From IMG/VR virus record IMGVR_UViG_3300046758_000611, positions 106,222 through 170,221 of that record: a stretch of 64,000 bases of DNA; one strand, given 5' to 3'. A program made the translations under genes and the position numbers. The notes below the pieces were generated by a model. That model was given only the letters and a program-made list of their open reading frames with translations. It made no database searches and had not been told where the DNA came from. This document shows, one piece after another, positions 1 to 64,000 of this stretch. How positions within the stretch are numbered: position 1 is the stretch's first letter; each line of letters starts with the position of its first letter. Source of the stretch: a virus.

Positions 1-2
1 GT

Positions 3-641
3 CAGTGGATAAGTTCAGACACAGATGACGGTGGACGAAAAAACTTTGCATCTCTTATTGACACATTTGTGAATGCATTCAGACAACATAAAAATAAACC
101 TGCACTCATATTAAAAACAAATGGATGTAATTATAGTATTACAGACAAAATCAAGGTTGAGAAAAAAATAAGAACCCATTTGGAGTTATATGAAGAACGA
201 GGTCGACCAAATGTATACCTTTTGCACGGTGACTTGAACGAACAACAGATGTATGACCTATATAACAACACCAAAGTAAAATGTTTCGTTTCACATACCA
301 AGGGTGAAGGGTTTGGTAGACCTATGTTAGAGGCCAGTTTATCGGAGTTGCCTATAATTTGCCCAAAGTTTAGTGGGTACCTGGACTTCTTAAACGATGA
401 TAACTCCACGTTAATAAACGGAAAACTGCTTGATGTCGGAGTTACGAACTCTTTATTTTGTGAAAACGCAAAGTGGATTCATGTAGATGAAGAAAAATCA
501 AAAAACGCAATGATTGATGTTTATGAAAATTACAAAGTGTATAAAGAAAAAATAAAAAACCACACACCGTCACTTTTAAATAACTATTCTATACAAACAT
601 CGCATAAAAAGTATAACGATATTTTTACAAAGTTGAAATAA
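3..641 (+). CDS. Glycosyltransferase family 4 (GT-B), 5'-truncated by the window edge
   Basis: Frame open from position 3; GEGFGRPMLEA matches the GT4 ExFG-x-x-x-x-EA motif. Confidence 0.8.
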   Translation, partial: QWISSDTDDGGRKNFASLIDTFVNAFRQHKNKPALILKTNGCNYSITDKIKVEKKIRTHLELYEERGRPNVYLLHGDLNEQQMYDLYNNTKVKCFVSHTKGEGFGRPMLEASLSELPIICPKFSGYLDFLNDDNSTLINGKLLDVGVTNSLFCENAKWIHVDEEKSKNAMIDVYENYKVYKEKIKNHTPSLLNNYSIQTSHKKYNDIFTKLK

Positions 642-677
642 ACTTTAAGACATAAACTTTTATATACTTATAGATGA

Positions 678-1388
678 ATGGACTACTATAAAGTATATTT
701 AAAAAAATTGGTAGGTGGATTTTTGTCAACTACACCGACACGATTAAAACCTGGACAGATAGTTACCTTCAAATATCGTGACGATATTCCATCGAGAAGA
801 AAATTAAGTCGCATGATATTGGTTCTATCTAGTCGTCCAGGTAAAAACGGAAAATTGATTCATGGAATATCATTACAATTTATACCGTGGCAATTGTTTC
901 GGTCATTTATGCAAAAGGTTATCACATTTGATACACTTTTACTAATTCAAAGAAGACTTGAAATACAAGCACCACTAAATGAGTTCCTAGAGAAACCTAT
1001 TAGTTTTTATAGTTCATATATTAAAAGATACTTAAAAAACTATGATTGTTACAGGACATATAGTTTATCCAAAATAACATCACCACGCATATCATGCCTT
1101 GATTACTCAACCATGTTTCCAACGGGAAAAAAAGAAGAACGTGCATTGTTAGTAAATCGTAGAGATTCACTTAGTGACATTTTAAAAGAACGTGAAGTTA
1201 TTGAAAAATTATTAAAGTCCGATGAAAAAATTTCAATTGATAACAGAAACGCAAGACGAATGATTATTAAAAGATTCGGAAGTGTAGAAAATTTCTATGA
1301 CGCAGTACGCAAACTAGATTCACTGGTTGATGACAATCAGGATGTAGATGATATATACAAAAGCATAAAATCAAATATGAAAAAATGA
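678..1388 (+). CDS. Hypothetical protein, weak resemblance to T4 gp2-like DNA end protector
   Basis: PGQIVTFKY, IHGISLQFIP and CYRTY resemble gp2-family blocks (from memory); ATATACTTAT motif upstream. Confidence 0.35.
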   Translation: MDYYKVYLKKLVGGFLSTTPTRLKPGQIVTFKYRDDIPSRRKLSRMILVLSSRPGKNGKLIHGISLQFIPWQLFRSFMQKVITFDTLLLIQRRLEIQAPLNEFLEKPISFYSSYIKRYLKNYDCYRTYSLSKITSPRISCLDYSTMFPTGKKEERALLVNRRDSLSDILKEREVIEKLLKSDEKISIDNRNARRMIIKRFGSVENFYDAVRKLDSLVDDNQDVDDIYKSIKSNMKK

Positions 1389-2020
1389 AACCCTCAATTA
1401 GTTTTGCCATAACCACACACAATGAATTCATTCAGTTAAAAAAATCTATTGATATTATAGAGAGATTTAAAGATGATTTGGATGAGTTATTATTTTTAGA
1501 TGATTTTTCTGACAACGACAAAACATTGAAACTTCTTGAAAGTAGAAACACATTTAAACGTAAATTTGAAAAAGATTACTCGGATCATAAGAATTATTTA
1601 AATTCATTATGCAATTGTGATTATATTTTACAACTAGACGGTGACGAAATATTAAGTCAAAAACTTATCGCAAATGTTAAAAATATAATAAAAGATAATT
1701 CAGATATAGATTTATTCTATATACCCAGAGCAAACTATGTTCAGGGTATAAATAAGAGTTATCTAAAACGATGGAATTGGAAAATGGATAATAAAAAAAG
1801 AATTAATTATCCTGATTTTCAAGGCAGACTTTTCAAGAATAATGAAAAACTATATTGGCATCGTTCCGTGCATGAAAGAATTACGGGAAATAAAAATTTT
1901 AGCAAGTTACCATTAGATAACGATCTTGATATTATTCACGAAAAGCATATTCAAAAGCAAATCGCAAACAACAACTTTTATTCGGAAAATTACAATCGTG
2001 ACTGCACAAGAAAACAATAA
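1385..2020 (+). CDS. Glycosyltransferase family 2
   Basis: ISFAITTHNE, DDFSD, LDGDE (DxD), VHERI. Confidence 0.85.
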   Translation: MKPSISFAITTHNEFIQLKKSIDIIERFKDDLDELLFLDDFSDNDKTLKLLESRNTFKRKFEKDYSDHKNYLNSLCNCDYILQLDGDEILSQKLIANVKNIIKDNSDIDLFYIPRANYVQGINKSYLKRWNWKMDNKKRINYPDFQGRLFKNNEKLYWHRSVHERITGNKNFSKLPLDNDLDIIHEKHIQKQIANNNFYSENYNRDCTRKQ

Positions 2021-3671
2021 AAAAAAATTAGGCATAGTAACTTGTTATTTTAATCCACGTAACTATCTAACAAAATTTATTAATTTTCTTGATTTCTATT
2101 ACAAGTTAAGAAAATCAAAAAATGTAGATATTATTGTTGTTGAGTCTTGTATGAGTGATTCTGTTTATACATTAAAAAACACTATACATAACAATCTTAT
2201 ATCATTGAATACAAATTCCGTATATTGGCAGAAAGAAGAATTGATAAATATAGGACTTAGAAAACATAAAGACACCGGTTACAAAAACTTGTGCTGGTTG
2301 GATAGTGATATTGAATTTTTAAACGATAATTGGGCAGATGTGATAATAGAAGATCTAAATGAGTATGATATAGTTCAGGTATTTGAGTATAGTCACGAAA
2401 TAATTGACACTAAAGCAAACACAATAAAACATAACTCCTATATAAAAAAAATAAAAGAGGGTAACAACCATCCATTTAAAAGAATCGGTGAACTTGGTTA
2501 TGGTTATGCTTACAAACGAACATCTCTTACCGATAAACTTTTATATGAAAATGCGGTAGTTGGTGGTGGTGATTTTTTAAATATATTACCATTTGTAAAT
2601 ATGAATACCACAATGAATATCACAGAAGATAGATATTTTAAAAACGCAAATATAGAAATGATAGATGATTACATGGATTGGTATGAAGATAAATCTAAAT
2701 TAAAAACAAGTTACTCAAAAAACGAAATAAAGGTTGCGTACCACGGAGATAGAAAATTCAGAAACTATTTAAAACGAGAGCAGATTTTAAAAAACTTGAA
2801 TTTTTGTCCAAAGACTGACCTTGAAAAAACAAATAATAACTCACTTAGACTTCTTAAAAATAAAAATGTAGAGAATTATTTGAAAAAATATTTCAAGGAA
2901 AGAAATGAGGATTACTTTAATGATAATTTACAATCAAAAAGATTCTTTAAAAAAATAATCAACAGAGTGGCGTACAATTTAGATGTAGAAAATATTGAAA
3001 CCGAACCTATGCTACGCACGGTTGAAAAAATAAAAAACCACGAAAATAAAGTACAAAAAAATAATAATATAGATATAAAACTAAATAGAGTATGTGTTTG
3101 GTCTAAAAATAATATTAAAGAGATAAATGTAAGTTCCTTTGATTTTATGCAAAACATAATATACGATAAATCAGATAGACATCAAATAAATTCTATAAAG
3201 TGCAATCGTAGTGATAGATTTCCACATACATATTTAAAATTCATTATTAGTAATTACGAAAATCTTCCAAGTGTGGTTATATTCTGTAATGATTATATTG
3301 AACAATCGTTTATATTAAGTACGATCAGCATACTTAGAAACATACCAAACGATGAAAACTTAAAGTTTACACAAATCATAGAGTGCAAACAACCAGTGCG
3401 ATTGGATACATCTGGTCATATTTTAGGACTTTACAAAAAAACCTCTGTAAAGAAAAGTAAACATACATTCCAAGAATGGAATCGTTATCATTGTAATAAA
3501 GAAAAGGAAGGTAGCGATTTTTATGTTTATCCAATTTTTTATTTAGGAAGAAACATTATACAAAACAAAAAAATAGAATACTACGAAAACCTGTTAAGTA
3601 GTATATCGTCAGACTCACTTACCGAAGACGAACTTTATCTAAACCGCAGTTGGGACAACATATTTCAATGA
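1998..3671 (+). CDS. GT-A-like glycosyltransferase domain protein with C-terminal extension
   Basis: WQKEELINIG, WLDSDI (DxD), GGGD; likely GTG start at 1998 (track gives 1926). Confidence 0.55.
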   Translation: MTAQENNKKKLGIVTCYFNPRNYLTKFINFLDFYYKLRKSKNVDIIVVESCMSDSVYTLKNTIHNNLISLNTNSVYWQKEELINIGLRKHKDTGYKNLCWLDSDIEFLNDNWADVIIEDLNEYDIVQVFEYSHEIIDTKANTIKHNSYIKKIKEGNNHPFKRIGELGYGYAYKRTSLTDKLLYENAVVGGGDFLNILPFVNMNTTMNITEDRYFKNANIEMIDDYMDWYEDKSKLKTSYSKNEIKVAYHGDRKFRNYLKREQILKNLNFCPKTDLEKTNNNSLRLLKNKNVENYLKKYFKERNEDYFNDNLQSKRFFKKIINRVAYNLDVENIETEPMLRTVEKIKNHENKVQKNNNIDIKLNRVCVWSKNNIKEINVSSFDFMQNIIYDKSDRHQINSIKCNRSDRFPHTYLKFIISNYENLPSVVIFCNDYIEQSFILSTISILRNIPNDENLKFTQIIECKQPVRLDTSGHILGLYKKTSVKKSKHTFQEWNRYHCNKEKEGSDFYVYPIFYLGRNIIQNKKIEYYENLLSSISSDSLTEDELYLNRSWDNIFQ

Positions 3672-4525
3672 TTATTTTATCAATACATTTATTTCCATTT
3701 GAAATGAAACGATTCCAACGAATCGTTAATTCAATAAATTTAAATTTAAAATATACGAGATGTGAAGAACTACTCGTTCATGCTACTCTAAATAAAAATT
3801 CTAATATTCTTGAACACGAGTATGATGTTGACGAAGTCTTCATCAATCTTATGAAAACTATAAATTGCGATGTATTTTATGAAATCAAAAACGAAGTAAA
3901 TTTTTTAGGAGTAAATGAACATAGACGAAAAACCATACAACTATCAGACAAAGATGATTACATCATTTATATAGATAGTGATCTTATATTCAACGACAGA
4001 ATACTAGCAAATCAAATTATTGCAATAGATTATTTAAAAAACAAAAATGACTACTTTATAGTAACCCCAAATACAATTAGATTGTGGGATAAAACATGGG
4101 ATATAATTACACATGAAAAGTACCTAACTGAATCATTTGAATTCCACAGAAACGCAAACTTTTACGATATAGTAAATCAAAACTATGGAAAAATATATCT
4201 AGAGAAAATAAACAAATTTAAATGGGGTGGGGGGTGGTTTAATTGTTTTTCAGCAAATCTGCTTAAATTGATAAAAATCCCAACTTCATTTAAAGGTTAT
4301 GGGCCAGATGACACATTTGTCATGGAGTGTTGTAATATATTAAAAAAAGAAGGAGAGAACGTATCACAATATATTATGAAAAACATGATTGTATGTGAGG
4401 ATATAAAAATTGATTCAAAAAAATATTTCAAGAAAAAAACAAAAAATTTCAGAGAATTGTGCAATAAAAACTTTAATAAAGAGTTATCAAATTTTTATAT
4501 TTCTTATAAAAAAGAAATAATTTAA
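3668..4525 (+). CDS. Putative GT-A glycosyltransferase
   Basis: IYIDSDL (DxD) and GYGPDD (GT2/GT7-like GWGxED); ATG at 3668 overlaps upstream stop. Confidence 0.6.
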   Translation: MIILSIHLFPFEMKRFQRIVNSINLNLKYTRCEELLVHATLNKNSNILEHEYDVDEVFINLMKTINCDVFYEIKNEVNFLGVNEHRRKTIQLSDKDDYIIYIDSDLIFNDRILANQIIAIDYLKNKNDYFIVTPNTIRLWDKTWDIITHEKYLTESFEFHRNANFYDIVNQNYGKIYLEKINKFKWGGGWFNCFSANLLKLIKIPTSFKGYGPDDTFVMECCNILKKEGENVSQYIMKNMIVCEDIKIDSKKYFKKKTKNFRELCNKNFNKELSNFYISYKKEII

Positions 4526-4530
4526 TATAT

Positions 4531-5334
4531 ATGTGTATGAAGAAACGGCAAATTTTAACATTTGTGGTGGTGAGTTTAACTTTAACATTTACACAGGGTT
4601 GTGTAACAATTCCCTGGGGGTTGAAAGATGACAGAATTAAAATCAATTCTGACATAGAAAAAAAAGACACAGAACTTAGCCGTCATCTTAAATCTTATGT
4701 AACAGGAACTGTTGAAACACTGTCGTATGTAGATAATAAAAACAAAACACAACAAGTTGCATTAAATTTAGCACAAAAGGCACAAGAAATTGTAGGACTC
4801 CCAGACCCAGGGGACAAAATCAATGTAATTGATGTAATAAACAAAAACGGAGTTGCACTTGAGAACCTAGAAGACAGAAATGCAGATGTAATAAGTTTAT
4901 CTAGGCAAAAACAGGTCCTAGGACATGAACTAAGTGACACAGAAGATAAACTCATAGAACTGGGTGAGGCATCGAGAACAGAAGATAATTTTTTTGCAAA
5001 AGCATGGGGTTGGTTAAAAACTACATTTGGCATATTAGGTGCAATTGCTATATTAATAATTGGAGGTCCTGCAATTTTACCTATTTTGGGGCAAATAATT
5101 GCGTGGGTAGTTACAAAAATACCAGGACTTGTAGGTTGGATGGGTCTTACGAGTTTTTCGTTAACAAAGAATATTATCAAGGGAGTGCATGATGCAAAAG
5201 AAAAAATAAAAATGGCAGACGAAGAACGGAAGTTTTCAAAGAATGAAGTTCTTGACTTATTTAAATCAAATCTTGGCAACTCAACAAACCACTCCGACAA
5301 GAATATAATCAGCAGAATAAAAAGAAAGTTCTAA
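4531..5334 (+). CDS. Lipoprotein with helical region and C-terminal transmembrane segments
   Basis: Basic N-terminus, hydrophobic stretch, TQG-C lipobox; hydrophobic region at about aa 160-210. Confidence 0.6.
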   Translation: MCMKKRQILTFVVVSLTLTFTQGCVTIPWGLKDDRIKINSDIEKKDTELSRHLKSYVTGTVETLSYVDNKNKTQQVALNLAQKAQEIVGLPDPGDKINVIDVINKNGVALENLEDRNADVISLSRQKQVLGHELSDTEDKLIELGEASRTEDNFFAKAWGWLKTTFGILGAIAILIIGGPAILPILGQIIAWVVTKIPGLVGWMGLTSFSLTKNIIKGVHDAKEKIKMADEERKFSKNEVLDLFKSNLGNSTNHSDKNIISRIKRKF

Positions 5335-5960
5335 TGAAAGAAATACTTGTAGAGAATAAAAAATTTAAAGGTGATCCAGAAAAATTTAAAGGAAGTCGTG
5401 ACGATAACGCACTTGGGTTCGGCTGGAGGCCTGGTCAGGAAGAAACAACAATAACTATAAATAATTGCGAAATAGATGCTAACGGAGTAGCAGAGGGTCT
5501 TAAATTAAGTTATTGTAAAAATGTAAAAGTTACCAATTGTACAATAATAGGTGGGTACGAAGATTGCGTAGATATTGTGCGTGGTTCAAATATAGTATTT
5601 CATAAATGTAAGTTTATAGCAAATAACACAAAACATCATTTCACAATAAAGTGTAATGTAGATGGTGTTAAAATAATAGATTGTGAATTTATAAATGAAT
5701 TTAATAATATATTAGATGGTGCTTGCGTTGATTTAGGAAACTGGGGAGATTATGATGTGGACATACTTCCCAAAACAAAGAACATAGAAATTGTAAATTG
5801 CAAATTAACAAATTTTAGAAAATTTAAAAAAATCATAACAAGAAGATTATATGCAGAAACACCGTGTGTAAAAAGTGAAGGGTTTGCACTTAATATTCCA
5901 AAAATCTTTGTTTCTTTGTTTTTTTCATATAAAAGGTTTGAAAGTAAACAAAAAAAATAG
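5334..5960 (+). CDS. Right-handed parallel beta-helix protein (pectate-lyase-like)
   Basis: Repeating NVKVTNCTI / NIVFHKCKF / GVKIIDCEF / NIEIVNCKL rungs; EDCVDI. Confidence 0.7.
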   Translation: MKEILVENKKFKGDPEKFKGSRDDNALGFGWRPGQEETTITINNCEIDANGVAEGLKLSYCKNVKVTNCTIIGGYEDCVDIVRGSNIVFHKCKFIANNTKHHFTIKCNVDGVKIIDCEFINEFNNILDGACVDLGNWGDYDVDILPKTKNIEIVNCKLTNFRKFKKIITRRLYAETPCVKSEGFALNIPKIFVSLFFSYKRFESKQKK

Positions 5961-6022
5961 TTTTCTTTATTATACTTATAAAAAAGGTTATATCGCATTA
6001 TTAAACATGGAGATTGCGTTAT

Positions 6023-6898
6023 ATGAAAATAGGAGTTGTGGGAAATGGGTTTGTGGGTCATGCAATGACATTGCTGAGACCTTATGTGGATGTACTTGTG
6101 TGGGATATAGTTCCAGATAAAAGAGATCCACAAACATTAGATATTGAAACGTTTGTAGAAGAGTCGGAAATAATTTTTGTTGCCGTTCCCACACCAATGA
6201 ATTCAGACGGAAGTGCTAATTTAAATATAGTAAGAGCAGTTTGCGAAGAAATTCAAGCAATTGATGATGAAAAATATATTGTACTTCGTTCTACTGTACC
6301 ACCCGGAACAAGTGAAGAATTAGATGTAGCATTTATGCCAGAGTTTCTTACTGAAAAAAACTGGAAGGATGATTTTAAAAATTGCAATCAATGGATACTT
6401 GGTTCAACCGATCCATTCTTATATGAAAAAATGAAAAGAATGTTTGAACTTGCATATAATGATGGAAATGGTGCGATTGTAAACAAAGAATTAATTCAAT
6501 GCAAACCAAGTGAAGCAGAAATGATAAAATACTTGAAAAATGTATTTTTAAGTGTAAAGGTCGGTTTCTTTAATGAACTTGAATCAATTTGCTCAGAGAT
6601 GGACATTAATTATGAAAATGTTCGTTGTATTGCAACAGAAGACCCTAGAATTGGAAACGGACACACAAAAGTTCCCGGACACGATGGTCTTCGTGGATTT
6701 GGGGGAACGTGTTTTCCAAAAGATACGAATGCACTTGCAAACTTTGCAAATGAAAATTTCGTACCAACTCCTATACTTAATGCAGTTATTAAACGAAACG
6801 AAGAAGTAGACAGACCTGAAAAAGACTGGATGGCAGACAAAGGGAGAGCAGTTTCTGCTGAAGTAAATCCCAACGAAAAGAAGAAAAAGACAACATGA
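6023..6898 (+). CDS. UDP-glucose/GDP-mannose dehydrogenase family (short form lacking C-terminal domain)
   Basis: GxGxVG, VPTP, RSTVPPG, PEFL, GFGGTCFPKD catalytic Cys. Confidence 0.9.
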   Translation: MKIGVVGNGFVGHAMTLLRPYVDVLVWDIVPDKRDPQTLDIETFVEESEIIFVAVPTPMNSDGSANLNIVRAVCEEIQAIDDEKYIVLRSTVPPGTSEELDVAFMPEFLTEKNWKDDFKNCNQWILGSTDPFLYEKMKRMFELAYNDGNGAIVNKELIQCKPSEAEMIKYLKNVFLSVKVGFFNELESICSEMDINYENVRCIATEDPRIGNGHTKVPGHDGLRGFGGTCFPKDTNALANFANENFVPTPILNAVIKRNEEVDRPEKDWMADKGRAVSAEVNPNEKKKKTT

Positions 6899-7851
6899 AA
6901 AACATTGACTTCTTCAATGGAGATGCAGACGGAATAATAAGTCTACATCAGTACCGATTATTCTCACCGACTGATAGTGAATTATTTACTGGTGTTAAAA
7001 GGGATGTTAAACTTTTAAGACATTGCGTTGGGGTTAAAAACTGCAACTTAACGGTATTTGATGTATCACTATTATCTAACATAGAATATGTAAAACAAAT
7101 ATTAAAAAAGAAAAATAAAATAAAATGGTTTGACCATCATGAACCGGGTGAAACAAAGTTAGGAAAAAACTTTTCAATAAAAGTAGACTCCGATCCCAAT
7201 TGTTGTACAAATATATTAGTTGATAAATACATAGACGGGTTACACAGACCCTGGACAATATGTGGTGCGTTTGGAGATAATTTACACGAACAGGCAGAAA
7301 AACTAAATCCTTGTTTTGACGAGCAGACAATGAATAAGTTAAAAGAAATTGGAGAAACACTAAATTACAATGGATACGGAAACAAAGAGTCTGATTTAAC
7401 TGTACACCCAAAAAACGTATACCTTGATTTAAAACAATATGAATCACCGTTTCGTTACAGAAGCAAATCAGAAATATACAATAAAATTTATACACAAATG
7501 AAGTCTGATGAAAAAGAACTAAATTCATCCGAAATTTTACATGAAACAAAAACAGGGAAAGTCATTTTGCTTCCAGACACAAAAGCATCCATTAGGTACT
7601 CTGGTATATACAGTAACCAACAAACAACCGATAATCCCGATAAAGCATTTGCAATTCTTACATTAACAAACAATGATAATTACCGAATAAGCATAAGGTC
7701 ACCAAAAAACAATCCATACGGAGCAAGCAAGTTGGCATTGAGTTTTCCAACAGGAGGTGGTCGTGAAAAAGCAGCCGGTATAAACGAATTACCAAAAACA
7801 GAACTTAAAAAATTTATTGAAACATTTGAAAATATTTATGGAAATGAATAA
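6895..7851 (+). CDS. DHH-family phosphoesterase
   Basis: FNGDADG, FDHH, C-terminal GGGREKAAG (DHHA1). Confidence 0.85.
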   Translation: MKNIDFFNGDADGIISLHQYRLFSPTDSELFTGVKRDVKLLRHCVGVKNCNLTVFDVSLLSNIEYVKQILKKKNKIKWFDHHEPGETKLGKNFSIKVDSDPNCCTNILVDKYIDGLHRPWTICGAFGDNLHEQAEKLNPCFDEQTMNKLKEIGETLNYNGYGNKESDLTVHPKNVYLDLKQYESPFRYRSKSEIYNKIYTQMKSDEKELNSSEILHETKTGKVILLPDTKASIRYSGIYSNQQTTDNPDKAFAILTLTNNDNYRISIRSPKNNPYGASKLALSFPTGGGREKAAGINELPKTELKKFIETFENIYGNE

Positions 7852-7978
7852 ACAAAAAAAAGTATTTATTAAAACAAAAAAACCTAGTATAATATTCCTT
7901 AATAAATCAATAAATTATAAACAACCAACACAAACTGAAATATCTAAACAAGATTTAGCGGATAGGTGGGGATAGATT

Positions 7979-8350
7979 ATGAGAAATCAAGATGAAAGTA
8001 TAAGACCTTGGGGAAATTATGAAATTCTATTAGACGCAGAATACTGCAAAGTCAAACGTATCTTTGTAAAACCAGGACAAAGATTAAGTTATCAATACCA
8101 CCACAAACGACAAGAAGCATGGACGGTTGTTAGTGGTGTTGCGAGAATAACTTTAGACGATGTCACAGAAGATTATAAACCAGGAGAAACGGTTTTAATT
8201 CCTATTGGAGCAAAACACCGCATGGCAAATCCAAGTGGTACAGAAGATATGATTTTAATTGAAGTTCAAACAGGAACTTATTTTGGTGAAGATGATATTG
8301 TCAGAGTCCAAGATGATTATGATCGTCCAGAAAAACACGAATCAAATTAA
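7979..8350 (+). CDS. Mannose-6-phosphate isomerase type II cupin domain
   Basis: RPWG, LSYQYHHKRQEAW, EVQTGTYFGEDDIVR. Confidence 0.9.
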   Translation: MRNQDESIRPWGNYEILLDAEYCKVKRIFVKPGQRLSYQYHHKRQEAWTVVSGVARITLDDVTEDYKPGETVLIPIGAKHRMANPSGTEDMILIEVQTGTYFGEDDIVRVQDDYDRPEKHESN

Positions 8351-8354
8351 AATT

Positions 8355-8762
8355 ATGAAAACCGTAGCAGTTAGTGGATACTTTGACCCAATTCATGTGG
8401 GTCATTTAGAATATCTTGAGTTGGCAAAAAAACTTGGTGATCGTCTTGTTGTTATTGTAAACAACAATCATCAATGTGTTCTTAAAAAAGGCAAACCATT
8501 TATGGATGAAGCAGACCGAGTAAAAATCGTAGAAGCACTCGGAATAGTTGATGAAGTTTTTCTCAGTATCGATGGAGACAAAAGTGTATGTGCTTCTCTT
8601 GATGCAATTAAACCCGACATCTTTGCAAATGGTGGAGATAGAAGCACAGGTGAAGTACCCGAAAGTGTTATTTGCAAAAAGCATGGCATTGAAATGGTCG
8701 ATGGACTTGGTGATAAAATTAGAAGTTCAAGTGATTTGACTGGCTTAAAAGAAAAGAAGTAG
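8355..8762 (+). CDS. Cytidylyl/adenylyltransferase (HxGH family)
   Basis: SGYFDPIHVGH, FANGGDR, KIRSSS; ATG at 8355. Confidence 0.9.
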   Translation: MKTVAVSGYFDPIHVGHLEYLELAKKLGDRLVVIVNNNHQCVLKKGKPFMDEADRVKIVEALGIVDEVFLSIDGDKSVCASLDAIKPDIFANGGDRSTGEVPESVICKKHGIEMVDGLGDKIRSSSDLTGLKEKK

Positions 8763-8781
8763 TTCCTATCTATTTATTTGT

Positions 8782-9687
8782 ATGAATAAAGTCTTGATAA
8801 CGGGTGGTGCTGGTTTTGTTGGAACTGCACTTATACGCAAACTTATACGAAAGTACAAGAATATTCAGATCATCAGCATTGACAATTATAGTAGTGGATT
8901 TGAAAGCAATCATATAAAAAGTAAAAAAGTAACGTATCTTAATAAGGATACTCAAACTTTGATTCCGAAAAAATTTGATGCAAACAATACCAAGATGGAT
9001 ATTGCAGATGCCTTCGAACCAGATGTTGTCTTTCACTTCGGTGAGTTCTCACGAATCGTAACGAGTTTTGATGCGTTTGATAATTGTTGGGACTATAATA
9101 TGCAAGGAACTAAAATGGTTCTTGATTATTGCGTAGCAAAAAAGGCAAAGTTAATTTATAGTGCAAGTTCAAGTAAATTTGGAAACGATGGCAAAGACGA
9201 AAATCTTTCTCCATATGCTTGGATGAAAGCAAAAATGGTTGAACTTATTAAAAACTATTCAGACTGGTTTGATTTAAAATACGAAATAACATACTTTTAC
9301 AATGCGTACGGTCCTGGACAAGTAAGAACAGGAGATTACGCAACCGTGATAGGAATATTCGAAGAGCAATATTCCAAAGGAGAACCACTTACAGTTGTAG
9401 AACCAGGTGAACAATCAAGAGACTTTACCCATGTTGATGATATCGTAAATGGAGTTGTGTTAGCAGCCGTCAAAGGTCAACAATGTGAATATCCACTTGG
9501 AACAGGAATTCCACACAAAATAATTGATGTTGCTAAACTGTTCAATCATAAACATATTATGATACCAGAAAGACGTGGTGAGAGATTCTACGGAAAAGCA
9601 ATTCCATCTCTAACCTACCAACATCTTGGTTGGAACGCAAAAATTAAACTAGAAGATTATATCAAAAAAATAGTTGACGCCAAATAA
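8782..9687 (+). CDS. NAD-dependent nucleotide-sugar epimerase/dehydratase
   Basis: TGGAGFVG, YAWMK (YxxxK), YFYNAYGP, RDFTHVDD. Confidence 0.9.
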   Translation: MNKVLITGGAGFVGTALIRKLIRKYKNIQIISIDNYSSGFESNHIKSKKVTYLNKDTQTLIPKKFDANNTKMDIADAFEPDVVFHFGEFSRIVTSFDAFDNCWDYNMQGTKMVLDYCVAKKAKLIYSASSSKFGNDGKDENLSPYAWMKAKMVELIKNYSDWFDLKYEITYFYNAYGPGQVRTGDYATVIGIFEEQYSKGEPLTVVEPGEQSRDFTHVDDIVNGVVLAAVKGQQCEYPLGTGIPHKIIDVAKLFNHKHIMIPERRGERFYGKAIPSLTYQHLGWNAKIKLEDYIKKIVDAK

Positions 9688-9702
9688 ATTTGTTTATATA
9701 AT
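9674..9702 (+). promoter_or_regulatory. sigma70-like promoter, probably leaderless transcript
   Basis: TTGACG-N17-TATAAT, 6 nt before ATG 9709. Confidence 0.75.
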
Positions 9703-9708
9703 ATATAG

Positions 9709-10995
9709 ATGAATTTTAGAAATGTTGAACTTGAATATCCTAAGCCGTTTCACAACGGAAAGAAGTGGGTCTATGCGGATAGTCCAATTTACGACAACTT
9801 ATTAAATTGCTTTTGGGAAACACAACATCCAGAAGACTCATATAAAGATTCACCTAGATTACGTGATCCGTTTAGAAAAATAAACAATATGACGAATCAG
9901 AAACTTCTTGGTCATAAAGAAGATACATACGAAAAAGTTGATTGGGTGGAAGATGAAAATGGAATTATTCGTGCTTGTATTTTATATTTTGATATTCCAA
10001 AAATGCACTCTAAGAAAAAGAAAATAGTAAGTTTTACAGGTCGTGAAATTACTTTAAGTGCAAATGATGCGTATATTCAAGAAGTTGCTTGCTATCCTGG
10101 TTACGAAGAATGGTTAGGTAAACTAATTAAAAAGCACGAAGCAAAAGGAAACTTCTTTGAAGAAGGAGTTACAGTCATTGAATGTGATATGCAACTCAAA
10201 AGAATTCGTGAACTTCTTGCATCTATTGGTTATACACGAAAAGATAATCTTATCAGCAGTTTCGCAGATATGTATGGATTTTGGTTTAAAGGTGGTGAAT
10301 ACCCACACATAGATCCTGCACAAGAAATTGCCTTACAAAGATTAGCAATGCCGGGTGTTCCAAATCCTAAGAAAATCATGGAACAATTAAATAAAGTAAG
10401 TTCCGAGTTTTCTAATCATTATTCAAATTACAATAAAAGTGATTCGTGGTCAGGAGTAACAGTATCTGGTTATGGAGGCGAATGGGATTTTATTATCAAA
10501 CCAAGTGAAATGAACAACAAGTGGAAAAAGAATAATTCAGAGAAATTAAAATGGAAAGTAGAAGATACTCCACTTCGTGCAAAACTACCTGCCGTAGAAG
10601 AATATTTAAAACTTCTTCCTTATGAATTTGAAAGAATTAGAATTCTTAAACTTGCTGGTGGTGAGGGAGAGTTACAACGACACACAGACCGTCAAGACAA
10701 AGAAGCAGGTATTTCGGACAACCAATGGGCAAGAGTTCATTTTCCAATTCAAACAAATCCAAAAGTACAATTCACACTTTGGAACACAGACGGAACAAAA
10801 ACGGTTGACAAAATGAAAGAAGGAGAATTGTGGTATCTTGATATGAGGAAACCACATACTGCATTTAATGGTGGATCACAGGATCGTTATCATCTGGTTG
10901 TTGATTTAAAAGCAAATCAAAACTTTAGAGATTGGTTGGTTGAAAGTAGCAAGTTGTATCCACCCACCAAAGATGCTGACAATTATATTGAATGA
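9709..10995 (+). CDS. Degenerate GNAT-like N-domain fused to aspartyl/asparaginyl beta-hydroxylase-like 2OG-Fe(II) oxygenase
   Basis: C-terminal HTD...RVHFPIQTNP...PHTAFN...RYHLVVD; N-terminal YIQEVACYP and LASIGY weakly resemble GNAT motifs A/B. Confidence 0.7.
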   Translation: MNFRNVELEYPKPFHNGKKWVYADSPIYDNLLNCFWETQHPEDSYKDSPRLRDPFRKINNMTNQKLLGHKEDTYEKVDWVEDENGIIRACILYFDIPKMHSKKKKIVSFTGREITLSANDAYIQEVACYPGYEEWLGKLIKKHEAKGNFFEEGVTVIECDMQLKRIRELLASIGYTRKDNLISSFADMYGFWFKGGEYPHIDPAQEIALQRLAMPGVPNPKKIMEQLNKVSSEFSNHYSNYNKSDSWSGVTVSGYGGEWDFIIKPSEMNNKWKKNNSEKLKWKVEDTPLRAKLPAVEEYLKLLPYEFERIRILKLAGGEGELQRHTDRQDKEAGISDNQWARVHFPIQTNPKVQFTLWNTDGTKTVDKMKEGELWYLDMRKPHTAFNGGSQDRYHLVVDLKANQNFRDWLVESSKLYPPTKDADNYIE

Positions 10996-11462
10996 AAATT
11001 TCAGAAGAACGACTGCAAACTATGTATGAGTTAGCAGGTTTAAATAAACAAACTCTACATGATGCTCTTCGTATCATGGGAAAAAAGCATCTTAAAACAA
11101 AGTTGATGAAAGAAGGATGGACACACGACAATCCAACTAAAAACTATTGTTATGTAATTGCAGAATTTGTTTATTATTATTTATCACCAAGAGGGTCTAA
11201 ACCATATAAGTTACCTGGCATACCAGGAGACGATGGATTGCATCGTTTTATTATGTGGCCAGATTATTCTGTTGTGGATTTGGCAGTTGACCAATTTCCT
11301 AATTTTGAAGATGTAGATTATACAAAAGCAAAAATATGCTATTTTATGGTAAATACATTCGGAGTACCTGGACCATCAAAACGAACAAGAATTTTAGCAG
11401 AACTCATGGGATATGAGTTATCAGAAGAACGAGCAATTAAAGTAAATACAAAATCATGGTAA
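10992..11462 (+). CDS. Hypothetical protein
   Basis: Overlaps both neighbours; NYCYV..E, H, DLAVDQF could be a Cys-His-Asp triad. Confidence 0.6.
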   Translation: MKISEERLQTMYELAGLNKQTLHDALRIMGKKHLKTKLMKEGWTHDNPTKNYCYVIAEFVYYYLSPRGSKPYKLPGIPGDDGLHRFIMWPDYSVVDLAVDQFPNFEDVDYTKAKICYFMVNTFGVPGPSKRTRILAELMGYELSEERAIKVNTKSW

Positions 11463-12283
11463 TGTTATCAAAATTTATAGAATCAGTATACGAAGACAAC
11501 ACAGGTAATATGTGGAGTGAAGATCAATTGTTAAATTTGGTTAAAGATTGGGAAGACCCAAATCCAAAACCTATTATTATGAACTACGAAGGAATTGATG
11601 TGGTTAGAGATGATCTTCTAAATCACGGTAGTAAAATTCGTTTCGTAGATAAACTTATTCGTGAAACTTCTGCAAAAGAAATTGTATTTGGGTGTTGCCC
11701 TGCAACAGGTTATGCACAAATATCTTTACCAGCAGTTGCACAGAAATACAACAAAAAAGTTGTATTGTTTATGGCAAAACGCAATCCAGAAAACTATCAT
11801 GAATATCAAAAAAGAGGAATGGACTTGGGTGCTATATACGAGTGGGTAAATATGGGAATGTTATCAGTTACAAAATCAAGAGCAAAAAAATATGTAGCAG
11901 AGGACCCAGAAAATAGAATGGAATTTCCAATCGGATTAGAACACCCAACGGTTGTAGCAAGTATTATTAAAGTTGCAAGAAATGCTTTATCCGAAAATCC
12001 ACCAAGTGAAATTTGGAGTGTTGGATCAAGTGGAACAATTAGTCGTGGTTTACAACTTGCTTTTCCTGAGATACCTGTTAATGTAGTATCTGTTGGACAC
12101 AAAATGAACGAAAGAGAAATAGGACGAGCAAAATATTACAGATCAGAATATCAGTTTGATAAGGCAATAAAGGAAAATGAAATGCCACCATTTCCATCTG
12201 CCCCAACATATGATGCCAAAGCATGGAAGTTTGTAAAAGAACACGCAAAAGAAGGTGCTTTGTTTTGGAATGTAGGTGCATAA
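11456..12283 (+). CDS. PLP-dependent enzyme, fold type II (ACC deaminase/D-cysteine desulfhydrase-like)
   Basis: VVRDDLL..GSKIR (Schiff-base Lys), SVGSSGT phosphate loop, YDAKAW. Confidence 0.8.
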   Translation: MVMLSKFIESVYEDNTGNMWSEDQLLNLVKDWEDPNPKPIIMNYEGIDVVRDDLLNHGSKIRFVDKLIRETSAKEIVFGCCPATGYAQISLPAVAQKYNKKVVLFMAKRNPENYHEYQKRGMDLGAIYEWVNMGMLSVTKSRAKKYVAEDPENRMEFPIGLEHPTVVASIIKVARNALSENPPSEIWSVGSSGTISRGLQLAFPEIPVNVVSVGHKMNEREIGRAKYYRSEYQFDKAIKENEMPPFPSAPTYDAKAWKFVKEHAKEGALFWNVGA

Positions 12284-12284
12284 T

Positions 12285-13874
12285 ATGAAAAAATACTTTT
12301 ATGAAAAAAACAATCTTGCGGAATGTAGAGTCAATATAACATTCCACGAACTTCTTCAAAAGAATGGAAAAGAATTAGAAGAGTGGATTGATGAACTTAG
12401 AAACTATATTGTTGAAACTTGGGATAACGAAGGTCTTCCTCCGAGAACTGGTAAAAACGAAAAAGACATCATAGCAAATTTAAATAAGTTATCAGGATAT
12501 AATGTATATAAGTTTCAACACACAGACGAAATGGACGGAACAAATACCATCATTAAAAACTTTAATAAGTTCGCAACTGTGGTTGATCAGTTTTTTCCAA
12601 CGATGCTTAAAACTAAAATAGGTTCTAGTAAGCATACATCTTGGAGTGTATATGATTGCTTTGCTAATCCAGAGAAACGAGAAAGTTTCCACACTTGTAT
12701 GAGAAGAACGGTCCGACGAGATTCATTTTATGCTCACGGAAGAACAATCAAGAAAAATGATTATGATGTTCCGTGTCCAACTGAAAACGCAGAAGAGTGG
12801 GTTCGTAATTTTGTCAAAGAGAAACATCTACATCCATATAACGACTTTTGGATTATTGAGTTGTTTACAGAAAAAAAGTTTGATTCATATGAAGCAAGCA
12901 GTTTAATGTTAACGGCAAAGCAAATCAAGAAATTATACAAAGAAGGTTTGCTTAAATTAAACAACATTAGAAATTTAGAAAGAACTGCAAACTTCGGTGA
13001 CGATATAGAAAATATAAATGATGTAATTATCGAAGACGAAAAAGAAGTACAATTCAAATTCAGTATTCGTTACTACAACAAGAACTCAAGAATCTTTCCG
13101 TCAGCAATGGAAGCATTTAAACTTGGTCTTAGTCAACCAGCAGTAAACTTTCCTCCGTTGACTGCAAAGTATATTTATCAGACGTACACAGATCACATTC
13201 AAGATAAAAGCAATCTTCATATATATGATCCAAGTGCAGGTTGGGGTGGACGTATTCTAGGTGCTATGTCAGTACACGATAGACAAATTCATTATATAGG
13301 AACTGATCCAAACACAGACAATTATATAGATGAACTAAATCAAAGTCGTTATGAATATCTTGCCGACTTCTTTAATGACAAAACAAACGGAGGTAATCCG
13401 TTCTTTGGTCATCGTAACACTTACGATGTTTATCAGAATGGAAGTGAAGAAATTCACAAGAATCCGAGTTTTCAAAAATACAAAGGTAAACTTGATTTGG
13501 TTTTTACAAGTCCACCATATTTTAATCGTGAACAATATTCAGCAGATGAATCTCAGAGTTTCAAAAAGTTTCCAGAGTATGAAGATTGGAGAGACAACTT
13601 TCTTCGTCCTACTTTGAAGACGGCTGCCGAGTATTTGAAGAACGATAGATATCTACTTTGGAATATCGCAGACATCGCAGACGGAGACGGATTTATGCCA
13701 TTAGAAAAAGATAGTCGTGATATTCTTGCGGAATATGGACTTGAGTATGTTGAAACTCTTAAAATGCTTATGACAACAATGCGTGGTGTTAAAGCAGAAA
13801 CGGTTAAGAATTGTTGCAAGATAAACGGAGAGTTGCAAAAGTATGAACCTATCTTTGTGTTTTACAAGAAGTAA
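12285..13874 (+). CDS. SAM-dependent amino-DNA methyltransferase-like protein
   Basis: YDPSAGWGGR (motif I), FTSPPYF (motif IV). Confidence 0.8.
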   Translation: MKKYFYEKNNLAECRVNITFHELLQKNGKELEEWIDELRNYIVETWDNEGLPPRTGKNEKDIIANLNKLSGYNVYKFQHTDEMDGTNTIIKNFNKFATVVDQFFPTMLKTKIGSSKHTSWSVYDCFANPEKRESFHTCMRRTVRRDSFYAHGRTIKKNDYDVPCPTENAEEWVRNFVKEKHLHPYNDFWIIELFTEKKFDSYEASSLMLTAKQIKKLYKEGLLKLNNIRNLERTANFGDDIENINDVIIEDEKEVQFKFSIRYYNKNSRIFPSAMEAFKLGLSQPAVNFPPLTAKYIYQTYTDHIQDKSNLHIYDPSAGWGGRILGAMSVHDRQIHYIGTDPNTDNYIDELNQSRYEYLADFFNDKTNGGNPFFGHRNTYDVYQNGSEEIHKNPSFQKYKGKLDLVFTSPPYFNREQYSADESQSFKKFPEYEDWRDNFLRPTLKTAAEYLKNDRYLLWNIADIADGDGFMPLEKDSRDILAEYGLEYVETLKMLMTTMRGVKAETVKNCCKINGELQKYEPIFVFYKK

Positions 13875-15620
13875 TTAAATAGAACTTGAAAAATCTACTC
13901 GGTCTACATCAACTCCGAAAAATTTCATAAGTAGTCTAATTGCTTTTTTACCTTGTGCTACTATAAAGTCAAATGCAGCGGATATAGCATCTGACACCCA
14001 TTTCCATGCTTTTTTCAAAACTTCCATAGTTGAATCTTTAAGTTTCTTGAATCCACCTTTTACGTTATCGACACCCTTTTTTAATAAATCAGTTGCATCA
14101 CTAAAAAAACCTTCACACATCAATAACCTAAGAGAGTTAAACAATTCCATTTCATTTAGATTTTGGAAATTTTCATTTAATACTTTATTTCCACCATCCA
14201 CTTTATTAAATGCTTCTTTCATGATTGTAGAAAACGTTGGTATATATTTTACTCCATCCTTTTCCTCGGCAAGTCGGTTCACGGCAGACTCAGCTGCTTT
14301 CTTTGCAGTATCAGCTGCTTTCATAATATTACCACGCAGAGCAATATATGGAGTTGATCCAGAACCTGTTTTAAACGAAGCATAAAAGTGACACTTTGAT
14401 GTCAAATCACTTAATCCTGCTTCGATATCAAAATACTTAGTAACTTTACCAGAGGGAGGATCAAATTCTACAATCGTATCAGCACGTGAATCAGATGCAG
14501 TACCGAACTTAACATCACCCGAAGCAGCCTCAAACACAAATGCTTCTTTTAATTTAGGATTACTACTAAACTCTTGATTCAGATTCAACGTAATTACATT
14601 TCCTGCCTGTGTTGCATCTTCAACATCTTTTATTTGGTTTTGCATATCTTCAAGTTCTTTTAAAGCTTGTGGTGATCCATCGTCTTTTAGTTTTTTTACT
14701 TTATCTTTGAATGCATCAATCGTTCCTTTATATCCTGATTTGCTTGTATCAAGCACCCCCGTTTTCAAAGTATTAAAAACTTTTTTTAGTTCTGAACTTT
14801 CGTTTTCCCCAAATTTTTGGAAAGCAACCTCAAGTGTAGCAAATGCTTCAATTCTTTTGGCACTCATAATTTGAGAACCACCTTTCTTTTTCAATGAAAT
14901 TCGTTGACCACGATCACCCTTAACATCAGTTTTGGGAGTTTTACTTGGTTTATCTTTTTTACCTGCATCTGTGAATATTTTTGACCACTCGGAACTAACA
15001 GGAGCACCCCCCTTTCCACCTCCAATTTGTTGTAAAGCTCCTATTCCCTCTTTAAGAAATGCGTCTGCGAGGTTATTTGCCTGATCTCTAAGACCAGCCG
15101 AACCCCAAAATCCTTTATCGTTAATGCGTTTCCATTCATCTGCATATTCACCACTTGATAAATCTGCATTTTTGTTTTTCTTAAACGCAAGAGCAACTGC
15201 AATCATTGCTTCCCAATCTTCACCAGAAGGTTTCTTTGCACCCTTTACGGTTGACAGATCATTGAATGCTTTTCCTATGTATGCAGGAACTACACCGAAC
15301 AGTTGATTTATCTTTCCTTTTTTATTACCCCAATCAACCAGATCATCTTTGTTGTTTGCTTTTAAAAGTTCTGCTTTCATTTGTTTCCACAACTTTTTAT
15401 CTTTAATCTTTAACTTTTTGTTTTTGTTATCTCTAAGATCATTTGAATCTACTTTTGAAATAAACATTTTCTTGTTATCTCTATGAGAATCAATAGTAAA
15501 CAGAGTTGCCAATCCACCAAGACCACCATTTTTATCAGATGCTTCGTTTAGTAACTCGGCAAAATCTGTCGGAATCTCAACCAAAGATGAATTCTTTATA
15601 TAATGCTCTATAATGTCCAC
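13875..15620 (-). CDS. Hypothetical large protein, possibly virion internal protein
   Basis: 581 aa ORF; Lys/Gly-rich; LLNEA, NLNEM, MCEGFF motifs; ATATATTTATT before GTG. Confidence 0.6.
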   Translation of the reverse strand: MDIIEHYIKNSSLVEIPTDFAELLNEASDKNGGLGGLATLFTIDSHRDNKKMFISKVDSNDLRDNKNKKLKIKDKKLWKQMKAELLKANNKDDLVDWGNKKGKINQLFGVVPAYIGKAFNDLSTVKGAKKPSGEDWEAMIAVALAFKKNKNADLSSGEYADEWKRINDKGFWGSAGLRDQANNLADAFLKEGIGALQQIGGGKGGAPVSSEWSKIFTDAGKKDKPSKTPKTDVKGDRGQRISLKKKGGSQIMSAKRIEAFATLEVAFQKFGENESSELKKVFNTLKTGVLDTSKSGYKGTIDAFKDKVKKLKDDGSPQALKELEDMQNQIKDVEDATQAGNVITLNLNQEFSSNPKLKEAFVFEAASGDVKFGTASDSRADTIVEFDPPSGKVTKYFDIEAGLSDLTSKCHFYASFKTGSGSTPYIALRGNIMKAADTAKKAAESAVNRLAEEKDGVKYIPTFSTIMKEAFNKVDGGNKVLNENFQNLNEMELFNSLRLLMCEGFFSDATDLLKKGVDNVKGGFKKLKDSTMEVLKKAWKWVSDAISAAFDFIVAQGKKAIRLLMKFFGVDVDRVDFSSSI

Positions 15621-15646
15621 GACAATAAATATATATCAAAGTAGAT

Positions 15647-17203
15647 TTATTGTATTCTTTCGGGATAATCTGTAAATACACCATTTACACCCAACTCACG
15701 CAAATATCTAATAGCACGAAGTTCATTCACGGTATATACATATATTTTCATGTTATTTTCATTACAATACTCAACGATGGGTGGTGTAATATCTTCTATA
15801 TACAAATTTACAGAATATATATTTTTTTCAAAGTAGTCTTTCTTAAAATTCTTTATGTCTCTCAGTATGACATTATCTTCGTGAAATAATTGGGACACAT
15901 TAATATCGGAATCACTTCGTCTTATCAAATTGACGGTTGCACAACTAAACGAACTTAATACAATATCAACATTCCTCCATTGTTTCTTTTTTTGATAATC
16001 TCTAACAATAGCAACAATATTAGTTGCAATGCTACTATCCTTAACTTCAATATTAACACCACACCTTCCATCTATGCAATCCAATGCTTGTTGCAAAGTG
16101 GGAATTCTTTCACAATTAGCATAAATTAATTTATCAAATTCATGTGATTCCAAATCACTCATTTTTTTATCTACACCAAACATTCTATTTGCATTGTAAT
16201 CGTGAAATACACACATTTTCCTATCAATATATTGAACATCAAATTCAATCATATCACAATTATATTCAATTGCTTTTTCAAACGCAGAAAGTGTATTTTC
16301 AGTGCAAGTGCCACTTGCCCCACGATGAGCAATATTAACAAACTTATACTCTTCTATTTCCGAAAAAAATTGTTTTATTTTACAAAACACACTACATTCT
16401 AACCCCTTGTCATAAATTGTAAGATGTGTATTTAATTTTGTTGTATATAATTTTTTGTATGTTGATGCAATCTTTTTGAAAGCACGAACACCACTACTAT
16501 AAAAGACAGTAGGATCATTATATTCTTGTATTTGAAACACAGGACACAGAATTCTATCTAATATAGTTTTAGAAACATTAGACATTTTACGAAGTTCATT
16601 TGTTGCGGACAAATTAATTAGTGGTTGATTTAGTTCAGGCATCTCACTATGATTCGTAATACACTCAAGCATTATTTTTTGTAGATTAAATTTCTTACAA
16701 ATTTTATTGTAAATCATGACACCTGGTAAAAGTTTATTGAATACATTTTTAACCCCAAACGGGCAATTAATTAAAACCATACCCGCAAATCTTACATCTT
16801 TTAAAGTAGACACATAAGCACCCACACAACCACCAAGTGAAAATCCTATAAAGTAAACTTTATCACACTCATTAGAAACTTTTTCATATTTACTTTTTAC
16901 GTCATCTACCCAATCATTCCAAGTCACTTTTGTAATATTATCAGAATCGTATCCGTGACCACGCAATTCAACAAGATGAGTATCCCATCCGAAATTTTCA
17001 AAAACAAAATCACTAAGAGGGACCATTTGTTCGTGCTTTGATAAAAAACCATGACACAAAATAACCCCAACTTTTTGAGTTGAGGTTTTTTTGACCTTCT
17101 TTGATGAAATGCTTTTTTGCATTTCATTTTCCATGCACATATTGTTGTGTTTGCAACTTATTGGATATTTACATTCTTTTTTTGTGCATTTTTGTGATTC
17201 CAT
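15647..17203 (-). CDS. Alpha/beta hydrolase (lipase/carboxylesterase) fused to glycerophosphodiester phosphodiesterase
   Basis: HGF, LRGHG, GFSLGG, DPTV and H in N-half; AHRGASG..ENTL, EFDVQ, HD, NIEVK, VYTVN, GVFTDYP in C-half. Confidence 0.9.
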   Translation of the reverse strand: MESQKCTKKECKYPISCKHNNMCMENEMQKSISSKKVKKTSTQKVGVILCHGFLSKHEQMVPLSDFVFENFGWDTHLVELRGHGYDSDNITKVTWNDWVDDVKSKYEKVSNECDKVYFIGFSLGGCVGAYVSTLKDVRFAGMVLINCPFGVKNVFNKLLPGVMIYNKICKKFNLQKIMLECITNHSEMPELNQPLINLSATNELRKMSNVSKTILDRILCPVFQIQEYNDPTVFYSSGVRAFKKIASTYKKLYTTKLNTHLTIYDKGLECSVFCKIKQFFSEIEEYKFVNIAHRGASGTCTENTLSAFEKAIEYNCDMIEFDVQYIDRKMCVFHDYNANRMFGVDKKMSDLESHEFDKLIYANCERIPTLQQALDCIDGRCGVNIEVKDSSIATNIVAIVRDYQKKKQWRNVDIVLSSFSCATVNLIRRSDSDINVSQLFHEDNVILRDIKNFKKDYFEKNIYSVNLYIEDITPPIVEYCNENNMKIYVYTVNELRAIRYLRELGVNGVFTDYPERIQ

Positions 17204-17236
17204 CCTAATACAATATATATTGGACAGAATTCAAAA

Positions 17237-17563
17237 TCAATCCCAATTTCCTTGTGCAGGATACATATCGTAGTTGGAATTTAGATAACTATTTTTTTGA
17301 TCAAGATATTCTTCATACATTTCCTTTTGACGATACTCAGTAAGTTTATCATTCATACGTTTACCCATCCACAATGCCTCTAATGCCAATTCACGAATTG
17401 CTCCGAGATTATATGCTTCGTCTTGGGCATTTTCAAATATCAAACGAACTACATTACATACGGTTCTTTTCTCGTCCATATTAGACGGAACAATGTCTTT
17501 TAATGCTTGTTCTCTATCTTCCTTTGAAAAGGGTTTTCCTTTAAATTCTTTTTTATCTGCCAT
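17237..17563 (-). CDS. Hypothetical protein
   Basis: ATG 17563 preceded by ATATTTATA. Confidence 0.6.
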   Translation of the reverse strand: MADKKEFKGKPFSKEDREQALKDIVPSNMDEKRTVCNVVRLIFENAQDEAYNLGAIRELALEALWMGKRMNDKLTEYRQKEMYEEYLDQKNSYLNSNYDMYPAQGNWD

Positions 17564-17574
17564 GTCTATAAATA

Positions 17575-17904
17575 TTATAAAAACTGACTTTTCTTCCAAC
17601 TTTCTGAGCTTTCTATGTTGATACAAATATCTGCGTTTTCGTAAAAGTTAATTGTAAGTTCATCTCCACATTTAACATCATTGATAGTAAACATATGCAA
17701 ATCTTTGCCGACAATTTTATTTATACAATTATTAGTATTGCTATGATTCTGAAAATTACCAACATCGGTTGCTTCACCAACAACAACTTTGTGGTTAATC
17801 AATCCAATTCCTATATGACTTAAACCAATATCAGTATTTGCTTTTATATTCTCGGTAGCAATTAAACCGTGTCCGTGAATATAAGATTCACTCAGTTTAA
17901 ACAT
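17575..17904 (-). CDS. SET-domain protein (putative lysine methyltransferase)
   Basis: SYIHGHGLIATENI, NFQNHS..NNC, DVKCGDELTINF. Confidence 0.85.
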   Translation of the reverse strand: MFKLSESYIHGHGLIATENIKANTDIGLSHIGIGLINHKVVVGEATDVGNFQNHSNTNNCINKIVGKDLHMFTINDVKCGDELTINFYENADICINIESSESWKKSQFL

Positions 17905-18827
17905 TATCTTCCTGCGAAGTCATCCATCTTGAACTTCGTCTTAAACTTTTTGTTAATGTCATCGAGAAACTTCTGAGATTCAGGAGCAGTTACTTCACCC
18001 CAATCCAAATCACCATCAAATGTTTCAAGACTTCCGTCACGATTCATAGCAACCGACATAAGATGTCCGTTATCAACCATAAAGGCAGCCCCATACTTTT
18101 CCATAGGAATCATTTTGGCTTTCTTTGCTTCGTTCATATTCAATTTATTTTTTAAATAACCACGAACAAGTTCACGTAATTTTGTTTCTTGTTCGGCAAA
18201 TACCTTACCACTATATTTATCAGATTTCAATTTATATTTCCTTACTATACTAGATAGTGCAGGTGCATTACCTGCAAAGTGTTTATTTGTTTCTTTGAAA
18301 AATGCTAAAAGTGCTTCTTTACCTTTTAAATCCATTTTACTTTTAAGTGCAGATTTAATAGCATCTCCACCTTTGATTACTTGCAAACTAACTGGATTAG
18401 CATTTGAACCTGTATTCTTTTTAATTTTGTCCAACATTCCTGTAACGGTGCTTCCGATTGCGACAATCAAAGTTTTCATTTCAAGGTCTTCTAAATTAGC
18501 AGGAAGAATACGAGCATTAAATTTTGCTTCTTTCATTGTATCTTGAAATATCTGCTCTTCCATTGAATACATTTTATTTGCTTGCCAAGTTTCAAATCGT
18601 CCGGCCTCTTTTCCGTTAACCATCCCATGCATAACCCAAGTAAATCTTTTTGAATTTGATTCGGCATCAAGGTCTTTATATTTTTTCTGTGCATCTTTTA
18701 GGTTCTTAAACACCTCAACACCACTTCCGTTAGATGTAATTTTTCCATTTTTTACACCAACAACTTGAACAGGCATATTAGGACGATACCCTTTCCACTC
18801 CTCACAAACAATATTTTCGGACTTCAT
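17904..18827 (-). CDS. Hypothetical protein, possibly virion internal protein
   Basis: ATG 18827 after ATATATTTATT; xxE motifs (MKEA, MNEA). Confidence 0.55.
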   Translation of the reverse strand: MKSENIVCEEWKGYRPNMPVQVVGVKNGKITSNGSGVEVFKNLKDAQKKYKDLDAESNSKRFTWVMHGMVNGKEAGRFETWQANKMYSMEEQIFQDTMKEAKFNARILPANLEDLEMKTLIVAIGSTVTGMLDKIKKNTGSNANPVSLQVIKGGDAIKSALKSKMDLKGKEALLAFFKETNKHFAGNAPALSSIVRKYKLKSDKYSGKVFAEQETKLRELVRGYLKNKLNMNEAKKAKMIPMEKYGAAFMVDNGHLMSVAMNRDGSLETFDGDLDWGEVTAPESQKFLDDINKKFKTKFKMDDFAGR

Positions 18828-18858
18828 AAATAATAAATATATATCTATAACAAAAAAG

Positions 18859-19044
18859 TTATGGTTTATAATAAACACTTGCAGTTACCATCAATTGCTT
18901 GCCTTCGTATGACTCAGTTGTAATGTTTCTTCCACTTGAACTTGCAATAATTTTTGTTTTCCCACTTGCAGAATCTTTTGGTTCTTTTTCTATCGGCAAA
19001 CGAATGACTACTTCATTTGTTTCTTTGTCTATTTCTACTTTCAT
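18859..19044 (-). CDS. Small hypothetical protein
   Basis: SASGKTKIIASS pattern; AGGAG SD upstream. Confidence 0.65.
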   Translation of the reverse strand: MKVEIDKETNEVVIRLPIEKEPKDSASGKTKIIASSSGRNITTESYEGKQLMVTASVYYKP

Positions 19045-19062
19045 TTTGATGCTCCTTTGAAA

Positions 19063-19138
<76 letters not shown>

Positions 19139-19187
19139 AATTATTTATATATAATGTATATATACATATATGTGTATATAATAAAAG

Positions 19188-19277
19188 TGGCGGAGGATGC
19201 AGGATTCGAACCTGCGGAACCCGTAAGAGTTCAATGGTTTTCAAGACCACCGCCTTAAACCACTCAGCCAATCCTCC
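19188..19277 (-). tRNA. tRNA-Ser(UGA)
   Basis: Anticodon TGA, long variable arm, CCA. Confidence 0.95.
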
Positions 19278-19289
19278 AGTTTTTATTTG

Positions 19290-19380
19290 TGGCGGAGAGA
19301 ACAGGATTCGAACCTGCGGAAGGATTTATTCCTTCAACGGTTTAGCAAACCGTCGCCTTAAGCCACTCAGCCATCTCTCC
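19290..19380 (-). tRNA. tRNA-Ser(GCU)
   Basis: Anticodon GCT, long variable arm, CCA. Confidence 0.95.
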
Positions 19381-19390
19381 TTACTTAAAT

Positions 19391-19467
19391 TGGCCTCCTC
19401 ACGGAGATTCGAACTCCGGTTGCATGGATGAAAACCATGTGTCCTAACCTGACTAGACGATAAGGAG
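19391..19467 (-). tRNA. tRNA-Glu(UUC)
   Basis: CATGG-TT-TTC-AT-CCATG anticodon arm, CCA. Confidence 0.93.
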
Positions 19468-19475
19468 AAAAAATA

Positions 19476-19550
19476 TGGCTGCTCGGGTTGGATTCGAACC
19501 AACGACCAAGTGATTAACAGTCACCTGCTCTGCCACTGAGCTACCGAGCA
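19476..19550 (-). tRNA. tRNA-Asn(GUU)
   Basis: Anticodon GTT, GTTCGAAT T-loop, CCA. Confidence 0.95.
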
Positions 19551-19575
19551 ACACTGAAGACTCTTATTAAAGTTG

Positions 19576-19652
19576 TGGTCGGGATAGCAGGATTTGAACC
19601 TGCGACCTCTTGCTCCCAAAGCAAGCGCGATACCAGGCTACGCTATATCCCG
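19576..19652 (-). tRNA. tRNA-Pro(UGG)
   Basis: Anticodon TGG, CCA. Confidence 0.95.
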
Positions 19653-19663
19653 ATATAAAAAAA

Positions 19664-19739
19664 TGGAGCCACCTGTCGGAATCGAACCGACGACATCCTC
19701 ATTACAAGTGAGGTGCTCTACCAGCTGAGCTAAGGTGGC
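19664..19739 (-). tRNA. tRNA-Thr(UGU)
   Basis: Anticodon TGT, CCA. Confidence 0.95.
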
Positions 19740-19753
19740 AATAAAATTGATTA

Positions 19754-19828
19754 TGGAGCATCGGACAGGACTCGAACCTGCATGGTAGGGATTTGCAGTC
19801 CCTTGCGTCACCATTCCGCCACCGATGC
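19754..19828 (-). tRNA. tRNA-Cys(GCA)
   Basis: Anticodon GCA, U73 discriminator, CCA. Confidence 0.95.
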
Positions 19829-19926
19829 ACAAAAAGAAACATTTGCCCCTCTCGTTTTACGGTTTGGACACCCCTTATTGGTCGTTATGCCTACATTCCC
19901 TATGTAGGAAGATTTAAATATAATCT

Positions 19927-19955
19927 AATATATAATTGTATAAACAAAACGTCAA
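19927..19955 (-). promoter_or_regulatory. sigma70-like promoter of tRNA cluster
   Basis: TTGACG-N17-TATATT on the minus strand. Confidence 0.65.
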
Positions 19956-19959
19956 TAAA

Positions 19960-20568
19960 TTAAAAAGAAGAATTTTTAAATAAATAAGGTTTCCATTCCT
20001 CTCTCATGACATTACCTACTTCATAAAATGGTTTTGGTGGACTTGCTTTTAAGATTTCCCCTTTGTAGTCATAATATGGAAATATACTACCTTTTCTTGA
20101 GTTGCACTTTACACAGGTCAATGTTAAATTAAAATAATCATTGTCACCACCCTTGCTTTTTGGTTTGATGTGTTCTATTGTCAATTTATTTTGAGGAAAG
20201 TGTTCACCACAAATTTGACAAATGCCTTCGTATTTTTTGTAGAGATATTTAATTGAAGGTTTTCTTTTTGAGTTATATGTAAAATTTGCAGTAGTGAGAA
20301 GAATTGTAGGCACTGGTATAACATGGTTAACCGACCGAACAAAAGGTTGCTGGTCGTAAAAACCATGCTTGTATTCAAGCCATTTATTCCAGTCACAGGT
20401 GGTGCCGTCACTTGCAACTGCCATTACTTTTGGTCGTGTTTTGTGGAATCTCTCGGTTGCACCCATAAGTTTCTTTAAACCTTCTTTTACCGAAGTTACA
20501 TTTAAAGGTGTCCAATAGTGAGTCAATAGCAACACTAAATTTTCCGATGTAGTAACGTATTGATACAT
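19960..20568 (-). CDS. HNH endonuclease
   Basis: CQICG...TIEHIKPKSKGG...NLTLTCVKCNSRKG. Confidence 0.9.
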   Translation of the reverse strand: MYQYVTTSENLVLLLTHYWTPLNVTSVKEGLKKLMGATERFHKTRPKVMAVASDGTTCDWNKWLEYKHGFYDQQPFVRSVNHVIPVPTILLTTANFTYNSKRKPSIKYLYKKYEGICQICGEHFPQNKLTIEHIKPKSKGGDNDYFNLTLTCVKCNSRKGSIFPYYDYKGEILKASPPKPFYEVGNVMREEWKPYLFKNSSF

Positions 20569-20656
20569 TTCTTAATAATATTATATAAATATATATGAAA
20601 ATTCAATCTTAAAATTAAAGTTGACTAATTTAAGTGTTTCTGTTTTTAATATAAAC

Positions 20657-21067
20657 ATGGAAACAAACAAATACACAGAGTTTATTCTACTTGAACTTAT
20701 TGCTAAATCAAATAAATTCATTGAAGAATACTGCAAAACATTTCCTTCACAGGATATAAACGCAAGATTGTTTAAAGCAGATACATCGTGCTCATGTCGA
20801 AAGGAATTAATAGATTTTTACAACGAAACAAAAGAAAAAATTAATAAATTTTTATCTGACTTTATTTCTAACAATCCGAGTGAAATCAATCTTAAAGAGT
20901 TTATTACTAAAATGGAAAGTAAGTATATAGGTGGAACAACACATCGTGTAAATTGTTCTGATAAAGACTTTTATGACTTTGTAAATAAAATAAATTCAGA
21001 AGGATCGTTATACAGGTCGGTGTGTAGTTTCAAAGAAAAAGACTCTATCGTTTTTATGTTTTTTTAA
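20657..21067 (+). CDS. Hypothetical protein
   Basis: ATG 20657 downstream of a TTGACT element. Confidence 0.55.
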   Translation: METNKYTEFILLELIAKSNKFIEEYCKTFPSQDINARLFKADTSCSCRKELIDFYNETKEKINKFLSDFISNNPSEINLKEFITKMESKYIGGTTHRVNCSDKDFYDFVNKINSEGSLYRSVCSFKEKDSIVFMFF

Positions 21068-21144
21068 TTTTTACTTGCCAAATAATTCAAATCAATATAA
21101 TATAATATCTATAAACTTTAATAAACACATTAACCCTAAAAATT

Positions 21145-21330
21145 ATGAATACAACAAAAGAACTATATGAACAAATTCGCAATTTATTTGAGGAATTTGA
21201 AGAAAATCATAACAAAAACGTAGAAACCGGTGTTAAGGCTGCAGGTACCCGTGCAAGAAAAGCAATAGGGGAAATTAAAAAACTTGCTACCGTATATCGT
21301 AAGCAATCTATCGAAGACTCAAAAAAGTAA
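21145..21330 (+). CDS. Histone H1-like Hc1-family nucleoid protein
   Basis: GVKAAGTRARKA...KKLA..YRKQS signature. Confidence 0.8.
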   Translation: MNTTKELYEQIRNLFEEFEENHNKNVETGVKAAGTRARKAIGEIKKLATVYRKQSIEDSKK

Positions 21331-21348
21331 TCTCAATATTATAAAATT

Positions 21349-21597
21349 ATGACAGATAACAATAAATCAAATATCACAGTAGAAACAACTGTAAATAAAA
21401 CAAGAAAGAAACTGGTAGTTAACTGGCCAACCGGTAAATTTACAATTTCTGATCTAGAAAAAAATCATCCAAGTGCCGTTCCAATCACACTTAGGTTTCG
21501 TGTAAAAAAAGCACTTGAGTCTGGTATCATTAAACCGGCCGGGAAAATTGAAGGAGAACTCGGTCGTCCTGCAATGTTGTTTGAAACAACACAATAA
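21349..21597 (+). CDS. Small putative winged-helix DNA-binding protein
   Basis: FTISDL, ITLRFRVKKALESG, GRPAMLF. Confidence 0.5.
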   Translation: MTDNNKSNITVETTVNKTRKKLVVNWPTGKFTISDLEKNHPSAVPITLRFRVKKALESGIIKPAGKIEGELGRPAMLFETTQ

Positions 21598-21676
21598 AGT
21601 AATCTAGTACAAATTTCAAAAAAAAATATAATAAAATCAATTACATATATATTTATATAAATATTCAAATAAGATT

Positions 21677-22414
21677 ATGTTCGAAGACTTAGACAACAAC
21701 TTTAAAAAAAATGCAGCCAAACCAATTCAGACTGACGTCAAGAAGATGGATACTGCTGAAACCTCGTATAACGATGAACCAAAAGAATATTACGAAAAAA
21801 ATTTTGAGAATAGTCAAATGTCAGGATTATTATCTATATTTGATGAAAAACTTAAAAGTCGATTAAAAAAGTCAGAAGAAAAAAAAGAATCAAATGAAGA
21901 TTATGATACCATTAACTTTTCTGAAAAAAATGTAGTAATTAAAAGTAATACTGCACCGAAGGAGGTTACCGAAGATCAAATATCTTCGTTATTACAATCT
22001 AATTTATCAGAAAGTTCTGTAAAAATAGTATCTTCTTCTGAAAAAAATAAGGTTGAGGTAAAGTCAACCCCGCCGAGTGAATTTTCGTCTGCTCCAACTA
22101 CTACCCCTTACGAGGCAACAGTACAAAGTGTTGATCCAAATCATAATATTAAAATATTTAAGGATACTAATACCGCAACCCCTCGTTACGAAACAACTCA
22201 AACTTTGGTTGATCCATCTAGTAATTTGCAAAGTATGAATTACAGTGGAGCAACTGGACTTTCTCAAGCAATAGGGCAAGGCACTGACTCACATAGAATT
22301 TCCGATGATGAAATTGCTATGCACTTAGCAAAGCATAATCAGAAAAAAGAAGAAGAATCAGAAGAAGACAGATTAAATTCGGTTGTTGAGGTACCTGAAC
22401 ACTTAAAAACATAA
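21677..22414 (+). CDS. Hypothetical low-complexity (S/T/E-rich) protein
   Basis: 245 aa ORF with ATATATTTATA upstream. Confidence 0.6.
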   Translation: MFEDLDNNFKKNAAKPIQTDVKKMDTAETSYNDEPKEYYEKNFENSQMSGLLSIFDEKLKSRLKKSEEKKESNEDYDTINFSEKNVVIKSNTAPKEVTEDQISSLLQSNLSESSVKIVSSSEKNKVEVKSTPPSEFSSAPTTTPYEATVQSVDPNHNIKIFKDTNTATPRYETTQTLVDPSSNLQSMNYSGATGLSQAIGQGTDSHRISDDEIAMHLAKHNQKKEEESEEDRLNSVVEVPEHLKT

Positions 22415-22415
22415 A

Positions 22416-23636
22416 GTGCAACTTTCCGACCACTTTAAAAAGTTCTACAACATGAAACCATATCTTCTTATTGAAGAGGAAGAGTGGAAGAGCATAATTC
22501 AAACGTATGAAAAAGAAGATGTTGTAGAAGAATTGGCAAAAGTTTTGCACACCTATCCTGTTCCGTTACCTGAGATTACCGAAAAGCAAACTCTTGATAG
22601 TTTAAATAAGTTAAAAGGAATAAAGCATAATGATGTGCTTGTAGAAAAAAGATGGTTTCCTCGTAACGAAAGAAAAAGTAATTATCATTTAAACTATAAA
22701 GGTTCTCAGTATCTATTAAAAAGAAACAATTCAGGTAATAATGCTTCTAATCCATTTCATGTAGAAACTCGTTGGAAAGTAGATTGGACAAGAACACCAA
22801 GTGGTTGGAAAACTTGGCAAACAGTCAATGGAATCAAAACAATCGTTCGTGCTTATTGGACATTAGATAAAGTTCTCAATCGTGTTGATGTAAATACTCT
22901 TCGGGTAGCTACAACTCTTCGTAAGTATGTCGCATCGCAATTCAAACCAGCAGTTGCAAAAGCATTTTACGATCACTTTCAAAGCAAGAACGTATTAGAC
23001 TTTAGTGCAGGTTGGGGAGATAGATTAGCAGGATTTTATACAGGTGAAACCACAGAGCATTATGTGGGAATTGATCCCAATACACTTAACCACCCCAATT
23101 ATCAAAAGCAAATTCAGTTCTATGAAAAGTATTCTACATTTTTTGAACAAGATAGAAAAGCAGACTTAATAGAAAGTCCTGCCGAAGATGTAGATTATTC
23201 CCAATATGACAATTACTTTGATACGGTGTTTACAAGTCCACCTTATTTTAATACAGAAAAGTATTCAGACGATGATACGCAATCTTGGGTGAGATATAAA
23301 AAGATAGATGACTGGAATGAGAGATTTCTTCACACTACACTTGGTAAAATAATTCCGACAATAAAAAAGAATGGTATTCTTGCGGTAAACATAGCAGATG
23401 TATTTAATGCTCCTATCAATGACTATGTTGAAATTACGAACCCGATGAACGACTTTATTAAATCAAAGGGTCTTGAATATATTGGTTGCATTGGAATGGA
23501 AATGACGAAACGATTTAATTCAGGTGGTGCGGGTAATGCCAAGAGTGAATATTTTTCGGAAGACCTAAAAGAAATAACCGAGGAGACTAAAGATATTGCG
23601 TTTGCAGAACCTATTTGGACTTGGAAAAAGGTTTGA
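22416..23636 (+). CDS. SAM-dependent amino-DNA methyltransferase-like protein (paralog of 12285-13874)
   Basis: LDFSAGWGDR, GIDPN, FTSPPYF, NIAD, EPIW. Confidence 0.8.
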   Translation: MQLSDHFKKFYNMKPYLLIEEEEWKSIIQTYEKEDVVEELAKVLHTYPVPLPEITEKQTLDSLNKLKGIKHNDVLVEKRWFPRNERKSNYHLNYKGSQYLLKRNNSGNNASNPFHVETRWKVDWTRTPSGWKTWQTVNGIKTIVRAYWTLDKVLNRVDVNTLRVATTLRKYVASQFKPAVAKAFYDHFQSKNVLDFSAGWGDRLAGFYTGETTEHYVGIDPNTLNHPNYQKQIQFYEKYSTFFEQDRKADLIESPAEDVDYSQYDNYFDTVFTSPPYFNTEKYSDDDTQSWVRYKKIDDWNERFLHTTLGKIIPTIKKNGILAVNIADVFNAPINDYVEITNPMNDFIKSKGLEYIGCIGMEMTKRFNSGGAGNAKSEYFSEDLKEITEETKDIAFAEPIWTWKKV

Positions 23637-23695
23637 CATCCGTTAATTATAATATATATTTATATATATATACATAAACTTAAACTTACAAAAAA

Positions 23696-23986
23696 ATGGA
23701 TTCAGACGAAAATAGAATTGAACAAGAGTCTCTTGACTTTTTAACGAAGTGCTCGGTTGATGACTTTGTTGCGTTGTATGAACATATGACACTATCTAAA
23801 CTAGAAGAAGTTCAAACCGACAACACTAACCTTATTTACACAATAGTTAAATCGGAGGGTGACCCTGACGAGGTGGGAACGCAATTAACATTCAGTAAAA
23901 TGGTTGAAGGTGTTGAAGCAATTTTTGGAATGACTTATGACGATTTAAAACTATTACACGAAAAAATAATAAAAATTAAAAAATAA
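23696..23986 (+). CDS. Hypothetical protein
   Basis: ORF after TTGACA and ATATATTTATA elements. Confidence 0.6.
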   Translation: MDSDENRIEQESLDFLTKCSVDDFVALYEHMTLSKLEEVQTDNTNLIYTIVKSEGDPDEVGTQLTFSKMVEGVEAIFGMTYDDLKLLHEKIIKIKK

Positions 23987-23987
23987 C

Positions 23988-24212
23988 ATGGAAGTGGAAA
24001 CAACAAAACTAACATCACTTTTTACAGGACTAATTGGAATCGTAATTTTGCCAATTGGATTTATTTGGGCAGTAAACACATCATTTAATCTTAATATTCA
24101 ATATACATTTTTGAATTGGTTAAGCATAGTTTTTCTTCAACTTTATTTCCAAGTTGTAGTAAGAGCAAGTGTAGGTTCAGTTAACTCAAACAAATCAAAA
24201 AAAAATAATTAA
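23988..24212 (+). CDS. Small membrane protein (2 TM)
   Basis: Two hydrophobic segments. Confidence 0.6.
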   Translation: MEVETTKLTSLFTGLIGIVILPIGFIWAVNTSFNLNIQYTFLNWLSIVFLQLYFQVVVRASVGSVNSNKSKKNN

Positions 24213-24254
24213 AGACTTTACGTATGATTATAAATCATATATATTTATGTATAT

Positions 24255-24596
24255 ATGAAATACGATAATATAGCAAAATTCACATTTGATTATACTTGGA
24301 GAGATTCTGATGACAATCTTGTTTCAAGAACAAGACACACAACAACAGAAGAAACTCTTGGAGAAGTATTGAATGCGTTTGAATTGTTTTTAAGAGGTGC
24401 TGGATTTCATTTCGATGGTCATCTTGAGTTTGTAGATGAAAACGACAATCCTACAAATACAAGTTACACAAATGTAAATCAACCTGAATTTCAGAATCAA
24501 CAATTAGAGTTTGATTTTGTAAAAGAATTATTCACCGACTTGGAAAATTTTGATAAAGATACTGATATAGATTTGGATGACGAAAAACGCAGTTAA
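24255..24596 (+). CDS. Hypothetical phage protein
   Basis: LGEVLNAFELFLRGAGFHFDG pattern familiar from T4-like phages. Confidence 0.65.
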   Translation: MKYDNIAKFTFDYTWRDSDDNLVSRTRHTTTEETLGEVLNAFELFLRGAGFHFDGHLEFVDENDNPTNTSYTNVNQPEFQNQQLEFDFVKELFTDLENFDKDTDIDLDDEKRS

Positions 24597-24936
24597 TTTA
24601 TCATTTTATTCTGACTTAAAAACACAAACAAATACAACTCAAGTAGTACATTGCAAAAAGTCCAAATACGATGTTTATATCGGACGGCCTTCTTTGTGGG
24701 GCAACCCCTATTCTTCAAAAAAAGGAACTCTTGCCAAGTATTTCGTTGGAAGTAAATCAGAAGCAATACAAAGTTATGAAAAATATTTAGAATCGTCTCC
24801 TAAATTATTAGAAGCACTTAAGAATTTAAAAGGAAAACGATTAGGATGTTGGTGCAAACCAAAATCTTGTCACGGAGATGTTATCGTAAAATTAATAAAC
24901 AAATATTATTCAGATGAAGATATTATCAGCAGTTAG
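24577..24936 (+). CDS. DUF4326-family protein
   Basis: YDVYIGRPSLWGNPY, LKGKRLGCWCKPKSCHGD. Confidence 0.85.
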   Translation: MTKNAVNLSFYSDLKTQTNTTQVVHCKKSKYDVYIGRPSLWGNPYSSKKGTLAKYFVGSKSEAIQSYEKYLESSPKLLEALKNLKGKRLGCWCKPKSCHGDVIVKLINKYYSDEDIISS

Positions 24937-25390
24937 ACATTCAGGAAAAACATATCATAGCAAATCACTTAACTTTGTAGATTGTGATAAAATAATTGGA
25001 GAAGCAATTGGATGGCCACCTCACTTTGATAAAAAAGAGTTCTCCGGCAAAATATATTCTTCATCTTTAATTGACGAACATGAGGTTGCCGTTCAGTTTT
25101 CACGTGATTCTTGGAAAGTTCTCGAAAACTATACAAATGAAAATGATGTAATTTTAAGTATACCTGAGGTTTGGAGTGCGAGAAGTTTTTGGGAATGGCC
25201 TATTAAACCAGATGTTCTTGTAACTATTGATGAAGAACGACATAAGCAAAATTTGTTGGAAATAAGTCAAAATCATATGTGGGGAACTATAAAGTTTTGG
25301 AGACAAATGCTTGAACATGAAGCAAACGAAAATAATATTAGGGTTGTCAACACCTTTGAAGATGCGATATATTATTTAAATGAAAATTAA
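24914..25390 (+). CDS. Hypothetical protein with degenerate P-loop (possible nucleotide kinase)
   Basis: SAVRHSGKTY followed by VDCD; adjacent to dUTPase. Confidence 0.45.
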   Translation: MKILSAVRHSGKTYHSKSLNFVDCDKIIGEAIGWPPHFDKKEFSGKIYSSSLIDEHEVAVQFSRDSWKVLENYTNENDVILSIPEVWSARSFWEWPIKPDVLVTIDEERHKQNLLEISQNHMWGTIKFWRQMLEHEANENNIRVVNTFEDAIYYLNEN

Positions 25391-25907
25391 GATAAAAAAT
25401 ACTGGAACTATTGTACCAAAAAATTTAACGCAATACGATGTGGGTTATGATTTAGTTGCATCGTCTCATCCTGCTATCTCGGGAGAATATGACGAAGAAG
25501 CACAGGCCTGGTCACGAATAGATTATATTCAGTATCACACAGATTTATATATCGAACCATGTGTAGATGATAAAGTTTATCACACTAATATTTTTCCAAG
25601 AAGCAGTATCAGCAATAAAAATCTTATGCTTGCAAATTCAATCGGATTAATTGATGCTGGTTATCGTGGAGAGTTACTTATTCGTTTTAAATATATTACT
25701 CAACCAGAAGATATTTATGCAAAAATTAAAGGTCATTGTACCCAAGTTCCAATGCTAACCAATGTTAATATGGAAAAAATTTACAAAAAAGGTGAACGCA
25801 TCGCACAACTTGTAATTGCAGAAACGCATAAAGTTGAATTTGAAATCGTAGAAGAGTTGTCAGAAACGGACCGAGGAAAAGGTGGATTCGGAAGCACAGG
25901 TGCTTGA
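25380..25907 (+). CDS. dut: dUTPase (trimeric)
   Basis: GYDL, PRSS, GLIDAGYRGE, RIAQL, RGKGGFGSTG. Confidence 0.95.
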   Translation: MKIKIKNTGTIVPKNLTQYDVGYDLVASSHPAISGEYDEEAQAWSRIDYIQYHTDLYIEPCVDDKVYHTNIFPRSSISNKNLMLANSIGLIDAGYRGELLIRFKYITQPEDIYAKIKGHCTQVPMLTNVNMEKIYKKGERIAQLVIAETHKVEFEIVEELSETDRGKGGFGSTGA

Positions 25908-25932
25908 CTTTTTATATAAAATAAGATACGAT
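25904..25932 (+). promoter_or_regulatory. sigma70-like promoter of polB operon
   Basis: TTGACT-N17-TACGAT, 8 nt before ATG 25941. Confidence 0.6.
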
Positions 25933-25940
25933 AGTATTCA

Positions 25941-28448
25941 ATGTACCAAAATATATTCGTAAGCAAAAAGGACAACACAATTTATTTGTGGGATGATAAA
26001 CAAGGTTTAGTAACCTACAAAAACAAACCATACGCATACAGAAAGTCTCCGAACGGAATGTATCGTAGTATGTATGGTGACAAGTTAGAAAAGGTAACTA
26101 AGTATCGGTATGAAGATGCAGGTTTGTTTGAATCAGATGTTCCTATTGAAACACGTAACTTAATTGACCTTTACGAAGATGACGATGAACCAAGTACAGG
26201 TCATTGTGTATTAAACTTCGATATTGAGGTTAGTATGGAAGGAGAGTTGCCTGACACAGAACGAGCAAACAATCCTATTACTTCCATTGCGTATCACGAT
26301 AGTTGTTCTAATAACTATGTGGTTCTTGTTTTAGACAAGGAAGATAAAATCACCGACTATTCTAATGATGAAGTTTCGGTTTATTCTTATGATACAGAAC
26401 GAGCAATGCTTGAACACTTTCTTGATTTTTATCAAGAGATTAGTCCGACAATATTGACCGGTTGGAACATTGATTACTTTGACGTTCCTTATTTGTATCG
26501 TAGACTCGCAAGAGTTTTAGGGCAAGGTGATGCAAATCGTTTGAGTCCTATTGGACACGCATATTATCATCAGTTCAAGAAACGTATTGTTATTGCAGGT
26601 GTTAGTTGCTTGGATTATCTTGCGTTATACAAGAACTTTACATTTAGTGTTGAACCAAGTTATCGTTTGGATGCAATTGGTCGTAAAGAAGTTGGTATTG
26701 GTAAAGTTGAATACGAAGGTAATCTTGATGATTTGTTTTCACAAGATATTGAGAAGTTCATTGAATACAATTTGAACGACGTAAAGATTGTTGTTGAGAT
26801 TGATAGAAAGATGGAACTCATTGAATTGACTCGTAGCATTTGTCACGTTGGACACGTTCCGTATGAAGACATTTTATTTTCGTCTCGTTATCTTGAAGGT
26901 GCATTGCTTACTTATCTTCGCAGACACAATCTTGTCGCACCAAATAAAGACCCAAATGGTCGTGAACGATTCAATGAAATTAAAGGTGACGAATCCAAGA
27001 AGTTTAGTGGAGCATATGTGGCTGCACCGACACCTGGCAAATACAAGTGGGTGTTTGACTTGGATTTAACTTCTCTGTATCCATCTATTATTATGTCCAC
27101 GAATATTTCACCAGAAACCAAAGTGGGTGTTGTTGATAATTGGAGTCCCGAGAAGTTTTGTGACGGAGAACAAACCGAAGTTGGATTTCGTGGAGAAACA
27201 TATTCAGCAGATGAGTTCAAGGCATTTCTAAAAGATAACAATCTTTCTATCAGTAGCAACGGAGTTATGTATACCAAGAATAAGGTCGGACTTATTCCTG
27301 CGATTCTTGATCAATGGTTCAACCAACGTGTTGAGTTCAAGAACAAAATGAAAGAGTATGGTAACTCAGGTGACGATGCAAAGTATGTGTTCTATAAAAG
27401 ACGTCAGCACGTGCAAAAGATTCTTCTTAATTCGTTGTATGGTGTTCTTGGTTTGCCTATCTTTCGGTTTTATGATGTGGACAATGCAGAAGCAGTTACG
27501 ACCACAGGTGTGTCCGTGATTAAGTTTAGTCGCAAGATTGCGAATCACTATTACAATAAAACACTTGGTGATACAGAAGATCATTGTATATACATTGATA
27601 CCGACTCGGTTTTCTTTTCAGCATTGCCTATCGTAGAAAAAACGATGCCTCACGTTGATGTAAAGAACGATGACGAAATGGCAACTGCAATTCTTGAAGT
27701 TGCGGGTGATGTACAAAACTTCATCAATAAAAGTTATGATGTTATGGCAAAACGTTTCTTCAACATTGAAGAGCATCGTTATGACATTAAACAAGAAGTG
27801 ATTGCCAAAGCAAGTATGTGGTTGGCAAAGAAACGATATGCACAATGGATTATCAACAACAACGGTGTTACTTGTGACGAATTGGAAGTTAAAGGTCTTG
27901 ATGTTGTGCGTAGTAGTTTTCCAACTCGGTTTCGTAAGTTTATGACGGAAATCCTCAAAGATATTTTGAAGGATGTGCCGAAAGAAGAAATTGATGAAAA
28001 GATTGTTACACTCAAAAAGCAAGTTAAGAACGAGTCGGTTGATGATATTGCAAAGACGAGTGCAGTTAAAAATATATCCAAGTATGTAAAGATGATGGAT
28101 AAAGGTGCAGTTATGGGTGAGTGTGCAAAAAGTACACCCGCACACGTTAAATCAAGTATCATTCACAATCAGTTTCTCAAAAAGTTTAAAATACAAAGTG
28201 AACCTATTCGTAATGGTGAAAAAATTAAGTGGATTTATTTGAAGAACAATGAACTTGGTTTAGATGCACTTGCGTTTCGTGGTTATGAAGACCCACCACA
28301 ACTTATGGAGTTTATTGAGAAGTATGCAGATAAAGATAAATTGTTTGAACGAGAACTTGAAGGAAAGTTGCGTGACTTTTACGATGCACTTAGTTGGGAC
28401 TTTGCAAGTGAGAATCTTGCAACTGCTCAAAAGTTTTTTGCTTTCTAA
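25941..28448 (+). CDS. Family B DNA polymerase (T4 gp43-like)
   Basis: DIE, GWNIDYFD, YNLND exonuclease motifs; DLTSLYPS, KILLNSLYG, YIDTDS, KKRY. Confidence 0.97.
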   Translation: MYQNIFVSKKDNTIYLWDDKQGLVTYKNKPYAYRKSPNGMYRSMYGDKLEKVTKYRYEDAGLFESDVPIETRNLIDLYEDDDEPSTGHCVLNFDIEVSMEGELPDTERANNPITSIAYHDSCSNNYVVLVLDKEDKITDYSNDEVSVYSYDTERAMLEHFLDFYQEISPTILTGWNIDYFDVPYLYRRLARVLGQGDANRLSPIGHAYYHQFKKRIVIAGVSCLDYLALYKNFTFSVEPSYRLDAIGRKEVGIGKVEYEGNLDDLFSQDIEKFIEYNLNDVKIVVEIDRKMELIELTRSICHVGHVPYEDILFSSRYLEGALLTYLRRHNLVAPNKDPNGRERFNEIKGDESKKFSGAYVAAPTPGKYKWVFDLDLTSLYPSIIMSTNISPETKVGVVDNWSPEKFCDGEQTEVGFRGETYSADEFKAFLKDNNLSISSNGVMYTKNKVGLIPAILDQWFNQRVEFKNKMKEYGNSGDDAKYVFYKRRQHVQKILLNSLYGVLGLPIFRFYDVDNAEAVTTTGVSVIKFSRKIANHYYNKTLGDTEDHCIYIDTDSVFFSALPIVEKTMPHVDVKNDDEMATAILEVAGDVQNFINKSYDVMAKRFFNIEEHRYDIKQEVIAKASMWLAKKRYAQWIINNNGVTCDELEVKGLDVVRSSFPTRFRKFMTEILKDILKDVPKEEIDEKIVTLKKQVKNESVDDIAKTSAVKNISKYVKMMDKGAVMGECAKSTPAHVKSSIIHNQFLKKFKIQSEPIRNGEKIKWIYLKNNELGLDALAFRGYEDPPQLMEFIEKYADKDKLFERELEGKLRDFYDALSWDFASENLATAQKFFAF

Positions 28449-29344
28449 TGGCAAACTATAATCAAATACTTCCAATCAGAAAAGATTGTAGAATTGATGA
28501 ACAATTCGGTTGGTTGCCTTTGAGTGTATTAGAACCAAGTCGTGATCATCGTGAACAATGGCCGGAAGCATATCTTGATGATGGAATTCGTGAAACAAAA
28601 AGAAGTAAAGATGCAGAGAATCTTCCTGGTCTTAGATTCAGTGAGTTTCACGCAGGATTAGCAGAGCAAATTCTTCGTTATTGGAGTATGCGTGGAAGTG
28701 TAATCGTAGACCCATTTTCAGGTCGTGCTACACGTGCTATGGTTGCAAGTAAACTTGGTCGTAACTATCAAGGTTACGAAGTATCAAAGCAAACATATGA
28801 TCGTTGTATGAAGCATTTTAAAAAGTTCAAGGTATCACCCAAACTTTTTAATTGTGATGGAACAGAGATGTTATATACACGAAATGAAACTGCGGATTTG
28901 GTATTTACTTGTCCTCCGTATCACAATCTTGAAAAATACGAAACTGCAAAAAATCAATTAAGTGAATGTGAAACATACGAAGACTTTATGACTCAAATTC
29001 AAAAGTGTGGTAAAAATATAAATCGTGTTTTGAAACCAGGAGCATTTTGCGTATGGGTTGTTTCAGATTGGAGAGATATGACAGGTAGTGGTCTTCGTAG
29101 TTTTCATTCGGACTTGATTACTGCATTTGTAAACGAAGGAATGATTCACCACGATACAATTATTATGAAGAATCTTAGTCCGTTTGCTTATGTTCAATGT
29201 GCGAAAGTAGCAAGCAAAAGATACACAAGTAAAATACACGAATATATTATGGTTTTTCGCAAAAAAGGTGAATATGAAATACCCGATTATTGTGAGCAGG
29301 ACGAACTGCGTGTTAATTCAAATAAGTTTTTTAGTTATGAATAA
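28448..29344 (+). CDS. DNA amino-methyltransferase
   Basis: DPFSGRATR (motif I), FTCPPY (motif IV), RVLKPG, HEYIMVF. Confidence 0.85.
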   Translation: MANYNQILPIRKDCRIDEQFGWLPLSVLEPSRDHREQWPEAYLDDGIRETKRSKDAENLPGLRFSEFHAGLAEQILRYWSMRGSVIVDPFSGRATRAMVASKLGRNYQGYEVSKQTYDRCMKHFKKFKVSPKLFNCDGTEMLYTRNETADLVFTCPPYHNLEKYETAKNQLSECETYEDFMTQIQKCGKNINRVLKPGAFCVWVVSDWRDMTGSGLRSFHSDLITAFVNEGMIHHDTIIMKNLSPFAYVQCAKVASKRYTSKIHEYIMVFRKKGEYEIPDYCEQDELRVNSNKFFSYE

Positions 29345-30767
29345 AATAATCAATGGAGATAGTTTGAAAGTCCTCAAGAAACTTGAGGACGAATCAGTAG
29401 ACTTGGTGTGTACAGACCCACCTTATGGATACTCGTTTATGAATCGTGATTGGGACAAAGCAGTTCCTGCATTAGAAATTTGGCAAGAGTGTTTACGAGT
29501 TTTGAAACCAGGAGGATTCTGCTTCGTTATGTCAGCACCACGTTCAGATGTACAAAGTCGTATGATGGTTCGTTTAGAAGATGCAGGATTCAATATCGGA
29601 TTCACTCCGATTTATTGGACATACGCAACAGGATTTCCAAAAGCACATAATGTGGCAAAGACGGTGGACAAACAACTTGGTAAAAAAAGAAAAGTTATTG
29701 GAAAATACAAAACTCCCGAAGGCAACCAAGAACTAACTACATATAACAATTGGAAGGATAGTGACACGCAAGAAAGAAGAACACCCGATATAACTGAACC
29801 TGCATCCGATGAAGCAAAAGCACTTGAAGGTTCTTATGTAGGTTATCAACCTAAACCTGCGGTAGAAGTTGTGCTTGTCGCAATGAAACCAATTATAGAA
29901 AAAACCACCACTGAACAAGCAATGAAAAATGGCAAAGGAATTACTTGGTTGGACGATTGTAGAATTCCAACAGATGAAAGTTTAGATGGTGGAGCATATG
30001 CAAAAAATCCAACACCACGTGAAGGAAAAGATATGTGGACTTCCGACAGAAAAAAAGAAACCAAGTGCTTTGAACGAGGTGGTGCAGGAGAATATAAACA
30101 ACCAGACGGAAGATTCGCAGCCAATCTAATTGTACAAGACGATGTACTTAATGATGGAGTAAAACGAAGCAAAGGAAAACACACAGATAGTGGAAGTGCA
30201 TCTGGTGGTATTTGGCAAGAAAGCACAGGCAAACCAGCAGGAAGAACTTACGGAGACGAAGGATCGTTTTCTCGTTTTTACGATTTGGATTCTTGGTGGA
30301 AATCACAAATACATAAATTGCCCGAAAGTGTTCAAAAGACTTTTCCTTTTATGATTGTCGCAAAAGCAAGTAAGGCAGAAAAAAACAAAGGTCTTGAACA
30401 TCTTCCTAAAAAGAAAAGTTCTTCAATGCCGGGAAGAAGAAATGCAGAAGATATGAGCAATAGCAAAATCGACCACGATGTTACTGGTAGATTTGTCACG
30501 GAAAAACAAAATGTTCATCCAACCGTTAAACCAATTGAACTAATGAGTTATTTGATAACACTTGGAAGTCGTGAAAATGATGTGGTCGTTGATCCGTTTG
30601 TTGGAAGTGGAACAACTTGCATAGCAGCCAAAATGCTTGATAGAAAATACATCGGAATAGAAAAAGAAAAGGATTATGCAATCATTGCCAAAACTCGTCT
30701 TAAAGATGCAGAATCTCCCAACCAAGCAAGTGAGAAAAACAAAAGCAACGAGTTCTTTGCTTTTTAA
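29337..30767 (+). CDS. DNA N6-adenine/N4-cytosine methyltransferase (beta class)
   Basis: TDPPY, HPTVKP, DPFVGSGTT; ATG at 29337. Confidence 0.92.
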   Translation: MNKIINGDSLKVLKKLEDESVDLVCTDPPYGYSFMNRDWDKAVPALEIWQECLRVLKPGGFCFVMSAPRSDVQSRMMVRLEDAGFNIGFTPIYWTYATGFPKAHNVAKTVDKQLGKKRKVIGKYKTPEGNQELTTYNNWKDSDTQERRTPDITEPASDEAKALEGSYVGYQPKPAVEVVLVAMKPIIEKTTTEQAMKNGKGITWLDDCRIPTDESLDGGAYAKNPTPREGKDMWTSDRKKETKCFERGGAGEYKQPDGRFAANLIVQDDVLNDGVKRSKGKHTDSGSASGGIWQESTGKPAGRTYGDEGSFSRFYDLDSWWKSQIHKLPESVQKTFPFMIVAKASKAEKNKGLEHLPKKKSSSMPGRRNAEDMSNSKIDHDVTGRFVTEKQNVHPTVKPIELMSYLITLGSRENDVVVDPFVGSGTTCIAAKMLDRKYIGIEKEKDYAIIAKTRLKDAESPNQASEKNKSNEFFAF

Positions 30768-30768
30768 A

Positions 30769-31365
30769 ATGAAACAAACTAAAGTATTTATAGAAATCGG
30801 AACTTCTAATTTTAATACACTCGAAGTATTAGCAGAACAGGGTTGGTCTGGTATATTTGTAGAACCAGATAAATGGTATTTATCTCAAATAAAAAGATTT
30901 AAACATTGTCTATATGATAATAGTGCAATATTAGACTTTAATGGTGAAACAGAGTTCGTTAATTACGATGCCGACTGGTTATCAAACAATGAAGCAGGTG
31001 ACTTTATGTGGAAACGTGGTGTCGGTAATACACATCCTACTATTAATAATATGAAATTAAATCCAGAATGGCCTACTATTAAATTCAATGTACAAGTTAA
31101 AACTTTGAATAAATTAGTAGAAGAATATGATGTAGAACAAATTGACTTTTTAAAAATTGATATTGAAGGACAAGACCCAAAAATATTGTACGCATATGAT
31201 TTTTGTGTAAGACCAAGTAAAATTAAAATGGAAATTATTCACGCAAATTCATATGGAATTAATACAACAGATTTTAAGAACTATATGTTAAAAAACAATT
31301 ATTCTGTTTATTGTGAAGATGATTACGATACCCAAGATATTTGGTTTTTTGACAATTTAAAATAA
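30769..31365 (+). CDS. FkbM-family methyltransferase
   Basis: [21 protein letters not shown]. Confidence 0.85.
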
Positions 31366-31372
31366 TAAGAAT

Positions 31373-32491
31373 ATGGAACAAAATTATACAAAACTAGCAG
31401 ACCTTCTTGTAAGACATAGTGTGTCGTTACAGAAAGGAGAAAAGGTATTAATAGACAACACAGAAGTGCCGGAAAATATGACGATTGCACTTGTTCGTGC
31501 AGTTCGTGAATACGGAGGAATACCTTTTGTACAAACATCGCAAAGTCGCATAGGTCGTGAAGTTATGCTTCATGCAACCAAAGAACAAATGGAAACCTTT
31601 ATGAAGTTCAGTATGCCTAAGATTCAAGAAATGGATGCTTATATTGCTATTGCAGGTTCTCATAATATATACGAAACAAGTGATGTTGATCCTGATATCA
31701 AAACAATGATGTCCAAGATCACTAAACCATATCTTGATTATCGTGTAAACGAAACTAAATGGTGTATTTTAAGATGGCCACATCCTGCTATGGCACAACA
31801 AGCAAATATGAGTACCGAAGCATTTGAAAACTTTTACTTTGATGTTTGTACATTTGATTATGCTAAATTTAATCCTGGTATGAGCAATCTGCAAAAAAGA
31901 ATGCAGAACGCAGATAAAGTTCACATTAAAGGTGATGACACAGATTTGCGTTTCTCTATAAAAGGAATTAATGCAGTTGCGTGTGGTGGTACTCATAATA
32001 TACCAGACGGAGAAGTATTTAGTTGTCCAATTAAAGATAGTGTTGAAGGACACATTCAGTTTAATGCCCCAACAATTTATCGTGGAATTGACTTTGACGG
32101 AATTCGGTTGGAATTCAAAAAAGGAAAGATTATCGATGCTACTGCAAATAGTGATACAAGCACCGAGTCATTAAATGAAATTCTTGATAGTGATGACGGA
32201 GCAAGATACATTGGTGAGTTTGCTATTGGATTTAACCCATATGTTACACATCCAATGCGTGATATTCTGTTCGACGAAAAAATAGGTGGTAGTTTTCACT
32301 TTACCCCCGGTCAATGCTATGATGATGCAAGCAATGGAAATGATTCACAGGTTCACTGGGATATGGTAAAAATACAACGACCAGATTATGGTGGTGGTGA
32401 AATTTACTTTGACGATGAACTTATTCGAAAAGATGGAGAGTTTGTTGTTAATGATTTGATACCACTCAATCCAGATAAATTACTAAAATAG
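31373..32491 (+). CDS. Aminopeptidase, peptidase M29 (AmpS/AmpT family)
   Basis: [31 protein letters not shown]. Confidence 0.93.
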
Positions 32492-32494
32492 TAG

Positions 32495-32523
32495 TTGACG
32501 AATGTATACGTATTTAATATAAT
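32495..32523 (+). promoter_or_regulatory. sigma70-like promoter, probably leaderless transcript
   Basis: TTGACG-N17-TATAAT, 6 nt before ATG 32530. Confidence 0.75.
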
Positions 32524-32529
32524 ATATTT

Positions 32530-32913
32530 ATGTTTTACGAAGATTTATTTGAATTAGAAGATGAGTATATAGAAAAGCATAATAAGTACACCTCCGGGTT
32601 TAGTTCTATATTTGAATTAAAACGAGAAAAAAAGTTTTATGCATTATACTCTGCACTTACAACGTGCCACGGAATCATGATTGGAAAAACGTTATGTAAT
32701 TATAATTTATGCGATATTAAAAAAATGAAACCAAGTGAACGTATTTTAGAAGTTTCTTATTCAGATATAATTCACTTTTTTGATATTGAAAGTTTGATGG
32801 ATGCAAAATTAAATGACCACTCATTTTCAATTAACAATACAAAAAATGAAAAAATTGATTTAATACCCGTACAGATTAGGAGTATGATAACAGATGGAAA
32901 AATATATACCTAA
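32530..32913 (+). CDS. Hypothetical protein
   Basis: ORF directly after promoter. Confidence 0.6.
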   Translation: MFYEDLFELEDEYIEKHNKYTSGFSSIFELKREKKFYALYSALTTCHGIMIGKTLCNYNLCDIKKMKPSERILEVSYSDIIHFFDIESLMDAKLNDHSFSINNTKNEKIDLIPVQIRSMITDGKIYT

Positions 32914-33151
32914 CGAAAAACCAAATATACACATACTCAGCATAGAGGACGATGAAAACGGAAACCCAAAGTTTTCGTATGAAGTTAATGATGCTTTCAT
33001 CGAAATGATTAAAAAAGAAAAAAAACTTAACAATATCGACGAACAATCAATAACAAATTACATAACGGAACTACTAGAAAATTGTTCTAATGAAAAAAAT
33101 GGTTATGGGTATAAAAAAGTAGATTTAACAGATAATAAAATTGACAATTAA
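32894..33151 (+). CDS. Hypothetical protein
   Basis: Overlapping ORF in operon. Confidence 0.55.
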   Translation: MEKYIPNEKPNIHILSIEDDENGNPKFSYEVNDAFIEMIKKEKKLNNIDEQSITNYITELLENCSNEKNGYGYKKVDLTDNKIDN

Positions 33152-33169
33152 CAATTAAAATAATAATAT
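33141..33169 (+). promoter_or_regulatory. sigma70-like promoter of clamp/clamp-loader genes
   Basis: TTGACA-N17-TAATAT, 7 nt before ATG 33177. Confidence 0.65.
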
Positions 33170-33176
33170 ATAAACT

Positions 33177-33902
33177 ATGAAAAAAGATAAAGTACTACAA
33201 TTCATTTCTCGTTACAATCTTAATGGTAACGTAGAATCAGTTAAGTGGGAAACTAACGGAGACAACGTTTGCGAAACCACCTTCATTACCGATGACAAAA
33301 GTGTTCTCGGCAAAGTATCTGCAAAGGACTTTGAACTCACAGAAGGTGAAGTCGGTGTTTATGATACTGCAAAGTTGAAGCAGTTGTTGTCAGTCGTTGG
33401 TGACGAGATTAATGTTGAGGTTGTTGAAAAGAACGAAAAGAATGTCAGCATTAATGTTTCAGATGACACAACAAGTGTTAATTTCATGCTTGCTGATTTA
33501 GCAGTAATTCCTAACGTGCCTGCACTAAAAGACTTGCCAGATTTTGATCTGCAAATTCCTTTTAGCAATGACTTCGCAAAGAAGTTTGTTCGTTCTGCAA
33601 GTGCATTAAGTGATTGTGATACATTTACAATTGTTCCATCTAAGGACGGAATTCAATTGGTAATTGGTTATTCTACTATCAATAGCAATCGTGTTTCTTT
33701 GAATGCGATAACAGAGGGTAACGGCACAATCACAGACCCCATTAGTTTTTCCTCGAAGTATTTCAAGGAAATTCTTAATGCAAATAGTGACTCTGAAAAG
33801 AGTGTTCTCAATGTTAGTTCAAAAGGAATTGCAAGCATTGATTTTGAAGTCGGTGACTTCCGTAGTAGTTATTACTTGGTTGAAATTCAAACAACCGATT
33901 AA
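33177..33902 (+). CDS. DNA sliding clamp (T4 gp45/PCNA-like)
   Basis: 241 aa acidic two-domain alpha/beta pattern (GVYDTAKL, SYYLV); directly upstream of clamp loader. Confidence 0.8.
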   Translation: MKKDKVLQFISRYNLNGNVESVKWETNGDNVCETTFITDDKSVLGKVSAKDFELTEGEVGVYDTAKLKQLLSVVGDEINVEVVEKNEKNVSINVSDDTTSVNFMLADLAVIPNVPALKDLPDFDLQIPFSNDFAKKFVRSASALSDCDTFTIVPSKDGIQLVIGYSTINSNRVSLNAITEGNGTITDPISFSSKYFKEILNANSDSEKSVLNVSSKGIASIDFEVGDFRSSYYLVEIQTTD

Positions 33903-34858
33903 TGAATTTCTTAGAAGAAGCAACAAAGTCTCCAGTTGAATCGGAAAATAGTCTTTGGGTTGAGAAATATCGACCCAAAGACTTATCTGATTATATCGGA
34001 AACGAACCTTTAAAGAAACGAGCTGCTTCGTGGATTGAGTCGAAAGACATTCCACATTTGCTTTTGTATGGTAAAGCAGGTACAGGTAAAACTACACTTG
34101 GTAAGTTGATTACAAAGCAGATTCCGTGTGATCATTTGTATATCAATGCAAGTGACGAAAACAATGTTGATACCGTGCGTACCAAGATTAAGTCATTCGC
34201 AAGCAGTATGGGATTCAATGATCTTAAAGTTGTATTGCTTGACGAGTGTGACTTTCTTACAGGCAATGCTCAGGCTGCGTTAAGAAATCTAATGGAGCAG
34301 TTTAGTATGACTACTCGTTTCATTCTTACTTGTAATTACCACGAAAAAATCATTGAACCGATTGTCAGTCGTTGTCAAACATTCAACATCGTTCCTCCTA
34401 ATCGTAAAGATGTTGCAGTTCATCTTGCCAAGATTCTTGCTAAACAAGAAATCAAAGCACAACCAGATGATATTGCATTGATTGTAAACAAAGGTTATCC
34501 TGATATTCGTAAGGTGATTAACAATGCTCAACAGAATAGCATCAATGGCACTCTTGAGATTATCAAAGAAGACCTTATTGAAGGTGACTATAAGTTAAAG
34601 TTGTTGGACATTCTAAAGAATGCAAGTAAAGACAAAAAGAATGCTTGGCTAACTGCTCGTCAACTTATTGCAAATGAAAAGATAAATGACTTCACAGATG
34701 TTTACAAGTTTTTGTTTGATAATGTAGATGAGTATGCTCCTGGTAAAAGTGCAAACATTGTTATTATGCTTGATCAACAAACTTACCACGATAGTTTGGT
34801 GGTTGATAAAGAAATTACATTTGCATCAACCATCGCACAAATCGTTCAAACACTATGA
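33902..34858 (+). CDS. Clamp loader AAA+ subunit (gp44/RFC-small)
   Basis: WVEKYRP, GKAGTGKTT, NASD, LLDECD, SRC. Confidence 0.95.
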   Translation: MNFLEEATKSPVESENSLWVEKYRPKDLSDYIGNEPLKKRAASWIESKDIPHLLLYGKAGTGKTTLGKLITKQIPCDHLYINASDENNVDTVRTKIKSFASSMGFNDLKVVLLDECDFLTGNAQAALRNLMEQFSMTTRFILTCNYHEKIIEPIVSRCQTFNIVPPNRKDVAVHLAKILAKQEIKAQPDDIALIVNKGYPDIRKVINNAQQNSINGTLEIIKEDLIEGDYKLKLLDILKNASKDKKNAWLTARQLIANEKINDFTDVYKFLFDNVDEYAPGKSANIVIMLDQQTYHDSLVVDKEITFASTIAQIVQTL

Positions 34859-34971
34859 ATAAAAATCTAAAAGATAGGTTATATGCAGTTTATGAACTAC
34901 TTGGTGGAATGGTTGCATTTAGTTTTATTATTTGTTTACAAGTTTGGTATATTCTGACCGGTAACGAGTAA
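34855..34971 (+). CDS. Small single-TM protein (38 aa, not in ORF track)
   Basis: ATGA overlap with clamp loader stop; MNKNLKDRLYAVYELLGGMVAFSFIICLQVWYILTGNE. Confidence 0.45.
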   Translation: MNKNLKDRLYAVYELLGGMVAFSFIICLQVWYILTGNE

Positions 34972-34993
34972 TACAAAAACAAAGGTTATGTAT

Positions 34994-35026
34994 AAAAGAA
35001 CCAGTCTTAGGATTGGTTCTTTTTTT
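34994..35026 (+). terminator. Rho-independent terminator
   Basis: AAGAACCAGTC-TTAG-GATTGGTTCTT hairpin followed by T-run. Confidence 0.85.
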
Positions 35027-35075
35027 GTACTTATATAAAATGTATATATTTATGCGTGGTTAATATTTATACTTG

Positions 35076-37499
35076 ATGAATAGCACCCATATAAAAGAAG
35101 CAAATGTAGAGCAAGATATGTATTACACAGGTATTGCCGAAAAAGCATATGATAAAGTGGTGCGATTTTTAACTAAACATAAAGATAAATTAGAAGGTGA
35201 GGGTGAGAATAGTATAGTCAACAAACCATTTATACCACTTACACAATGGAAAGGTGTTGCTCTTAGAGGAACAGACATAGATAAAAACTTTCCGTCTTTA
35301 AGTGAGGTAGTATTATTTTTCATTCCAACAAAAAGTACATCACGTGGTGGAGTAACAATCGCAGGTGGTTTCACAAACAAAAGTTTGAAAGTCGGTGGAA
35401 TATCATTTAAAGGTGTAATTGTAAATGCTAATCTACTTGGTGATTACAATGGCAAGTATATGGATACTCGTCTTGATAAAGATACATTCATTCACGAATA
35501 TATACACTTTCTTGATCATTTGAGGTATCGTAGTCGTGGTTTAGGAAAAACAAGTGCCAAGTACTTAGATACACAAGATATAGAAGGATACTACAACACA
35601 CCAGAAGAATTTAATGCATATTATCAAGCAGGACAATCTCAGATAGTTCGTGTATGGAAAAATCTATCTGATCGGTTTGCACATCGTCCGGAATTTCTTG
35701 CCGACTTTAAAAAGAAGAAATTAGAAAGTTACAAATCATTTCAAGATTGGGCAATTGATGTAGAGTTTTTTGATAAAGACTTTCTTACATATATAAACAG
35801 TAAATATCTCAAAAAGTTTAAGAAACGATTAGCAGGTTTATATATGTATATACAAAAAGGTAATCTGTCGGAAATCATTTCAGAAAGCAAAGTAAAGGTT
35901 GATAGCAACTCAGTAAAGAAGTGGGCAAAGGATTTAAGAGTTCTTACCAAGGCATATAAGCAAATTGGTAGTGATAGTGAAGACCCACAGGCAATTAAAG
36001 ACTTTAAAAAAGTAAGAAGAGCATTTGGTACATTCCAAGAAAACTTTGAGAAATGGGTTTACAAATTCTTTTTACAATATAAATGGCAAGGTGCTAGTGA
36101 TAAAACAGAATCTTGGGAGGCAAAAGAAGTTCGTGAAAAGTGTTGGAGAGCAGTTACAAGTCTTGGTGGAAATTTTCCAGAGTTTTGGGACTTTCAAACT
36201 AAAAAGCATCGTGTAAGTCCACAAATACTTGCAAGAGAACGAGAAAAGAATATTCGAAGGTATCGTGCAGAATTTCGTGAAGGAATCAAAGCACTTCTTC
36301 AGTATGTTGCCATATATGGAGATCAAGAAAGAGAAAAACCAATTGAACAAGCACAAATAGGACCAGTTAAATTGGTTATTCACAACTTCAAAAGAAAAGG
36401 TGGAAGTGAACAAGGAGAAGCAAGTCGTGAAAAAAGTTTCAAGCAACTTGTAGATGGTATTAAAAGTTGGTCAAAGAAAATTCAAAAAGCAGGTTTTGGA
36501 AAGTGTATAGAAGGATTAACCGTTGATTTAGATTTTGGGTTAACAGCAGATACGGGAGAAATGGTCAATGGTGAGTATTATATGAATAAAGATATGCTCA
36601 AGTTGTACGGATGTGGAATGACGCAAGATACATTCACACATGAACTTGGTCATCGTTTTTGGTATCGTGAACTTCCCTCTAATGCAAAGAAGCATTGGCA
36701 AGATACAATTAAAAGCAAGAAAGTATCTATTGAACGTAAAGATGTAGAGGATTATGTAGAAAAGTATTTTGATAAGAATGGAAGCAAGATATACAAAAGA
36801 CGAGCAGGATTAAAAGTCATTGATAAAAACGAAGACAATGTCGAGACCAAAGCAAAGTTCAAGGCACTACAAATGACATCAGTTTACTCAACCGAGAACA
36901 GAAAAGAAGTTGTAACAAAATTAGCAGATAGGTGGGTTGGTCCTGGCAAAGAAATTCCGATTGAACACATTACTAACTACGGAAATACAAATCCAGAAGA
37001 AGCATTTGCAGAAGCATTTAAACTATATATAATAAGAGGTCCTGGTAAATTAGGAGAATGGACTCGTTGGTTCTTTCGTGAAATCGTTAGAACAGGAGGA
37101 GCAACTATCAAGGAAATTAAAATAATGAATAATAAAAAAGCATTAAACGAAGTCGCAATGAACAAAGACAATGTTCAAGAGTTTATCAAATTTGCAAAAA
37201 ACGCATTACAATTAAAAGAAAAAGTATCAGTAAAACTTTTAGAGAAACGACATGAGCATATGACGGCTGCTTGTTATGATCCGAATACCAATGAAATTTC
37301 TATATATACAAAAGGAAGAGCATTTGCTGATGTGTGTCGTAGTCTTGCCCATGAAATGGTTCATCAAAAACAAAATGAACTAGGTTTACTTGAAGCAAAT
37401 AGTGGTGAAACCGGTAGTGATATAGAAAACGAAGCAAATGCGTGTGCTGGTATTATTATGCGGAACTTCGGAGAAGTAGTTGGAAATCTTTACGATTAA
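35076..37499 (+). CDS. Large protein with three zincin-like (HExxH) metallopeptidase domains
   Basis: HEYIH (about aa141), HELGH (about aa523) with EEAFAEAF, HEMVH (about aa760) with ENEAN. Confidence 0.75.
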   Translation: MNSTHIKEANVEQDMYYTGIAEKAYDKVVRFLTKHKDKLEGEGENSIVNKPFIPLTQWKGVALRGTDIDKNFPSLSEVVLFFIPTKSTSRGGVTIAGGFTNKSLKVGGISFKGVIVNANLLGDYNGKYMDTRLDKDTFIHEYIHFLDHLRYRSRGLGKTSAKYLDTQDIEGYYNTPEEFNAYYQAGQSQIVRVWKNLSDRFAHRPEFLADFKKKKLESYKSFQDWAIDVEFFDKDFLTYINSKYLKKFKKRLAGLYMYIQKGNLSEIISESKVKVDSNSVKKWAKDLRVLTKAYKQIGSDSEDPQAIKDFKKVRRAFGTFQENFEKWVYKFFLQYKWQGASDKTESWEAKEVREKCWRAVTSLGGNFPEFWDFQTKKHRVSPQILAREREKNIRRYRAEFREGIKALLQYVAIYGDQEREKPIEQAQIGPVKLVIHNFKRKGGSEQGEASREKSFKQLVDGIKSWSKKIQKAGFGKCIEGLTVDLDFGLTADTGEMVNGEYYMNKDMLKLYGCGMTQDTFTHELGHRFWYRELPSNAKKHWQDTIKSKKVSIERKDVEDYVEKYFDKNGSKIYKRRAGLKVIDKNEDNVETKAKFKALQMTSVYSTENRKEVVTKLADRWVGPGKEIPIEHITNYGNTNPEEAFAEAFKLYIIRGPGKLGEWTRWFFREIVRTGGATIKEIKIMNNKKALNEVAMNKDNVQEFIKFAKNALQLKEKVSVKLLEKRHEHMTAACYDPNTNEISIYTKGRAFADVCRSLAHEMVHQKQNELGLLEANSGETGSDIENEANACAGIIMRNFGEVVGNLYD

Positions 37500-37963
37500 T
37501 TTTTAGGTGGGGCAAGTCTGCGAATAAGTGTTTCTAACAATGTGTATTTGTTTGAGGTAAGATCATCTACATTAGAAACTTTCCATATTACAACCGAGTT
37601 TTTTTGTGTATAAAGATATGATGGTGGACTCTTTGGATTCTTGTTTGAAGTAATAAAAATCATTAGTTTACTGTTACTTATATCTTCACCATCAATTCTA
37701 CGATACTGGTGTGTATAACAATCACTTGTAATGACTTTTTGGTAAATCCTTTCGAGTACAGGATCACCTGCTTTCATTTCTTCAATCAATGGTGCATTTT
37801 TTTGCATAAGTAATCTTGATTGTGCTTCTTTATCTTTGGGAATAGATGTTACATACCTGTCACGTGTCCATGTTTTGTAACCATACGTTAAATAATTGTA
37901 AAACCCTTCACAATACTTTGCAAGTTTTGGGTTTTCGGGACATATAAAAAAAATAAAGTTCAT
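37496..37963 (-). CDS. Hypothetical protein
   Basis: 155 aa ORF. Confidence 0.55.
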   Translation of the reverse strand: MNFIFFICPENPKLAKYCEGFYNYLTYGYKTWTRDRYVTSIPKDKEAQSRLLMQKNAPLIEEMKAGDPVLERIYQKVITSDCYTHQYRRIDGEDISNSKLMIFITSNKNPKSPPSYLYTQKNSVVIWKVSNVDDLTSNKYTLLETLIRRLAPPKN

Positions 37964-38022
37964 ATCTACATCATCGTTAATGTTTATATAACCTTTATTT
38001 TAAATAAATATAATATATATTT

Positions 38023-38475
38023 TTATTTACCTTGAGATTTCTTTTTCTTTTCTGATTTCTCTCCGTCTGCAACCCTTCTTCTAAGAGCAGAACTACTATA
38101 ATCATGCTTTCTGGAATTATATATGACTTTATCTAAGTGTCCGGGGAGATCATGACCAGTGAATGGTTTATCTTTCCAATCATCTCCAACGAAACGAACA
38201 TCATAATCAATGCCTTTTAGAATTTCCAACAAATCAGATTCAGTTTCGTATGGAATAATTTCGTCCACAAATTTACTCCCACGAAGTTGTATATATCTTT
38301 CTACAACCGATTGAACTGGTTTGTTTTTATCTGCTCTGTCTAATTGTGGATTGGTATGTAACCCTACGATTAAATAATCGCAATGACGTTTACAATCCTC
38401 CATCATAAGTACATGACCTGCATGAAATACATCCATTGCTCCACACGTAAATCCTTTAATAATTTTGTTACTCAT
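38023..38475 (-). CDS. Glycerol-3-phosphate cytidylyltransferase-like (TagD family)
   Basis: GAMDVFHAGH, VDEIIPY, GDDW, YSSS. Confidence 0.88.
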   Translation of the reverse strand: MSNKIIKGFTCGAMDVFHAGHVLMMEDCKRHCDYLIVGLHTNPQLDRADKNKPVQSVVERYIQLRGSKFVDEIIPYETESDLLEILKGIDYDVRFVGDDWKDKPFTGHDLPGHLDKVIYNSRKHDYSSSALRRRVADGEKSEKKKKSQGK

Positions 38476-38485
38476 TCTAATTTGT

Positions 38486-38677
38486 TTATTCGTCTAGCCA
38501 GTTTTTGTTTAATATTTCACTTTGAGTTTTTGCATCAAGTTTATTATATAAGTATTTAATCTTTTCAACTAATTTAACAGAACCAACGGATTTATCAGAG
38601 AATCCCTCAATCCTTCTATATCTTAATTTATACGAAAACCCTTTTATAAAGAATACGATTTGTTTATTATTGTCCAT
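38486..38677 (-). CDS. Hypothetical protein
   Basis: ATATTTATT upstream of ATG. Confidence 0.5.
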   Translation of the reverse strand: MDNNKQIVFFIKGFSYKLRYRRIEGFSDKSVGSVKLVEKIKYLYNKLDAKTQSEILNKNWLDE

Positions 38678-38733
38678 GTAAATAAATATTATAATAATTA
38701 GTTTTTATAATATTATTATAATAATAATTAAAT

Positions 38734-38762
38734 AAAAAAAAGGAGGGATAAATCCCTCCTTT
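38734..38762 (-). terminator. Rho-independent terminator after dnaK
   Basis: AAAGGAGGGA-TTTA-TCCCTCCTTT hairpin plus T-run on the minus strand. Confidence 0.85.
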
Positions 38763-38783
38763 AATTATACATTGTAAACAATG

Positions 38784-40688
38784 TTATTTCTCGTCTACAA
38801 CTTCAAAATCAGCATCGACTACATCTTGTTCTTCTTTATTGTTCGTATCTTGTTGCTGAGATTCGGTTGACTGAGAAACTGACTGCGAAATTTTTTGAAT
38901 CATTTCACCCGAACTTGAGACGATACTCTGAAGTTCCTCGGTGGATAAATTACCATCTTCTAATTTGCTTTTAGATTCGGTTAAAAAGGAATTTATCTCA
39001 GTCGTTTCGTCTTCAGATAAGTTTTCTTTATTTTCATCTACAATTTTTTCAAGTTGATATAGTGAGTTATCTACTATATTACGTAACTCTATGCTTTCTT
39101 TTCTCTTTTTATCTTCATCGGCATATTTTTCGGCATCTGCTTTCATGCGTTCAACTTCTTCTTTATTAAGGCCACTTGAATCACTAATTGTGATCTTTTG
39201 GTCTTTGCCAGTACCCTTGTCTGTTGCAGATACATTTAGAATTCCATTTGCATCAATATCAAATGTAACTTCGATTTGTGGAGTGCCTCTTGGTGCAGGA
39301 GCAATACCATCAAGTTTAAAATTACCAATTTTTTTATTATCAGCAGATAATGCCCGTTCTCCTTGTAAAACAACAACATCTACTCCCGGTTGATTATCAG
39401 AAGCAGTAGAAAATATCTGCGACTTCTTTGTTGGAATTGTAGTGTTACGTTCAATCATTGGTGTAGACACCCCTCCCGCCGTTTCTATTCCAAGAGTAAG
39501 AGGAGTTACATCAAGCAACAAAACATCACTTACACCCTCGTCTCCTGCTAATATAGCACCTTGAATAGCTGCACCCAAAGCAACTACCTCATCTGGATTA
39601 ACTCCTTGGTGTGGATCATTACCACCTGCAAGTTCTTTTGCTGTCTCAACAACTTTAGGACTACGAGTCATCCCACCAACAAGAATTAGATTTTTAACAT
39701 CATCCATTGTGATACCCGCATCATCAAGACATTTTTCAAATGGTTCTTTTGTACGAGTATAAAGAGAATCACAGATTTGTTCAAACTTTGAACGAGTAAC
39801 TTCTACATTTAAATGCTTAGGACCACTTGCATCCGCAGTAATAAACGGAAGATTAATTGTGGTGGAAGCACTTGATGATAAAGCAACTTTTGTTTTTTCT
39901 GCTTCTTCTTTAAGACGTTGCATTGCTTGTCCGTCACTACTTAAATCAATACCGGACTCTTTTTTAAATTCATCCAACAAATATTGAATAAGAGTTTCGT
40001 CCCAATTGTCACCACCTAATTGAGTGTCACCGTTGGTAGACTTAACTTCAAATACTCCGTCACCGATTTCTAAAATAGAAACATCGTAAGTTCCACCACC
40101 AAGGTCATAAACTGCGATTGTTTCTTCGTTCTTTTTTTCTAATCCATAAGCAAGAGATGCAGCCGTTGGTTCGTTAACGATACGCAATACTTCAAGTCCT
40201 GCGATTTCCCCTGCATCTTTAGTTGCTTGTCTTTGTGAATCGTTAAAGTAAGCAGGTACGGTAATAACTGCTTGTTTCACTTCTTCACCAAGATATGCTT
40301 CTGCATCTGCTTTAAGTTTACTCAGAATGATACTTGAAATGAATTCAGGTGCATATTCTTTTTCTTCATCACCTTCTTTACACTTAATATAAGCATCTCC
40401 GTTTTTACCCGAGACAACTTCATAAGGAAGATTTTTAACTTCGTTTTTTACTTCCTTGTATTTTCTTCCGATTAAACGTTTCGCAGAAAAAATTGTATTC
40501 TCTGGATTAGTGACTGCTTGTCTTTTTGCGGACTGACCTACAAGTCTTTCTCCGTCTTTTGCAAATCCAACTATACTTGGGGTAGTTCTTGATCCCTCCG
40601 AGTTGGTAATCACTTTTGGTTCTCCTGCTTCTACCACCGCAACACAACTGTTCGATGTACCTAAATCAATGCCAATTACTTTAGCCAT
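38784..40688 (-). CDS. dnaK: Chaperone DnaK (Hsp70)
   Basis: [30 protein letters not shown], full length. Confidence 0.98.
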
Positions 40689-40794
40689 TTTCTATTCCTC
40701 TTTTATTTTGTTAGTTTTGTTTGAATCTCATTTGAGCATTCTAGATAATCTCACTTGAGCATTATCTTTAAATAAATATAATCTAAAATACTTT

Positions 40795-41733
40795 TTATTC
40801 TCCTTCTTTTCCGTCACACGGACCTCCGGCTTTTTTTGCAAACTCGCAATAACGACAATTCTTTTTGTTTTTACCGGGTGTTTTTGGAAATGAACAATCC
40901 ATATTATATTCACCACCTTTGGTAAATGATTCATTCAAAAAATTATTGAAACTTGACCATGCTTCTTTGCTACTCATTGTACCATGTGGTGGAACAAATC
41001 GTTGAATACGATCACCACTCCAAGGATCATCTGGATCGTGTTTGCGTTTAAGAATAATAAACTCAACCTCTATTTTATCCAAAGGTACATTAAATTCTTT
41101 AGCATAAAATACTTTATACAAAAGCAATTGATGAGTTTTACTTTCATCTGCTTTTTGCCACTTGTTCCATCCACGTGTAGATGTTTTCAAGTCAATGATT
41201 TTATACTTTTGATTGATTTTATCAAATAGCACAACATCAAGAAATCCGATGTATCCGACATTGTTACGAACTTCCAAATCAATTGAAGTTTCAATGCCAG
41301 ATAATGAATAACGAGTTTTAGAAAAGAATTTACTACGAACTTCTTCTGACAACAAATAATCAAGTATTTCATTACCATCTTGAATAAATTCATCAAAGGT
41401 AGCATCGTCCATGCAACGTTTACCATCAATAAGATTCTCAGGTTTATCAGCAAGTTCAGTCATTATTTGCAATAACTTTGCTTTCCAATCAACACTCTCA
41501 GTATCAAGATGTGGTTGATTATACATCATTTCAAGGTAATCTTGAATAGTTTCGTGCATAGAAGTTCCAAACACTAAATGTATATTTGCTTCTTTCTTAC
41601 GAAGATTATCAATATATGCAAGTTTCCAACTACGAGGGCACTTGTAATACATTGAGTATTGTGAGAAACTCACATACTTATTAAACCGTCTTTCTTTTAC
41701 TTCTTTTTTTTCTCCAGTTGCTACTTGTGTCAT
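40795..41733 (-). CDS. PD-(D/E)XK nuclease, Cas4/AddB-like with 4-Cys cluster
   Basis: KCPR, GTSMH, GFLD..IIDLKT, QLLLY, CRYC...C. Confidence 0.85.
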   Translation of the reverse strand: MTQVATGEKKEVKERRFNKYVSFSQYSMYYKCPRSWKLAYIDNLRKKEANIHLVFGTSMHETIQDYLEMMYNQPHLDTESVDWKAKLLQIMTELADKPENLIDGKRCMDDATFDEFIQDGNEILDYLLSEEVRSKFFSKTRYSLSGIETSIDLEVRNNVGYIGFLDVVLFDKINQKYKIIDLKTSTRGWNKWQKADESKTHQLLLYKVFYAKEFNVPLDKIEVEFIILKRKHDPDDPWSGDRIQRFVPPHGTMSSKEAWSSFNNFLNESFTKGGEYNMDCSFPKTPGKNKKNCRYCEFAKKAGGPCDGKEGE

Positions 41734-41739
41734 AATAAA

Positions 41740-42024
41740 TTAATCACTCCCATCTGCTTTTTGGTTTGCATCGTATATATTGCACCTTAGTAGGTTATCA
41801 CCTCGTAAAACACCCATGTCAACAGAATCACGCATACTTTCATATAATTCACGGTCATCATAACCAAAATGTCCTAAATCTGCTAGGTGGGTTAAATATT
41901 GCTGGTGATTCATTCCTGTTTTTCTTTCAATAACTACTTTTAAATATGCAATTGCATGGTCAGCTGAGTTAAATAATTTAACAGGATTGCCTTTTATGGT
42001 TGGGTCTTTTATGTAGTATTTCAT
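41740..42024 (-). CDS. Hypothetical protein
   Basis: ORF after TTGACT-N17-TATTAT. Confidence 0.6.
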   Translation of the reverse strand: MKYYIKDPTIKGNPVKLFNSADHAIAYLKVVIERKTGMNHQQYLTHLADLGHFGYDDRELYESMRDSVDMGVLRGDNLLRCNIYDANQKADGSD

Positions 42025-42075
42025 TGTTACTTATTATAATAGTAAATTCTATATGTAAAGTCAAGGTATATTTAA

Positions 42076-43458
<1,383 letters not shown>

Positions 43459-43476
43459 AAGTAAATATATATTATT

Positions 43477-44820
43477 ATGAGCAAGTATGTAGATGATGTA
43501 ATCAAGAAAGTAGAAGAAAGAAATCATTCAGAACCAGTATTTATACAGGCCGTTAAAGAGGTCTACTCAAGTTTACATACTGTAATGGGTAAACATAGTA
43601 TTTTCAAAAAAGTTAATTTATTAGAAAGACTTGCGGAACCAGAAAAGCAAATTATATTTAGTATTCCTTGGATTGACGAAATAGGAAATGTTCATGTTAA
43701 TCGTGGGTATCGTGTACAATTTAATAGTGTACTTGGACCATATAAAGGTGGATTAAGATTCCATCCAAGTGTTAACTTGGGTACGATGAAGTTTCTTGGA
43801 TTTGAACAAACCTTTAAGAATAGTTTAACAGGGTTGCAAATTGGTGGAGCAAAAGGAGGAAGTGATTTTGATCCAAATGGAAAAACGGATTTAGAGATAA
43901 TGAGATTTTGTCAGTCGTTTATGATAAAACTACATGATCACCTTGGACACAAAACCGATGTACCTGCAGGTGACATTGGTGTGGGGTATAAAGAAATAGG
44001 ATATTTGTTTGGTCAATATAAAGCACTTCATAGTAAATATGAACCAGGACTAATTACAGGTAAAGCACCACATTGGGGTGGAATACAAGGAAGAAAAGAA
44101 GCAACTGGATACGGAGCAATTTATTTTACAGAAGAGATGTTAAAAAATCACCATACCGACTTAAAAGGAAAGATTGTAACGGTAAGTGGATTTGGTCAAG
44201 TGTCTTTTGGTGTTGTTAAAAAAGCAGTAGAAATGGGTGCTAAAGTTGTAACTATATCAGGACCCGATGGATATGTTTATATGAAGAATGGTATTAAAAA
44301 AGATCAAATTTCTTTTATGGAAAAATTACGTGAAAGTAATCAAGATATAGTTAAACCATTTGCAGAAAAATATAATTACGATTTTCTTAAAGGTAAAAAA
44401 CCTTGGGAAGTTCGTTGTGATATTGCAATACCAAGTGCTATTCAAAATGAAATACATGAAAAAGATGCAGAGAATTTGGTAAATAACGATTGCAAATTTA
44501 TTGTAGAAGCAGCCAATATGCCGTGTACAGAAGAAGCATTAAAACAATTCCACAATAATCTTGTTGTAGTTGCACCCAGTAAAGCAGTAAATGCAGGTGG
44601 AGTTGCGGTATCGGCACTTGAAATGCGACAAAACGCAGGATGGGAAAAGTGGGGTTTAGCACAAGTTGACAACAAACTGCGTCAAATTATGAGAGAGATT
44701 CACGATAATTGCTTAAGAAATGCAAGAATATATGGAGATGAGGGTGATTATACACTTGGTGCTAATGTTGGTGGTTTTTTACGTGTTGCTCGGGCTGCTT
44801 TAGCACACGGAATCATTTAG
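43477..44820 (+). CDS. Glutamate dehydrogenase, second copy, NAD-type signature
   Basis: [23 protein letters not shown]...TISGPDG, EAANMP. Confidence 0.93.
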   Translation: MSKYVDDVIKKVEERNHSEPVFIQAVKEVYSSLHTVMGKHSIFKKVNLLERLAEPEKQIIFSIPWIDEIGNVHVNRGYRVQFNSVLGPYKGGLRFHPSVNLGTMKFLGFEQTFKNSLTGLQIGGAKGGSDFDPNGKTDLEIMRFCQSFMIKLHDHLGHKTDVPAGDIGVGYKEIGYLFGQYKALHSKYEPGLITGKAPHWGGIQGRKEATGYGAIYFTEEMLKNHHTDLKGKIVTVSGFGQVSFGVVKKAVEMGAKVVTISGPDGYVYMKNGIKKDQISFMEKLRESNQDIVKPFAEKYNYDFLKGKKPWEVRCDIAIPSAIQNEIHEKDAENLVNNDCKFIVEAANMPCTEEALKQFHNNLVVVAPSKAVNAGGVAVSALEMRQNAGWEKWGLAQVDNKLRQIMREIHDNCLRNARIYGDEGDYTLGANVGGFLRVARAALAHGII

Positions 44821-45205
44821 ACATAAAATATTCAACGATTGCTTCGTTTTTAACTTTTTTTAATATATTTTCAGGTACATGAATCATATTATCCGTCATA
44901 AACACATGATCATCAGGCTTCGGTTTTTTATAGCCTAGTAAAGTTATACTTTTTTCAGAAAAACAAAGTAATTTATATGGCATTATCCTACCATACACAC
45001 CTTTTGTAGCACTAAACTTGCAATCGTAATCAGTATCTGCTTGTTGTGAAGTATATCTTGCTTCATAAATTCCATGAAGTACCCAATCAAGTGCAGATTT
45101 CAAAGAATCTGTTTCATATTCGGCAACAAAATCATCTTTCAGTAAAACTACTTCACATTTAAATAACTTTTTCTTAAAAAGTTTTGATATAATTTTTGTA
45201 AGCAT
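44813..45205 (-). CDS. Hypothetical protein
   Basis: 130 aa ORF with ATATACTTAT upstream. Confidence 0.55.
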   Translation of the reverse strand: MLTKIISKLFKKKLFKCEVVLLKDDFVAEYETDSLKSALDWVLHGIYEARYTSQQADTDYDCKFSATKGVYGRIMPYKLLCFSEKSITLLGYKKPKPDDHVFMTDNMIHVPENILKKVKNEAIVEYFMSK

Positions 45206-45302
45206 ATATAAATAAGTATATACTCAAAAGTTTTTATTGTAAATGAAAGAATTATCATAAACTATTATTTCATAAAATTTTATATGTATATATTTATATA
45301 TT

Positions 45303-46352
45303 ATGAACGAAGATTACTACACTTTGCTTGGTGTAACACGCAACACAACAGAATCGGAAATAAAAAAGGCATACAGAAAACTTGCTATAAAATTTCACCC
45401 AGATAAAAATAAGGACGACAAATCGGCTGAAGAAAAATTTAAAAAAATAAGTGAGGCATATGAAGTATTATCCAACTCAGATAAAAAACAAAAATACGAT
45501 ACACTGGGACACGATAACTTTGTAAATTCAAGAGGTGCAGGTGGGTTTCAACCAAACACAGACCCGTTTGATGCATTTAATTCGTTTTTTCAAAATGGAT
45601 TTCATAAAAATGATCCGTTTAATCAAACCACTTCACCAAAAGTTGGAAGCAATTTGAAAATAGATTTAGAAGTAAGACTTCAAGAAATCATAAACGACAC
45701 AACAAAGGTAACAAAATATAAAAGGCACGGAAAATGTAATAGATGCGATGGCCATGGGTTAAATGATAATTCAAAAATTCAAAATTGTAATACTTGTGGG
45801 GGCAACGGTGCAGTATACAGACGCATGGGACCTATGCAAGTACAACAGGTATGTCCCACTTGTCGTGGAGCAGGAACTTATATATTAAATCCATGTGGTG
45901 GTTGTAATGGGAGTGGTGTTACAGAAGAAACTCTAGATATAAATTTAAAAATACCAAGAGGAGTTCATAACGGAACTCGTTTAAGGGTGAGTGGGCATGG
46001 AAACTATGTAAAAGACGGAACTTTTGGTGATCTTTATGTCCATGTATATATAAAACCGGATACAAGGTATGAAAGAGATGGTGATGACATCTTATGCTCG
46101 GAAGAAATTGACTTTCAAAATTTAATTTTAGGAACTAAAAAAAATATAGAATCATTATACGGAAAAATTTCCATTACAATCCCACCTTTATCTAAACCAG
46201 ACCGTGTTTTAAAAGTAAAGGAACATGGATTACCTAACTCCCGCACAGGAAGAAAGTCATGTATGTATGTTGTTCTTAAAGCAAGATTTCCAGAGAAAAT
46301 ATCAACAGAGCAAAAATCAATTCTTGATCTTTATAGTAAAACTATAAAATAG
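45303..46352 (+). CDS. dnaJ: Chaperone DnaJ
   Basis: HPD J-domain, G/F region, four CxxCxGxG repeats, GDLYV. Confidence 0.96.
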
Positions 46353-46667
46353 TTACCTTTTACGTTTCTGAGAACCAACTCCTCCGGACTTTATTGGAAT
46401 TGATTTGGTTGATGACTCGTATGTTTTTTTGTTTTTAAGACGATATGTAATTCTACCTTTAGACATATCATATTTGCTTATCTCAACAAGAACTTTATCA
46501 CCTATTGTTAACTTAATAAAATGTTGTTTAAGTTTACCAGCAAGAGAGCAAAGTAAAATTACTTTAGAATCTCCTTGAGATAACTCAACATCAAACATAG
46601 TTCCTGGAAGGAGTTTTTTTACGACTCCTTCCATTTCTATTATATCAGGATTATTTTTGCGTGACAT
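46353..46667 (-). CDS. infA: Translation initiation factor IF-1
   Basis: IEMEGVV..LPGTMF.VEL, GDKVLVEISKYDMSKGRITYR. Confidence 0.92.
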   Translation of the reverse strand: MSRKNNPDIIEMEGVVKKLLPGTMFDVELSQGDSKVILLCSLAGKLKQHFIKLTIGDKVLVEISKYDMSKGRITYRLKNKKTYESSTKSIPIKSGGVGSQKRKR

Positions 46668-46673
46668 AATTAC

Positions 46674-47315
46674 TTAAGTAAGAATTTCATCAACCATTCC
46701 GTACTTCAAGCAAGTTTTGGCATCCCACCACAAATCATGTTTTAGAATTTCATCCATCTTTGTTTTTGGAATCTTAGTTTTTTCTTCGTATATTTCTTTT
46801 ATACGTTTCATAAGATTATCTGAATTTTTCATGTCATCCTGAAGTTCTTGATATTTTCCCCAATGCTGAGAACTAAGTTGGTGGACAAGCATATATGAAT
46901 TTTCACCAATGAATCGTTGTGTTCCACAGACACTCATAATTGTACCCGCACTAGCCGCACATCCATCAATGTATGTATATATGGGTGTTTTTGACTGATT
47001 CATGTAATCAATGCTACCAAATGCAGCGAATACACTACCACCATAACTATTAATTCTTAATCTAATCGGAATACCCACATCAAGACCAAGTTTCATAGAA
47101 ATCATTTGCATTTCTCTGTCTAACCTAGATATTTCTTTATTAAGATTAAAATTTTCCTTCATACCAACACTCGAATAGAAGTAGATAATATTATCATCAC
47201 CTTCTACAGTATCCATCGATCCTGCCTCGGCATTTTTTGACTTTGGACTAACCTTCTTTTTTGGAGAAACCTTTTTTTTAGGTTCTACATTTTCATTAAA
47301 TTCCCAATTATACAT
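46674..47315 (-). CDS. ClpP-like protease (peptidase S14)
   Basis: INSYGGSV, AASAGT (Ser), MLVHQ (His), HDLWWDA..CLKYGMVDEI. Confidence 0.88.
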   Translation of the reverse strand: MYNWEFNENVEPKKKVSPKKKVSPKSKNAEAGSMDTVEGDDNIIYFYSSVGMKENFNLNKEISRLDREMQMISMKLGLDVGIPIRLRINSYGGSVFAAFGSIDYMNQSKTPIYTYIDGCAASAGTIMSVCGTQRFIGENSYMLVHQLSSQHWGKYQELQDDMKNSDNLMKRIKEIYEEKTKIPKTKMDEILKHDLWWDAKTCLKYGMVDEILT

Positions 47316-47317
47316 AA

Positions 47318-47518
47318 CTATCTAATTTTTCTTGGTTTGTTTGTTTTGACAATGGATACCTTTGACGAAGGATCGTGGTTTTTGCAAATACCAATCCAGT
47401 ATTGTGCTTCACGTTTAGCATCATCTTCATTGATGAAGTTTCTATCGGAGGTTCTACGTCTATCACGAGTAACCACATAAACTTCGGTTTGAGGGTCGTA
47501 GTCTTGCTTCTTATTCAT
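47318..47518 (-). CDS. Hypothetical protein
   Basis: 66 aa ORF in operon. Confidence 0.55.
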   Translation of the reverse strand: MNKKQDYDPQTEVYVVTRDRRRTSDRNFINEDDAKREAQYWIGICKNHDPSSKVSIVKTNKPRKIR

Positions 47519-47536
47519 ATATATTTATGTATATTT

Positions 47537-49186
47537 TTAGTTATTGTTTGGAAGAATAATATTATCAGGTTTTTCAATCTTTACAATACTTTCTTCGTTA
47601 GATTCTTTAGAGTCGTGTCCGACAACGTCGGAAGATTTTTTTTCAGTAGTGTTCTTTGCATAACAAGATGTGTCTTGAAACATTTCATCGAGGAAATTTT
47701 TTTGACCCTCTGATTCTTCAAGGGGATTGCCATGCATATCAAATCCAGCATCTTTTAAATCACCGATAATACTATTAATAGTAACACTATCGGCAACACT
47801 TGTGCCATACTTATTTTCGTAGTATTCAAATATCTCACGTGCTTTGGGGTGCATATTTTCACGTCTTTTATCATTATTGATAGTGTGAACAACATCCCAT
47901 TCGGTATTTGCTACTCCGTGCCAATCGTAAATAAAACAACTATCCGGTTCATTTGTCTTTTCGACGGAGTCGAAAGAATTTTTTTCGGAAGATACTTCAT
48001 GGAACTCATCAGTAAAACTTTCATTCGTTTTCGGTTTTTCACCGTATTGTTCAGCAGCCACTTGAATTGGATGTTTATTTCCATTTTGCCCATCAACGTC
48101 GAAAGAATTTTTTTCGGAAGGTTGTCCATTTGCATAATCGGTATTGTTGTACATCACATCAAACATATCCACATCTACATCACCAACAATATCGTAGGTT
48201 TCGAGAGAATTTTTTTTCAAAGGATTGTCGGTACTTTGACGAATACATCCAGCAATGATAGATTCTTTGCGATTAACGGCATCAAAATCAATAAGACCTT
48301 CACATGGATTACCAGGTTCACCTTCTACACCCCGTTCCGAGTAAAGATTATAGTCATCAGGACCATCCACAGGTGTCCATTCATCCTCATCCCAAGTTTC
48401 ATCATCGTATACATTACCTTCACTATCATAATATACAGGTGATTCGTATACAGGAATCAAATCAAATGGATTTTCAATTTCTTCGTGAACAACATAACGA
48501 TAAACACGAACTTTTTGACGATCACTATCTTCCGGTACACTAACTACATCCGATGGATTAACTTTAACGGAAACAAGACGATCACCAACCTGTTCACCGT
48601 TTTCATCAATTTTAAAACTTCCGTAACTACGAACATATTCAATGCTACCACAATGAAGACCACTTGAACAATGCTTTGTGGGATCAGCAGTTACTTCTTC
48701 ATAGGGCATTTTTACTTTATTACCAACTTTATTTGAAATCGTTCCAGTATACTTGTCGGTATAATCACGATTAATTGCTTTGTAAGCAAGGAAACATCCG
48801 TCTTCGGTGATAGGAAGGTTCTCGTGCTTCAAAAAGGTATAAAGTTGATCTATGCTACCTTCAGAGGGATTATCCATAAGATTAACAAGGAAGTTAATCA
48901 TGGGTTCTACCGCATCACCGTTTTGAATCATATCTACGATTCGTTGAGTAAGTACGTTGTGTACAATTGTTCCGTTGTAAATTAAGTTATCTCCATCAAC
49001 AACAATTTGCCCATTGGAAAATTCTTTGTATCCATTTTTGACATCAAGAAGATTGTCAATGTCGAGGAAATTTTTTTGAAGCAATGCTTTTTTAATTTTA
49101 TAGAAATTAGGATGAGTTTTACTAACAACCGCAGGTCCCGATTCGGATATTAGTGTAATTGTTGAGTCGGTGATTATACTTTGCAT
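47537..49186 (-). CDS. rIIB: rIIB-like protein with long acidic C-terminal extension
   Basis: NLMDNPS, LPITEDGCFLAYK, CSSGLH, KVNPSDVVSVP. Confidence 0.88.
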   Translation of the reverse strand: MQSIITDSTITLISESGPAVVSKTHPNFYKIKKALLQKNFLDIDNLLDVKNGYKEFSNGQIVVDGDNLIYNGTIVHNVLTQRIVDMIQNGDAVEPMINFLVNLMDNPSEGSIDQLYTFLKHENLPITEDGCFLAYKAINRDYTDKYTGTISNKVGNKVKMPYEEVTADPTKHCSSGLHCGSIEYVRSYGSFKIDENGEQVGDRLVSVKVNPSDVVSVPEDSDRQKVRVYRYVVHEEIENPFDLIPVYESPVYYDSEGNVYDDETWDEDEWTPVDGPDDYNLYSERGVEGEPGNPCEGLIDFDAVNRKESIIAGCIRQSTDNPLKKNSLETYDIVGDVDVDMFDVMYNNTDYANGQPSEKNSFDVDGQNGNKHPIQVAAEQYGEKPKTNESFTDEFHEVSSEKNSFDSVEKTNEPDSCFIYDWHGVANTEWDVVHTINNDKRRENMHPKAREIFEYYENKYGTSVADSVTINSIIGDLKDAGFDMHGNPLEESEGQKNFLDEMFQDTSCYAKNTTEKKSSDVVGHDSKESNEESIVKIEKPDNIILPNNN

Positions 49187-49364
49187 AATTAATTCTTTTT
49201 AATTAGATTAAGATTGTGGTTGACCGTCTTCTCCAAGAGGAGCAAGGCCTTGTTTCTTTCTTGCTTTGTTTTTGTTTGCAATTTGCGAACGATTCATTTT
49301 AGGTGTAACCATAGTTCCATAAATTCCTTTTACCAATACACCGGAACTTCGACCGGTTTTTTTT
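47628..49364 (+). repeat. Left cluster of TCGA-(purine-rich)-T-tract motif
   Basis: Copies at 47688, 47970, 48099, 48201, 49062; variants at 47628 and 49349. Confidence 0.75.
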
Positions 49365-49429
49365 GAGACTTGGTATATTTTTGGATGCTTTTCTTTATTA
49401 GGTATGTTAATTCGTGCTTTCTTGCTCAT
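49208..49429 (-). CDS. Small basic hypothetical protein
   Basis: 73 aa Lys/Arg-rich ORF between rIIA and rIIB. Confidence 0.55.
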   Translation of the reverse strand: MSKKARINIPNKEKHPKIYQVSKKTGRSSGVLVKGIYGTMVTPKMNRSQIANKNKARKKQGLAPLGEDGQPQS

Positions 49430-49710
49430 GGTTGTAAATCCCGTTCTTGATTATTAAAATTACTTTTTTTAGTGGATTCTACGGAAGAATATTTATATTT
49501 CTTTGTAAGTTTAGATTGCTTTCCCATTCCAAACCTTTTCTTTAAACGATGTTTCCAATGTTGTGATGATTTCATGATTTATATATATTTGTTTGTTATT
49601 AAATTTATTTATTATAATAATACTTCATAAAACGTCTCTCGTCAACTTTTTTTTAATTTCATGCGAAATCAAAAAAAAACTTTCCTTAGACTTGTTAGTA
49701 TCCATTGATA

Positions 49711-51969
49711 TTACTTTTTGGTGGAATTTACCAATTCCATGTATTCAATAAGATTTTCCATAGAGTTAGTGTAGGAACCAGAACCATCTAAAGCACTTCC
49801 CATGAACCTTACCATTGGATACTCTTGGGAAAGCATATGAGGTATGTTCTTGAGGGTATATGACACCTTAGAAGTAAAGTAGGAATACAAGTTTCTTTCA
49901 CAATGAATATTTGTATATCTCGTAAAGTTTTCAAAGTCGTGAGACGATTGAGATTCTTCGTCAGAAACATTTTTTTCAGAATGATTATTAATGTTTATGA
50001 TTCTACGAATCTTCATTAATTCTTTTATTGTATCAGTATTACCAGATTCTTTAAGAAGAACACATACTCTTTTAAATACACGATTGTTAAGTAGATTATT
50101 AACAACCTTGTAAGAACCATCATGCTTGAAGTGATAAAACTTTCTTGCAATAACAGATTGATAAAGAGAACCAGTTTTATTTTTGAACGAAGATTCAATG
50201 TAATCGGAAATTACATCAAATACATTCTTGAAGTTATCATACTTTGTGAGTTTCTTGGTTTGAGCATACTTGATTCCGTAAATCTTAACATCATCTTGTT
50301 CAATGACCTTGTTAAGTAAAGTATTAAGTTTGCAAGTATTAGAATATTCACTATCATGGAAATAAATTTTCCAATTACGAATAGGAACATAATAAATAGT
50401 GTCCTTGGTATTCAAAGCAATTTCTTCTTCAGAACTCCAATTGCCAGCACTATTCCAACCATAGTCATTTATTTTCTCGTAAGCAATCACACTATCTTTG
50501 GTTGTAGTGGAAGAACTACGATTGGTGGGAGGTTTTTCCAATTCGGAAGTAACACTAACTTTATTTGGATAACCGATGAGTTTTAAATAGTTGCGTTCTT
50601 TGTCGGTAAACTCGTCAAATACAAGAACAACTTTGTTTTTATTCTCACGAACATAATGATTTATACGACTAACACTACCAGTTGGTAGATCGTTTTGAAA
50701 GAACTCTACATCAGCATCAAATGGAATGATACCATTAACATCACTTCTACGATTTACTTTATCAGCACCGTGGTATCTATTTCTTTTAGGAGAACCCAAC
50801 CAAAACAAACGATAATCCATTTTTTCAAGATTAGGATTCTTGGAAACATCTCCGTATCGTTCAGATACATCTATTCCATTCCAAGATAGTTTTTCAGTCC
50901 ACTTGAAGTGTCCAATGCTTCCACTTCCGTTGCGATCAATGTCAGAGTAGTATTCTTCGTTGTAACCAACCATACTATTAAAAAGAATACGAGCATCCCA
51001 AAAGTTCTCACAATCATTTAATTGCTCGTTCATAATATCCTTAATTTCGTTGTAAACACGTTCAACGAAATTAACCATATACTCACGACCTTCACTTGTC
51101 CAACCGATTTCTTCACGACTTGCAGTAACATCTAGATTTCCGATAGGAACACGAAATACCAAGTTACTAACCAGTCTACGATATTCGTAAGTGTTGCTCC
51201 ATCCGTGCTTTTTTTCAAAGTCATCAGAAACATCAGAGAAATTGAATGGATAAGCAACATTACCCATAAGAATAATAGAATCAGAATAAGTAAGTTGTGA
51301 ATCTACATAATACCAATCTTTTCCTTCAAGTCTCTTGGTAGGAACTTTAACTTCTTCTTTCGTTGATCCGATAGTAAGATTAGGAGTTACATCAAAGTAA
51401 CCTAGAATGCGTTGTGCAGACTCACGAAGTTTATCGTAAGTATTTGCTTCAGTAGGAGTAAACTTGATTTCAGTACCAGATGCTTCATCAGTATTCTCTT
51501 CAGAGATGATAGAAAAGTTTGGGACATCCGCATCAAGATAATTGATAACCGTAGTCTTCTTACCATCCTTTACAGAAGTAACCGTAAACGCATCACTAAG
51601 AGTAAAAGGAGTTTTACTTCCTAATCCCATACAGCCCACAAAGTCGTTGCTATGAGTTTTGTTGCTATCAAAGTAAGTAGTATAAGTAGTTTCAAGTTCT
51701 TGTTTGCTCATACCAATGCCATAGTCCCTAATAGAGAACCAAGGCTCTGCCACACTAGGCAGGTGTACATCAAAAGGTGTATGGATATTACCTTTGGCTA
51801 CGTGAGCATCATATGCGTTAGTAGATAACTCACGAATAGGAGCAGCTATTTTGTCACTATATAAACCATCACTTAATATCTTAAATGCTTTTGCTGATGC
51901 CTTGATTGAATACTGAGTAGTATTAGGTAATGTATTACTTACTACGTTAGGAGCTGTTTTAAGTTGCAT
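49711..51969 (-). CDS. rIIA: rIIA-like protein (GHKL ATPase N-terminus)
   Basis: LYSDKIAAPIRELSTNAYDAH, RDYGIGM, GCMGLGSK, MGNVAYP, ASRE. Confidence 0.92.
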   Translation of the reverse strand: MQLKTAPNVVSNTLPNTTQYSIKASAKAFKILSDGLYSDKIAAPIRELSTNAYDAHVAKGNIHTPFDVHLPSVAEPWFSIRDYGIGMSKQELETTYTTYFDSNKTHSNDFVGCMGLGSKTPFTLSDAFTVTSVKDGKKTTVINYLDADVPNFSIISEENTDEASGTEIKFTPTEANTYDKLRESAQRILGYFDVTPNLTIGSTKEEVKVPTKRLEGKDWYYVDSQLTYSDSIILMGNVAYPFNFSDVSDDFEKKHGWSNTYEYRRLVSNLVFRVPIGNLDVTASREEIGWTSEGREYMVNFVERVYNEIKDIMNEQLNDCENFWDARILFNSMVGYNEEYYSDIDRNGSGSIGHFKWTEKLSWNGIDVSERYGDVSKNPNLEKMDYRLFWLGSPKRNRYHGADKVNRRSDVNGIIPFDADVEFFQNDLPTGSVSRINHYVRENKNKVVLVFDEFTDKERNYLKLIGYPNKVSVTSELEKPPTNRSSSTTTKDSVIAYEKINDYGWNSAGNWSSEEEIALNTKDTIYYVPIRNWKIYFHDSEYSNTCKLNTLLNKVIEQDDVKIYGIKYAQTKKLTKYDNFKNVFDVISDYIESSFKNKTGSLYQSVIARKFYHFKHDGSYKVVNNLLNNRVFKRVCVLLKESGNTDTIKELMKIRRIININNHSEKNVSDEESQSSHDFENFTRYTNIHCERNLYSYFTSKVSYTLKNIPHMLSQEYPMVRFMGSALDGSGSYTNSMENLIEYMELVNSTKK

Positions 51970-52104
51970 AATAGATGATAGTTGATGTAATATATGTTAG
52001 TTGATTATTAGAAACTGAATAAGGTCTACGATTTATTATAGTTATATTATAGTTCTTAGAAAAAAATGAATTCCTCTATCTCTCGTATTTCTCATTATGA
52101 TATC

Positions 52105-52133
52105 ATCTTACCATAATACCCCTTAGACGTCAA
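52105..52133 (-). promoter_or_regulatory. sigma70-like promoter upstream of rIIA
   Basis: TTGACG-N17-TAAGAT with TG extension. Confidence 0.65.
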
Positions 52134-52226
52134 CATCTATTTTTATAATTTTTTTATAATTTAGAATTATTATGTAGGTTGGGTAAATATTCCCCCAAAA
52201 AATTGATGTATGCTACTTAATACTAC

Positions 52227-52484
52227 TTAGTTAGGATACACAGGTTCTACAATGCAGTTTGCTTCTAAAGAGATTTCATATGCTTGATCCATGTTTACAC
52301 GATCTCCTACACTAACAACTCTTGGTTTTGATCCTGAGTTTTTGTTTATTTCAAAGCATACACCATTTTCAATTTTCATAATTTCAAAATGAGCATCACT
52401 AGCCAGCATAGCAGTAGGATGACTTTTTACATATCTTTTTAGATACACATATGTAGTGCCTTCTGATGATTTACTATTAAACAT
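52227..52484 (-). CDS. Small protein, tandem paralog family member 4
   Basis: FEIMKIEN...VSVGDRVNMDQA. Confidence 0.65.
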   Translation of the reverse strand: MFNSKSSEGTTYVYLKRYVKSHPTAMLASDAHFEIMKIENGVCFEINKNSGSKPRVVSVGDRVNMDQAYEISLEANCIVEPVYPN

Positions 52485-52513
52485 AATAGGGAATTATATA
52501 GTGTCCCCAAAAA

Positions 52514-52795
52514 TTAGTCAAGAAGCATTTCTATATTATCATCTTCCGAGTACACCGGTGTTACTACAACAGAATAAGTTCTTTCAATTTGAGTGGCTTG
52601 AGATAAAGTAATTCTTTCTCCTACTTCTAATTGTAGTTGTGGTCCATCTCCATCTGCTTCTTTAGCAAGTTTATTAACTTTAACTACAACCAGATTTTCC
52701 AACTTTCTTATTTCATAGCATTTCTCAGGATGCTCAATTGCAATAGGATGTTCTCCTACATAACGAATTAAATATATCTTTTGATTATTGTTCAT
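52514..52795 (-). CDS. Small protein, tandem paralog family member 3
   Basis: YEIRKLEN...LEVGERITLSQA; likely start ATG 52795. Confidence 0.65.
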   Translation of the reverse strand: MNNNQKIYLIRYVGEHPIAIEHPEKCYEIRKLENLVVVKVNKLAKEADGDGPQLQLEVGERITLSQATQIERTYSVVVTPVYSEDDNIEMLLD

Positions 52796-53048
52796 TTGAA
52801 GTATTCCATTTCCCAAGAAACGGTGAAACATAATCTGTGATTTTAAGTTTTGATTTTCTTCCGAGCAATTTTGATTGTTCTGGAGTAATTGTATCACCTA
52901 CACACATTTCTATTTGCGGTCCTTCTCCTTGTTTTAAATTGATTATTTTGTTTATTGCTACCGATGTAGCATTTTCAATGTCTTTAATTACAAAAAACTC
53001 ATTTTTAGTTTGAGTAACGTTTCTTTCTAAGTGTACTATTGGTTTCAT
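52785..53048 (-). CDS. Small protein, tandem paralog family member 2
   Basis: FVIKDIEN...MCVGDTITPEQS. Confidence 0.65.
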   Translation of the reverse strand: MKPIVHLERNVTQTKNEFFVIKDIENATSVAINKIINLKQGEGPQIEMCVGDTITPEQSKLLGRKSKLKITDYVSPFLGKWNTSNEQ

Positions 53049-53051
53049 ATA

Positions 53052-53360
53052 TTAATCGTTAAGTAAATCTAAATCTTTAGAATCCCTTTCCACTATTTCA
53101 ACAGTTTCATAATTGTTTTGATAATTACGGGTTTGTTGTACCAAGTGCTTTACTTGGAGTTCGTTAAGAAATTCCCCCACTCTTACTTCTTTATCAGTAA
53201 ATCCGAAGGGATCGTCTAAACTTTTTTCAGGAATAACAATAGATGCTTCGTTGATAATTTTTTTTATCTTATACGGCAGAGTTACACTCTTAGGGCAATA
53301 TTCAATAGTAACTTTTACACCCTTCGGTCTGTTTTTTCCCAATCCAAGTAAATTAATCAT
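53052..53360 (-). CDS. Small protein, tandem paralog family member 1
   Basis: YKIKKIIN...VRVGEFLNELQV. Confidence 0.65.
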   Translation of the reverse strand: MINLLGLGKNRPKGVKVTIEYCPKSVTLPYKIKKIINEASIVIPEKSLDDPFGFTDKEVRVGEFLNELQVKHLVQQTRNYQNNYETVEIVERDSKDLDLLND

Positions 53361-53390
53361 ATAAATATATATATTATATCATCGATAATT

Positions 53391-53783
53391 TTACGATTTT
53401 TTGATTTCATTTAGAAATATTTTATGTCCAATTGAATTTAACCAATTTTCGTATTGTTTTAAAACTTTAGATGTAATTGCAGGTGGTGATAACAACTGGT
53501 ATGAATCAAAGTCCATTGTTTCTGATACAGGTACTTTCAATGTATCGTGTAATTGATTAATTTTAGTGTAATTGATAGCAGACTCTGACATAAATTCCCA
53601 CTTAAAAATGTTAAACAGAGAATCCATTCCAAATATAATACAATCACGTTCTTCAGTATCAAGAGTATGAATAAAATCTAATTCATTGTGGGAATAAGGA
53701 TTTTTAACAATTTCTTTGCTTAAAGTTAGAATTTCACTTAAATCTGGCAAAGTATAGTATTTTTTTCCGTTTAATATCTTCAT
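53391..53783 (-). CDS. Hypothetical protein
   Basis: 130 aa ORF with ATATTTATA upstream. Confidence 0.55.
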   Translation of the reverse strand: MKILNGKKYYTLPDLSEILTLSKEIVKNPYSHNELDFIHTLDTEERDCIIFGMDSLFNIFKWEFMSESAINYTKINQLHDTLKVPVSETMDFDSYQLLSPPAITSKVLKQYENWLNSIGHKIFLNEIKKS

Positions 53784-54605
53784 TTATGCTAATTTTATAT
53801 ATAAATATTAAATAATTCGCACAAAAAGGTGATTACAGACGGTGTAGTACACGTATTCATAGGTTTTTTATAGTAAAATCTTGGGAAAAAAATTTATAAT
53901 CTGGATTTTTTGAGATTTTGTCCGAAAAAATAAAAAATCTGGTGTCTAAAATTCGATATGAGTAAAGATCTGACAAAAAAATGGTCATCCACACAAGAGT
54001 AGACTAGGCCGGCCCTTTTTTCGGCTTTAGTTGGCTGGGTTACAAAAAAAAATATTAGTATTTCTAATAGCACTATATGCACTATATGTTGTGTATATAA
54101 TACTATATGCTTATGAACATATACAATGACTTATTATATCAACTATATAAGATATTAGTATAATACCTACTACGTAAATAATAATATTAACAAGGATTTC
54201 CACGAAATTAACCAGTACAAAGCATTGTAATGGCTATTACACTTGCAAGAATAAGTGCTTTTTTCGTGATTTTTACTGTTTTTTCCGAAGAAATTATGTT
54301 TTTTGTTGATTTTATCACCTTCACCATGATAATAAATATTATAAAAACTCATTTTTTTGCATTATTATATCATTAGAAGCACTAATAGCCGTTTATATGC
54401 AGTTTTTGGTTGGAATTTATATAAGTTTATGTAATAATAGTATATAAATGAGCATACTCAGACATCATACTTGTAATATAATAAGATTATTTGCAATACT
54501 AAATATTTGTATTGCTTTAAGTGCGTTTATATTTGTTGTTAGTATACTATATGCTATATATGGTATATTATCAAGTATGTCCAGCCTTTTTGTTCGGATA
54601 GTAAA

Positions 54606-55094
54606 TTAAGTTTTACTTTGAAATTTGTAATAAACATGAACAATAATCAATAAAGTGATTATGCCCACGAAACCGGCCATGCTATCTAGCATCTCTTGAA
54701 TGTTATATACTACTATATTACCTAAAAAGAAATTGTCACCGAATAATATTACTCCTAATAATAACAAAGGTATAACACTAATCAATAACAATGTTATATG
54801 ACGAACATATTCATTAACGGTTTTAAAAATATTTTGTATATTGATTTTTTTCATTTTATTGGTATTTGGATTTTCCGCAATTTCTTCGTTATCACGGTCA
54901 ATTGCATAATTGCTCAACGGAGAATGAATTTCTATATAAGGTTGTTGTCGTTGTTCAGGATACTCAGCATAAAATAATTCTTGTGCTTCATCCGGTGAAT
55001 TTGCTTTATAGGTAACCGTTTTGTTGCTTAGTGGATTATCCGGGTGTTGTTTAAATGTGATATTATAGGTTTTTAATTTTTTTTGGGGATTCAC
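54606..55094 (-). CDS. Hypothetical membrane protein (2 C-terminal TM)
   Basis: Hydrophobic C-terminal segments; start uncertain. Confidence 0.5.
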   Translation of the reverse strand: MNPQKKLKTYNITFKQHPDNPLSNKTVTYKANSPDEAQELFYAEYPEQRQQPYIEIHSPLSNYAIDRDNEEIAENPNTNKMKKINIQNIFKTVNEYVRHITLLLISVIPLLLLGVILFGDNFFLGNIVVYNIQEMLDSMAGFVGIITLLIIVHVYYKFQSKT

Positions 55095-55389
55095 GTTTTT
55101 TTCGTAAGTTGCGTATTATCAACACTTTAAATTTTTTTTTTGCAATACTTTTTTATCGTGTAAGTTCAACGATAATACATACCACGAATAATACAATCAT
55201 TGTGTATGTAAAAATTTCAATCATATTTTTCTATGCGTTGCTTCACCTAAATATCTTGATATAGCATTACCAATAACTTGTGCTAATTCTTGTTGTGTTG
55301 TATCATTCAATAAATTTGGACTTATAACATTATAGCCATTGTCCGCAAGATATTTTTGTATAGCATCATATACTACATTGTTTATTGTT

Positions 55390-55722
55390 TCACTCATAAT
55401 TTAATTGCCGAAATGTTACTTCATATTTTTTGTTGTTAGAATCAATAAATGTAATATCACGTTTACCACTACGAAAATTATACCCACTGTCTGATTTAGT
55501 GTAACCTTGTGCTTTCATAGCAGATACAATAACATCATCTACTTCCATTGTTGTATTACGATTTAATTCCGCATTATCTACAATAGTATTTTCAGATTGT
55601 TGTTGATGTTCAGTAATTGCTTTTTCTACTTTTTGTGCAATCCATGTTCTTGCTACATTACTTTCGAGATTCAATTGCATTCCAGATAAGTTCTTTAATG
55701 CATCTTCTATTATTTTAATCAT
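55390..55722 (-). CDS. Hypothetical protein
   Basis: TTGACT-N17-TAATAT 6 nt before ATG. Confidence 0.6.
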   Translation of the reverse strand: MIKIIEDALKNLSGMQLNLESNVARTWIAQKVEKAITEHQQQSENTIVDNAELNRNTTMEVDDVIVSAMKAQGYTKSDSGYNFRSGKRDITFIDSNNKKYEVTFRQLNYE

Positions 55723-56085
55723 ATCTTAATATTATAATATAATTTGATATTAGTCAAATACTTTATGCAGAGCACACAGAGCACAACAGCATTTAAGCAG
55801 GGCTTGATATTTCAGTTGCTAATATTGGCTATAACCAGTATATGAACCAGAATATAATTTCTAATTTGAAAATTTAATTCACAATGTGTGTATACACCAG
55901 GTTGCGTAATATAGTACATGGATGTAATCTGCGATGATTTTAAACTGCTGTATTCATTGCAAAAACATTTGGTACTTTTTTTGACTTACGATAAACTTAT
56001 ATGTAACCCACCCTCCCACTCCTTAGAGTGTAATAAAGTTTTTATAATTTGTCAAGACTATTATTATAAAAAAGATATAAAAACT

Positions 56086-56166
56086 TTATTTTTTCATTAG
56101 TTCCGACCATACCCAAATACAGCCAGTTACTATCAGTATAATTGCTACTATAATCCATTCGTTCAT
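56086..56166 (-). CDS. 26-aa single-TM peptide
   Basis: TTGACT-N17-TATATT 7 nt before ATG; MNEWIIVAIILIVTGCIWVWSELMKK. Confidence 0.45.
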   Translation of the reverse strand: MNEWIIVAIILIVTGCIWVWSELMKK

Positions 56167-56910
56167 GTTATATAATATAGTATGATAATGTGAATAAGTC
56201 AAATTATTTTTGTCAAGTTTTTTATGATATATTTCCCCAAGAAAAATGAAGGCATTTTGGGTCTGGTTCTGTTCCCCTCCCACCATCCCTTGATGGTATC
56301 AAAAATTTTGCGAAAAGTCAACTCATAATAATGATAATAGTAAAGCTATAAGTAATAGTAATATACGCATACATAGTAATAGTATAACGCAATAGCAATC
56401 AGCACCTACTTTCAATAATATGCACCTAGCAAAAATATTTAACTGCCATATCGTAAGTTGCTATTATTCAGTATGTTGTGTAGGTAATGAATATAAGCAA
56501 TTATTTTTCGTAGGTGCTAATTGCTTTTTATCGGCCGTTGCTAGTGGGGGCAATGCATATTATCATTAGTAATAGTAATAAGGAATGTGTATGAAATGGC
56601 TTGACAGCAATAGTGTTTTTTGCTATGAGTAGCTATGGCATAATTAGGATGCCTCTGCGAGAAACCCCTATATTAAATTATAGGTGTGGTAGGCTCTCAG
56701 CCTTTATCAATCAGTATTTTATTATATTATACATAAATAAATGTATATGACTATCAATATATCTACCTTGATACCTAGAACGCATTTGACACCTATAATA
56801 CAAGGTTTATCATGCACACAAGGTTAAAAGGTATTTTTGGGGACATATAGCCCTACCTAAACGTATACTATATTTGTCTATTATGCTATTAGGCTATTAC
56901 TATATGAATA

Positions 56911-56999
56911 TTATCAATTAACATCAACTATCATCAACTATCATCAATTATCATCAATTATCATCAATTATCGTTAGTTGGTGGATGGGGACAACTAAC
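56911..56999. repeat. Six 10-bp tandem repeats (TCATCAAYTA) followed by an 8-bp inverted repeat
   Basis: ttatcaatta acatcaacta tcatcaacta tcatcaatta x3, then GTTAGTTG-N11-CAACTAAC. Confidence 0.85.
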
Positions 57000-57318
57000 C
57001 TGATGTTATACGCATTTAGCATTTATAGACGGGTAAGACGACGTTCATGCTATTTCATTTAACCTATTACTATTACTATTACTTATACTATGTTTATTAC
57101 TATTATGCATTATGCGTATATTATCTACTTTACTATTACTATTACTATTATTACTTGTATAGCTATTATCATTATCATTATGCTATATTTCCGCAAAAAT
57201 TTATATAACTTTTTCAGGCCATATCTAGTTCCCTTTTACGGGTAATTCGGTGGGTGGAAAACGAGGCCTAATAATAGATGAAATGAAGAAGAAATCAAAT
57301 GGTTGCGAAAGCAAGCAT

Positions 57319-58215
57319 TTATTTCTTTTGAATGAAATCTGAGTGCATATAATACTCTAAATTTTGAGGAGGATTTTTGTCCTCAATAGTATACCGATAA
57401 TCATCAATTTTGGTAAGACCTTTTCCACCACTAGAAACAACAACACCATTTGAAAAATGAGAAGCAATAGTAGAAAAACAACTTGAAGATTTAATCAAAA
57501 CATCTGCACGAAACATATAATATAAGTCCTGAATAGCATCTTCATTTATACGCAATTCCACATCCTTTAAATTTCTAAATCTATACAAAGAATCAATATG
57601 TTTAATAAGAGAATTAGCAATATCATCATTACGTTTGCCATCAAAAATTTTTCTCGAATCCTCGGTTATTATAATGATTTTAAGAGGTTTATTCTGATAA
57701 TTGCACAATGTATTATTGCGAACAAATTGAATAGCATCAAGAAAAAATTCATCACTATTTGCTCGTTGTTTAAATCTATTATTAAAACGAAACAAATCAC
57801 CTCTGCGAATATGAACCACTATATTATAGTAATCATAATTCAATGAATCAAGGGATGAATGAACGACACTTTTATTAAACTTTTCAAGATATAATTCTTT
57901 AACCATATTAAAATGATAAGGATGTTTTTTGAATAATCTAGGCACACAATTTTCACCTTTTCTACACATACCCATAAAAGTAATTTTATTATACTCAATA
58001 TCATCAATGTACAATTCGTTGTATCCAAGATTAAAAAATTCCTCGACTTTTTTTCCGTATTCATAATCATCTTTATGATGAGAACTTTTTACAAATGGAA
58101 CATGAACATACTCAACATCATCTGTAATTTTACAATACCCCCAAAGAAAAAATCGCCGTATCATTTGAGCACCTATGCCATCTCGTTTTTTATCATCAAA
58201 TGCTAAATATTTCAT
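57319..58215 (-). CDS. Fucosyltransferase-like glycosyltransferase (GT11/GT23-like)
   Basis: DGIGAQ, VHIRRGD, SSCFS; likely ATG 58215. Confidence 0.7.
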   Translation of the reverse strand: MKYLAFDDKKRDGIGAQMIRRFFLWGYCKITDDVEYVHVPFVKSSHHKDDYEYGKKVEEFFNLGYNELYIDDIEYNKITFMGMCRKGENCVPRLFKKHPYHFNMVKELYLEKFNKSVVHSSLDSLNYDYYNIVVHIRRGDLFRFNNRFKQRANSDEFFLDAIQFVRNNTLCNYQNKPLKIIIITEDSRKIFDGKRNDDIANSLIKHIDSLYRFRNLKDVELRINEDAIQDLYYMFRADVLIKSSSCFSTIASHFSNGVVVSSGGKGLTKIDDYRYTIEDKNPPQNLEYYMHSDFIQKK

Positions 58216-59446
58216 ATCAAAAGGTATAATCCAAATATTGAATATCATTAGCATATTTTGAAACAAGCAATTTTTTTGTTTGTTCTGAATAATACTCTGA
58301 ATAGTGATTATGATAAGTAGAGTTTTTAATCTTTAATTTACTTTTAGGTTTATTTATCATATCGCACAATGTATCATAATCATTTTGTAAGTTTTCGTAT
58401 CTTCCCACAAAATTCATTTTACATACATCATTCATATAAATAAAATCATAATTGGGTAATAAGTGCTGGTGAATAGATTGTTGTCTTTGTGTATATTCAA
58501 GATCTTGTGCAATGAAATGATCAAATGTTGGATGTTCGTTTTCATAGTTCTTATGAATTTTACAACGATAAAAGTATTCTGAAACCGCACGTTCAAATGG
58601 ATTTCTAATAAAACTGAATTTGAAATAATCATCAAATTGTTTCGTAGAAAGATAATCATATTCTAATAATTGTGATATACTATAATGTTGTCTATATAAC
58701 ATATGTGCCTTACTCCAACCAATAGGATTTCTTTGATCTGTAAATTCCTTGGTAATTGTTTGTGTGGCAGTTTTTGGTATTTCCACAAACACTATTTTTA
58801 AGTTATGATCAATCACACATATAAATATGATTTTGATGATTTATCGTTTCCACCAAAAATCGTGAGCATATAACCAATATCTACGGTCATACCAATATAG
58901 AATATAACGATCATAATACCACATGGAATAAAACCAACCATATTCTTCACTGTATAAAAAATTTTGCTCGATTCCGAAACTGAATACCCACCCTAAATCT
59001 TCACGATATATCCATGTATCGTATGTGGTACTTTGTATAGTAGTAGAATAAGTCCATCCGTGGTTATCTATATATCTCCATTCATAGTCATCGTAAGGAT
59101 CATCAATAATACTAAGTTTAGGTTCTTTTATAGTAGTATCTACTTTATGAACATTATTTGGTTCTTCCGAAAAATTTTTCCTCGATGGGTCTGGCAACAT
59201 ATCTCTTGCTGGAATGCCAAATGGATCGGGTTTGCTTTCATTCAAGATATTCATTGTTTTCTGAAATTGTTTGTTACGAGATAAACATCTTGAGAAATGA
59301 ATACCAATATCTAATGGTTCGTGAGCATTTACGGTTTTGCAATATTTACATCCGCAGAGAAAATCTGAGATTTGAGGATAATATCTACCAGCAAATAAAT
59401 TACATACAATCAATAAACCACTGTATATTAAAAAAATTTTGCTCGA
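57643..59446 (-). repeat. Right cluster of TCGA-(purine-rich)-T-tract motif, mirror orientation
   Basis: Copies at 57643-57657, 58033-58046, 58956-58971, 59170-59185, 59430-59446. Confidence 0.75.
58217..58816 (-). CDS. Sulfotransferase family 2 protein
   Basis: IPKTATQTI (5'-PSB), RNPFERAVSEY (3'-PB), FVGRYENL, YANDIQYLDY. Confidence 0.88.
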   Translation of the reverse strand: MIDHNLKIVFVEIPKTATQTITKEFTDQRNPIGWSKAHMLYRQHYSISQLLEYDYLSTKQFDDYFKFSFIRNPFERAVSEYFYRCKIHKNYENEHPTFDHFIAQDLEYTQRQQSIHQHLLPNYDFIYMNDVCKMNFVGRYENLQNDYDTLCDMINKPKSKLKIKNSTYHNHYSEYYSEQTKKLLVSKYANDIQYLDYTF

Positions 59447-59449
59447 CAT
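58841..59449 (-). CDS. Secreted/membrane-anchored protein with Trp/Tyr-rich C-terminal repeats
   Basis: N-terminal hydrophobic segment; WRYIDNHGWTY, WIYREDLGWVF, FLYSEEYGWFY. Confidence 0.65.
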   Translation of the reverse strand: MSSKIFLIYSGLLIVCNLFAGRYYPQISDFLCGCKYCKTVNAHEPLDIGIHFSRCLSRNKQFQKTMNILNESKPDPFGIPARDMLPDPSRKNFSEEPNNVHKVDTTIKEPKLSIIDDPYDDYEWRYIDNHGWTYSTTIQSTTYDTWIYREDLGWVFSFGIEQNFLYSEEYGWFYSMWYYDRYILYWYDRRYWLYAHDFWWKR

Positions 59450-59479
59450 ATGATAATATATATCATACTGATAGTATAA

Positions 59480-59701
59480 TCAAAAACAAACTAAATAGAT
59501 TATACACGGAATAGTAGAACCTATTATCGTATAAAACGCATCTAATATTTCAGGGTTTCCTTTTTTAGTCTTCGCATCATATATTTCTTTAGTTATTCCT
59601 GCTATAAATCCAAGAGAAAATAATAAAGGATGAATAAATCCGAATGAAGATAATACCAATCCTGCTATAAAATGCAATTGTTTGTCTAGTGGTATTTTCA
59701 T
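59480..59701 (-). CDS. Small membrane protein
   Basis: DKQLHF..G...KEIYD...DAFYT pattern. Confidence 0.65.
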   Translation of the reverse strand: MKIPLDKQLHFIAGLVLSSFGFIHPLLFSLGFIAGITKEIYDAKTKKGNPEILDAFYTIIGSTIPCIIYLVCF

Positions 59702-59702
59702 A

Positions 59703-60359
59703 TTACAAATAAAGTTTCAGTAAATTTTCCAAAGAACCATCTTTGATTCCATCTTTAACTGTTGTACTAAAAAATGTAGTTGAACCACATTCTATATTTT
59801 CATAGTGATAGTAATTATGAAGTTCATCATCAACAGTAGCAGACTTGGTGTTTATGTGAAAATGAGTATATTTGTTTTCTGCTACGATGTTTTTTAAATT
59901 CTTGTACAATGAATAAGTTTTTAATTTTGATGTTCTTTTCAAATGACCACACATAAAATCACCCCAACTTCTTTCGCATATCTTTTGAGCATAATCAAGA
60001 TCAGTCTGTGGATTAAATGCAATTACCGCATCAGCATTAAGTTTGCTTCCGAATAAAATAGATGCGTAACCACCTGCACTAACACTCATCGTTACAACTT
60101 TGTCGTGTGATTGAAAATATTTTTTGAAAAATGCAAGTGAGTGTGTGATATTATTTCCAACTCCTTCAATTTTACTTAAATACCAATTTTTGAGATTATC
60201 TCTGACAAATAAATAATTTGCATAAATATTCATATTAGATAAACTTTTTCTAAATTCGAATACTGATTCATTATCAACGAACTTAGAAATATTACTTGCA
60301 AACGCAATAACAAGATTTTTACTTTTATTGTCGTAAAACTCGTATCCACATGAACTCAT
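59703..60359 (-). CDS. Alpha/beta-hydrolase-like protein
   Basis: SVSAGGYASILFG, AFNPQT. Confidence 0.65.
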   Translation of the reverse strand: MSSCGYEFYDNKSKNLVIAFASNISKFVDNESVFEFRKSLSNMNIYANYLFVRDNLKNWYLSKIEGVGNNITHSLAFFKKYFQSHDKVVTMSVSAGGYASILFGSKLNADAVIAFNPQTDLDYAQKICERSWGDFMCGHLKRTSKLKTYSLYKNLKNIVAENKYTHFHINTKSATVDDELHNYYHYENIECGSTTFFSTTVKDGIKDGSLENLLKLYL

Positions 60360-60382
60360 TTATATAAATATAAACGGAATTA

Positions 60383-60829
60383 TTATTTGAATACTTTACA
60401 TTTATTGTCGTTATATGTGAATCCCTCAACAGTATGAGGAAAGTTTAAGAAAATAGTATCACCAAAATCTGTTGTATTATTGATAGACGGAGTATTTGTA
60501 AAGTAATGAAAATGTTCTCCGTTTGATCCTACTAGAATATCACATAACTCATTTTTATTTCTTATTTTAATAACTACACCTGTTTGAACATCATACATTT
60601 CTTTAAATTCATTATCATCTTCATGATCTAATACTTCCGCAGAAATTTCCAAAGTAGTTGGTTTAGTTATTCTAGTGTCTAGTCTTGGTTCATGGTCATT
60701 TTTAAAAAGCAATGATACTAAAATTCCTTCATTCATAGAATTTCCAATTGCTATTTCGTGTGGATTGCAATATTCGTTTCCATCAGGATCTTCGTGGGAA
60801 ATTTCACATATTACAATATCATCAAACAT
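60383..60829 (-). CDS. Hypothetical acidic protein
   Basis: 148 aa ORF. Confidence 0.55.
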   Translation of the reverse strand: MFDDIVICEISHEDPDGNEYCNPHEIAIGNSMNEGILVSLLFKNDHEPRLDTRITKPTTLEISAEVLDHEDDNEFKEMYDVQTGVVIKIRNKNELCDILVGSNGEHFHYFTNTPSINNTTDFGDTIFLNFPHTVEGFTYNDNKCKVFK

Positions 60830-60910
60830 ATTCTTACTTTAAAGCAAAGCATTCAATGGTGCAACGATAAAAATATTATAAAAACTAATATTTATATAAC
60901 AAGGAGATTG

Positions 60911-61579
60911 ATGATGAAATTAAATATAACAAATAAATTAAAAAATATTTGCTGGAGTTGTTTGGCATTTGTGGCAATTGGTATAACGATAGTTTTTATG
61001 GCAGGTTCAAGTTGTAAAACAAAAACAGATATGCGTGAGTTAATTGATATACCAGTTATGAGTGGAGAAGATATAGAAAATTCTTTCCAAAATAAGAATT
61101 ATATTGATCGTCATACGATTGGTAGACACTTTTCAATGCAAAAATCAGCAAACTGGGTTCAAACGAAAGTTCCTACTGACTTTAAAGTTGTAATGCTTGA
61201 TACTCGTTATCGTTATGTTGATTATTATCATTTTCGCAAATTTAATAATTGGTTTAAAAAACTTATGTTTGAAGCAGGAATTCAACCTGGTATTGAAAAC
61301 AATCATCAAGCACTTGATTGTGATAACTTCGCAATGTTATGCAAATCACTTATGGGTGTTAGTGCATATAAAAGTGGAGATAAACTTGAAATGGGAGTAG
61401 CAGTAATTGTTGTTCGTCAAGTCAATGAATTTGGTGGAATACCAGGAACCGGTGGACTTCATATGCTGAATTTGATATTTACACCAGGTAAGTGGCTCAT
61501 TTACGAACCACAAACCAATGAATATATTCGTCTTGAAGATTATCCAAATCAAGAATTCGTTCAATATATGATTTTATGA
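60911..61579 (+). CDS. Exported/lipoprotein with papain/transglutaminase-like Cys-His-Glu domain
   Basis: AAGGAG SD; hydrophobic N-terminus ending AGSSC; DCDNFA, HMLN, YEPQ. Confidence 0.6.
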   Translation: MMKLNITNKLKNICWSCLAFVAIGITIVFMAGSSCKTKTDMRELIDIPVMSGEDIENSFQNKNYIDRHTIGRHFSMQKSANWVQTKVPTDFKVVMLDTRYRYVDYYHFRKFNNWFKKLMFEAGIQPGIENNHQALDCDNFAMLCKSLMGVSAYKSGDKLEMGVAVIVVRQVNEFGGIPGTGGLHMLNLIFTPGKWLIYEPQTNEYIRLEDYPNQEFVQYMIL

Positions 61580-62208
61580 AACCTCATAAATTTAAAAAAC
61601 TAGGAAGACAAAATTTATTGATTATTTTTCAATCAATGAATGCACATTTATATAAAGAAGAAAATGCAAATAAATTTGAACTTGAAGGTACATTTTCAAA
61701 ACCAGAAAATGATGTAAGTTCTTGTGATTATTTATTTATCAAAGATGAAATTAGGCCTGCTCTTGGTGGTGGATGGTATTTAAATCCAAGTGAATCTGTA
61801 TACGAACTTATAGATTTTTTAAGTAAGCAGAAAAAAGATTACAACAAAATTTGTGCAACAGGTATTAGTGCAGGAGGATTTGCTAGTATACTATTTGGTA
61901 GTTTGTGTATGTTTGATTTAGTTCTCGCAGTTGACCCTCAAACAATCTTATATGATTTTGAAACTAATAAACCTCTTCATAATGCAGATGATACCTATTT
62001 AGACTTAAAACCACACATTAACAATACCACAAAGTATTATATGTATAATAATGGTAAAGAAAAGTATAAAGAGTGTGACTTTGATGGTAAACTCCACCAT
62101 AAAATTAATTCATATAGACTTAGAAAATTTGATAATGTATTTGTTGAAAGATTTGGTAATGTAGCAAGTGGTAATTGGAAATCAATCTTAAAAAACAACG
62201 GGTTTTAA
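61576..62208 (+). CDS. Alpha/beta-hydrolase-like protein (paralog of 59703-60359)
   Basis: GISAGGFASILFG, AVDPQT. Confidence 0.65.
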   Translation: MKPHKFKKLGRQNLLIIFQSMNAHLYKEENANKFELEGTFSKPENDVSSCDYLFIKDEIRPALGGGWYLNPSESVYELIDFLSKQKKDYNKICATGISAGGFASILFGSLCMFDLVLAVDPQTILYDFETNKPLHNADDTYLDLKPHINNTTKYYMYNNGKEKYKECDFDGKLHHKINSYRLRKFDNVFVERFGNVASGNWKSILKNNGF

Positions 62209-62253
62209 GAAATTTAATCTAAATCACTTTTCTTTAATATTTTTTTATTTATC

Positions 62254-63093
62254 ATGACCAAAATTAAACTACTTAATTACGGAAATTGTCAACTTTGTGT
62301 TGTCAGTAACTACTTAGAAAAATACTTTTCAAACGAATTTGATATAATATCATGCGAAGATTTTAATTTAGAAACTTTTTGGAATAAATCAAAAACCTTT
62401 TGTGTTTGGAAACGAGGATATAATAAAGAAAATCAAAACAAATATTATAAACGTGTTCACGAAAAAATTGCAGAAGCAGATGTTTTTCTTTTTCAAGATC
62501 ATAGTGGAAATAATAACATTGATTATTTAAAAACCGAGTATCTTCAAAACGAAATAGCAAAAAAACATAACACTCGATGTATTGCAGTTCACAATTATTG
62601 CGAACAGGATATTTATCCGGATCGTAAATGGATGATAAAATACGCAGTTTCACAGGATATTACCGATGCAAATGAAATTGATGCGTTTCTTCGCAAAAGT
62701 AGTGATTCTTATTTTGCGGAATATATGAAAAAAAGTTTTAAAAAATCAAGAATTCAAAATAAAGAATGGGAAAATAAAGCAAATAATATTTACGATGATT
62801 ATATTTCCATGAATGATTTTATTATGGATAACTACGACAAAAAATTGCTAAGTCATTCATTATATCACCCAACTGAACATTATTTTGCGGAATTTACCAC
62901 TAGAATTTTAAACAAATTTAATTTAAAATTTGATGAAAGCACGATTTGTGAATTTGATCAACCAAATTTTATTGGGCATCCGTATGAGTATGAGTTTTTT
63001 AATAAAGCATTTCCTAATATCACTGACTCTTGTATAAGAAATGATGATCTTACTGCTAAAAAAATAAATTCTATTTTAAGAAATTTACTCTAA
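62254..63093 (+). CDS. WcbI-like polysaccharide biosynthesis protein
   Basis: YGNCQ, ADVFLFQ, LYHPT. Confidence 0.7.
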   Translation: MTKIKLLNYGNCQLCVVSNYLEKYFSNEFDIISCEDFNLETFWNKSKTFCVWKRGYNKENQNKYYKRVHEKIAEADVFLFQDHSGNNNIDYLKTEYLQNEIAKKHNTRCIAVHNYCEQDIYPDRKWMIKYAVSQDITDANEIDAFLRKSSDSYFAEYMKKSFKKSRIQNKEWENKANNIYDDYISMNDFIMDNYDKKLLSHSLYHPTEHYFAEFTTRILNKFNLKFDESTICEFDQPNFIGHPYEYEFFNKAFPNITDSCIRNDDLTAKKINSILRNLL

Positions 63094-63381
63094 ATCACCT
63101 TCTTTGTGTGTTTCTACAACACAATCTTCAAGAGGTTTTGCAACACAACTAAGAAAATAACCTTCTGAGATTTGCTCATCATCAAGAAACAATTGATCTT
63201 CTTGTTCTACACTTCCACTTATTAGTTTGCAGGTGCAACTTGAGCAACTTCCATTTCTGCACGAATATGGTAAGTTGTGACCAGCATCTTCTGCTGATTC
63301 AAGGATGCTAATATCCTCATCGCATTCAAACCCAGATTCATCTCCTTCAGGAGATTTAATTGTTATTTTGTATTCTGCCAT
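63085..63381 (-). CDS. Plant-type [2Fe-2S] ferredoxin
   Basis: LPYSCRNGSCSSC...LSCVA. Confidence 0.95.
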   Translation of the reverse strand: MAEYKITIKSPEGDESGFECDEDISILESAEDAGHNLPYSCRNGSCSSCTCKLISGSVEQEDQLFLDDEQISEGYFLSCVAKPLEDCVVETHKEGDLE

Positions 63382-63430
63382 AATCTATAAGTATTTAGTT
63401 ACCAACTACAATTATATTTTTATTGGTTTG

Positions 63431-64000
63431 TTATTTAAGTTTCTCGTATCCATTCCAAGTTTTAATACCATGTATAGCAAATGCTCCGTTGCTACGACTA
63501 TCAAGTGCGTGTTTTATATCTGTTTCATATATATGATGTTTACTAAATTGATTTCCTTCATTTTCTTTTATATTTGCCAATTCAACTGCAAGAGCAATAA
63601 ATCTATCAGGTGATGCACCATATGGATATGTCATTGTATTGTATTTGTTTAATATCTTACAAACTTTGAGTAAATTTATAGCATTGTTTTTTCCACAAAT
63701 AATTAATGGCCAATGCCACCACTTCAAATTCAATTCAGTATTTACTTTTTTGCAACCGGTGAAACCTTCATTTTGTGGTGGATAATCCCAAAACCAAACA
63801 TCAGGTTCTATTAGGATAATATGTGCATTTTCAGGATCATCTGACAATGAAATACATTTATCAAGAGTTCCAACTAAACGATTAATTAAGTTAAAGTTAA
63901 TATCTTGTTTAATTTCAAAATTAGGATAACTATCCGAACCGATAGATATTTTATATGAATCAGAATCACTCCAAAATTCTTTATCACCACCTGAAAATAG
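63431..64000 (-). CDS. Hypothetical protein, 5'-truncated by the window edge
   Basis: Frame stays open from 63847 to the window end; IEPD, HGIK. Confidence 0.6.
   Translation of the reverse strand, partial: LFSGGDKEFWSDSDSYKISIGSDSYPNFEIKQDINFNLINRLVGTLDKCISLSDDPENAHIILIEPDVWFWDYPPQNEGFTGCKKVNTELNLKWWHWPLIICGKNNAINLLKVCKILNKYNTMTYPYGASPDRFIALAVELANIKENEGNQFSKHHIYETDIKHALDSRSNGAFAIHGIKTWNGYEKLK

What the first reader, a model, noticed from the sequence alone, without database searches (positions are those of the whole stretch)
9674..13874. Candidate DNA base-hypermodification operon: GNAT-like/2OG oxygenase, unknown protein, PLP enzyme and SAM transferase
Seen: one promoter precedes four abutting or overlapping genes: a two-domain protein with an Asp/Asn-hydroxylase-type 2OG-Fe(II) domain, a 156-aa unknown, a fold-type-II PLP enzyme and a 530-aa SPPY methyltransferase-like protein. 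Known: phage thymidine-hypermodification pathways use PLP-dependent decarboxylases and acetyltransferases on amino-acid-derived base adducts, and some SAM-dependent Rossmann enzymes transfer aminocarboxypropyl rather than methyl. Inference: the SAM enzyme installs a group that is then decarboxylated or deaminated, hydroxylated and perhaps acylated. No 5hmU kinase or amino acid:DNA transferase is visible in this window, so the route may differ from described ones. The GNAT call is weak.
Basis: partly seen in the sequence, partly recalled or inferred. Interest (0 to 1): 0.72.

Follow-up and report, generated by a model that had tools for sequence, protein, structure and literature searches.

The report
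Methylase-led phage DNA hypermodification gene set
A marine T4-like phage carries four tightly packed genes that other phages weld into single proteins. They are a methylase-type enzyme, a vitamin-B6 enzyme related to one proven to trim amino acids hanging on phage DNA, a hydroxylase and a small thiol-type protein. Together they probably build an undescribed, larger-than-methyl decoration on DNA bases.

Summary
Four co-directional, overlapping or abutting genes lie at 9709-13874, behind a strong sigma-70-like match:
- a two-domain 2OG/Fe(II) hydroxylase (PF05118; HxD...H...R invariant)
- a 156-aa YunG-like Cys/His/Asp protein
- a fold-type-II PLP enzyme
- a 529-aa SPPY amino-methyltransferase-fold protein

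They form one system. They co-occur in most of 80 IMG/VR loci, usually inside the T4-type replication block (gp46 to gp45). They also occur naturally fused as MT-2OG-PALP, MT-PALP, 2OG-YunG-PALP and ParB-MT-PALP-2OG.

The PLP enzyme is a full-length homologue of Pseudomonas phage M6 gp52 (hhalign 97.8%). M6 gp52 is a proven decarboxylase of amino acids attached to DNA bases. The record (84% complete) has no dUMP hydroxymethylase, amino-acid:DNA transferase or TET.

My best reading is as follows:
1. The methylase-fold enzyme puts an amino-acid-bearing group on a base's exocyclic amine. This is most likely the 3-amino-3-carboxypropyl (acp) group of SAM.
2. The PLP enzyme decarboxylates that group.
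3. The oxygenase hydroxylates it.

The chemistry, the target base and the order of steps are inferred. The GNAT call is unsupported. I found no paper describing the module. This scan has already reported the same module on at least 16 other genomes, with the same reading.

The parts
9674..9702 (+). Sigma-70-like promoter match TTGACG-17-TATAAT, directly before gene 1
   Evidence: 11 of 12 positions, the best in 5500-16000. Both hexamers are invariant in L005-L008 while spacer bases vary. The -35 lies inside the epimerase coding end. Function is not shown.
9709..10995 (+). P0001: an N-terminal domain of unknown function (residues 1 to about 196) plus an Asp/Arg-hydroxylase-type 2OG/Fe(II) oxygenase domain (about 230-401)
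   Evidence: PF05118, 38.8 bits against a cut-off of 22.6. H325-x-D327, H383 and R393 are invariant in 22 sequences. The nearest solved relatives by profile are L-proline cis-4-hydroxylase 4p7w (E 1e-11), a beta-hydroxylase 7v4f and proline 3-hydroxylase 1e5r. The N-terminal domain has only 326 relatives among 1.84 billion representatives; every listed hit long enough to judge carries it ahead of a further C-terminal region or inside a long fusion.
10992..11462 (+). P0002: small YunG-like protein with invariant Cys53, His84 and Asp96; an accessory member
   Evidence: All 10 family members match PF24585 YunG (best E 3e-6; P0002 itself 16 bits, under the cut-off of 27). Atlas neighbours are YunG-like. 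It is present in 11 of 26 full-context loci. It is fused between the 2OG and PLP domains in P0253.
11456..12283 (+). P0003: fold-type-II PLP enzyme of the phage M6 gp52 / ViI gp226 kind
   Evidence: Model pLDDT 90.6. Foldseek hits 1j0a and D-Cys desulfhydrase. K60, GSSGT 190-194 and Y252-D253-x-K255 are invariant. phrog_7093, E 7e-40. hhalign to M6 gp52: 97.8%, E 1e-12, 221 columns, with gp52's SKIR lysine (the gp52 K36 named in PMC8989533) on K60. hhalign to Bordetella phage CN1: 97.4%.
12285..13874 (+). P0004: a conserved N-terminal region (about 290 aa, no known fold found) plus a class I SAM-binding amino-methyltransferase-fold domain with an SPPY motif. The ORF is open from GTG 12276.
   Evidence: Invariant D318-P-S-x-G-W-G-G-R (motif I), D344 (motif II) and F410-T-S-P-P-Y-F (motif IV). 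PF01555: 23 bits, under the cut-off of 26.7. Model pLDDT 83.5. Best structural matches are the m2G tRNA methyltransferases Trm11 (Z 15.2), TrmN and Trm14. phrog_498 'DNA methyltransferase', E 5e-11.
22416..23636 (+). Paralogue of the P0004 transferase domain (406 aa) with a different N-terminal region. It may be a second transferase of the system; membership is not shown.
   Evidence: hhalign against the P0004 family: 99.8%, E 2e-27. It has DFSAGWGDR and VFTSPPYF motifs. Several related loci also carry two MT-type genes.

Best explanation
This is a phage-encoded, post-replicative DNA base hypermodification module that does not use the known 5-hydroxymethyl-pyrimidine route.

Step 1 (inferred): P0004 is a SAM-binding enzyme of the exocyclic-amine methyltransferase type (SPPY). 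It binds DNA and transfers an amino-acid-bearing group to the amino nitrogen of a base (N6-A, N4-C or N2-G). The group is most likely the 3-amino-3-carboxypropyl (acp) moiety of SAM rather than its methyl group.

Step 2 (inferred from homology to M6 gp52 / ViI gp226): the PLP enzyme P0003 forms a Schiff base with the free alpha-amine of that side chain and decarboxylates it. This leaves an aminopropyl-type cationic side chain.

Step 3 (inferred): the 2OG/Fe(II) oxygenase domain of P0001 is closest to amino-acid side-chain hydroxylases. It hydroxylates a carbon of the side chain, before or after decarboxylation.

P0002 (YunG-like, Cys/His/Asp) and the N-terminal domain of P0001 are accessory parts of unknown role.

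The likely purpose is protection of phage DNA from host nucleases.

Shown here: the four parts form one system, and each has an intact catalytic signature. Not shown: the donor, the target base, the order of steps and the product.
For: Linkage:
- Of 26 non-redundant IMG/VR loci with at least 4 kb on both sides of the PLP gene, 23 have the oxygenase, 21 have the full-length MT-type gene and 20 have all three. Gene orders vary.

Fusions:
- MT-2OG-PALP, 1057-1191 aa, eight clusters.
- MT-PALP, 537-689 aa.
- 2OG-YunG-PALP, 794 aa.
- PALP-MT.
- ParB_N-MT-PALP-2OG, 1177 aa.
- Erythrobacter phage R6L gp1 has the PLP domain just upstream of the C-terminal (motif IV) half of a P0004-type MT domain.
- A Bauldia MAG has a 702-aa MT-PALP protein.
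- Mycobacterium phage AlanGrant has the pair gp1 (MT-like) and gp2 (PALP).

DNA link:
- P0003 is homologous along its full length to M6 gp52. M6 gp52 and ViI gp226 decarboxylate amino acid-nucleobase conjugates in polymeric DNA, and ViI gp226 was templated on 1j0a (PMC8989533). 1j0a is also P0003's top fold match.
- The oxygenase's homologue in Mycobacterium phage LilMcDreamy follows ParB, a weak Tet_JBP match and an amino-acid:DNA transferase. That is the cluster type described in PMC13229309.
- In most relatives the module sits between gp46/gp47 and gp45/gp44/gp62/regA/gp43.

No known installer:
- PF00303, PF18724 and PF12851 are absent from the record.
- The core is MT plus PALP alone in several phages, so the MT-fold enzyme must supply a side chain with a free alpha-amino acid. 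Among the groups SAM can donate, only acp has one (established chemistry; TYW2 is the precedent).
- The oxygenase profile is nearest to free amino-acid hydroxylases.
Against: - No chemistry was measured.
- P0004 keeps every canonical methyltransferase motif, so plain methyl transfer cannot be excluded from sequence.
- M6 gp52 is only about 30% identical over the hhalign alignment, so the reaction type could differ.
- The closest structural matches of P0004 are tRNA m2G methyltransferases, which leaves an RNA target open.
- The record has no MTA nucleosidase and no SAM decarboxylase, so no SAM-salvage support.
- Three of the 26 full-context loci have the PLP gene without an MT-type gene nearby.
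- The record is 84% complete, so the absence of the thymidine machinery is not proven.
Confidence: 0.6

Rival explanations
1. The enzymes are the same but the installer chemistry differs. The PLP enzyme makes an aminoacrylate from serine, O-acetylserine or O-phosphoserine, as cysteine synthase and SbnA do. The methylase-fold protein only flips the base and presents its exocyclic amine as the nucleophile. The product is an alanyl-type adduct.
For: Fold-type-II PLP enzymes are mostly beta-replacement or elimination enzymes (hit list). The PLP domain sits directly beside the SPPY half of the MT domain in R6L gp1, which would suit hand-over of a reactive intermediate.
Against: The SAM-binding motifs I and II of P0004 are invariant across the family, which is unexpected for a SAM-independent scaffold. 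The nearest characterised relatives of P0003 are decarboxylases that act on DNA (PMC8989533).
Confidence: 0.1
2. A methyl-first route. P0004 makes m6A or m4C. The oxygenase hydroxylates the N-methyl to a carbinolamine. The PLP enzyme then couples an amino acid to it. This mirrors the 5mC to 5hmC logic.
For: All three conserved enzymes would be used in a single order. P0004 has every methyltransferase motif.
Against: The oxygenase is dispensable. MT-PALP fusions and MT+PALP loci lack it. Its nearest solved relatives hydroxylate amino-acid carbons, not N-methyl groups.
Confidence: 0.08
3. The target is RNA (phage or host tRNA/rRNA), not DNA. This would be an acp-type tRNA hypermodification like wybutosine (TYW2 acp transfer, TYW5 hydroxylation).
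For: The best structural matches of P0004 are Trm11, TrmN and Trm14. JGI names some fusions 'TrmN6'. The window carries eight tRNA genes.
Against: A ParB_N domain is fused to the system. The module sits in the DNA replication block. The PLP enzyme's characterised relatives act on DNA. PHROG and Pfam matches are to DNA methylases.
Confidence: 0.1
4. There is no joint pathway. P0004 is an ordinary orphan DNA methyltransferase beside unrelated auxiliary metabolic genes, or the genes belong to the upstream sugar/polysaccharide block.
For: The operon directly follows a nucleotide-sugar gene block with only a 21-nt gap. One distant locus has a glycosyltransferase next to the PLP gene.
Against: Multiple independent fusion architectures join all four parts. 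The sugar genes accompany the module only in the closest relatives L005-L009.
Confidence: 0.04

Closest known systems
Thymidine hypermodification pathways of Pseudomonas phage M6 and Salmonella phage ViI (Lee et al., NAR 2021, PMC8989533)
   Same: Post-replicative tailoring of an amino-acid-derived side chain on a DNA base. P0003 is a full-length homologue of the PLP decarboxylase M6 gp52. The two share the lysine and a C-terminal motif PFP..P.YD.KAWK..FWN.
   Different: No dUMP hydroxymethylase or amino-acid:DNA transferase was found in the record; the 5-hmdU DNA kinase was not searched for. No radical SAM gene is present. The conserved partner is instead an SPPY amino-methyltransferase-fold enzyme, so the installer, and probably the target atom (an exocyclic amine rather than C5-methyl), differ.
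ParB-dependent T-dioxygenase hypermodification clusters (PNAS 2026, PMC13229309), for example the left end of Mycobacterium phage LilMcDreamy
   Same: A homologue of the P0001 hydroxylase (28% identity, E 3e-20) lies in a cluster with ParB, a weak Tet_JBP match and an amino-acid:DNA transferase. ParB_N is fused to the MT-PALP-2OG system in P0387.
   Different: This window and its record have no TET/JBP enzyme or AADT. The hydroxylase here belongs to the Asp/Arg-hydroxylase/cupin kind, not the TET/JBP kind.
Wybutosine side-chain synthesis in tRNA (TYW2 acp transferase, TYW5 JmjC hydroxylase); from my own knowledge, not tested here
   Same: A class I methyltransferase-fold enzyme that transfers acp from SAM, followed by 2OG-dependent hydroxylation of that side chain. 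This is the closest precedent for the proposed steps 1 and 3.
   Different: The substrate there is tRNA and the acceptor is a carbon of a tricyclic base. No PLP enzyme takes part. No sequence-level membership is shown (PH0793/TYW2 was only one of many generic fold hits).
ACC deaminase / D-cysteine desulfhydrase branch of fold-type-II PLP enzymes (1j0a, 4d8t)
   Same: Best fold match. The family signature around the lysine (RDDL...K.R) and the C-terminal Y-x-x-K motif are recognisable.
   Different: P0003 is shorter (275 against about 325-340 aa). The branch's C-terminal Y-T-G-K (1j0a and 4d8t) reads Y252-D253-A-K255 in P0003, with D253 invariant. The family occurs almost only in viruses.

Membership tests
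Fold-type-II PLP enzymes (PF00291 PALP) | Tryptophan-synthase-beta-like two-domain fold | tested here: met
   AlphaFold model pLDDT 90.6. Foldseek hit to 1j0a: TM 0.75, E 7e-11. Further hits are D-Cys desulfhydrase, TrpB and threonine deaminase.
Fold-type-II PLP enzymes (PF00291 PALP) | Schiff-base lysine and glycine-rich phosphate loop | tested here: met
   K60 and G190-S-S-G-T are invariant or nearly so in 20 sequences. K60 aligns with the SKIR lysine of M6 gp52, which PMC8989533 names K36. The same signature aligns AlanGrant gp2 with 1j0a.
Fold-type-II PLP enzymes (PF00291 PALP) | Pfam gathering score | tested here: not met
   P0003 gives no Pfam hit at E 0.01. Relatives reach it: R6L gp1 40.6 bits, Mae-JY30 46.3 bits, AlanGrant gp2 40.6 bits, against a cut-off of 35.
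Phage DNA amino-acid decarboxylases (M6 gp52 / ViI gp226) | Sequence homology over the whole protein | tested here: met
   hhalign to M6 gp52: 97.8%, E 1e-12, 221 columns. hhalign to the CN1 orthologue: 97.4%. phrog_7093, E 7e-40.
Phage DNA amino-acid decarboxylases (M6 gp52 / ViI gp226) | Gene context with 5-hmdU kinase and amino-acid:DNA transferase | tested here: not met
   PF18724 and PF00303 are absent from the 84%-complete record. Neighbours are MT-type and 2OG genes instead. The kinase was not searched for.
Phage DNA amino-acid decarboxylases (M6 gp52 / ViI gp226) | Decarboxylation of an amino acid attached to a base in DNA | not testable with these tools
   Needs enzyme assays and nucleoside LC-MS.
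Exocyclic-amine (N6/N4/N2) SAM methyltransferases | Class I Rossmann fold with motif I and motif IV (D/N/S)PP(Y/F) | tested here: met
   DPSxGWGGR, D344 and FTSPPYF are invariant. Trm11 Z 15.2, then TrmN, Trm14, METTL5 and PrmC.
Exocyclic-amine (N6/N4/N2) SAM methyltransferases | Pfam PF01555 gathering score | tested here: not met
   23.0 bits against a cut-off of 26.7, covering motif IV only. Many homologues carry a precomputed PF01555 hit.
Exocyclic-amine (N6/N4/N2) SAM methyltransferases | Transfer of methyl (and not another SAM substituent) | not testable with these tools
   Needs an SAH-versus-MTA product assay.
Asp/Arg beta-hydroxylase-type 2OG/Fe(II) oxygenases (PF05118) | Pfam score and the HxD...H iron triad with the 2OG-binding Arg | tested here: met
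   38.8 bits against a cut-off of 22.6. All 22 family members match. H325, D327, H383 and R393 are invariant and align with the H-x-D, distal His and Arg positions of 4p7w.
GNAT acetyltransferases (N-terminal domain of P0001) | Detectable GNAT sequence signature | tested here: not met
   No GNAT Pfam hit in 22 members at E 0.1. One weak Atlas neighbour. The profile search finds only 326 relatives, none of them long enough to judge without the downstream region or a fusion. The fold was not predicted here, so a GNAT-like fold is not excluded. A separate weak GNAT match lies upstream of this domain in P0333.
YunG (PF24585) | Pfam match | tested here: inconclusive
   P0002 itself scores 16 bits, under the cut-off of 27. 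All 10 family members match, best E 3e-6. Atlas neighbours carry YunG or Phage_YunG-like.

The most novel reading that the evidence does not exclude
The module makes the first known SAM-derived aminocarboxypropyl or (hydroxy)aminopropyl modification on the exocyclic amine of a DNA base. A methyltransferase-fold enzyme would install it directly on polymeric DNA. This would be a hypermodification route independent of 5-hydroxymethylpyrimidines, and it is widespread in marine T4-like phages.
Probability: 0.35. Interest if true: 0.9.

Novelty: new variant of a known kind. Interest (0 to 1): 0.74.

Why it matters
The enzymatically reconstituted amino-acid-derived DNA hypermodifications I found in the literature searched here start from 5-hydroxymethyl-pyrimidines or a related C5 handle. 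This module would install the side chain through a methyltransferase-fold enzyme instead.

If so, it would add a new class of DNA chemistry. It would extend the substrate range of the amino-methyltransferase fold and of the M6 gp52-type PLP enzymes. It would also explain a gene set found in hundreds of uncultured aquatic T4-like phages (416 IMG/VR stretches).

It is directly testable in three cultured phages that carry the core pair. If confirmed, it could yield tools for site-specific DNA labelling with primary amines.

Tried and rejected
- Direct PDB sequence searches with P0003 and P0004 gave nothing useful. A profile of the P0003 family against PDB gave only a chance-level hit.
- blastn of the operon against cultured phages gave no match.
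- P0002 has no tblastn match in cultured phages.
- Complex prediction of P0004 with P0003 gave 'no answer' (score 0.00). This is not evidence either way.
Gene context came from IMG/VR loci instead.
- Six literature searches found no description of an MT-PALP-2OG module or of acp/aminopropyl DNA bases; a seventh turned up only the related TET/ParB papers.
- GNAT for the P0001 N-terminal domain has no sequence support.
- SAM-salvage genes (MTA nucleosidase, SAM decarboxylase) are absent from the record.
- Bacterial and archaeal species genomes yielded only 8 loci, all in MAGs, so there is no cellular context to learn from.
- Public runs holding the stretch are seawater metagenomes kept as contigs only. 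Read-level signs of modification could not be looked for, and read laying was not used.
- The 245-aa gene before the MT paralogue is unrelated to the module.
- The N-terminal 290 aa of P0004 found no structural match in the whole-model searches. It was not folded alone.


Full report
**Setting.** The window is the last 64 kb of a single 170,221-bp IMG/VR virus record, which CheckV rates 84% complete. It carries a family B DNA polymerase 47% identical to that of Microcystis phage Mel-JY01, with weaker matches to T4-like cyanophage gp43. It also has eight tRNA genes, an HNH endonuclease and several DNA methylases. Near-identical DNA occurs in seawater metagenomes from many studies. This is an uncultured marine T4-like phage.

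**Observation.** Four co-directional ORFs lie at 9709-10995, 10992-11462, 11456-12283 and 12276-13874.
- The first two junctions overlap by 4 and 7 nt.
- The fourth gene most likely starts at ATG 12285, two bases after the stop of gene 3 and behind an AGGTG. Its homologues are 529 aa and start at the same residues.
- The best sigma-70-like match in 10.5 kb, TTGACG-17-TATAAT, lies at 9674-9702. Its hexamers are kept in relatives whose spacer differs.
- Such matches are no more frequent than in shuffled sequence. The -10 ends 6 nt before the ATG, and the preceding epimerase gene ends only 21 nt upstream. The promoter is therefore plausible, not shown.

**The parts.**
- *P0001* has a PF05118 domain above threshold with invariant H325-x-D327, H383 and R393.
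  - A profile of the family is nearest to L-proline cis-4-hydroxylase, a beta-hydroxylase and proline 3-hydroxylase among solved structures. These are enzymes that hydroxylate amino-acid carbons.
  - Its N-terminal domain of about 195 aa is confined to this protein family: 326 relatives among 1.84 billion representatives.
  - That domain shows no GNAT signature.
- *P0002* belongs to a small family whose members all match Pfam YunG. It has invariant Cys53, His84 and Asp96.
- *P0003* has no Pfam hit of its own. Its model (pLDDT 90.6) is a fold-type-II PLP enzyme closest to the ACC-deaminase homologue 1j0a and to D-cysteine desulfhydrase. It has an invariant lysine (K60), a GSSGT loop and a Y-D-x-K motif.
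- *P0004* has invariant motif I (DPSxGWGGR), motif II (D344) and motif IV (FTSPPYF).
  - Its model (pLDDT 83.5) is a class I methyltransferase closest to the m2G tRNA methyltransferases Trm11, TrmN and Trm14. This is the exocyclic-amine class.
  - Its first 290 residues are conserved but matched nothing.

**One system.** A profile of the PLP enzyme found 416 coding stretches in IMG/VR.
- In the 80 loci fetched, the oxygenase and the MT-type gene accompany it in several gene orders.
- Among 26 non-redundant loci with at least 4 kb on both sides, 23, 21 and 20 have the oxygenase, the full MT gene, and both.
- In most relatives the module sits inside the T4 replication and recombination block: uvsY, uvsW, gp47, gp46, then the module, then gp45, gp44, gp62, regA, gp43.
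- The sugar genes that precede it here accompany it only in the closest relatives.
- Natural fusions join every part:
  - MT-2OG-PALP, eight clusters, 1057-1191 aa
  - MT-PALP, 537-689 aa
  - 2OG-YunG-PALP, 794 aa, in the same order as this operon
  - PALP-MT
- A 1177-aa protein runs ParB_N, MT, PALP, then the P0001-type two-domain hydroxylase.
- In cultured phages:
  - Erythrobacter phage R6L gp1 carries the PLP domain immediately before the motif-IV half of a P0004-type domain.
  - Mycobacterium phage AlanGrant has the MT-like gp1 next to the PALP gp2.
  - Microcystis phage Mae-JY30 has an MT-type gene next to the PLP gene.
- In prokaryote species genomes the family is nearly absent: 8 loci, all in MAGs.

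**Link to DNA hypermodification.**
- The more distant cultured-phage relatives of P0003 are the 'threonine dehydratases' of Bordetella phages and Pseudanabaena phage Pam3. These lie in M6-type thymidine hypermodification clusters.
- M6 gp52 itself aligns with the P0003 family over 221 columns (hhalign 97.8%, E 1e-12). The SKIR lysine of gp52 (named K36 in PMC8989533) falls on K60, and the two share a C-terminal motif.
- Lee et al. showed that M6 gp52 and ViI gp226 are PLP-dependent decarboxylases acting on amino acid-nucleobase conjugates in polymeric DNA. They modelled ViI gp226 on 1j0a (PMC8989533).
- The P0001 hydroxylase has a homologue in Mycobacterium phage LilMcDreamy. That homologue directly follows a ParB-like gene, a weak Tet_JBP match and an amino-acid:DNA transferase. 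This is the cluster type described for ParB-dependent T-dioxygenases (PMC13229309).
- This record has no thymidylate-synthase/hydroxymethylase family member, no amino-acid:DNA transferase and no TET/JBP enzyme.

**Mechanism.**
- The conserved core is the MT-fold enzyme plus the PLP enzyme.
- A PLP enzyme of the gp52 kind needs a side chain with a free alpha-amino acid. No other installer is present.
- Of the groups SAM can donate, only 3-amino-3-carboxypropyl carries one. TYW2 is a class I methyltransferase-fold precedent; this rests on my own knowledge.
- I therefore propose three steps: acp transfer to an exocyclic amine, decarboxylation to an aminopropyl-type chain, and hydroxylation by the amino-acid-hydroxylase-like oxygenase. 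TYW5 is a precedent for hydroxylation of an acp chain.
- Decarboxylation of SAM first, followed by aminopropyl transfer, would give the same product.
- All of this is inference. I give the general reading (one undescribed DNA hypermodification pathway) about 0.75, and the acp chemistry about 0.35.

**Rivals.** The alternatives are an aminoacrylate route, a methyl-then-hydroxymethyl route, an RNA target, and no joint pathway. They are weighed in their own section. The fusions all but exclude the last, and the dispensability of the oxygenase argues against the methyl-first route.

**Novelty and earlier work.** None of seven full-text literature searches turned up a description of this module or of such bases. 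After I had reached the reading above, look-ups showed that this scan has reported the same module on at least 16 other genomes, with the same closest-known system. Those are unchecked AI notes that agree with my independent tests.

New points here:
- the 2OG-YunG-PALP and ParB_N-containing fusions
- the amino-acid-hydroxylase affinity of the oxygenase
- a second P0004-type paralogue at 22416-23636

**Limits.** The complex prediction gave no answer. Only contigs, not reads, were available for the sequencing runs.

Noticed in passing
window 22416-23636 (+): A 406-aa paralogue of the P0004 transferase domain (DFSAGWGDR, VFTSPPYF; hhalign 99.8%) with a different N-terminal region, 8.5 kb downstream of the operon. 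Some related loci also carry two MT-type genes.
   Followed up: partly
window 3-9687 (+): A block of nucleotide-sugar and glycosyltransferase genes: GT1, GT2, a beta-helix protein, UDP-glucose dehydrogenase, a DHH-phosphoesterase-like protein, an M6P-isomerase-type cupin, a cytidylyltransferase and an NAD epimerase. It directly precedes the operon and is linked to the module only in the closest relatives.
   Followed up: partly
window 13875-15620 (-): A 581-aa protein with no family, convergent with the operon and abutting its stop. It is hypervariable (100%, 30% and 41% identity) among relatives whose flanking genes are 90-99% identical.
   Followed up: no
window 15647-17203 (-): A fusion of an alpha/beta-hydrolase with a glycerophosphodiester phosphodiesterase (GDPD) in a phage.
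   Followed up: no
window 17575-17904 (-) and 19063-19828 (-): A 109-aa SET-domain protein next to an array of eight tRNA genes (Ala, Ser x2, Glu, Asn, Pro, Thr, Cys). An HNH endonuclease follows at 19960-20568.
   Followed up: no
window 25941-30767 (+): A family B DNA polymerase followed directly by two N6_N4 DNA methylases (28448-29344 and 29268-30767). With P0004 and its paralogue, the record has five genes matching PF01555, six matches in all.
   Followed up: no
protein P0261 (metagenome, 1055 aa): An MT-PALP fusion that also carries a strong PCIF1_WW domain (E 2e-35). This domain is known from the eukaryotic cap m6Am methyltransferase PCIF1.
   Followed up: no
protein P0333 (metagenome, 521 aa): A weak GNAT (Acetyltransf_10, E 6.5e-4, under the cut-off) match lies upstream of the P0001-type N-terminal domain and hydroxylase. 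An acetyltransferase may be an occasional extra part of the system.
   Followed up: no
loci L010-L026, gene after the PLP gene: A conserved protein of about 258 aa with a weak HD-domain match follows the PLP gene in one clade of relatives. It is absent next to the operon in this window.
   Followed up: no

Follow-up and report, generated by a model that had tools for sequence, protein, structure and literature searches.

Candidate clamp-docking tails on two DNA methyltransferases encoded behind the polymerase of an uncultured T4-like marine phage

A phage has to modify its new DNA before nucleases of the host reach it, and how modification matches very fast phage replication is, to our knowledge, largely unexplained. 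A locus in the genome of an uncultured T4-like marine phage (170 kb, 149 ORFs) raises the question of why two DNA methyltransferases should end in the same kind of short aromatic peptide as the DNA polymerase whose gene precedes theirs. A sequence-only reading of the window (the whole 64,000-nucleotide stretch that was analysed) had given the three C-termini as ...ATAQKFFAF in the polymerase (polB), ...NSNKFFSYE in the first methyltransferase (MT1) and ...KSNEFFAF in the second (MT2), and had proposed that these tails tether the methyltransferases to the sliding clamp. The endings are exactly as it gave them, and the motif of the resident polymerase (KFFAF) is matched by KFFSY in MT1 and EFFAF in MT2. 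Judging from a structural model and from analogy, we consider it fairly probable that the tails of polB, MT1 and MT2 hook onto the phage's own clamp and that new DNA is modified during replication.

Locus and enzymes

The gene coordinates (Table 1) bear out the arrangement described in that reading, in which polB, MT1 and MT2 overlap and the clamp and clamp-loader genes follow 2.4 kb downstream of this block. The overlaps are at TAATG for polB and MT1 and at ATGAATAA for MT1 and MT2, with the ATG at 29337 the most likely start of MT2. polB resembles T4 gp43 and the clamp loader T4 gp44 (phmmer, 1e-67 and 4e-27, respectively), and the best match of polB in a named phage is Microcystis phage Mel-JY01 (47%), whose polymerase ends SKFFNFK. 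MT1 and MT2 belong to the PF01555 N6_N4 DNA methyltransferases, with scores of 84.9 and 111.6 bits against a gathering cut-off of 26.7. The CPPY of MT1 and the DPPY of MT2 are invariant in their family alignments, and both proteins are predicted from sequence to have this activity.

Table 1. Features of the locus and two tail-less proteins encoded elsewhere in the window
Feature	Position	Strand	Length (aa)	Basis
polB, family B DNA polymerase (T4 gp43-like)	25941..28448	+	835	Pfam DNA_pol_B 1e-40, exo domain 6e-24
polB C-terminal tail AQKFFAF, putative clamp-binding epitope	28425..28445	+		Ending conserved in relatives
MT1, N6_N4-type DNA methyltransferase, motif I before CPPY	28448..29344	+	298	Pfam PF01555 1e-23
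MT1 tail NSNKFFSYE	29315..29341	+		Family C-terminus survey
MT2, beta-class N6_N4 DNA methyltransferase, DPPY first and FxGxG last	29337..30767	+	476	PF01555 7e-32
MT2 tail KSNEFFAF	30741..30764	+		Family-cluster alignment
FkbM-type methyltransferase	30769..31365	+	198	Pfam PF05050 8e-11, domain end near residue 176
M29 aminopeptidase, without tail, same operon	31373..32491	+	372	Pfam Peptidase_M29 7e-54
Sliding clamp, gp45/PCNA fold	33177..33902	+	241	AF2 and Foldseek
Clamp-loader ATPase (T4 gp44-like), AAA+	33902..34858	+	318	Pfam AAA, DNA_pol3_delta2, Gp44_lid
Methyltransferase-like protein without tail, ends FVFYKK, internal NPFFGH	12276..13874	+		Weak PF01555 match
Methyltransferase-like protein without tail, internal STFFEQ	22416..23636	+		Weak PF01555 match

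The FkbM-type protein, encoded fourth in the row after polB, MT1 and MT2, ends ...DIWFFDNLK, which is possibly a fourth tail, if an uncertain one; this ending is conserved in the related contig L010, and the FkbM homologue of the relative G001 ends GMFFAK. The weaker internal FF motifs that the sequence-only reading had listed in other modification enzymes (GNFFEE, located within 9709-10995, NPFFGH and STFFEQ) are present and conserved in their families, and nothing ties them to the clamp. Specifically, the cluster of the 12276-13874 protein keeps an internal [TS]FF and has the tail in 0 of 6 members, and that of the 22416-23636 protein keeps an internal TFFE and has the tail in 0 of 15. The product of 11456-12283, considered as a further methyltransferase, was rejected since it is PLP-enzyme-like.

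Distribution of the tails

The sequence-only reading had proposed a survey of C-termini in homologous methyltransferases, and a survey of relatives finds the tails conserved. All 63 distinct polB relatives (52-100% identity) have the ending K/Q-FF-[SAGT]-F, and an aromatic pair (FF, WW or FW) stands within the last eight residues of 110 of the 120 MT1-family representatives counted (at least 50% identity). The linker before this pair is variable (18-37 residues), and the AF2 model of MT1 (pLDDT 89) ends its last strand at residues 265-272 and leaves the final eight residues disordered (pLDDT 46). Among 85 distant MT1 homologues with an identifiable core end, 51 terminate no more than eight residues past the core, and 50 of these 51 are without the aromatic pair. 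No MT1-family enzyme of a cultured phage is closer than 31%. The layout of MT2, as seen in its alignment, is a catalytic core, a low-complexity DAESPNQASEKNKSNE linker and then FFAF; every one of the 11 members of its family cluster has FF or FW at its end, even at 31-34% identity (KFFSF, NKFW).

Similar tails are found well beyond these two families. Related phages carry them on three N6_N4 clusters and on unrelated folds, namely D12 methyltransferases, the Mom family, TAGT (TET-associated glycosyltransferase), GNAT, an AsnS-like enzyme and endonuclease I; 5 of 23 small N6_N4 methyltransferases are tail-less. The sequence-only reading had allowed for FF endings being equally common among unrelated proteins, and they are not: in related phages the tail occurs on 58 of 84 proteins of DNA-enzyme type and on 8 of 936 others (Fisher 6e-65), a count in which the sequences are related to each other, yet six families are independent. 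Tails matched between polB and methyltransferases recur in L016, L078, L145, L146, L138 and L142. For example, polB of L145 ends NQFFEF beside methyltransferases ending NKYFDF and QNKFF and a Mom protein ending ERFFDL, and L146 pairs NEFFSF with EQFFDF; in L138 and L142, the very last residues of polB are RFF, and those of the methyltransferases are WW, FF or FL. These endings suggest that the enzyme tails track the tail of the resident polymerase. In L078, a 496-residue protein ending ...NKFF adjoins the clamp gene.

Three MT1-family representatives end instead in QGDLF.., QNDLFA and QMHLFA. These endings match Qxx[L]F, the motif for binding to the bacterial beta clamp, and stand where the known QL[SD]LF clients (Pol II/IV/V, MutS, Hda and others) have theirs; MT1 and MT2, in contrast, have the FF type associated with phage clamps. 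The Qxx[L]F-ending member with genomic context lies on a small phage contig showing no polB or clamp.

In T4, the tails of gp43, gp33 and gp55 bind gp45 and are mutually interchangeable (PMC2988020); read from NC_000866, gp43 ends ...SLDFLFG and gp55 ...SLDFLYEAND. No homologue of gp33 or gp55 was found in the present genome or its relatives G001-G004 by phmmer with T4 gp55, by phmmer with the L147 gp33 and gp59, by the PF16805 HMM run on five genomes, or by PHROGs on ten mid-sized ORFs. Therefore, the gp33 positive control was drawn from another clade, represented by the related T4-like contig L147. Its gp33 homologue (PF16805, 4e-20) ends SLSGFFKGD and its MT1-family methylase ends SLEQFFK, such that SL..FFK is common to both.

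Clamp model and rival explanations

The clamp is modelled by AF2 with a pLDDT of 90 and a pTM of 0.88, and the top Foldseek matches of this model are PCNA (TM 0.70-0.74, E 1e-12). Its profile finds T4 and RB69 gp45 as the best PDB matches, weakly (E 0.08), and T4 gp45 matches the clamp orthologue of G001 at 1e-4. A check of the kind suggested by the sequence-only reading, in which residues 437-476 of MT2 were modelled together with the clamp trimer, scored 0.75 (runs of 0.00, 0.75 and 0.75) against 0.15 for the best of three controls. Between runs, at least 10% of contacts agree, and the partner has a pLDDT of at least 27. Of 80 solved complexes 58 attain this mark, as do 2 of 110 mismatched pairs; many solved structures show a clamp bound to a C-terminal peptide, so the pass may reflect likeness to these rather than this particular pair. 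MT2 residues F473 and F474 are placed in a conserved clamp pocket, where 14 of 19 contact residues are invariant or nearly so, compared with 61 of 222 elsewhere (P 9e-5). The model thus supports binding of the MT2 tail in this pocket.

Because the tails are conserved, absent from distant homologues and present on unrelated DNA-modifying enzymes, and because of the gp33 control in a related phage and the complex model with its controls, the view that the methyltransferase tails are of the same kind as the polymerase's clamp-binding tail is strongly supported. The earlier tethering claim is thus supported in part. Its comparison with PIP boxes does not extend to the canonical form Q-x-x-[ILM]-x-x-[FY]-[FY], since polB has L-A-T-A-Q-K-F-F and MT2 has K-N-K-S-N-E-F-F at these positions, and the aromatic pair alone fits. 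From the structural model and by analogy, we infer that tail and clamp bind physically, and methylation would then be coupled to replication.

It is appropriate to ask whether such tails might arise by chance in an AT-rich, Phe-rich proteome, where codon usage is rich in TTT and FF endings are also seen on a few unrelated ORFs. The frequency of FF in this proteome is 0.0018 per position, and a tail with a polar residue before F[FW] among its last seven residues is expected in 0.67% of proteins; the 149 ORFs contain four such tails against 1.0 expected (P 0.02), which is a modest enrichment at the level of the genome. These four belong to the polymerase and its neighbours and not to random genes. 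At 0.0067 per protein, the chance for three adjacent genes is about 3e-7, and family-wide conservation in the ortholog survey effectively refutes coincidence, to which we give almost no credence. Some FF endings are structural, such as that of a baseplate protein ending GVSFFYP.. A degenerate FFxF-stop DNA pattern was no commoner in whole genomes than its reversed control in AT-rich DNA; tails of relatives were surveyed instead at the ORF level in two complete relatives. Only slightly more credible is a recombination scar, with cassettes behind polB having copied its 3' end and the tails having no function of their own. GCAAGTGAGAA and TTYTTTGCTTTY are indeed common to the 3' ends of polB and MT2, and the top DNA scores belong to genes directly behind polB (L016 scores 19). 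However, the 3' 63 nt of most tail genes, compared with the end of their own polB, score close to controls (mean 9.9 versus 7.9), and tail genes are found as far as 8.7 kb upstream of polB and, in G004, 51 and 91 kb away from it. Moreover, across the 120 family representatives the linker diverges freely and the aromatic pair persists, and the FF codons differ among genes (TTT TTT or TTC TTT), which means that copying of a DNA segment does not by itself account for the likeness. After this DNA-level comparison of 3' ends, the scar was rejected as a general explanation.

Non-polar C-termini can serve as degrons, and ClpP-like genes adjoin the clamp loader in L142 and L146, which could fit a turnover signal (e.g. 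one read by a Clp-type protease) that sets when early enzymes are removed. We regard this as very improbable, if a shade less so than the scar, because it leaves unexplained the restriction of tails to DNA-acting enzymes, their sharing with gp33, the switch to a beta-clamp motif and the constancy of the tail on a replicative polymerase. A more serious contender, albeit still unlikely, is docking on another shared partner (clamp loader, gp32 or helicase loader), with co-recruitment to the replisome by another route. What ties tail to clamp in this clade is the model alone, and gp32-type proteins bear distinct acidic-aromatic tails (AFxxLF), which shows that several tail-based interactions coexist. 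Against this, gp45 is the partner of both the polymerase tail and the gp33 tail in the T4 paradigm, the gp33 homologue has the tail as well, a Qxx[L]F variant singles out clamps, and the predicted pocket is the most conserved surface of the clamp.

If the tails dock on the clamp, as we prefer, the K/Q-FF-x-F polymerase ending would be this clade's clamp-interaction peptide, the counterpart of SLDFLFG in T4 gp43, and MT1 and MT2 would each have acquired such a peptide behind the catalytic core on a linker that is flexible and poorly conserved. The peptide would insert its aromatic pair into a hydrophobic pocket of the gp45/PCNA-fold clamp, formed by residues 37-44 of the N-domain, 112-120 of the inter-domain connecting loop and 233-238 of the C-terminal strand. 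Since a clamp trimer would offer three pockets and be loaded only at primer ends, methyltransferases would be concentrated on freshly replicated DNA. Held by the clamp, they could slide along the DNA and quickly give it protective modification, either at the fork or on clamps left behind on new DNA.

Precedents and biological meaning

Three precedents come closest: the tails of T4 gp43, gp33 and gp55, the binding of T4 alpha-GT to gp45, and DNMT1 on its clamp PCNA. As in T4 and RB69, a flexible linker leads to a short hydrophobic peptide at the very C-terminus, and this peptide is common to the polymerase and other putative clamp clients, alongside a gp45/PCNA-fold clamp and a gp44-like loader. 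However, the clients here are DNA-modifying enzymes rather than transcription factors, and the motif is K/Q-FF-x-F rather than SLDFLF. T4 alpha-GT is likewise a phage DNA-modifying enzyme linked to a phage sliding clamp; it binds gp45, and its modification of DNA has been proposed to go hand in hand with replication (Sommer et al. 2004; PMC13216743). That interaction was found not to be the main determinant of the modification level (PMC13216743), and thus tethering need not have a large effect. Unlike MT1 and MT2, alpha-GT ends ...KEQFDIITK without a polymerase-like tail and binds gp45 despite a C-terminal His tag; it is also a single enzyme, whereas here a seemingly portable tail spans many families. 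DNMT1 is tethered by PCNA to newly replicated DNA via a short clamp-binding motif (PMC9690074), but it is a C5 enzyme with an internal N-terminal canonical PIP box, in contrast to the PF01555 amino-methyltransferases MT1 and MT2, and the resemblance is one of mode of working and not of membership. In the literature searched, DNMT1 is the only clamp-linked methyltransferase and T4 alpha-GT the only phage case; this literature names no methyltransferase among beta-clamp clients and holds no description of shared clamp-docking tails on phage DNA-modifying enzymes.

We see an even chance that the FF/WW/FW tail serves the post-replicative DNA-modifying and DNA-processing toolkit of marine T4-like phages as a portable address tag that is re-tuned for each clamp. 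This toolkit would comprise several classes of amino-methyltransferase, Mom-like enzymes, TET-associated glycosyltransferases, acyl- and amido-transferases and resolvases. Tails of FF type would go with a gp45-like clamp of the phage, and Qxx[L]F with the beta clamp of the host. If this is true, the tail could help to predict a DNA-directed function for uncharacterised proteins, for example the 496-residue protein of L078, and its type could reveal which clamp a phage exploits. The tail may also serve as a sequence signature for new DNA-modification enzymes in metagenomes. If true, a modular clamp-docking tail on many modifying enzymes would extend the list of phage-clamp clients well beyond the polymerase and late-transcription factors, give viruses of prokaryotes a counterpart to DNMT1 on PCNA, and offer a simple and general answer to how modification keeps pace with replication.

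The polymerase-methylase-clamp block and its C-termini

The window, which forms the final 64 kb of an uncultured virus record of 170 kb and has a G+C content of ~33%, carries a single tightly packed plus-strand gene block at 25941-34858 (see table). The genes for the polymerase (polB) and two DNA methyltransferases (MT1 and MT2, whose motif order differs) are joined by gene overlaps (TAATG; ATGAATAA), and the closest polymerase from a named phage, that of Microcystis phage Mel-JY01, is 47% identical. The sequence-only reading held that all three proteins end in aromatic-pair peptides, or tails, by which the methyltransferases might be tethered to the sliding clamp, and both the C-termini and the overlaps read exactly as it described. 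In one metagenome protein (P0014, 429 aa), the polB C-terminus is fused in frame to MT1 (..AQKVFCFL then MANYNQ..), apparently through the change of a single base in the T-run where the genes overlap at TAATG; this may be a sequencing or assembly error. The whole record is listed in IMG/VR as a 'provirus', 84% complete, yet its genes are those of a lytic T4-like myovirus.

Features of the window and of related loci (window coordinates unless a locus is named)
Feature	Position	Strand	Remarks
Sugar-nucleotide genes	6014-9687		Upstream of modification genes; UDP-glucose/GDP-mannose dehydrogenase, NAD-dependent epimerase/dehydratase, heptose adenylyltransferase-like
Four coupled genes, none with tail	9709-13874		Look like a DNA hypermodification operon; 2OG/Asp-Asn-hydroxylase-like (428 aa), 156-aa ORF, PLP-enzyme-like (275 aa; PHROG 'threonine dehydratase'), methyltransferase-like (532 aa)
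Methyltransferase-like proteins	12276-13874; 22416-23636		No tail
HNH endonuclease	19960-20568	-	Breaks into plus-strand early block; probably a homing endonuclease
polB, family B polymerase	25941-28448	+	Pfam 1e-40; 1e-67 to T4 gp43
MT1	28448-29344	+	298 aa; PF01555 DNA methyltransferase
MT2	29337-30767	+	From ATG at 29337; 476 aa; PF01555 DNA methyltransferase
FkbM-type methyltransferase		+	Fourth consecutive gene, after MT2; C-terminus DIWFFDNLK
M29 aminopeptidase	31373-32491	+	Thermophilic-type; inside the operon, and kept there at 93-97% in close relatives
Two small ORFs		+	Between M29 aminopeptidase and 241-aa protein
241-aa protein	33177-33902	+	Sliding clamp
Clamp loader, gp44-like AAA+	33902-34858	+	4e-27 to T4 gp44
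808-aa protein	35073-37499		After clamp loader; several HExxH-type zincin motifs, weak Reprolysin-like Pfam match; kept at 90% in related locus L011
gp32-type single-strand-binding proteins	Whole record 8462-9292 (outside window); L138:6912-7676; L142:7059-7814		End ..AFEELFKS, ..AFNELFDK, ..AFDDLFNK
Mom-family (PF25680) tandem pairs	L017:5068-6964; L015:5014-6766		~3-5 kb upstream of polB; also in many other related loci
496-aa protein	L078:13919-15409 (= G004 67636-69126); L049:7967-9457		Directly after clamp gene; ends ...NKFF
Unannotated 247-aa protein	L147:8148-8891		Between gp59 and gp32; ends ..GESSLFDFQ

An FF pair lies within the last 12 residues in ~10 of the 171 ORFs of the whole genome, and four of these are neighbours in the polB block. 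The expected share of proteins with F[FW] preceded by a polar residue among their last seven positions is 0.67%, which puts the chance of finding this in three adjacent genes at ~3e-7. Because the codons for FF are not the same between these genes, the likeness is not simply that of a copied DNA stretch. The weaker internal FF motifs that the sequence-only reading also listed are kept within their families, but nothing ties them to the clamp.

Conservation and distribution of the tails

Across 80 related viral loci, MT1 and MT2 orthologues retain their tails, and the ending K/Q-FF-[SAGT]-F is present in every one of 63 distinct polB relatives, the most distant at 52% identity, as well as in the Mel-JY01 polymerase (C-terminus SKFFNFK). 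MT2 relatives at just 31-34% identity still present KFFSF or NKFW at the end, behind an unalignable linker. A search of 5.8 billion proteins gave 120 MT1 representatives at ≥50% identity (the contig of one MT1 relative, P0003, is given as 493 kb long). FF, WW or FW/YF occurs in the last eight residues of 110, and most of the other ten have an aromatic pair a few residues further inward. Past the last strand of the core (..VFRK), a variable stretch of 18-37 residues follows. In the MT1 model, the strand at 265-272 is the last structured element, and the final eight residues have a pLDDT of 46. Among the 85 distant representatives (30-45% identity) whose core end is identifiable, 51 stop no more than eight residues past the catalytic core, with an aromatic pair missing from 50 of them. 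Thus, the tail is an add-on of the phage subfamily.

Beyond the polymerase, we surveyed the related loci and two complete relatives (G001 and G004). Tails were found on N6_N4 (three clusters) and D12 (Dam-type) methyltransferases, a small class I methyltransferase-like protein, one of two tandem Mom-family paralogues (...NFW), a TET-associated glycosyltransferase (...NKFW), a GNAT, an asparagine-synthase-like enzyme, a T7-type endonuclease I and two proteins of unassigned family. The tail is present on 58 of 84 distinct proteins from recognised DNA-modification families, versus 8 of 936 others (Fisher 6e-65, which overstates independence because the sequences are related; six unrelated families are involved). 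The background includes a baseplate protein (GVSFFYP..) in all three genomes, and 5 of 23 small N6_N4 enzymes lack the tail.

In the Mom pairs, the ~267-aa copy ends ...NFW and the ~255-aa copy ends ...PINLEISN, without an aromatic tail; the two might form a heteromer that has just one tether. The 496-aa protein matches no Pfam or PHROG family, and its tail alone marks it as a candidate for a new DNA-acting enzyme.

The sliding clamp as putative partner

Although the 241-aa protein has no match in Pfam, the PDB sequences that score best against its family profile are those of T4 and RB69 gp45, with a weak E of 0.08, and T4 gp45 matches its G001 orthologue at 1e-4. Its AF2 model (pLDDT 90, pTM 0.88) matches PCNA structures at TM 0.70-0.74. 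We conclude that it is the phage's own sliding clamp.

The sequence-only reading had proposed modelling this clamp with the tails. When the clamp trimer was modelled with residues 437-476 of MT2, the score was 0.75 (runs 0.00, 0.75, 0.75), and the highest of three controls came to 0.15, with run agreement of at least 10% of contacts and partner pLDDT of at least 27. In 80 solved complexes this mark is attained 58 times, and in 110 mismatched pairs twice; the pass may be due in part to likeness, given the many solved clamp-peptide complexes. Modelled F473 and F474 touch clamp residues 37-44, 112-120, 217-218 and 233-238, which we take to be the canonical PCNA-peptide pocket under the inter-domain loop. 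Contact residues are invariant or nearly so at 14 of 19 positions versus 61 of 222 elsewhere (P 9e-5), among clamps only ~45% identical. The model thus supports, rather than shows, binding of the MT2 tail in the clamp pocket.

The tail type also follows the resident polymerase across clades. In locus L145, the endings are NQFFEF for polB, NKYFDF and QNKFF for the methyltransferases, and ERFFDL for Mom; L146 pairs NEFFSF with EQFFDF; and in L138 and L142, the very last residues are ..RFF in polB and ..WW, ..FF or ..FL in the methyltransferases. On the T4-like contig L147, an MT1-family enzyme ends SLEQFFK and a gp33 homologue (PF16805, 3.9e-20) ends SLSGFFKGD. Three MT1-family representatives end instead in the bacterial beta-clamp motif type (QGDLF.., QNDLFA, QMHLFA), and the one with genomic context lies on an 8-kb phage contig that has a primase-helicase and neither polymerase nor clamp of its own. 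Given these small numbers, this variant is no more than suggestive of the clamp as tail partner.

Two further endings were seen. The acidic-aromatic ending of the gp32-type proteins represents a second class of conserved tail in these replisomes, and that of the unannotated 247-aa L147 protein is another candidate clamp tail.

Alternative explanations and known clamp clients

Short DNA words are common to the 3' ends of polB and MT2, as might be left by a recombination scar from the polB 3' end. However, comparison of the 3' 63 nt of tail genes with the polB end of the same genome generally gives scores much like those of controls (9.9 vs 7.9), and such genes can be as far as 8.7 kb upstream of polB or, in G004, 51 and 91 kb away; we consider a scar exceedingly improbable. 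A degron is very unlikely, as it would leave unexplained both the restriction of the tail to DNA enzymes and the match to gp33. Docking on a common partner other than the clamp would account for a shared tail, and this we regard as unlikely.

Clamp binding by such peptides has precedent. T4 gp33 and gp55 are clamp clients with polymerase-like C-terminal tails (in NC_000866, gp43 ends SLDFLFG and gp55 SLDFLYEAND), and it is well established that gp45 binds the tails of gp43, gp33 and gp55, which can replace one another (PMC2988020). DNMT1 is a clamp-tethered methyltransferase. Among phage modification enzymes, T4 alpha-glucosyltransferase, which has no tail of this kind, is known to bind the clamp, and the glucosylation level is set by its expression level rather than by the gp45 interaction (PMC13216743). 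Our literature search found no account of a DNA methyltransferase or other modification enzyme, phage or prokaryotic, with the polymerase's clamp tail. We infer that the polymerase and methyltransferase tails physically bind the clamp. If so, the enzymes might work at the replication fork itself or on clamps that stay on new DNA, and the effect might be large or small.

Follow-up and report, generated by a model that had tools for sequence, protein, structure and literature searches.

The rII locus analysed here raises the question of whether a 16-nt word that recurs inside its genes is merely a trace of the encoded proteins or an element of the DNA itself, and, if the latter, what its arrangement around a shared interval could signify. 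The motif consists of TCGA, a short purine-rich spacer and an A-to-T run. Within the window, meaning the whole 64,000-nucleotide stretch of phage DNA that was analysed, the word TCGA[R]N2-3A2-5T5-8 has 10 matches compared with 0.83 expected from dinucleotide shuffles, and at least 10 matches were reached in 0 of 100 such shuffles. TCGA as a tetranucleotide is depleted approximately 3-fold (183 sites vs. 514 expected), and TCGA in its A/T context is confined to two clusters in the entire 170,221-bp genome. An earlier note on this DNA, made by eye, had listed ten copies and had claimed that no TCGA between 1 and 47 kb shows this context; the coordinates and strands of all ten were verified and the genome-wide scan bears out the claim, with matches that are clustered and polar rather than evenly spread. 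No further copies were found elsewhere in the 130-161-kb records of three relatives.

The left array comprises five or six copies on the + strand within rIIB (47537..49186, - strand), a gene whose product shows homology to known RIIB over its N-terminal 240 aa and carries a lineage-specific C-terminal extension of ~300 aa. Two copies of TCGAGGAAATTTTTTT lie antisense in this gene and encode QKNFLD, one at 47688..47703 (+), which is kept in relatives, and one at 49062..49077 (+; rIIB codons 37-42), which is the most widely conserved copy. Two copies of TCGAAAGAATTTTTTTCGGAAG encode SEKNSFD, at 47970..47991 (+), where a 7-8-bp hairpin stands ahead of the copy, and at 48099..48120 (+), which forms one border of a 43-codon duplication specific to the window; TCGAGAGAATTTTTTTT at 48201..48217 (+) encodes KKNSLE. 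Of the two variants claimed previously, the one at 47628..47643 (+; TCGGAAGATTTTTTTT, EKKSSD) corresponds, in decayed form, to a perfect copy, TCGAAGGAATTTTTTT (EKNSFD), found at the same place in relatives. The other, TCGACCGGTTTTTTTT at 49349..49364 (+), lies on the antisense strand of a basic ORF of 73 aa located between rIIA and rIIB and is a conserved hairpin with a T-run (TCGACCGGT8); it is possibly a variant of the motif, judging by the TCGAC forms in relatives L030-L032. A supposed degenerate reverse copy near 49671 is actually an intergenic T8/A8 palindrome after rIIA. An overlapping antisense gene in rIIB was considered and rejected, the longest antisense open stretches varying in both place and length (47 codons in relative L043, 227 in the window).

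The right array comprises five copies on the - strand, in the sense orientation within two accessory genes. The first gene is a 315-aa ORF (57319..58266, -) that contains HIRRGD and hosts TCGAGAAAAATTTTTG at 57642..57657 (-; SRKIF) and TCGAGGAATTTTTT at 58033..58046 (-; VEEFF); together with a sulfotransferase ORF (58217-58816) it forms a cassette that is missing from relative L002. The second, a membrane-anchored, Trp/Tyr-rich ORF of 202 aa (58841..59449, -), hosts three copies: TCGAGCAAAATTTTTT at 58956..58971 (-; IEQNF, in another frame in L024), TCGAGGAAAAATTTTTCGGAAG at 59164..59185 (-; SRKNF, in another frame in L025 and L037) and TCGAGCAAAATTTTTT again at 59431..59446 (-), which begins at codon 2 and is shifted by one base in L030. 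The right-hand copies do occupy different frames, as had been claimed, with two frames used in the window and three when relatives are included. Spacing between TCGA and the T-run differs among the copies of this array by up to 3 nt.

A purely protein-level origin would hold that RIIB carries a short linear motif, KNxF[DE], and that the right-hand copies are chance A5T5 cores with a stray TCGA. The rIIB copies share one reading frame and each encodes KN[SF][FL][DE], giving a peptide repeat (QKNFLD, KKNSLE, SEKNSFD twice, QKNFLD and the decayed EKKSSD) that is conserved amid variable linker sequence, and AAAAATTTTT encodes KNF on both strands (Lys-Asn-Phe in either orientation of the palindromic A5T5 core). 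Codon choice argues against this origin, however: before Asp or Glu, Phe is encoded by TTC in 7% and Leu by CTC in 2% of cases genome-wide, whereas the rIIB copies of 20 relatives use TTC in 46/46 and CTC in 33/34 cases, such that 79 of 80 codons form TCGA compared with 2-7% expected. The wobble bases of the neighbouring Ser, Asp and Glu codons vary in the same copies. Where Phe has been replaced by Val, in the sub-lineage L030-L032, Val is always GTC (GTC-GA in 7/7), and TCGA is thus retained. Within the 202-aa ORF, one copy slides between frames among relatives (SRKNF vs. (I/V)EENF), as does a second (IEQNF vs. SRKF), and the start copy reads ATG-TCG-AG or ATG-TTC-GAG. Codon-preserving shuffles of rIIB yielded 0.2-0.5 copies compared with the 5 observed, a number reached in 0 of 5000 shuffles, and the observed counts also exceed the shuffled expectation in the 202-aa ORF (P = 2e-4) and the 315-aa ORF (P = 5e-3).

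Therefore, because the choice of TTC and CTC opposes the genome trend, the frames slide and the shuffles fall short, the 16-nt word is a cis-acting element maintained by selection on the nucleotides themselves. The purely peptide explanation is largely refuted by these observations, to which the single orientation of 27/27 right-array copies adds, and we regard it as exceedingly improbable. The selection proposed previously at the DNA level is thus supported, though one of its arguments, that antisense copies in rIIB cannot reflect protein, was too simple; the in-frame peptide repeat is also conserved, so the left array may in part carry a dual signal.

The same arrangement was found in more than 20 marine metagenomic relatives, with rIIA identity down to 45-56%. 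In each relative with enough flanking sequence, rIIB carries copies in antisense, and copies in the sense orientation occur 5.5-8 kb upstream of rIIA. Across nine distinct relatives, the ~2.1 kb leading up to the non-coding element described below contain 27 TCGA sites that are sense motif copies and 0 that are antisense, and this orientation holds whatever genes occupy the stretch. Neither a remote homologue (39% identity) of the 202-aa protein nor distant rIIA relatives have the motif, which is therefore tied to the lineage and the locus and not to the proteins. The two arrays converge, the T-run (3') side of each pointing to the centre, which confirms for the marine phage lineage the polar, inward-pointing layout first noticed in the window. 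All right-array genes share one direction, so orientation to the centre is inseparable there from orientation to transcription. Copies are spaced 60-900 bp apart in arrays of 2-6 copies that each span 1.5-2 kb; the arrays are 8.5 kb apart, the left one lying ~2.5 kb more distant from the central region than the right one.

The interval that the arrays bracket contains rIIA (49711..51969, -; GHKL ATPase domain), a run of very small early genes that have strong promoters of the sigma-70 type, and a conserved non-coding element of 1.1 kb (56231..57336) that is always adjoined by the right array. The two clusters thus flank this element, which contains promoter-like boxes, 10-nt phased repeats, mirror-image hexamer arrays and an invariant border block. 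Also located between the arrays is an RGCY island (51633..57265) in which the genome-wide avoidance of RGCY lapses. None of the small ORFs of the interval showed a recognisable DNA-binding domain, the scanned ORFs nearby included neither a transposase nor a terminase gene, and the search for RNA features gave 0 Rfam matches at gathering or E<=1 thresholds and no tRNA. Cumulative GC skew tracks the transcription blocks, with no switch at the locus. A terminal repeat is absent from the genome record, and the long metagenomic contigs L016, L024, L037 and L038 pass straight through the locus. Two IMG/VR records share a contig start near 57.15 kb, which is probably the result of provirus-style trimming.

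Our leading reading, held at a probability of about 0.4, is that the copies are oriented sites for one asymmetric, sequence-specific DNA-binding factor, most likely phage-encoded, and that the arrays form a convergent boundary. Tracking machinery such as a replication fork, RNA polymerase or a translocating nuclease would meet one face of the sites when leaving the centre and the other face when approaching it, following the boundary logic of the Tus-Ter or RTP-Ter fork traps. The conserved KN[SF][FL][DE] repeats of rIIB would then mainly be a by-product, at the protein level, of DNA sites kept in a single frame. In the fork traps of E. coli (Tus-Ter) and B. subtilis (RTP-Ter), Ter sites form opposed groups of asymmetric sites, several of them in number, some intragenic, with irregular kb-scale spacing. 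Two such opposed groups facing a common interval are likewise seen in all relatives with enough flank, although the motif has no sequence likeness to Ter and fork traps are not known in T4-like phages. DNA words also occur within coding sequence in the lambda origin iterons inside gene O and the parS sites inside spo0J/parB, where, as with the putative binding sites described here, they give rise to conserved or repeated peptides and unusual codons. Lambda iterons form a single block of direct repeats at ~20-bp intervals, and parS is a palindrome, whereas the present motif is asymmetric, spaced 60-900 bp apart and set in inverted arrays. The variable distance between TCGA and the T-run counts against a boundary of this kind, being unusual for a protein that binds the duplex rigidly. 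Also weighing against it are the shared direction of the right-array genes, the greater distance of the left array from the central region, a GC skew that tracks gene direction only, the small ORFs of the interval having no recognisable DNA-binding domain, and the conservation of the rIIB repeat as protein.

In a more elaborate and unlikely version, the rII locus would contain a domain given over to DNA processing, with the arrays as its gates on either side, amounting to a phage-encoded polar control that resembles Ter or Chi. A programmed break or origin firing would take place in the conserved non-coding element, within the sole stretch that tolerates RGCY, the convergent arrays would stop or convert an outward-moving fork or resecting nuclease, and the sites may have been the framework on which the lineage-specific C-terminal half of RIIB evolved. 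A rather doubtful alternative places a programmed DNA break, a cut made for packaging or an end linked to an origin within the central element or the RGCY island, and the copies would be the signals for its processing. Either an outward nuclease-helicase would read the motif from its 3' side in the style of RecBCD and Chi, with degradation giving way to recombination-dependent replication, or a terminase or small-terminase complex would assemble on both arrays, as at the pac sites of SPP1 or P1. The 3' ends of both arrays face the centre, which is the active orientation under Chi logic, Chi being a polar word whose activity depends on its orientation relative to the entering DNA end; the interval is the one place that tolerates the avoided RGCY sites, the centre holds origin- or end-like repeats, and a reader of single-stranded DNA would suit the variable spacing better than a rigid duplex binder. 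Known Chi words, however, are short (5-8 nt), G-rich and distributed genome-wide with strand skew, whereas the word here is 16 nt, AT-rich and restricted to two arrays. The multi-site end arrays of Mu attL/attR, the Tn7 ends and P1/SPP1 pac similarly place several copies of a polar word in inverted orientation on each side and thereby define the processed interval, but they span 100-200 bp beside the cleavage site of their enzyme, compared with 1.5-2 kb here, and the scanned ORFs nearby lack a gene for such an enzyme (transposase or terminase). The contigs that cross the locus, the lack of a terminal repeat and the probable trimming at 57.15 kb further weigh against a genome end.

It is also improbable that the element acts in RNA, with the right-array mRNAs (UCGAG..A3-5U5-7) bound or cut by an RNA-binding factor and, on the left, either an antisense rIIB transcript serving as target or the right-array mRNAs pairing with complementary rIIB mRNA segments. 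The sense placement of 27/27 right-array copies would fit, as would the copy at codon 2, which lies in a gene whose transcript, judging by promoter-like boxes, may be leaderless; RNA recognition tolerates variable spacing more easily, and the layout of the arrays in itself makes them complementary within the same transcribed strand. Antisense transcription of rIIB nevertheless has no evident promoter and is separated from the convergent + strand block by a bidirectional terminator (46605-46633), the duplexes predicted from such pairing are short, rich in A/U and imperfectly matched since the copies differ, and neither consistent secondary structure nor an Rfam match was found. Nucleation of an H-NS-like nucleoid protein of the host, with bridged clusters looping and silencing the promoter-rich interval, appears very unlikely. 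The published high-affinity H-NS site is the 10-bp tCGATAAATT, and every site identified in that work contains a T-A step (Lang et al. 2007, PMC2094087). The H-NS word shares TCGA followed by AAATT with the motif, the surroundings here are AT-rich, and H-NS sites nucleate on foreign DNA; all copies of the longer motif, however, have an A-to-T junction leading into a T5-8 run and lack the central TpA, their orientation is strictly kept although H-NS binding requires no polarity, and the host may lack H-NS. Still less credible are inward-facing transcription terminators that would keep read-through from either flank out of the central element. A polymerase heading to the centre would transcribe ...UCGAG..AAAUUUUUUU, and a hairpin precedes the T-run at three + strand elements (47618, 47958, 49340). 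Intrinsic terminators were rejected on the finding that these are 3 of 12 elements, most copies, including all internal right-array ones, having folding energies within the shuffled expectation; moreover, a terminator at codon 2 or inside the 202-aa gene would abolish expression of that gene.

The convergent boundary thus stays our leading reading of the arrays. The source genome is that of a marine T4-like phage, and the copies of the word seem to form a novel set of oriented signals in its DNA. Candidate roles for these signals would include a barrier, an origin or terminus, or end processing.

The clusters of a 16-base word (TCGA, a short purine-rich spacer, an A-run and a T-run) to which the earlier note had drawn attention proved to be real: a search for TCGARVRAAWWTTTTT with one mismatch permitted returned 10 matches in the window vs. 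0.83 expected from dinucleotide-preserving shuffles, and 0 of 100 shuffles reached 10. Five matches fall on the + strand (47688, 47970, 48099, 48201 and 49062; the left array) and four on the - strand (ending at 57657, 58971, 59185 and 59446; the right array), the latter array also including a shorter fifth copy that ends at 58046. The tenth pattern match, TCCAGCAAATATTTTT at 60941-60956 (- strand), does not contain TCGA and was hence not counted as a copy. The T-run of the motif comprises five or more T, and spacing within the motif differs by up to 3 nt. When every TCGA on both strands of the whole 170,221-bp record, of which the window forms the final 64 kb, was considered, no further occurrence of TCGA, a few purines, an A-run and a T-run of at least five was detected; the closest thing outside the arrays was a single loose look-alike at genome position 50795. 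TCGA itself is approximately three-fold scarcer than expected genome-wide (183 sites vs. 514). The motif core, AAAAATTTTT, is its own reverse complement and therefore gives Lys-Asn-Phe-like peptides from either orientation; the direction of the word comes from TCGA.

All + strand copies are held by rIIB (47537-49186, - strand, 549 codons), a gene whose first ~240 residues are 39-48% identical to known RIIB proteins and whose ~300 C-terminal residues are lineage-specific. Every rIIB copy, including a decayed one at 47628, is read in one frame, producing a repeated peptide (QKNFLD twice, KKNSLE, SEKNSFD twice and, from the decayed copy, EKKSSD). The - strand copies lie within two - strand accessory genes: a 315-codon ORF containing HIRRGD, which we take to be a GT11 fucosyltransferase-like motif, and a 202-codon ORF with a hydrophobic N-terminal segment and a Trp/Tyr-rich C-terminal half, with a sulfotransferase-family ORF (58217-58816) between them. 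Two frames are used by these right-hand copies (SRKIF/SRKNF/SSKIF and VEEFF/IEQNF). Additionally, the region upstream of the 202-codon ORF (59447-59483) does not contain a Shine-Dalgarno sequence, and conserved TTGAT(T/A)-17-TATATT boxes stop 5-8 nt before its ATG, suggesting that its mRNA is leaderless with the motif as its first transcribed bases. A 43-codon insertion in rIIB that is specific to the window (47991-48120, codons ~356-405) is bordered by two identical 22-nt SEKNSFD copies and looks like the product of unequal recombination between motif copies. Upstream of rIIB lies rIIA (49711-51969), which encodes a GHKL ATPase domain; the two genes are presumably neighbours in T4, and here a very basic 73-codon ORF without a family match sits between them (49208-49429), its antisense strand carrying a conserved hairpin and T8 (ACCGG-N8-CCGGT-T8). 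Immediately 3' of the rIIA stop codon, an intergenic T8...A8 palindrome (49630-49671), which does not count as a motif copy, is probably a bidirectional terminator-like hairpin.

The cultured-phage collection contained no close relative, the top rIIA and rIIB matches being 30-48% identical, and relatives were instead obtained from IMG/VR and JGI metagenomes (four viral contigs, and 65 marine metagenome loci collected via rIIA). In every relative with sufficient flanking DNA, antisense copies were present at homologous rIIB positions, and between one and five copies in sense orientation were located 5.5-8 kb upstream of rIIA. The rIIB copies were kept down to 45-56% rIIA identity (L042, L043 and L052). 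Within the records of three relatives (130-161 kb), the pattern was again confined to the two arrays. Because neither the more distant rIIA relatives (GC 42-51%) nor a remotely related 202-aa protein homologue (39% identity, GC 38%) had a motif copy, the word is, on these comparisons, a property of the lineage and the locus and not of the protein families. The metagenomic contig of one relative, L024 (Ga0209199_1000010), measures 358,699 bp, roughly double the present genome; it may be an assembly that is concatemeric or duplicated, or else represent a phage of larger size.

Selection on the nucleotides is unusually well supported, since four independent tests (codon choice, residue replacement, frame sliding and codon shuffles) agree with one another and with the DNA-level selection claimed in the earlier note. 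Across the long ORFs of the genome, TTC encodes 22 of 327 Phe residues that precede Asp/Glu (7%) and CTC 12 of 552 such Leu residues (2%), a scarcity in keeping with TCGA avoidance. Among rIIB peptide copies picked by peptide pattern alone from 20 distinct relatives, Phe was TTC in 46 of 46 and Leu was CTC in 33 of 34, with variation at the neighbouring Ser codon (TCT, TCC, TCG) and at the Asp/Glu wobble bases. In the sub-lineage L030-L032, Val takes the place of this Phe in the rIIB copies and is written GTC before GA in 7 of 7, so that TCGA outlives the replacement. In the 202-codon gene, one and the same copy is read in differing frames among relatives while the downstream peptide remains in frame: TCG AGG AAA AAT TTT (SRKNF) vs. 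xTC GAG GAA AAT TTT ((I/V)EENF), xTC GAG CAA AAT TTT (IEQNF) vs. TCG AGG AAA TTT (SRKF) and, at the start of the ORF, ATG TCG AGC vs. ATG TTC GAG. When codons were redrawn with each protein sequence preserved, 0.2-0.5 antisense copies were expected in rIIB vs. 5 observed (0 of 5000 shuffles gave 5), 0.07-0.16 vs. 3 in the 202-codon ORF (P = 2e-4) and 0.07-0.14 vs. 2 in the 315-codon ORF (P = 5e-3). On these four lines of evidence a purely peptide explanation was rejected. Nor does rIIB harbour a conserved overlapping gene on its antisense strand, as relatives do not maintain an open frame there. The differing frames on which the original claim was based hold for the right-hand copies; the single-frame repeat in rIIB had been overlooked. 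As that repeat peptide is likewise conserved at the protein level, the left array would be either under dual constraint or a set of DNA sites locked into a single frame, with the peptide as their shadow.

The arrays mirror each other and point inward, as had also been proposed, with the T-run side of both turned toward the interval between them. This interval contains rIIA, the 73-codon basic ORF, approximately ten small ORFs and several strong TTGACA-type promoters. An ~80-nt block on the - strand (56003-56083) is 90-99% identical in all relatives, even at 56% rIIA identity, and contains TTGACA-17-TACACT with a tract rich in A/T upstream, as well as a G-rich run resembling a Shine-Dalgarno sequence; it is better conserved than the adjacent genes and is probably a strong early promoter. 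It is accompanied by an ORF-free, non-coding element of 1.1 kb (56231-57336) that shows 67-86% identity among relatives. Phased repeats of 10 nt occur six times in this element (56909-56978), and hexamer arrays, (GTAATA)n and (TATTAC)n, mirror each other with opposite polarity ~700 nt apart; it also includes a long-range inverted repeat (56391-56419 and 56500-56528), a late-promoter-like TATAAATG box and an invariant border block of 36 nt, AAATGCTTGCTTTCGCAACCATTTGATTTCTTCTTC, containing AAATGCTT, which we take to be T4 MotA box-like. Runs of GATAAT hexamers at 57160-57185 (ATAATGATAATGATAAT) and 56909-56978 (TGATGATAAT, every 10 nt) presumably resemble a Fur-box hexamer array.

The right array adjoins the border block in every case. 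Within the ~2.1 kb preceding this block in nine distinct relatives, all 27 motif copies are sense and 0 are antisense, with very few TCGA sites besides them. Gene content in this stretch is not constant, with the sulfotransferase/315-codon cassette missing in relative L002 and other ORFs present in other relatives; that the copies persist regardless favors a role at the DNA level that is set by position. In the window, the cassette (57336-58848) is joined exactly at the invariant border block. The array-bracketed interval also encloses an island of RGCY, which is four-fold depleted genome-wide (274 vs. 1140 expected): 29 sites occur in 51633-57265, compared with three in ~4.7 kb on its left side (46953-51633) and 0 in 4.2 kb on its right side, and the right edge of the island is 380 nt from the nearest right-array copy. 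Across the whole genome, CGCG (1 vs. 121 expected) and GCGC (2 vs. 121) are nearly absent, and AGCT occurs at 0.08 of expectation.

Combined, the pattern is that of one asymmetric word, irregularly spaced (60-900 bp), strictly oriented and hidden in genes, in two oppositely oriented arrays flanking a regulatory, non-coding hub. We tentatively favor, at a probability of about 0.4, a reading in which a single sequence-specific factor would bind the copies in a fixed orientation and the two arrays would form a convergent boundary. The variable spacing within the motif is a weak point of this reading. The pattern is like that of replication fork traps, which are polar protein-DNA barriers, the likeness to the Ter family being one of geometry alone. 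Of the two main rivals, one would have the arrays serve break or end processing. Less close likenesses on that side are the Mu and Tn7 ends and pac sites, where multi-site inverted arrays define processed DNA intervals, and Chi-type polar signals, which are read by an enzyme arriving from a nearby end. Two IMG/VR contigs begin at nearly one point (window ~57.15 kb), but this is probably an artefact, as provirus trimming affects two of three IMG/VR records that were inspected. The present record contains no terminal repeat. Cumulative GC skew, suggested as a check in the earlier note, just mirrors transcription direction. The other main rival places the function at the RNA level. As intrinsic terminators the elements do not qualify, since a hairpin was found in 3 of 12 (all three + strand) and the others fold no better than shuffles; Rfam gave no match and no tRNA was detected. 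A promoter reading was likewise rejected, as the flanks are unconserved and no conserved -10-like box recurs at constant spacing past the motif.

Returning to a bound factor, Pfam, PHROGs and Atlas gave no match for putative binders among the small inter-array ORFs or for the 73-aa basic ORF. A literature search on this phage type yielded nothing useful, and we know of no T4-like phage element of like sequence or layout. On the features tested, the word does not belong with terminators, overlapping genes or pure peptides. Its sequence resembles the high-affinity H-NS site tCGATAAATT; however, a central T-A step is emphasised for all H-NS sites (Lang et al. 2007, PMC2094087) and is lacking in the motif, which places it outside that class, and H-NS binding requires no polarity whereas the motif is strictly oriented.

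To our knowledge, cis-acting DNA signals other than promoters are poorly known in T4-like phages, and we know of none from abundant uncultured marine lineages. The signal described here was defined from sequence alone: nucleotide-level selection on it is clear, and its arrays keep a fixed layout about a non-coding hub that is itself conserved. It provides a concrete handle for locating an origin, a terminus or a processing site in these phages. The motif could serve as bait for a new protein that binds DNA (or RNA) sequence-specifically. Additionally, the arrays are tied to an unexplained local lapse of restriction-site avoidance beside rIIA, and they offer a possible reason for the 300-residue RIIB extension with repeated peptides in this lineage.
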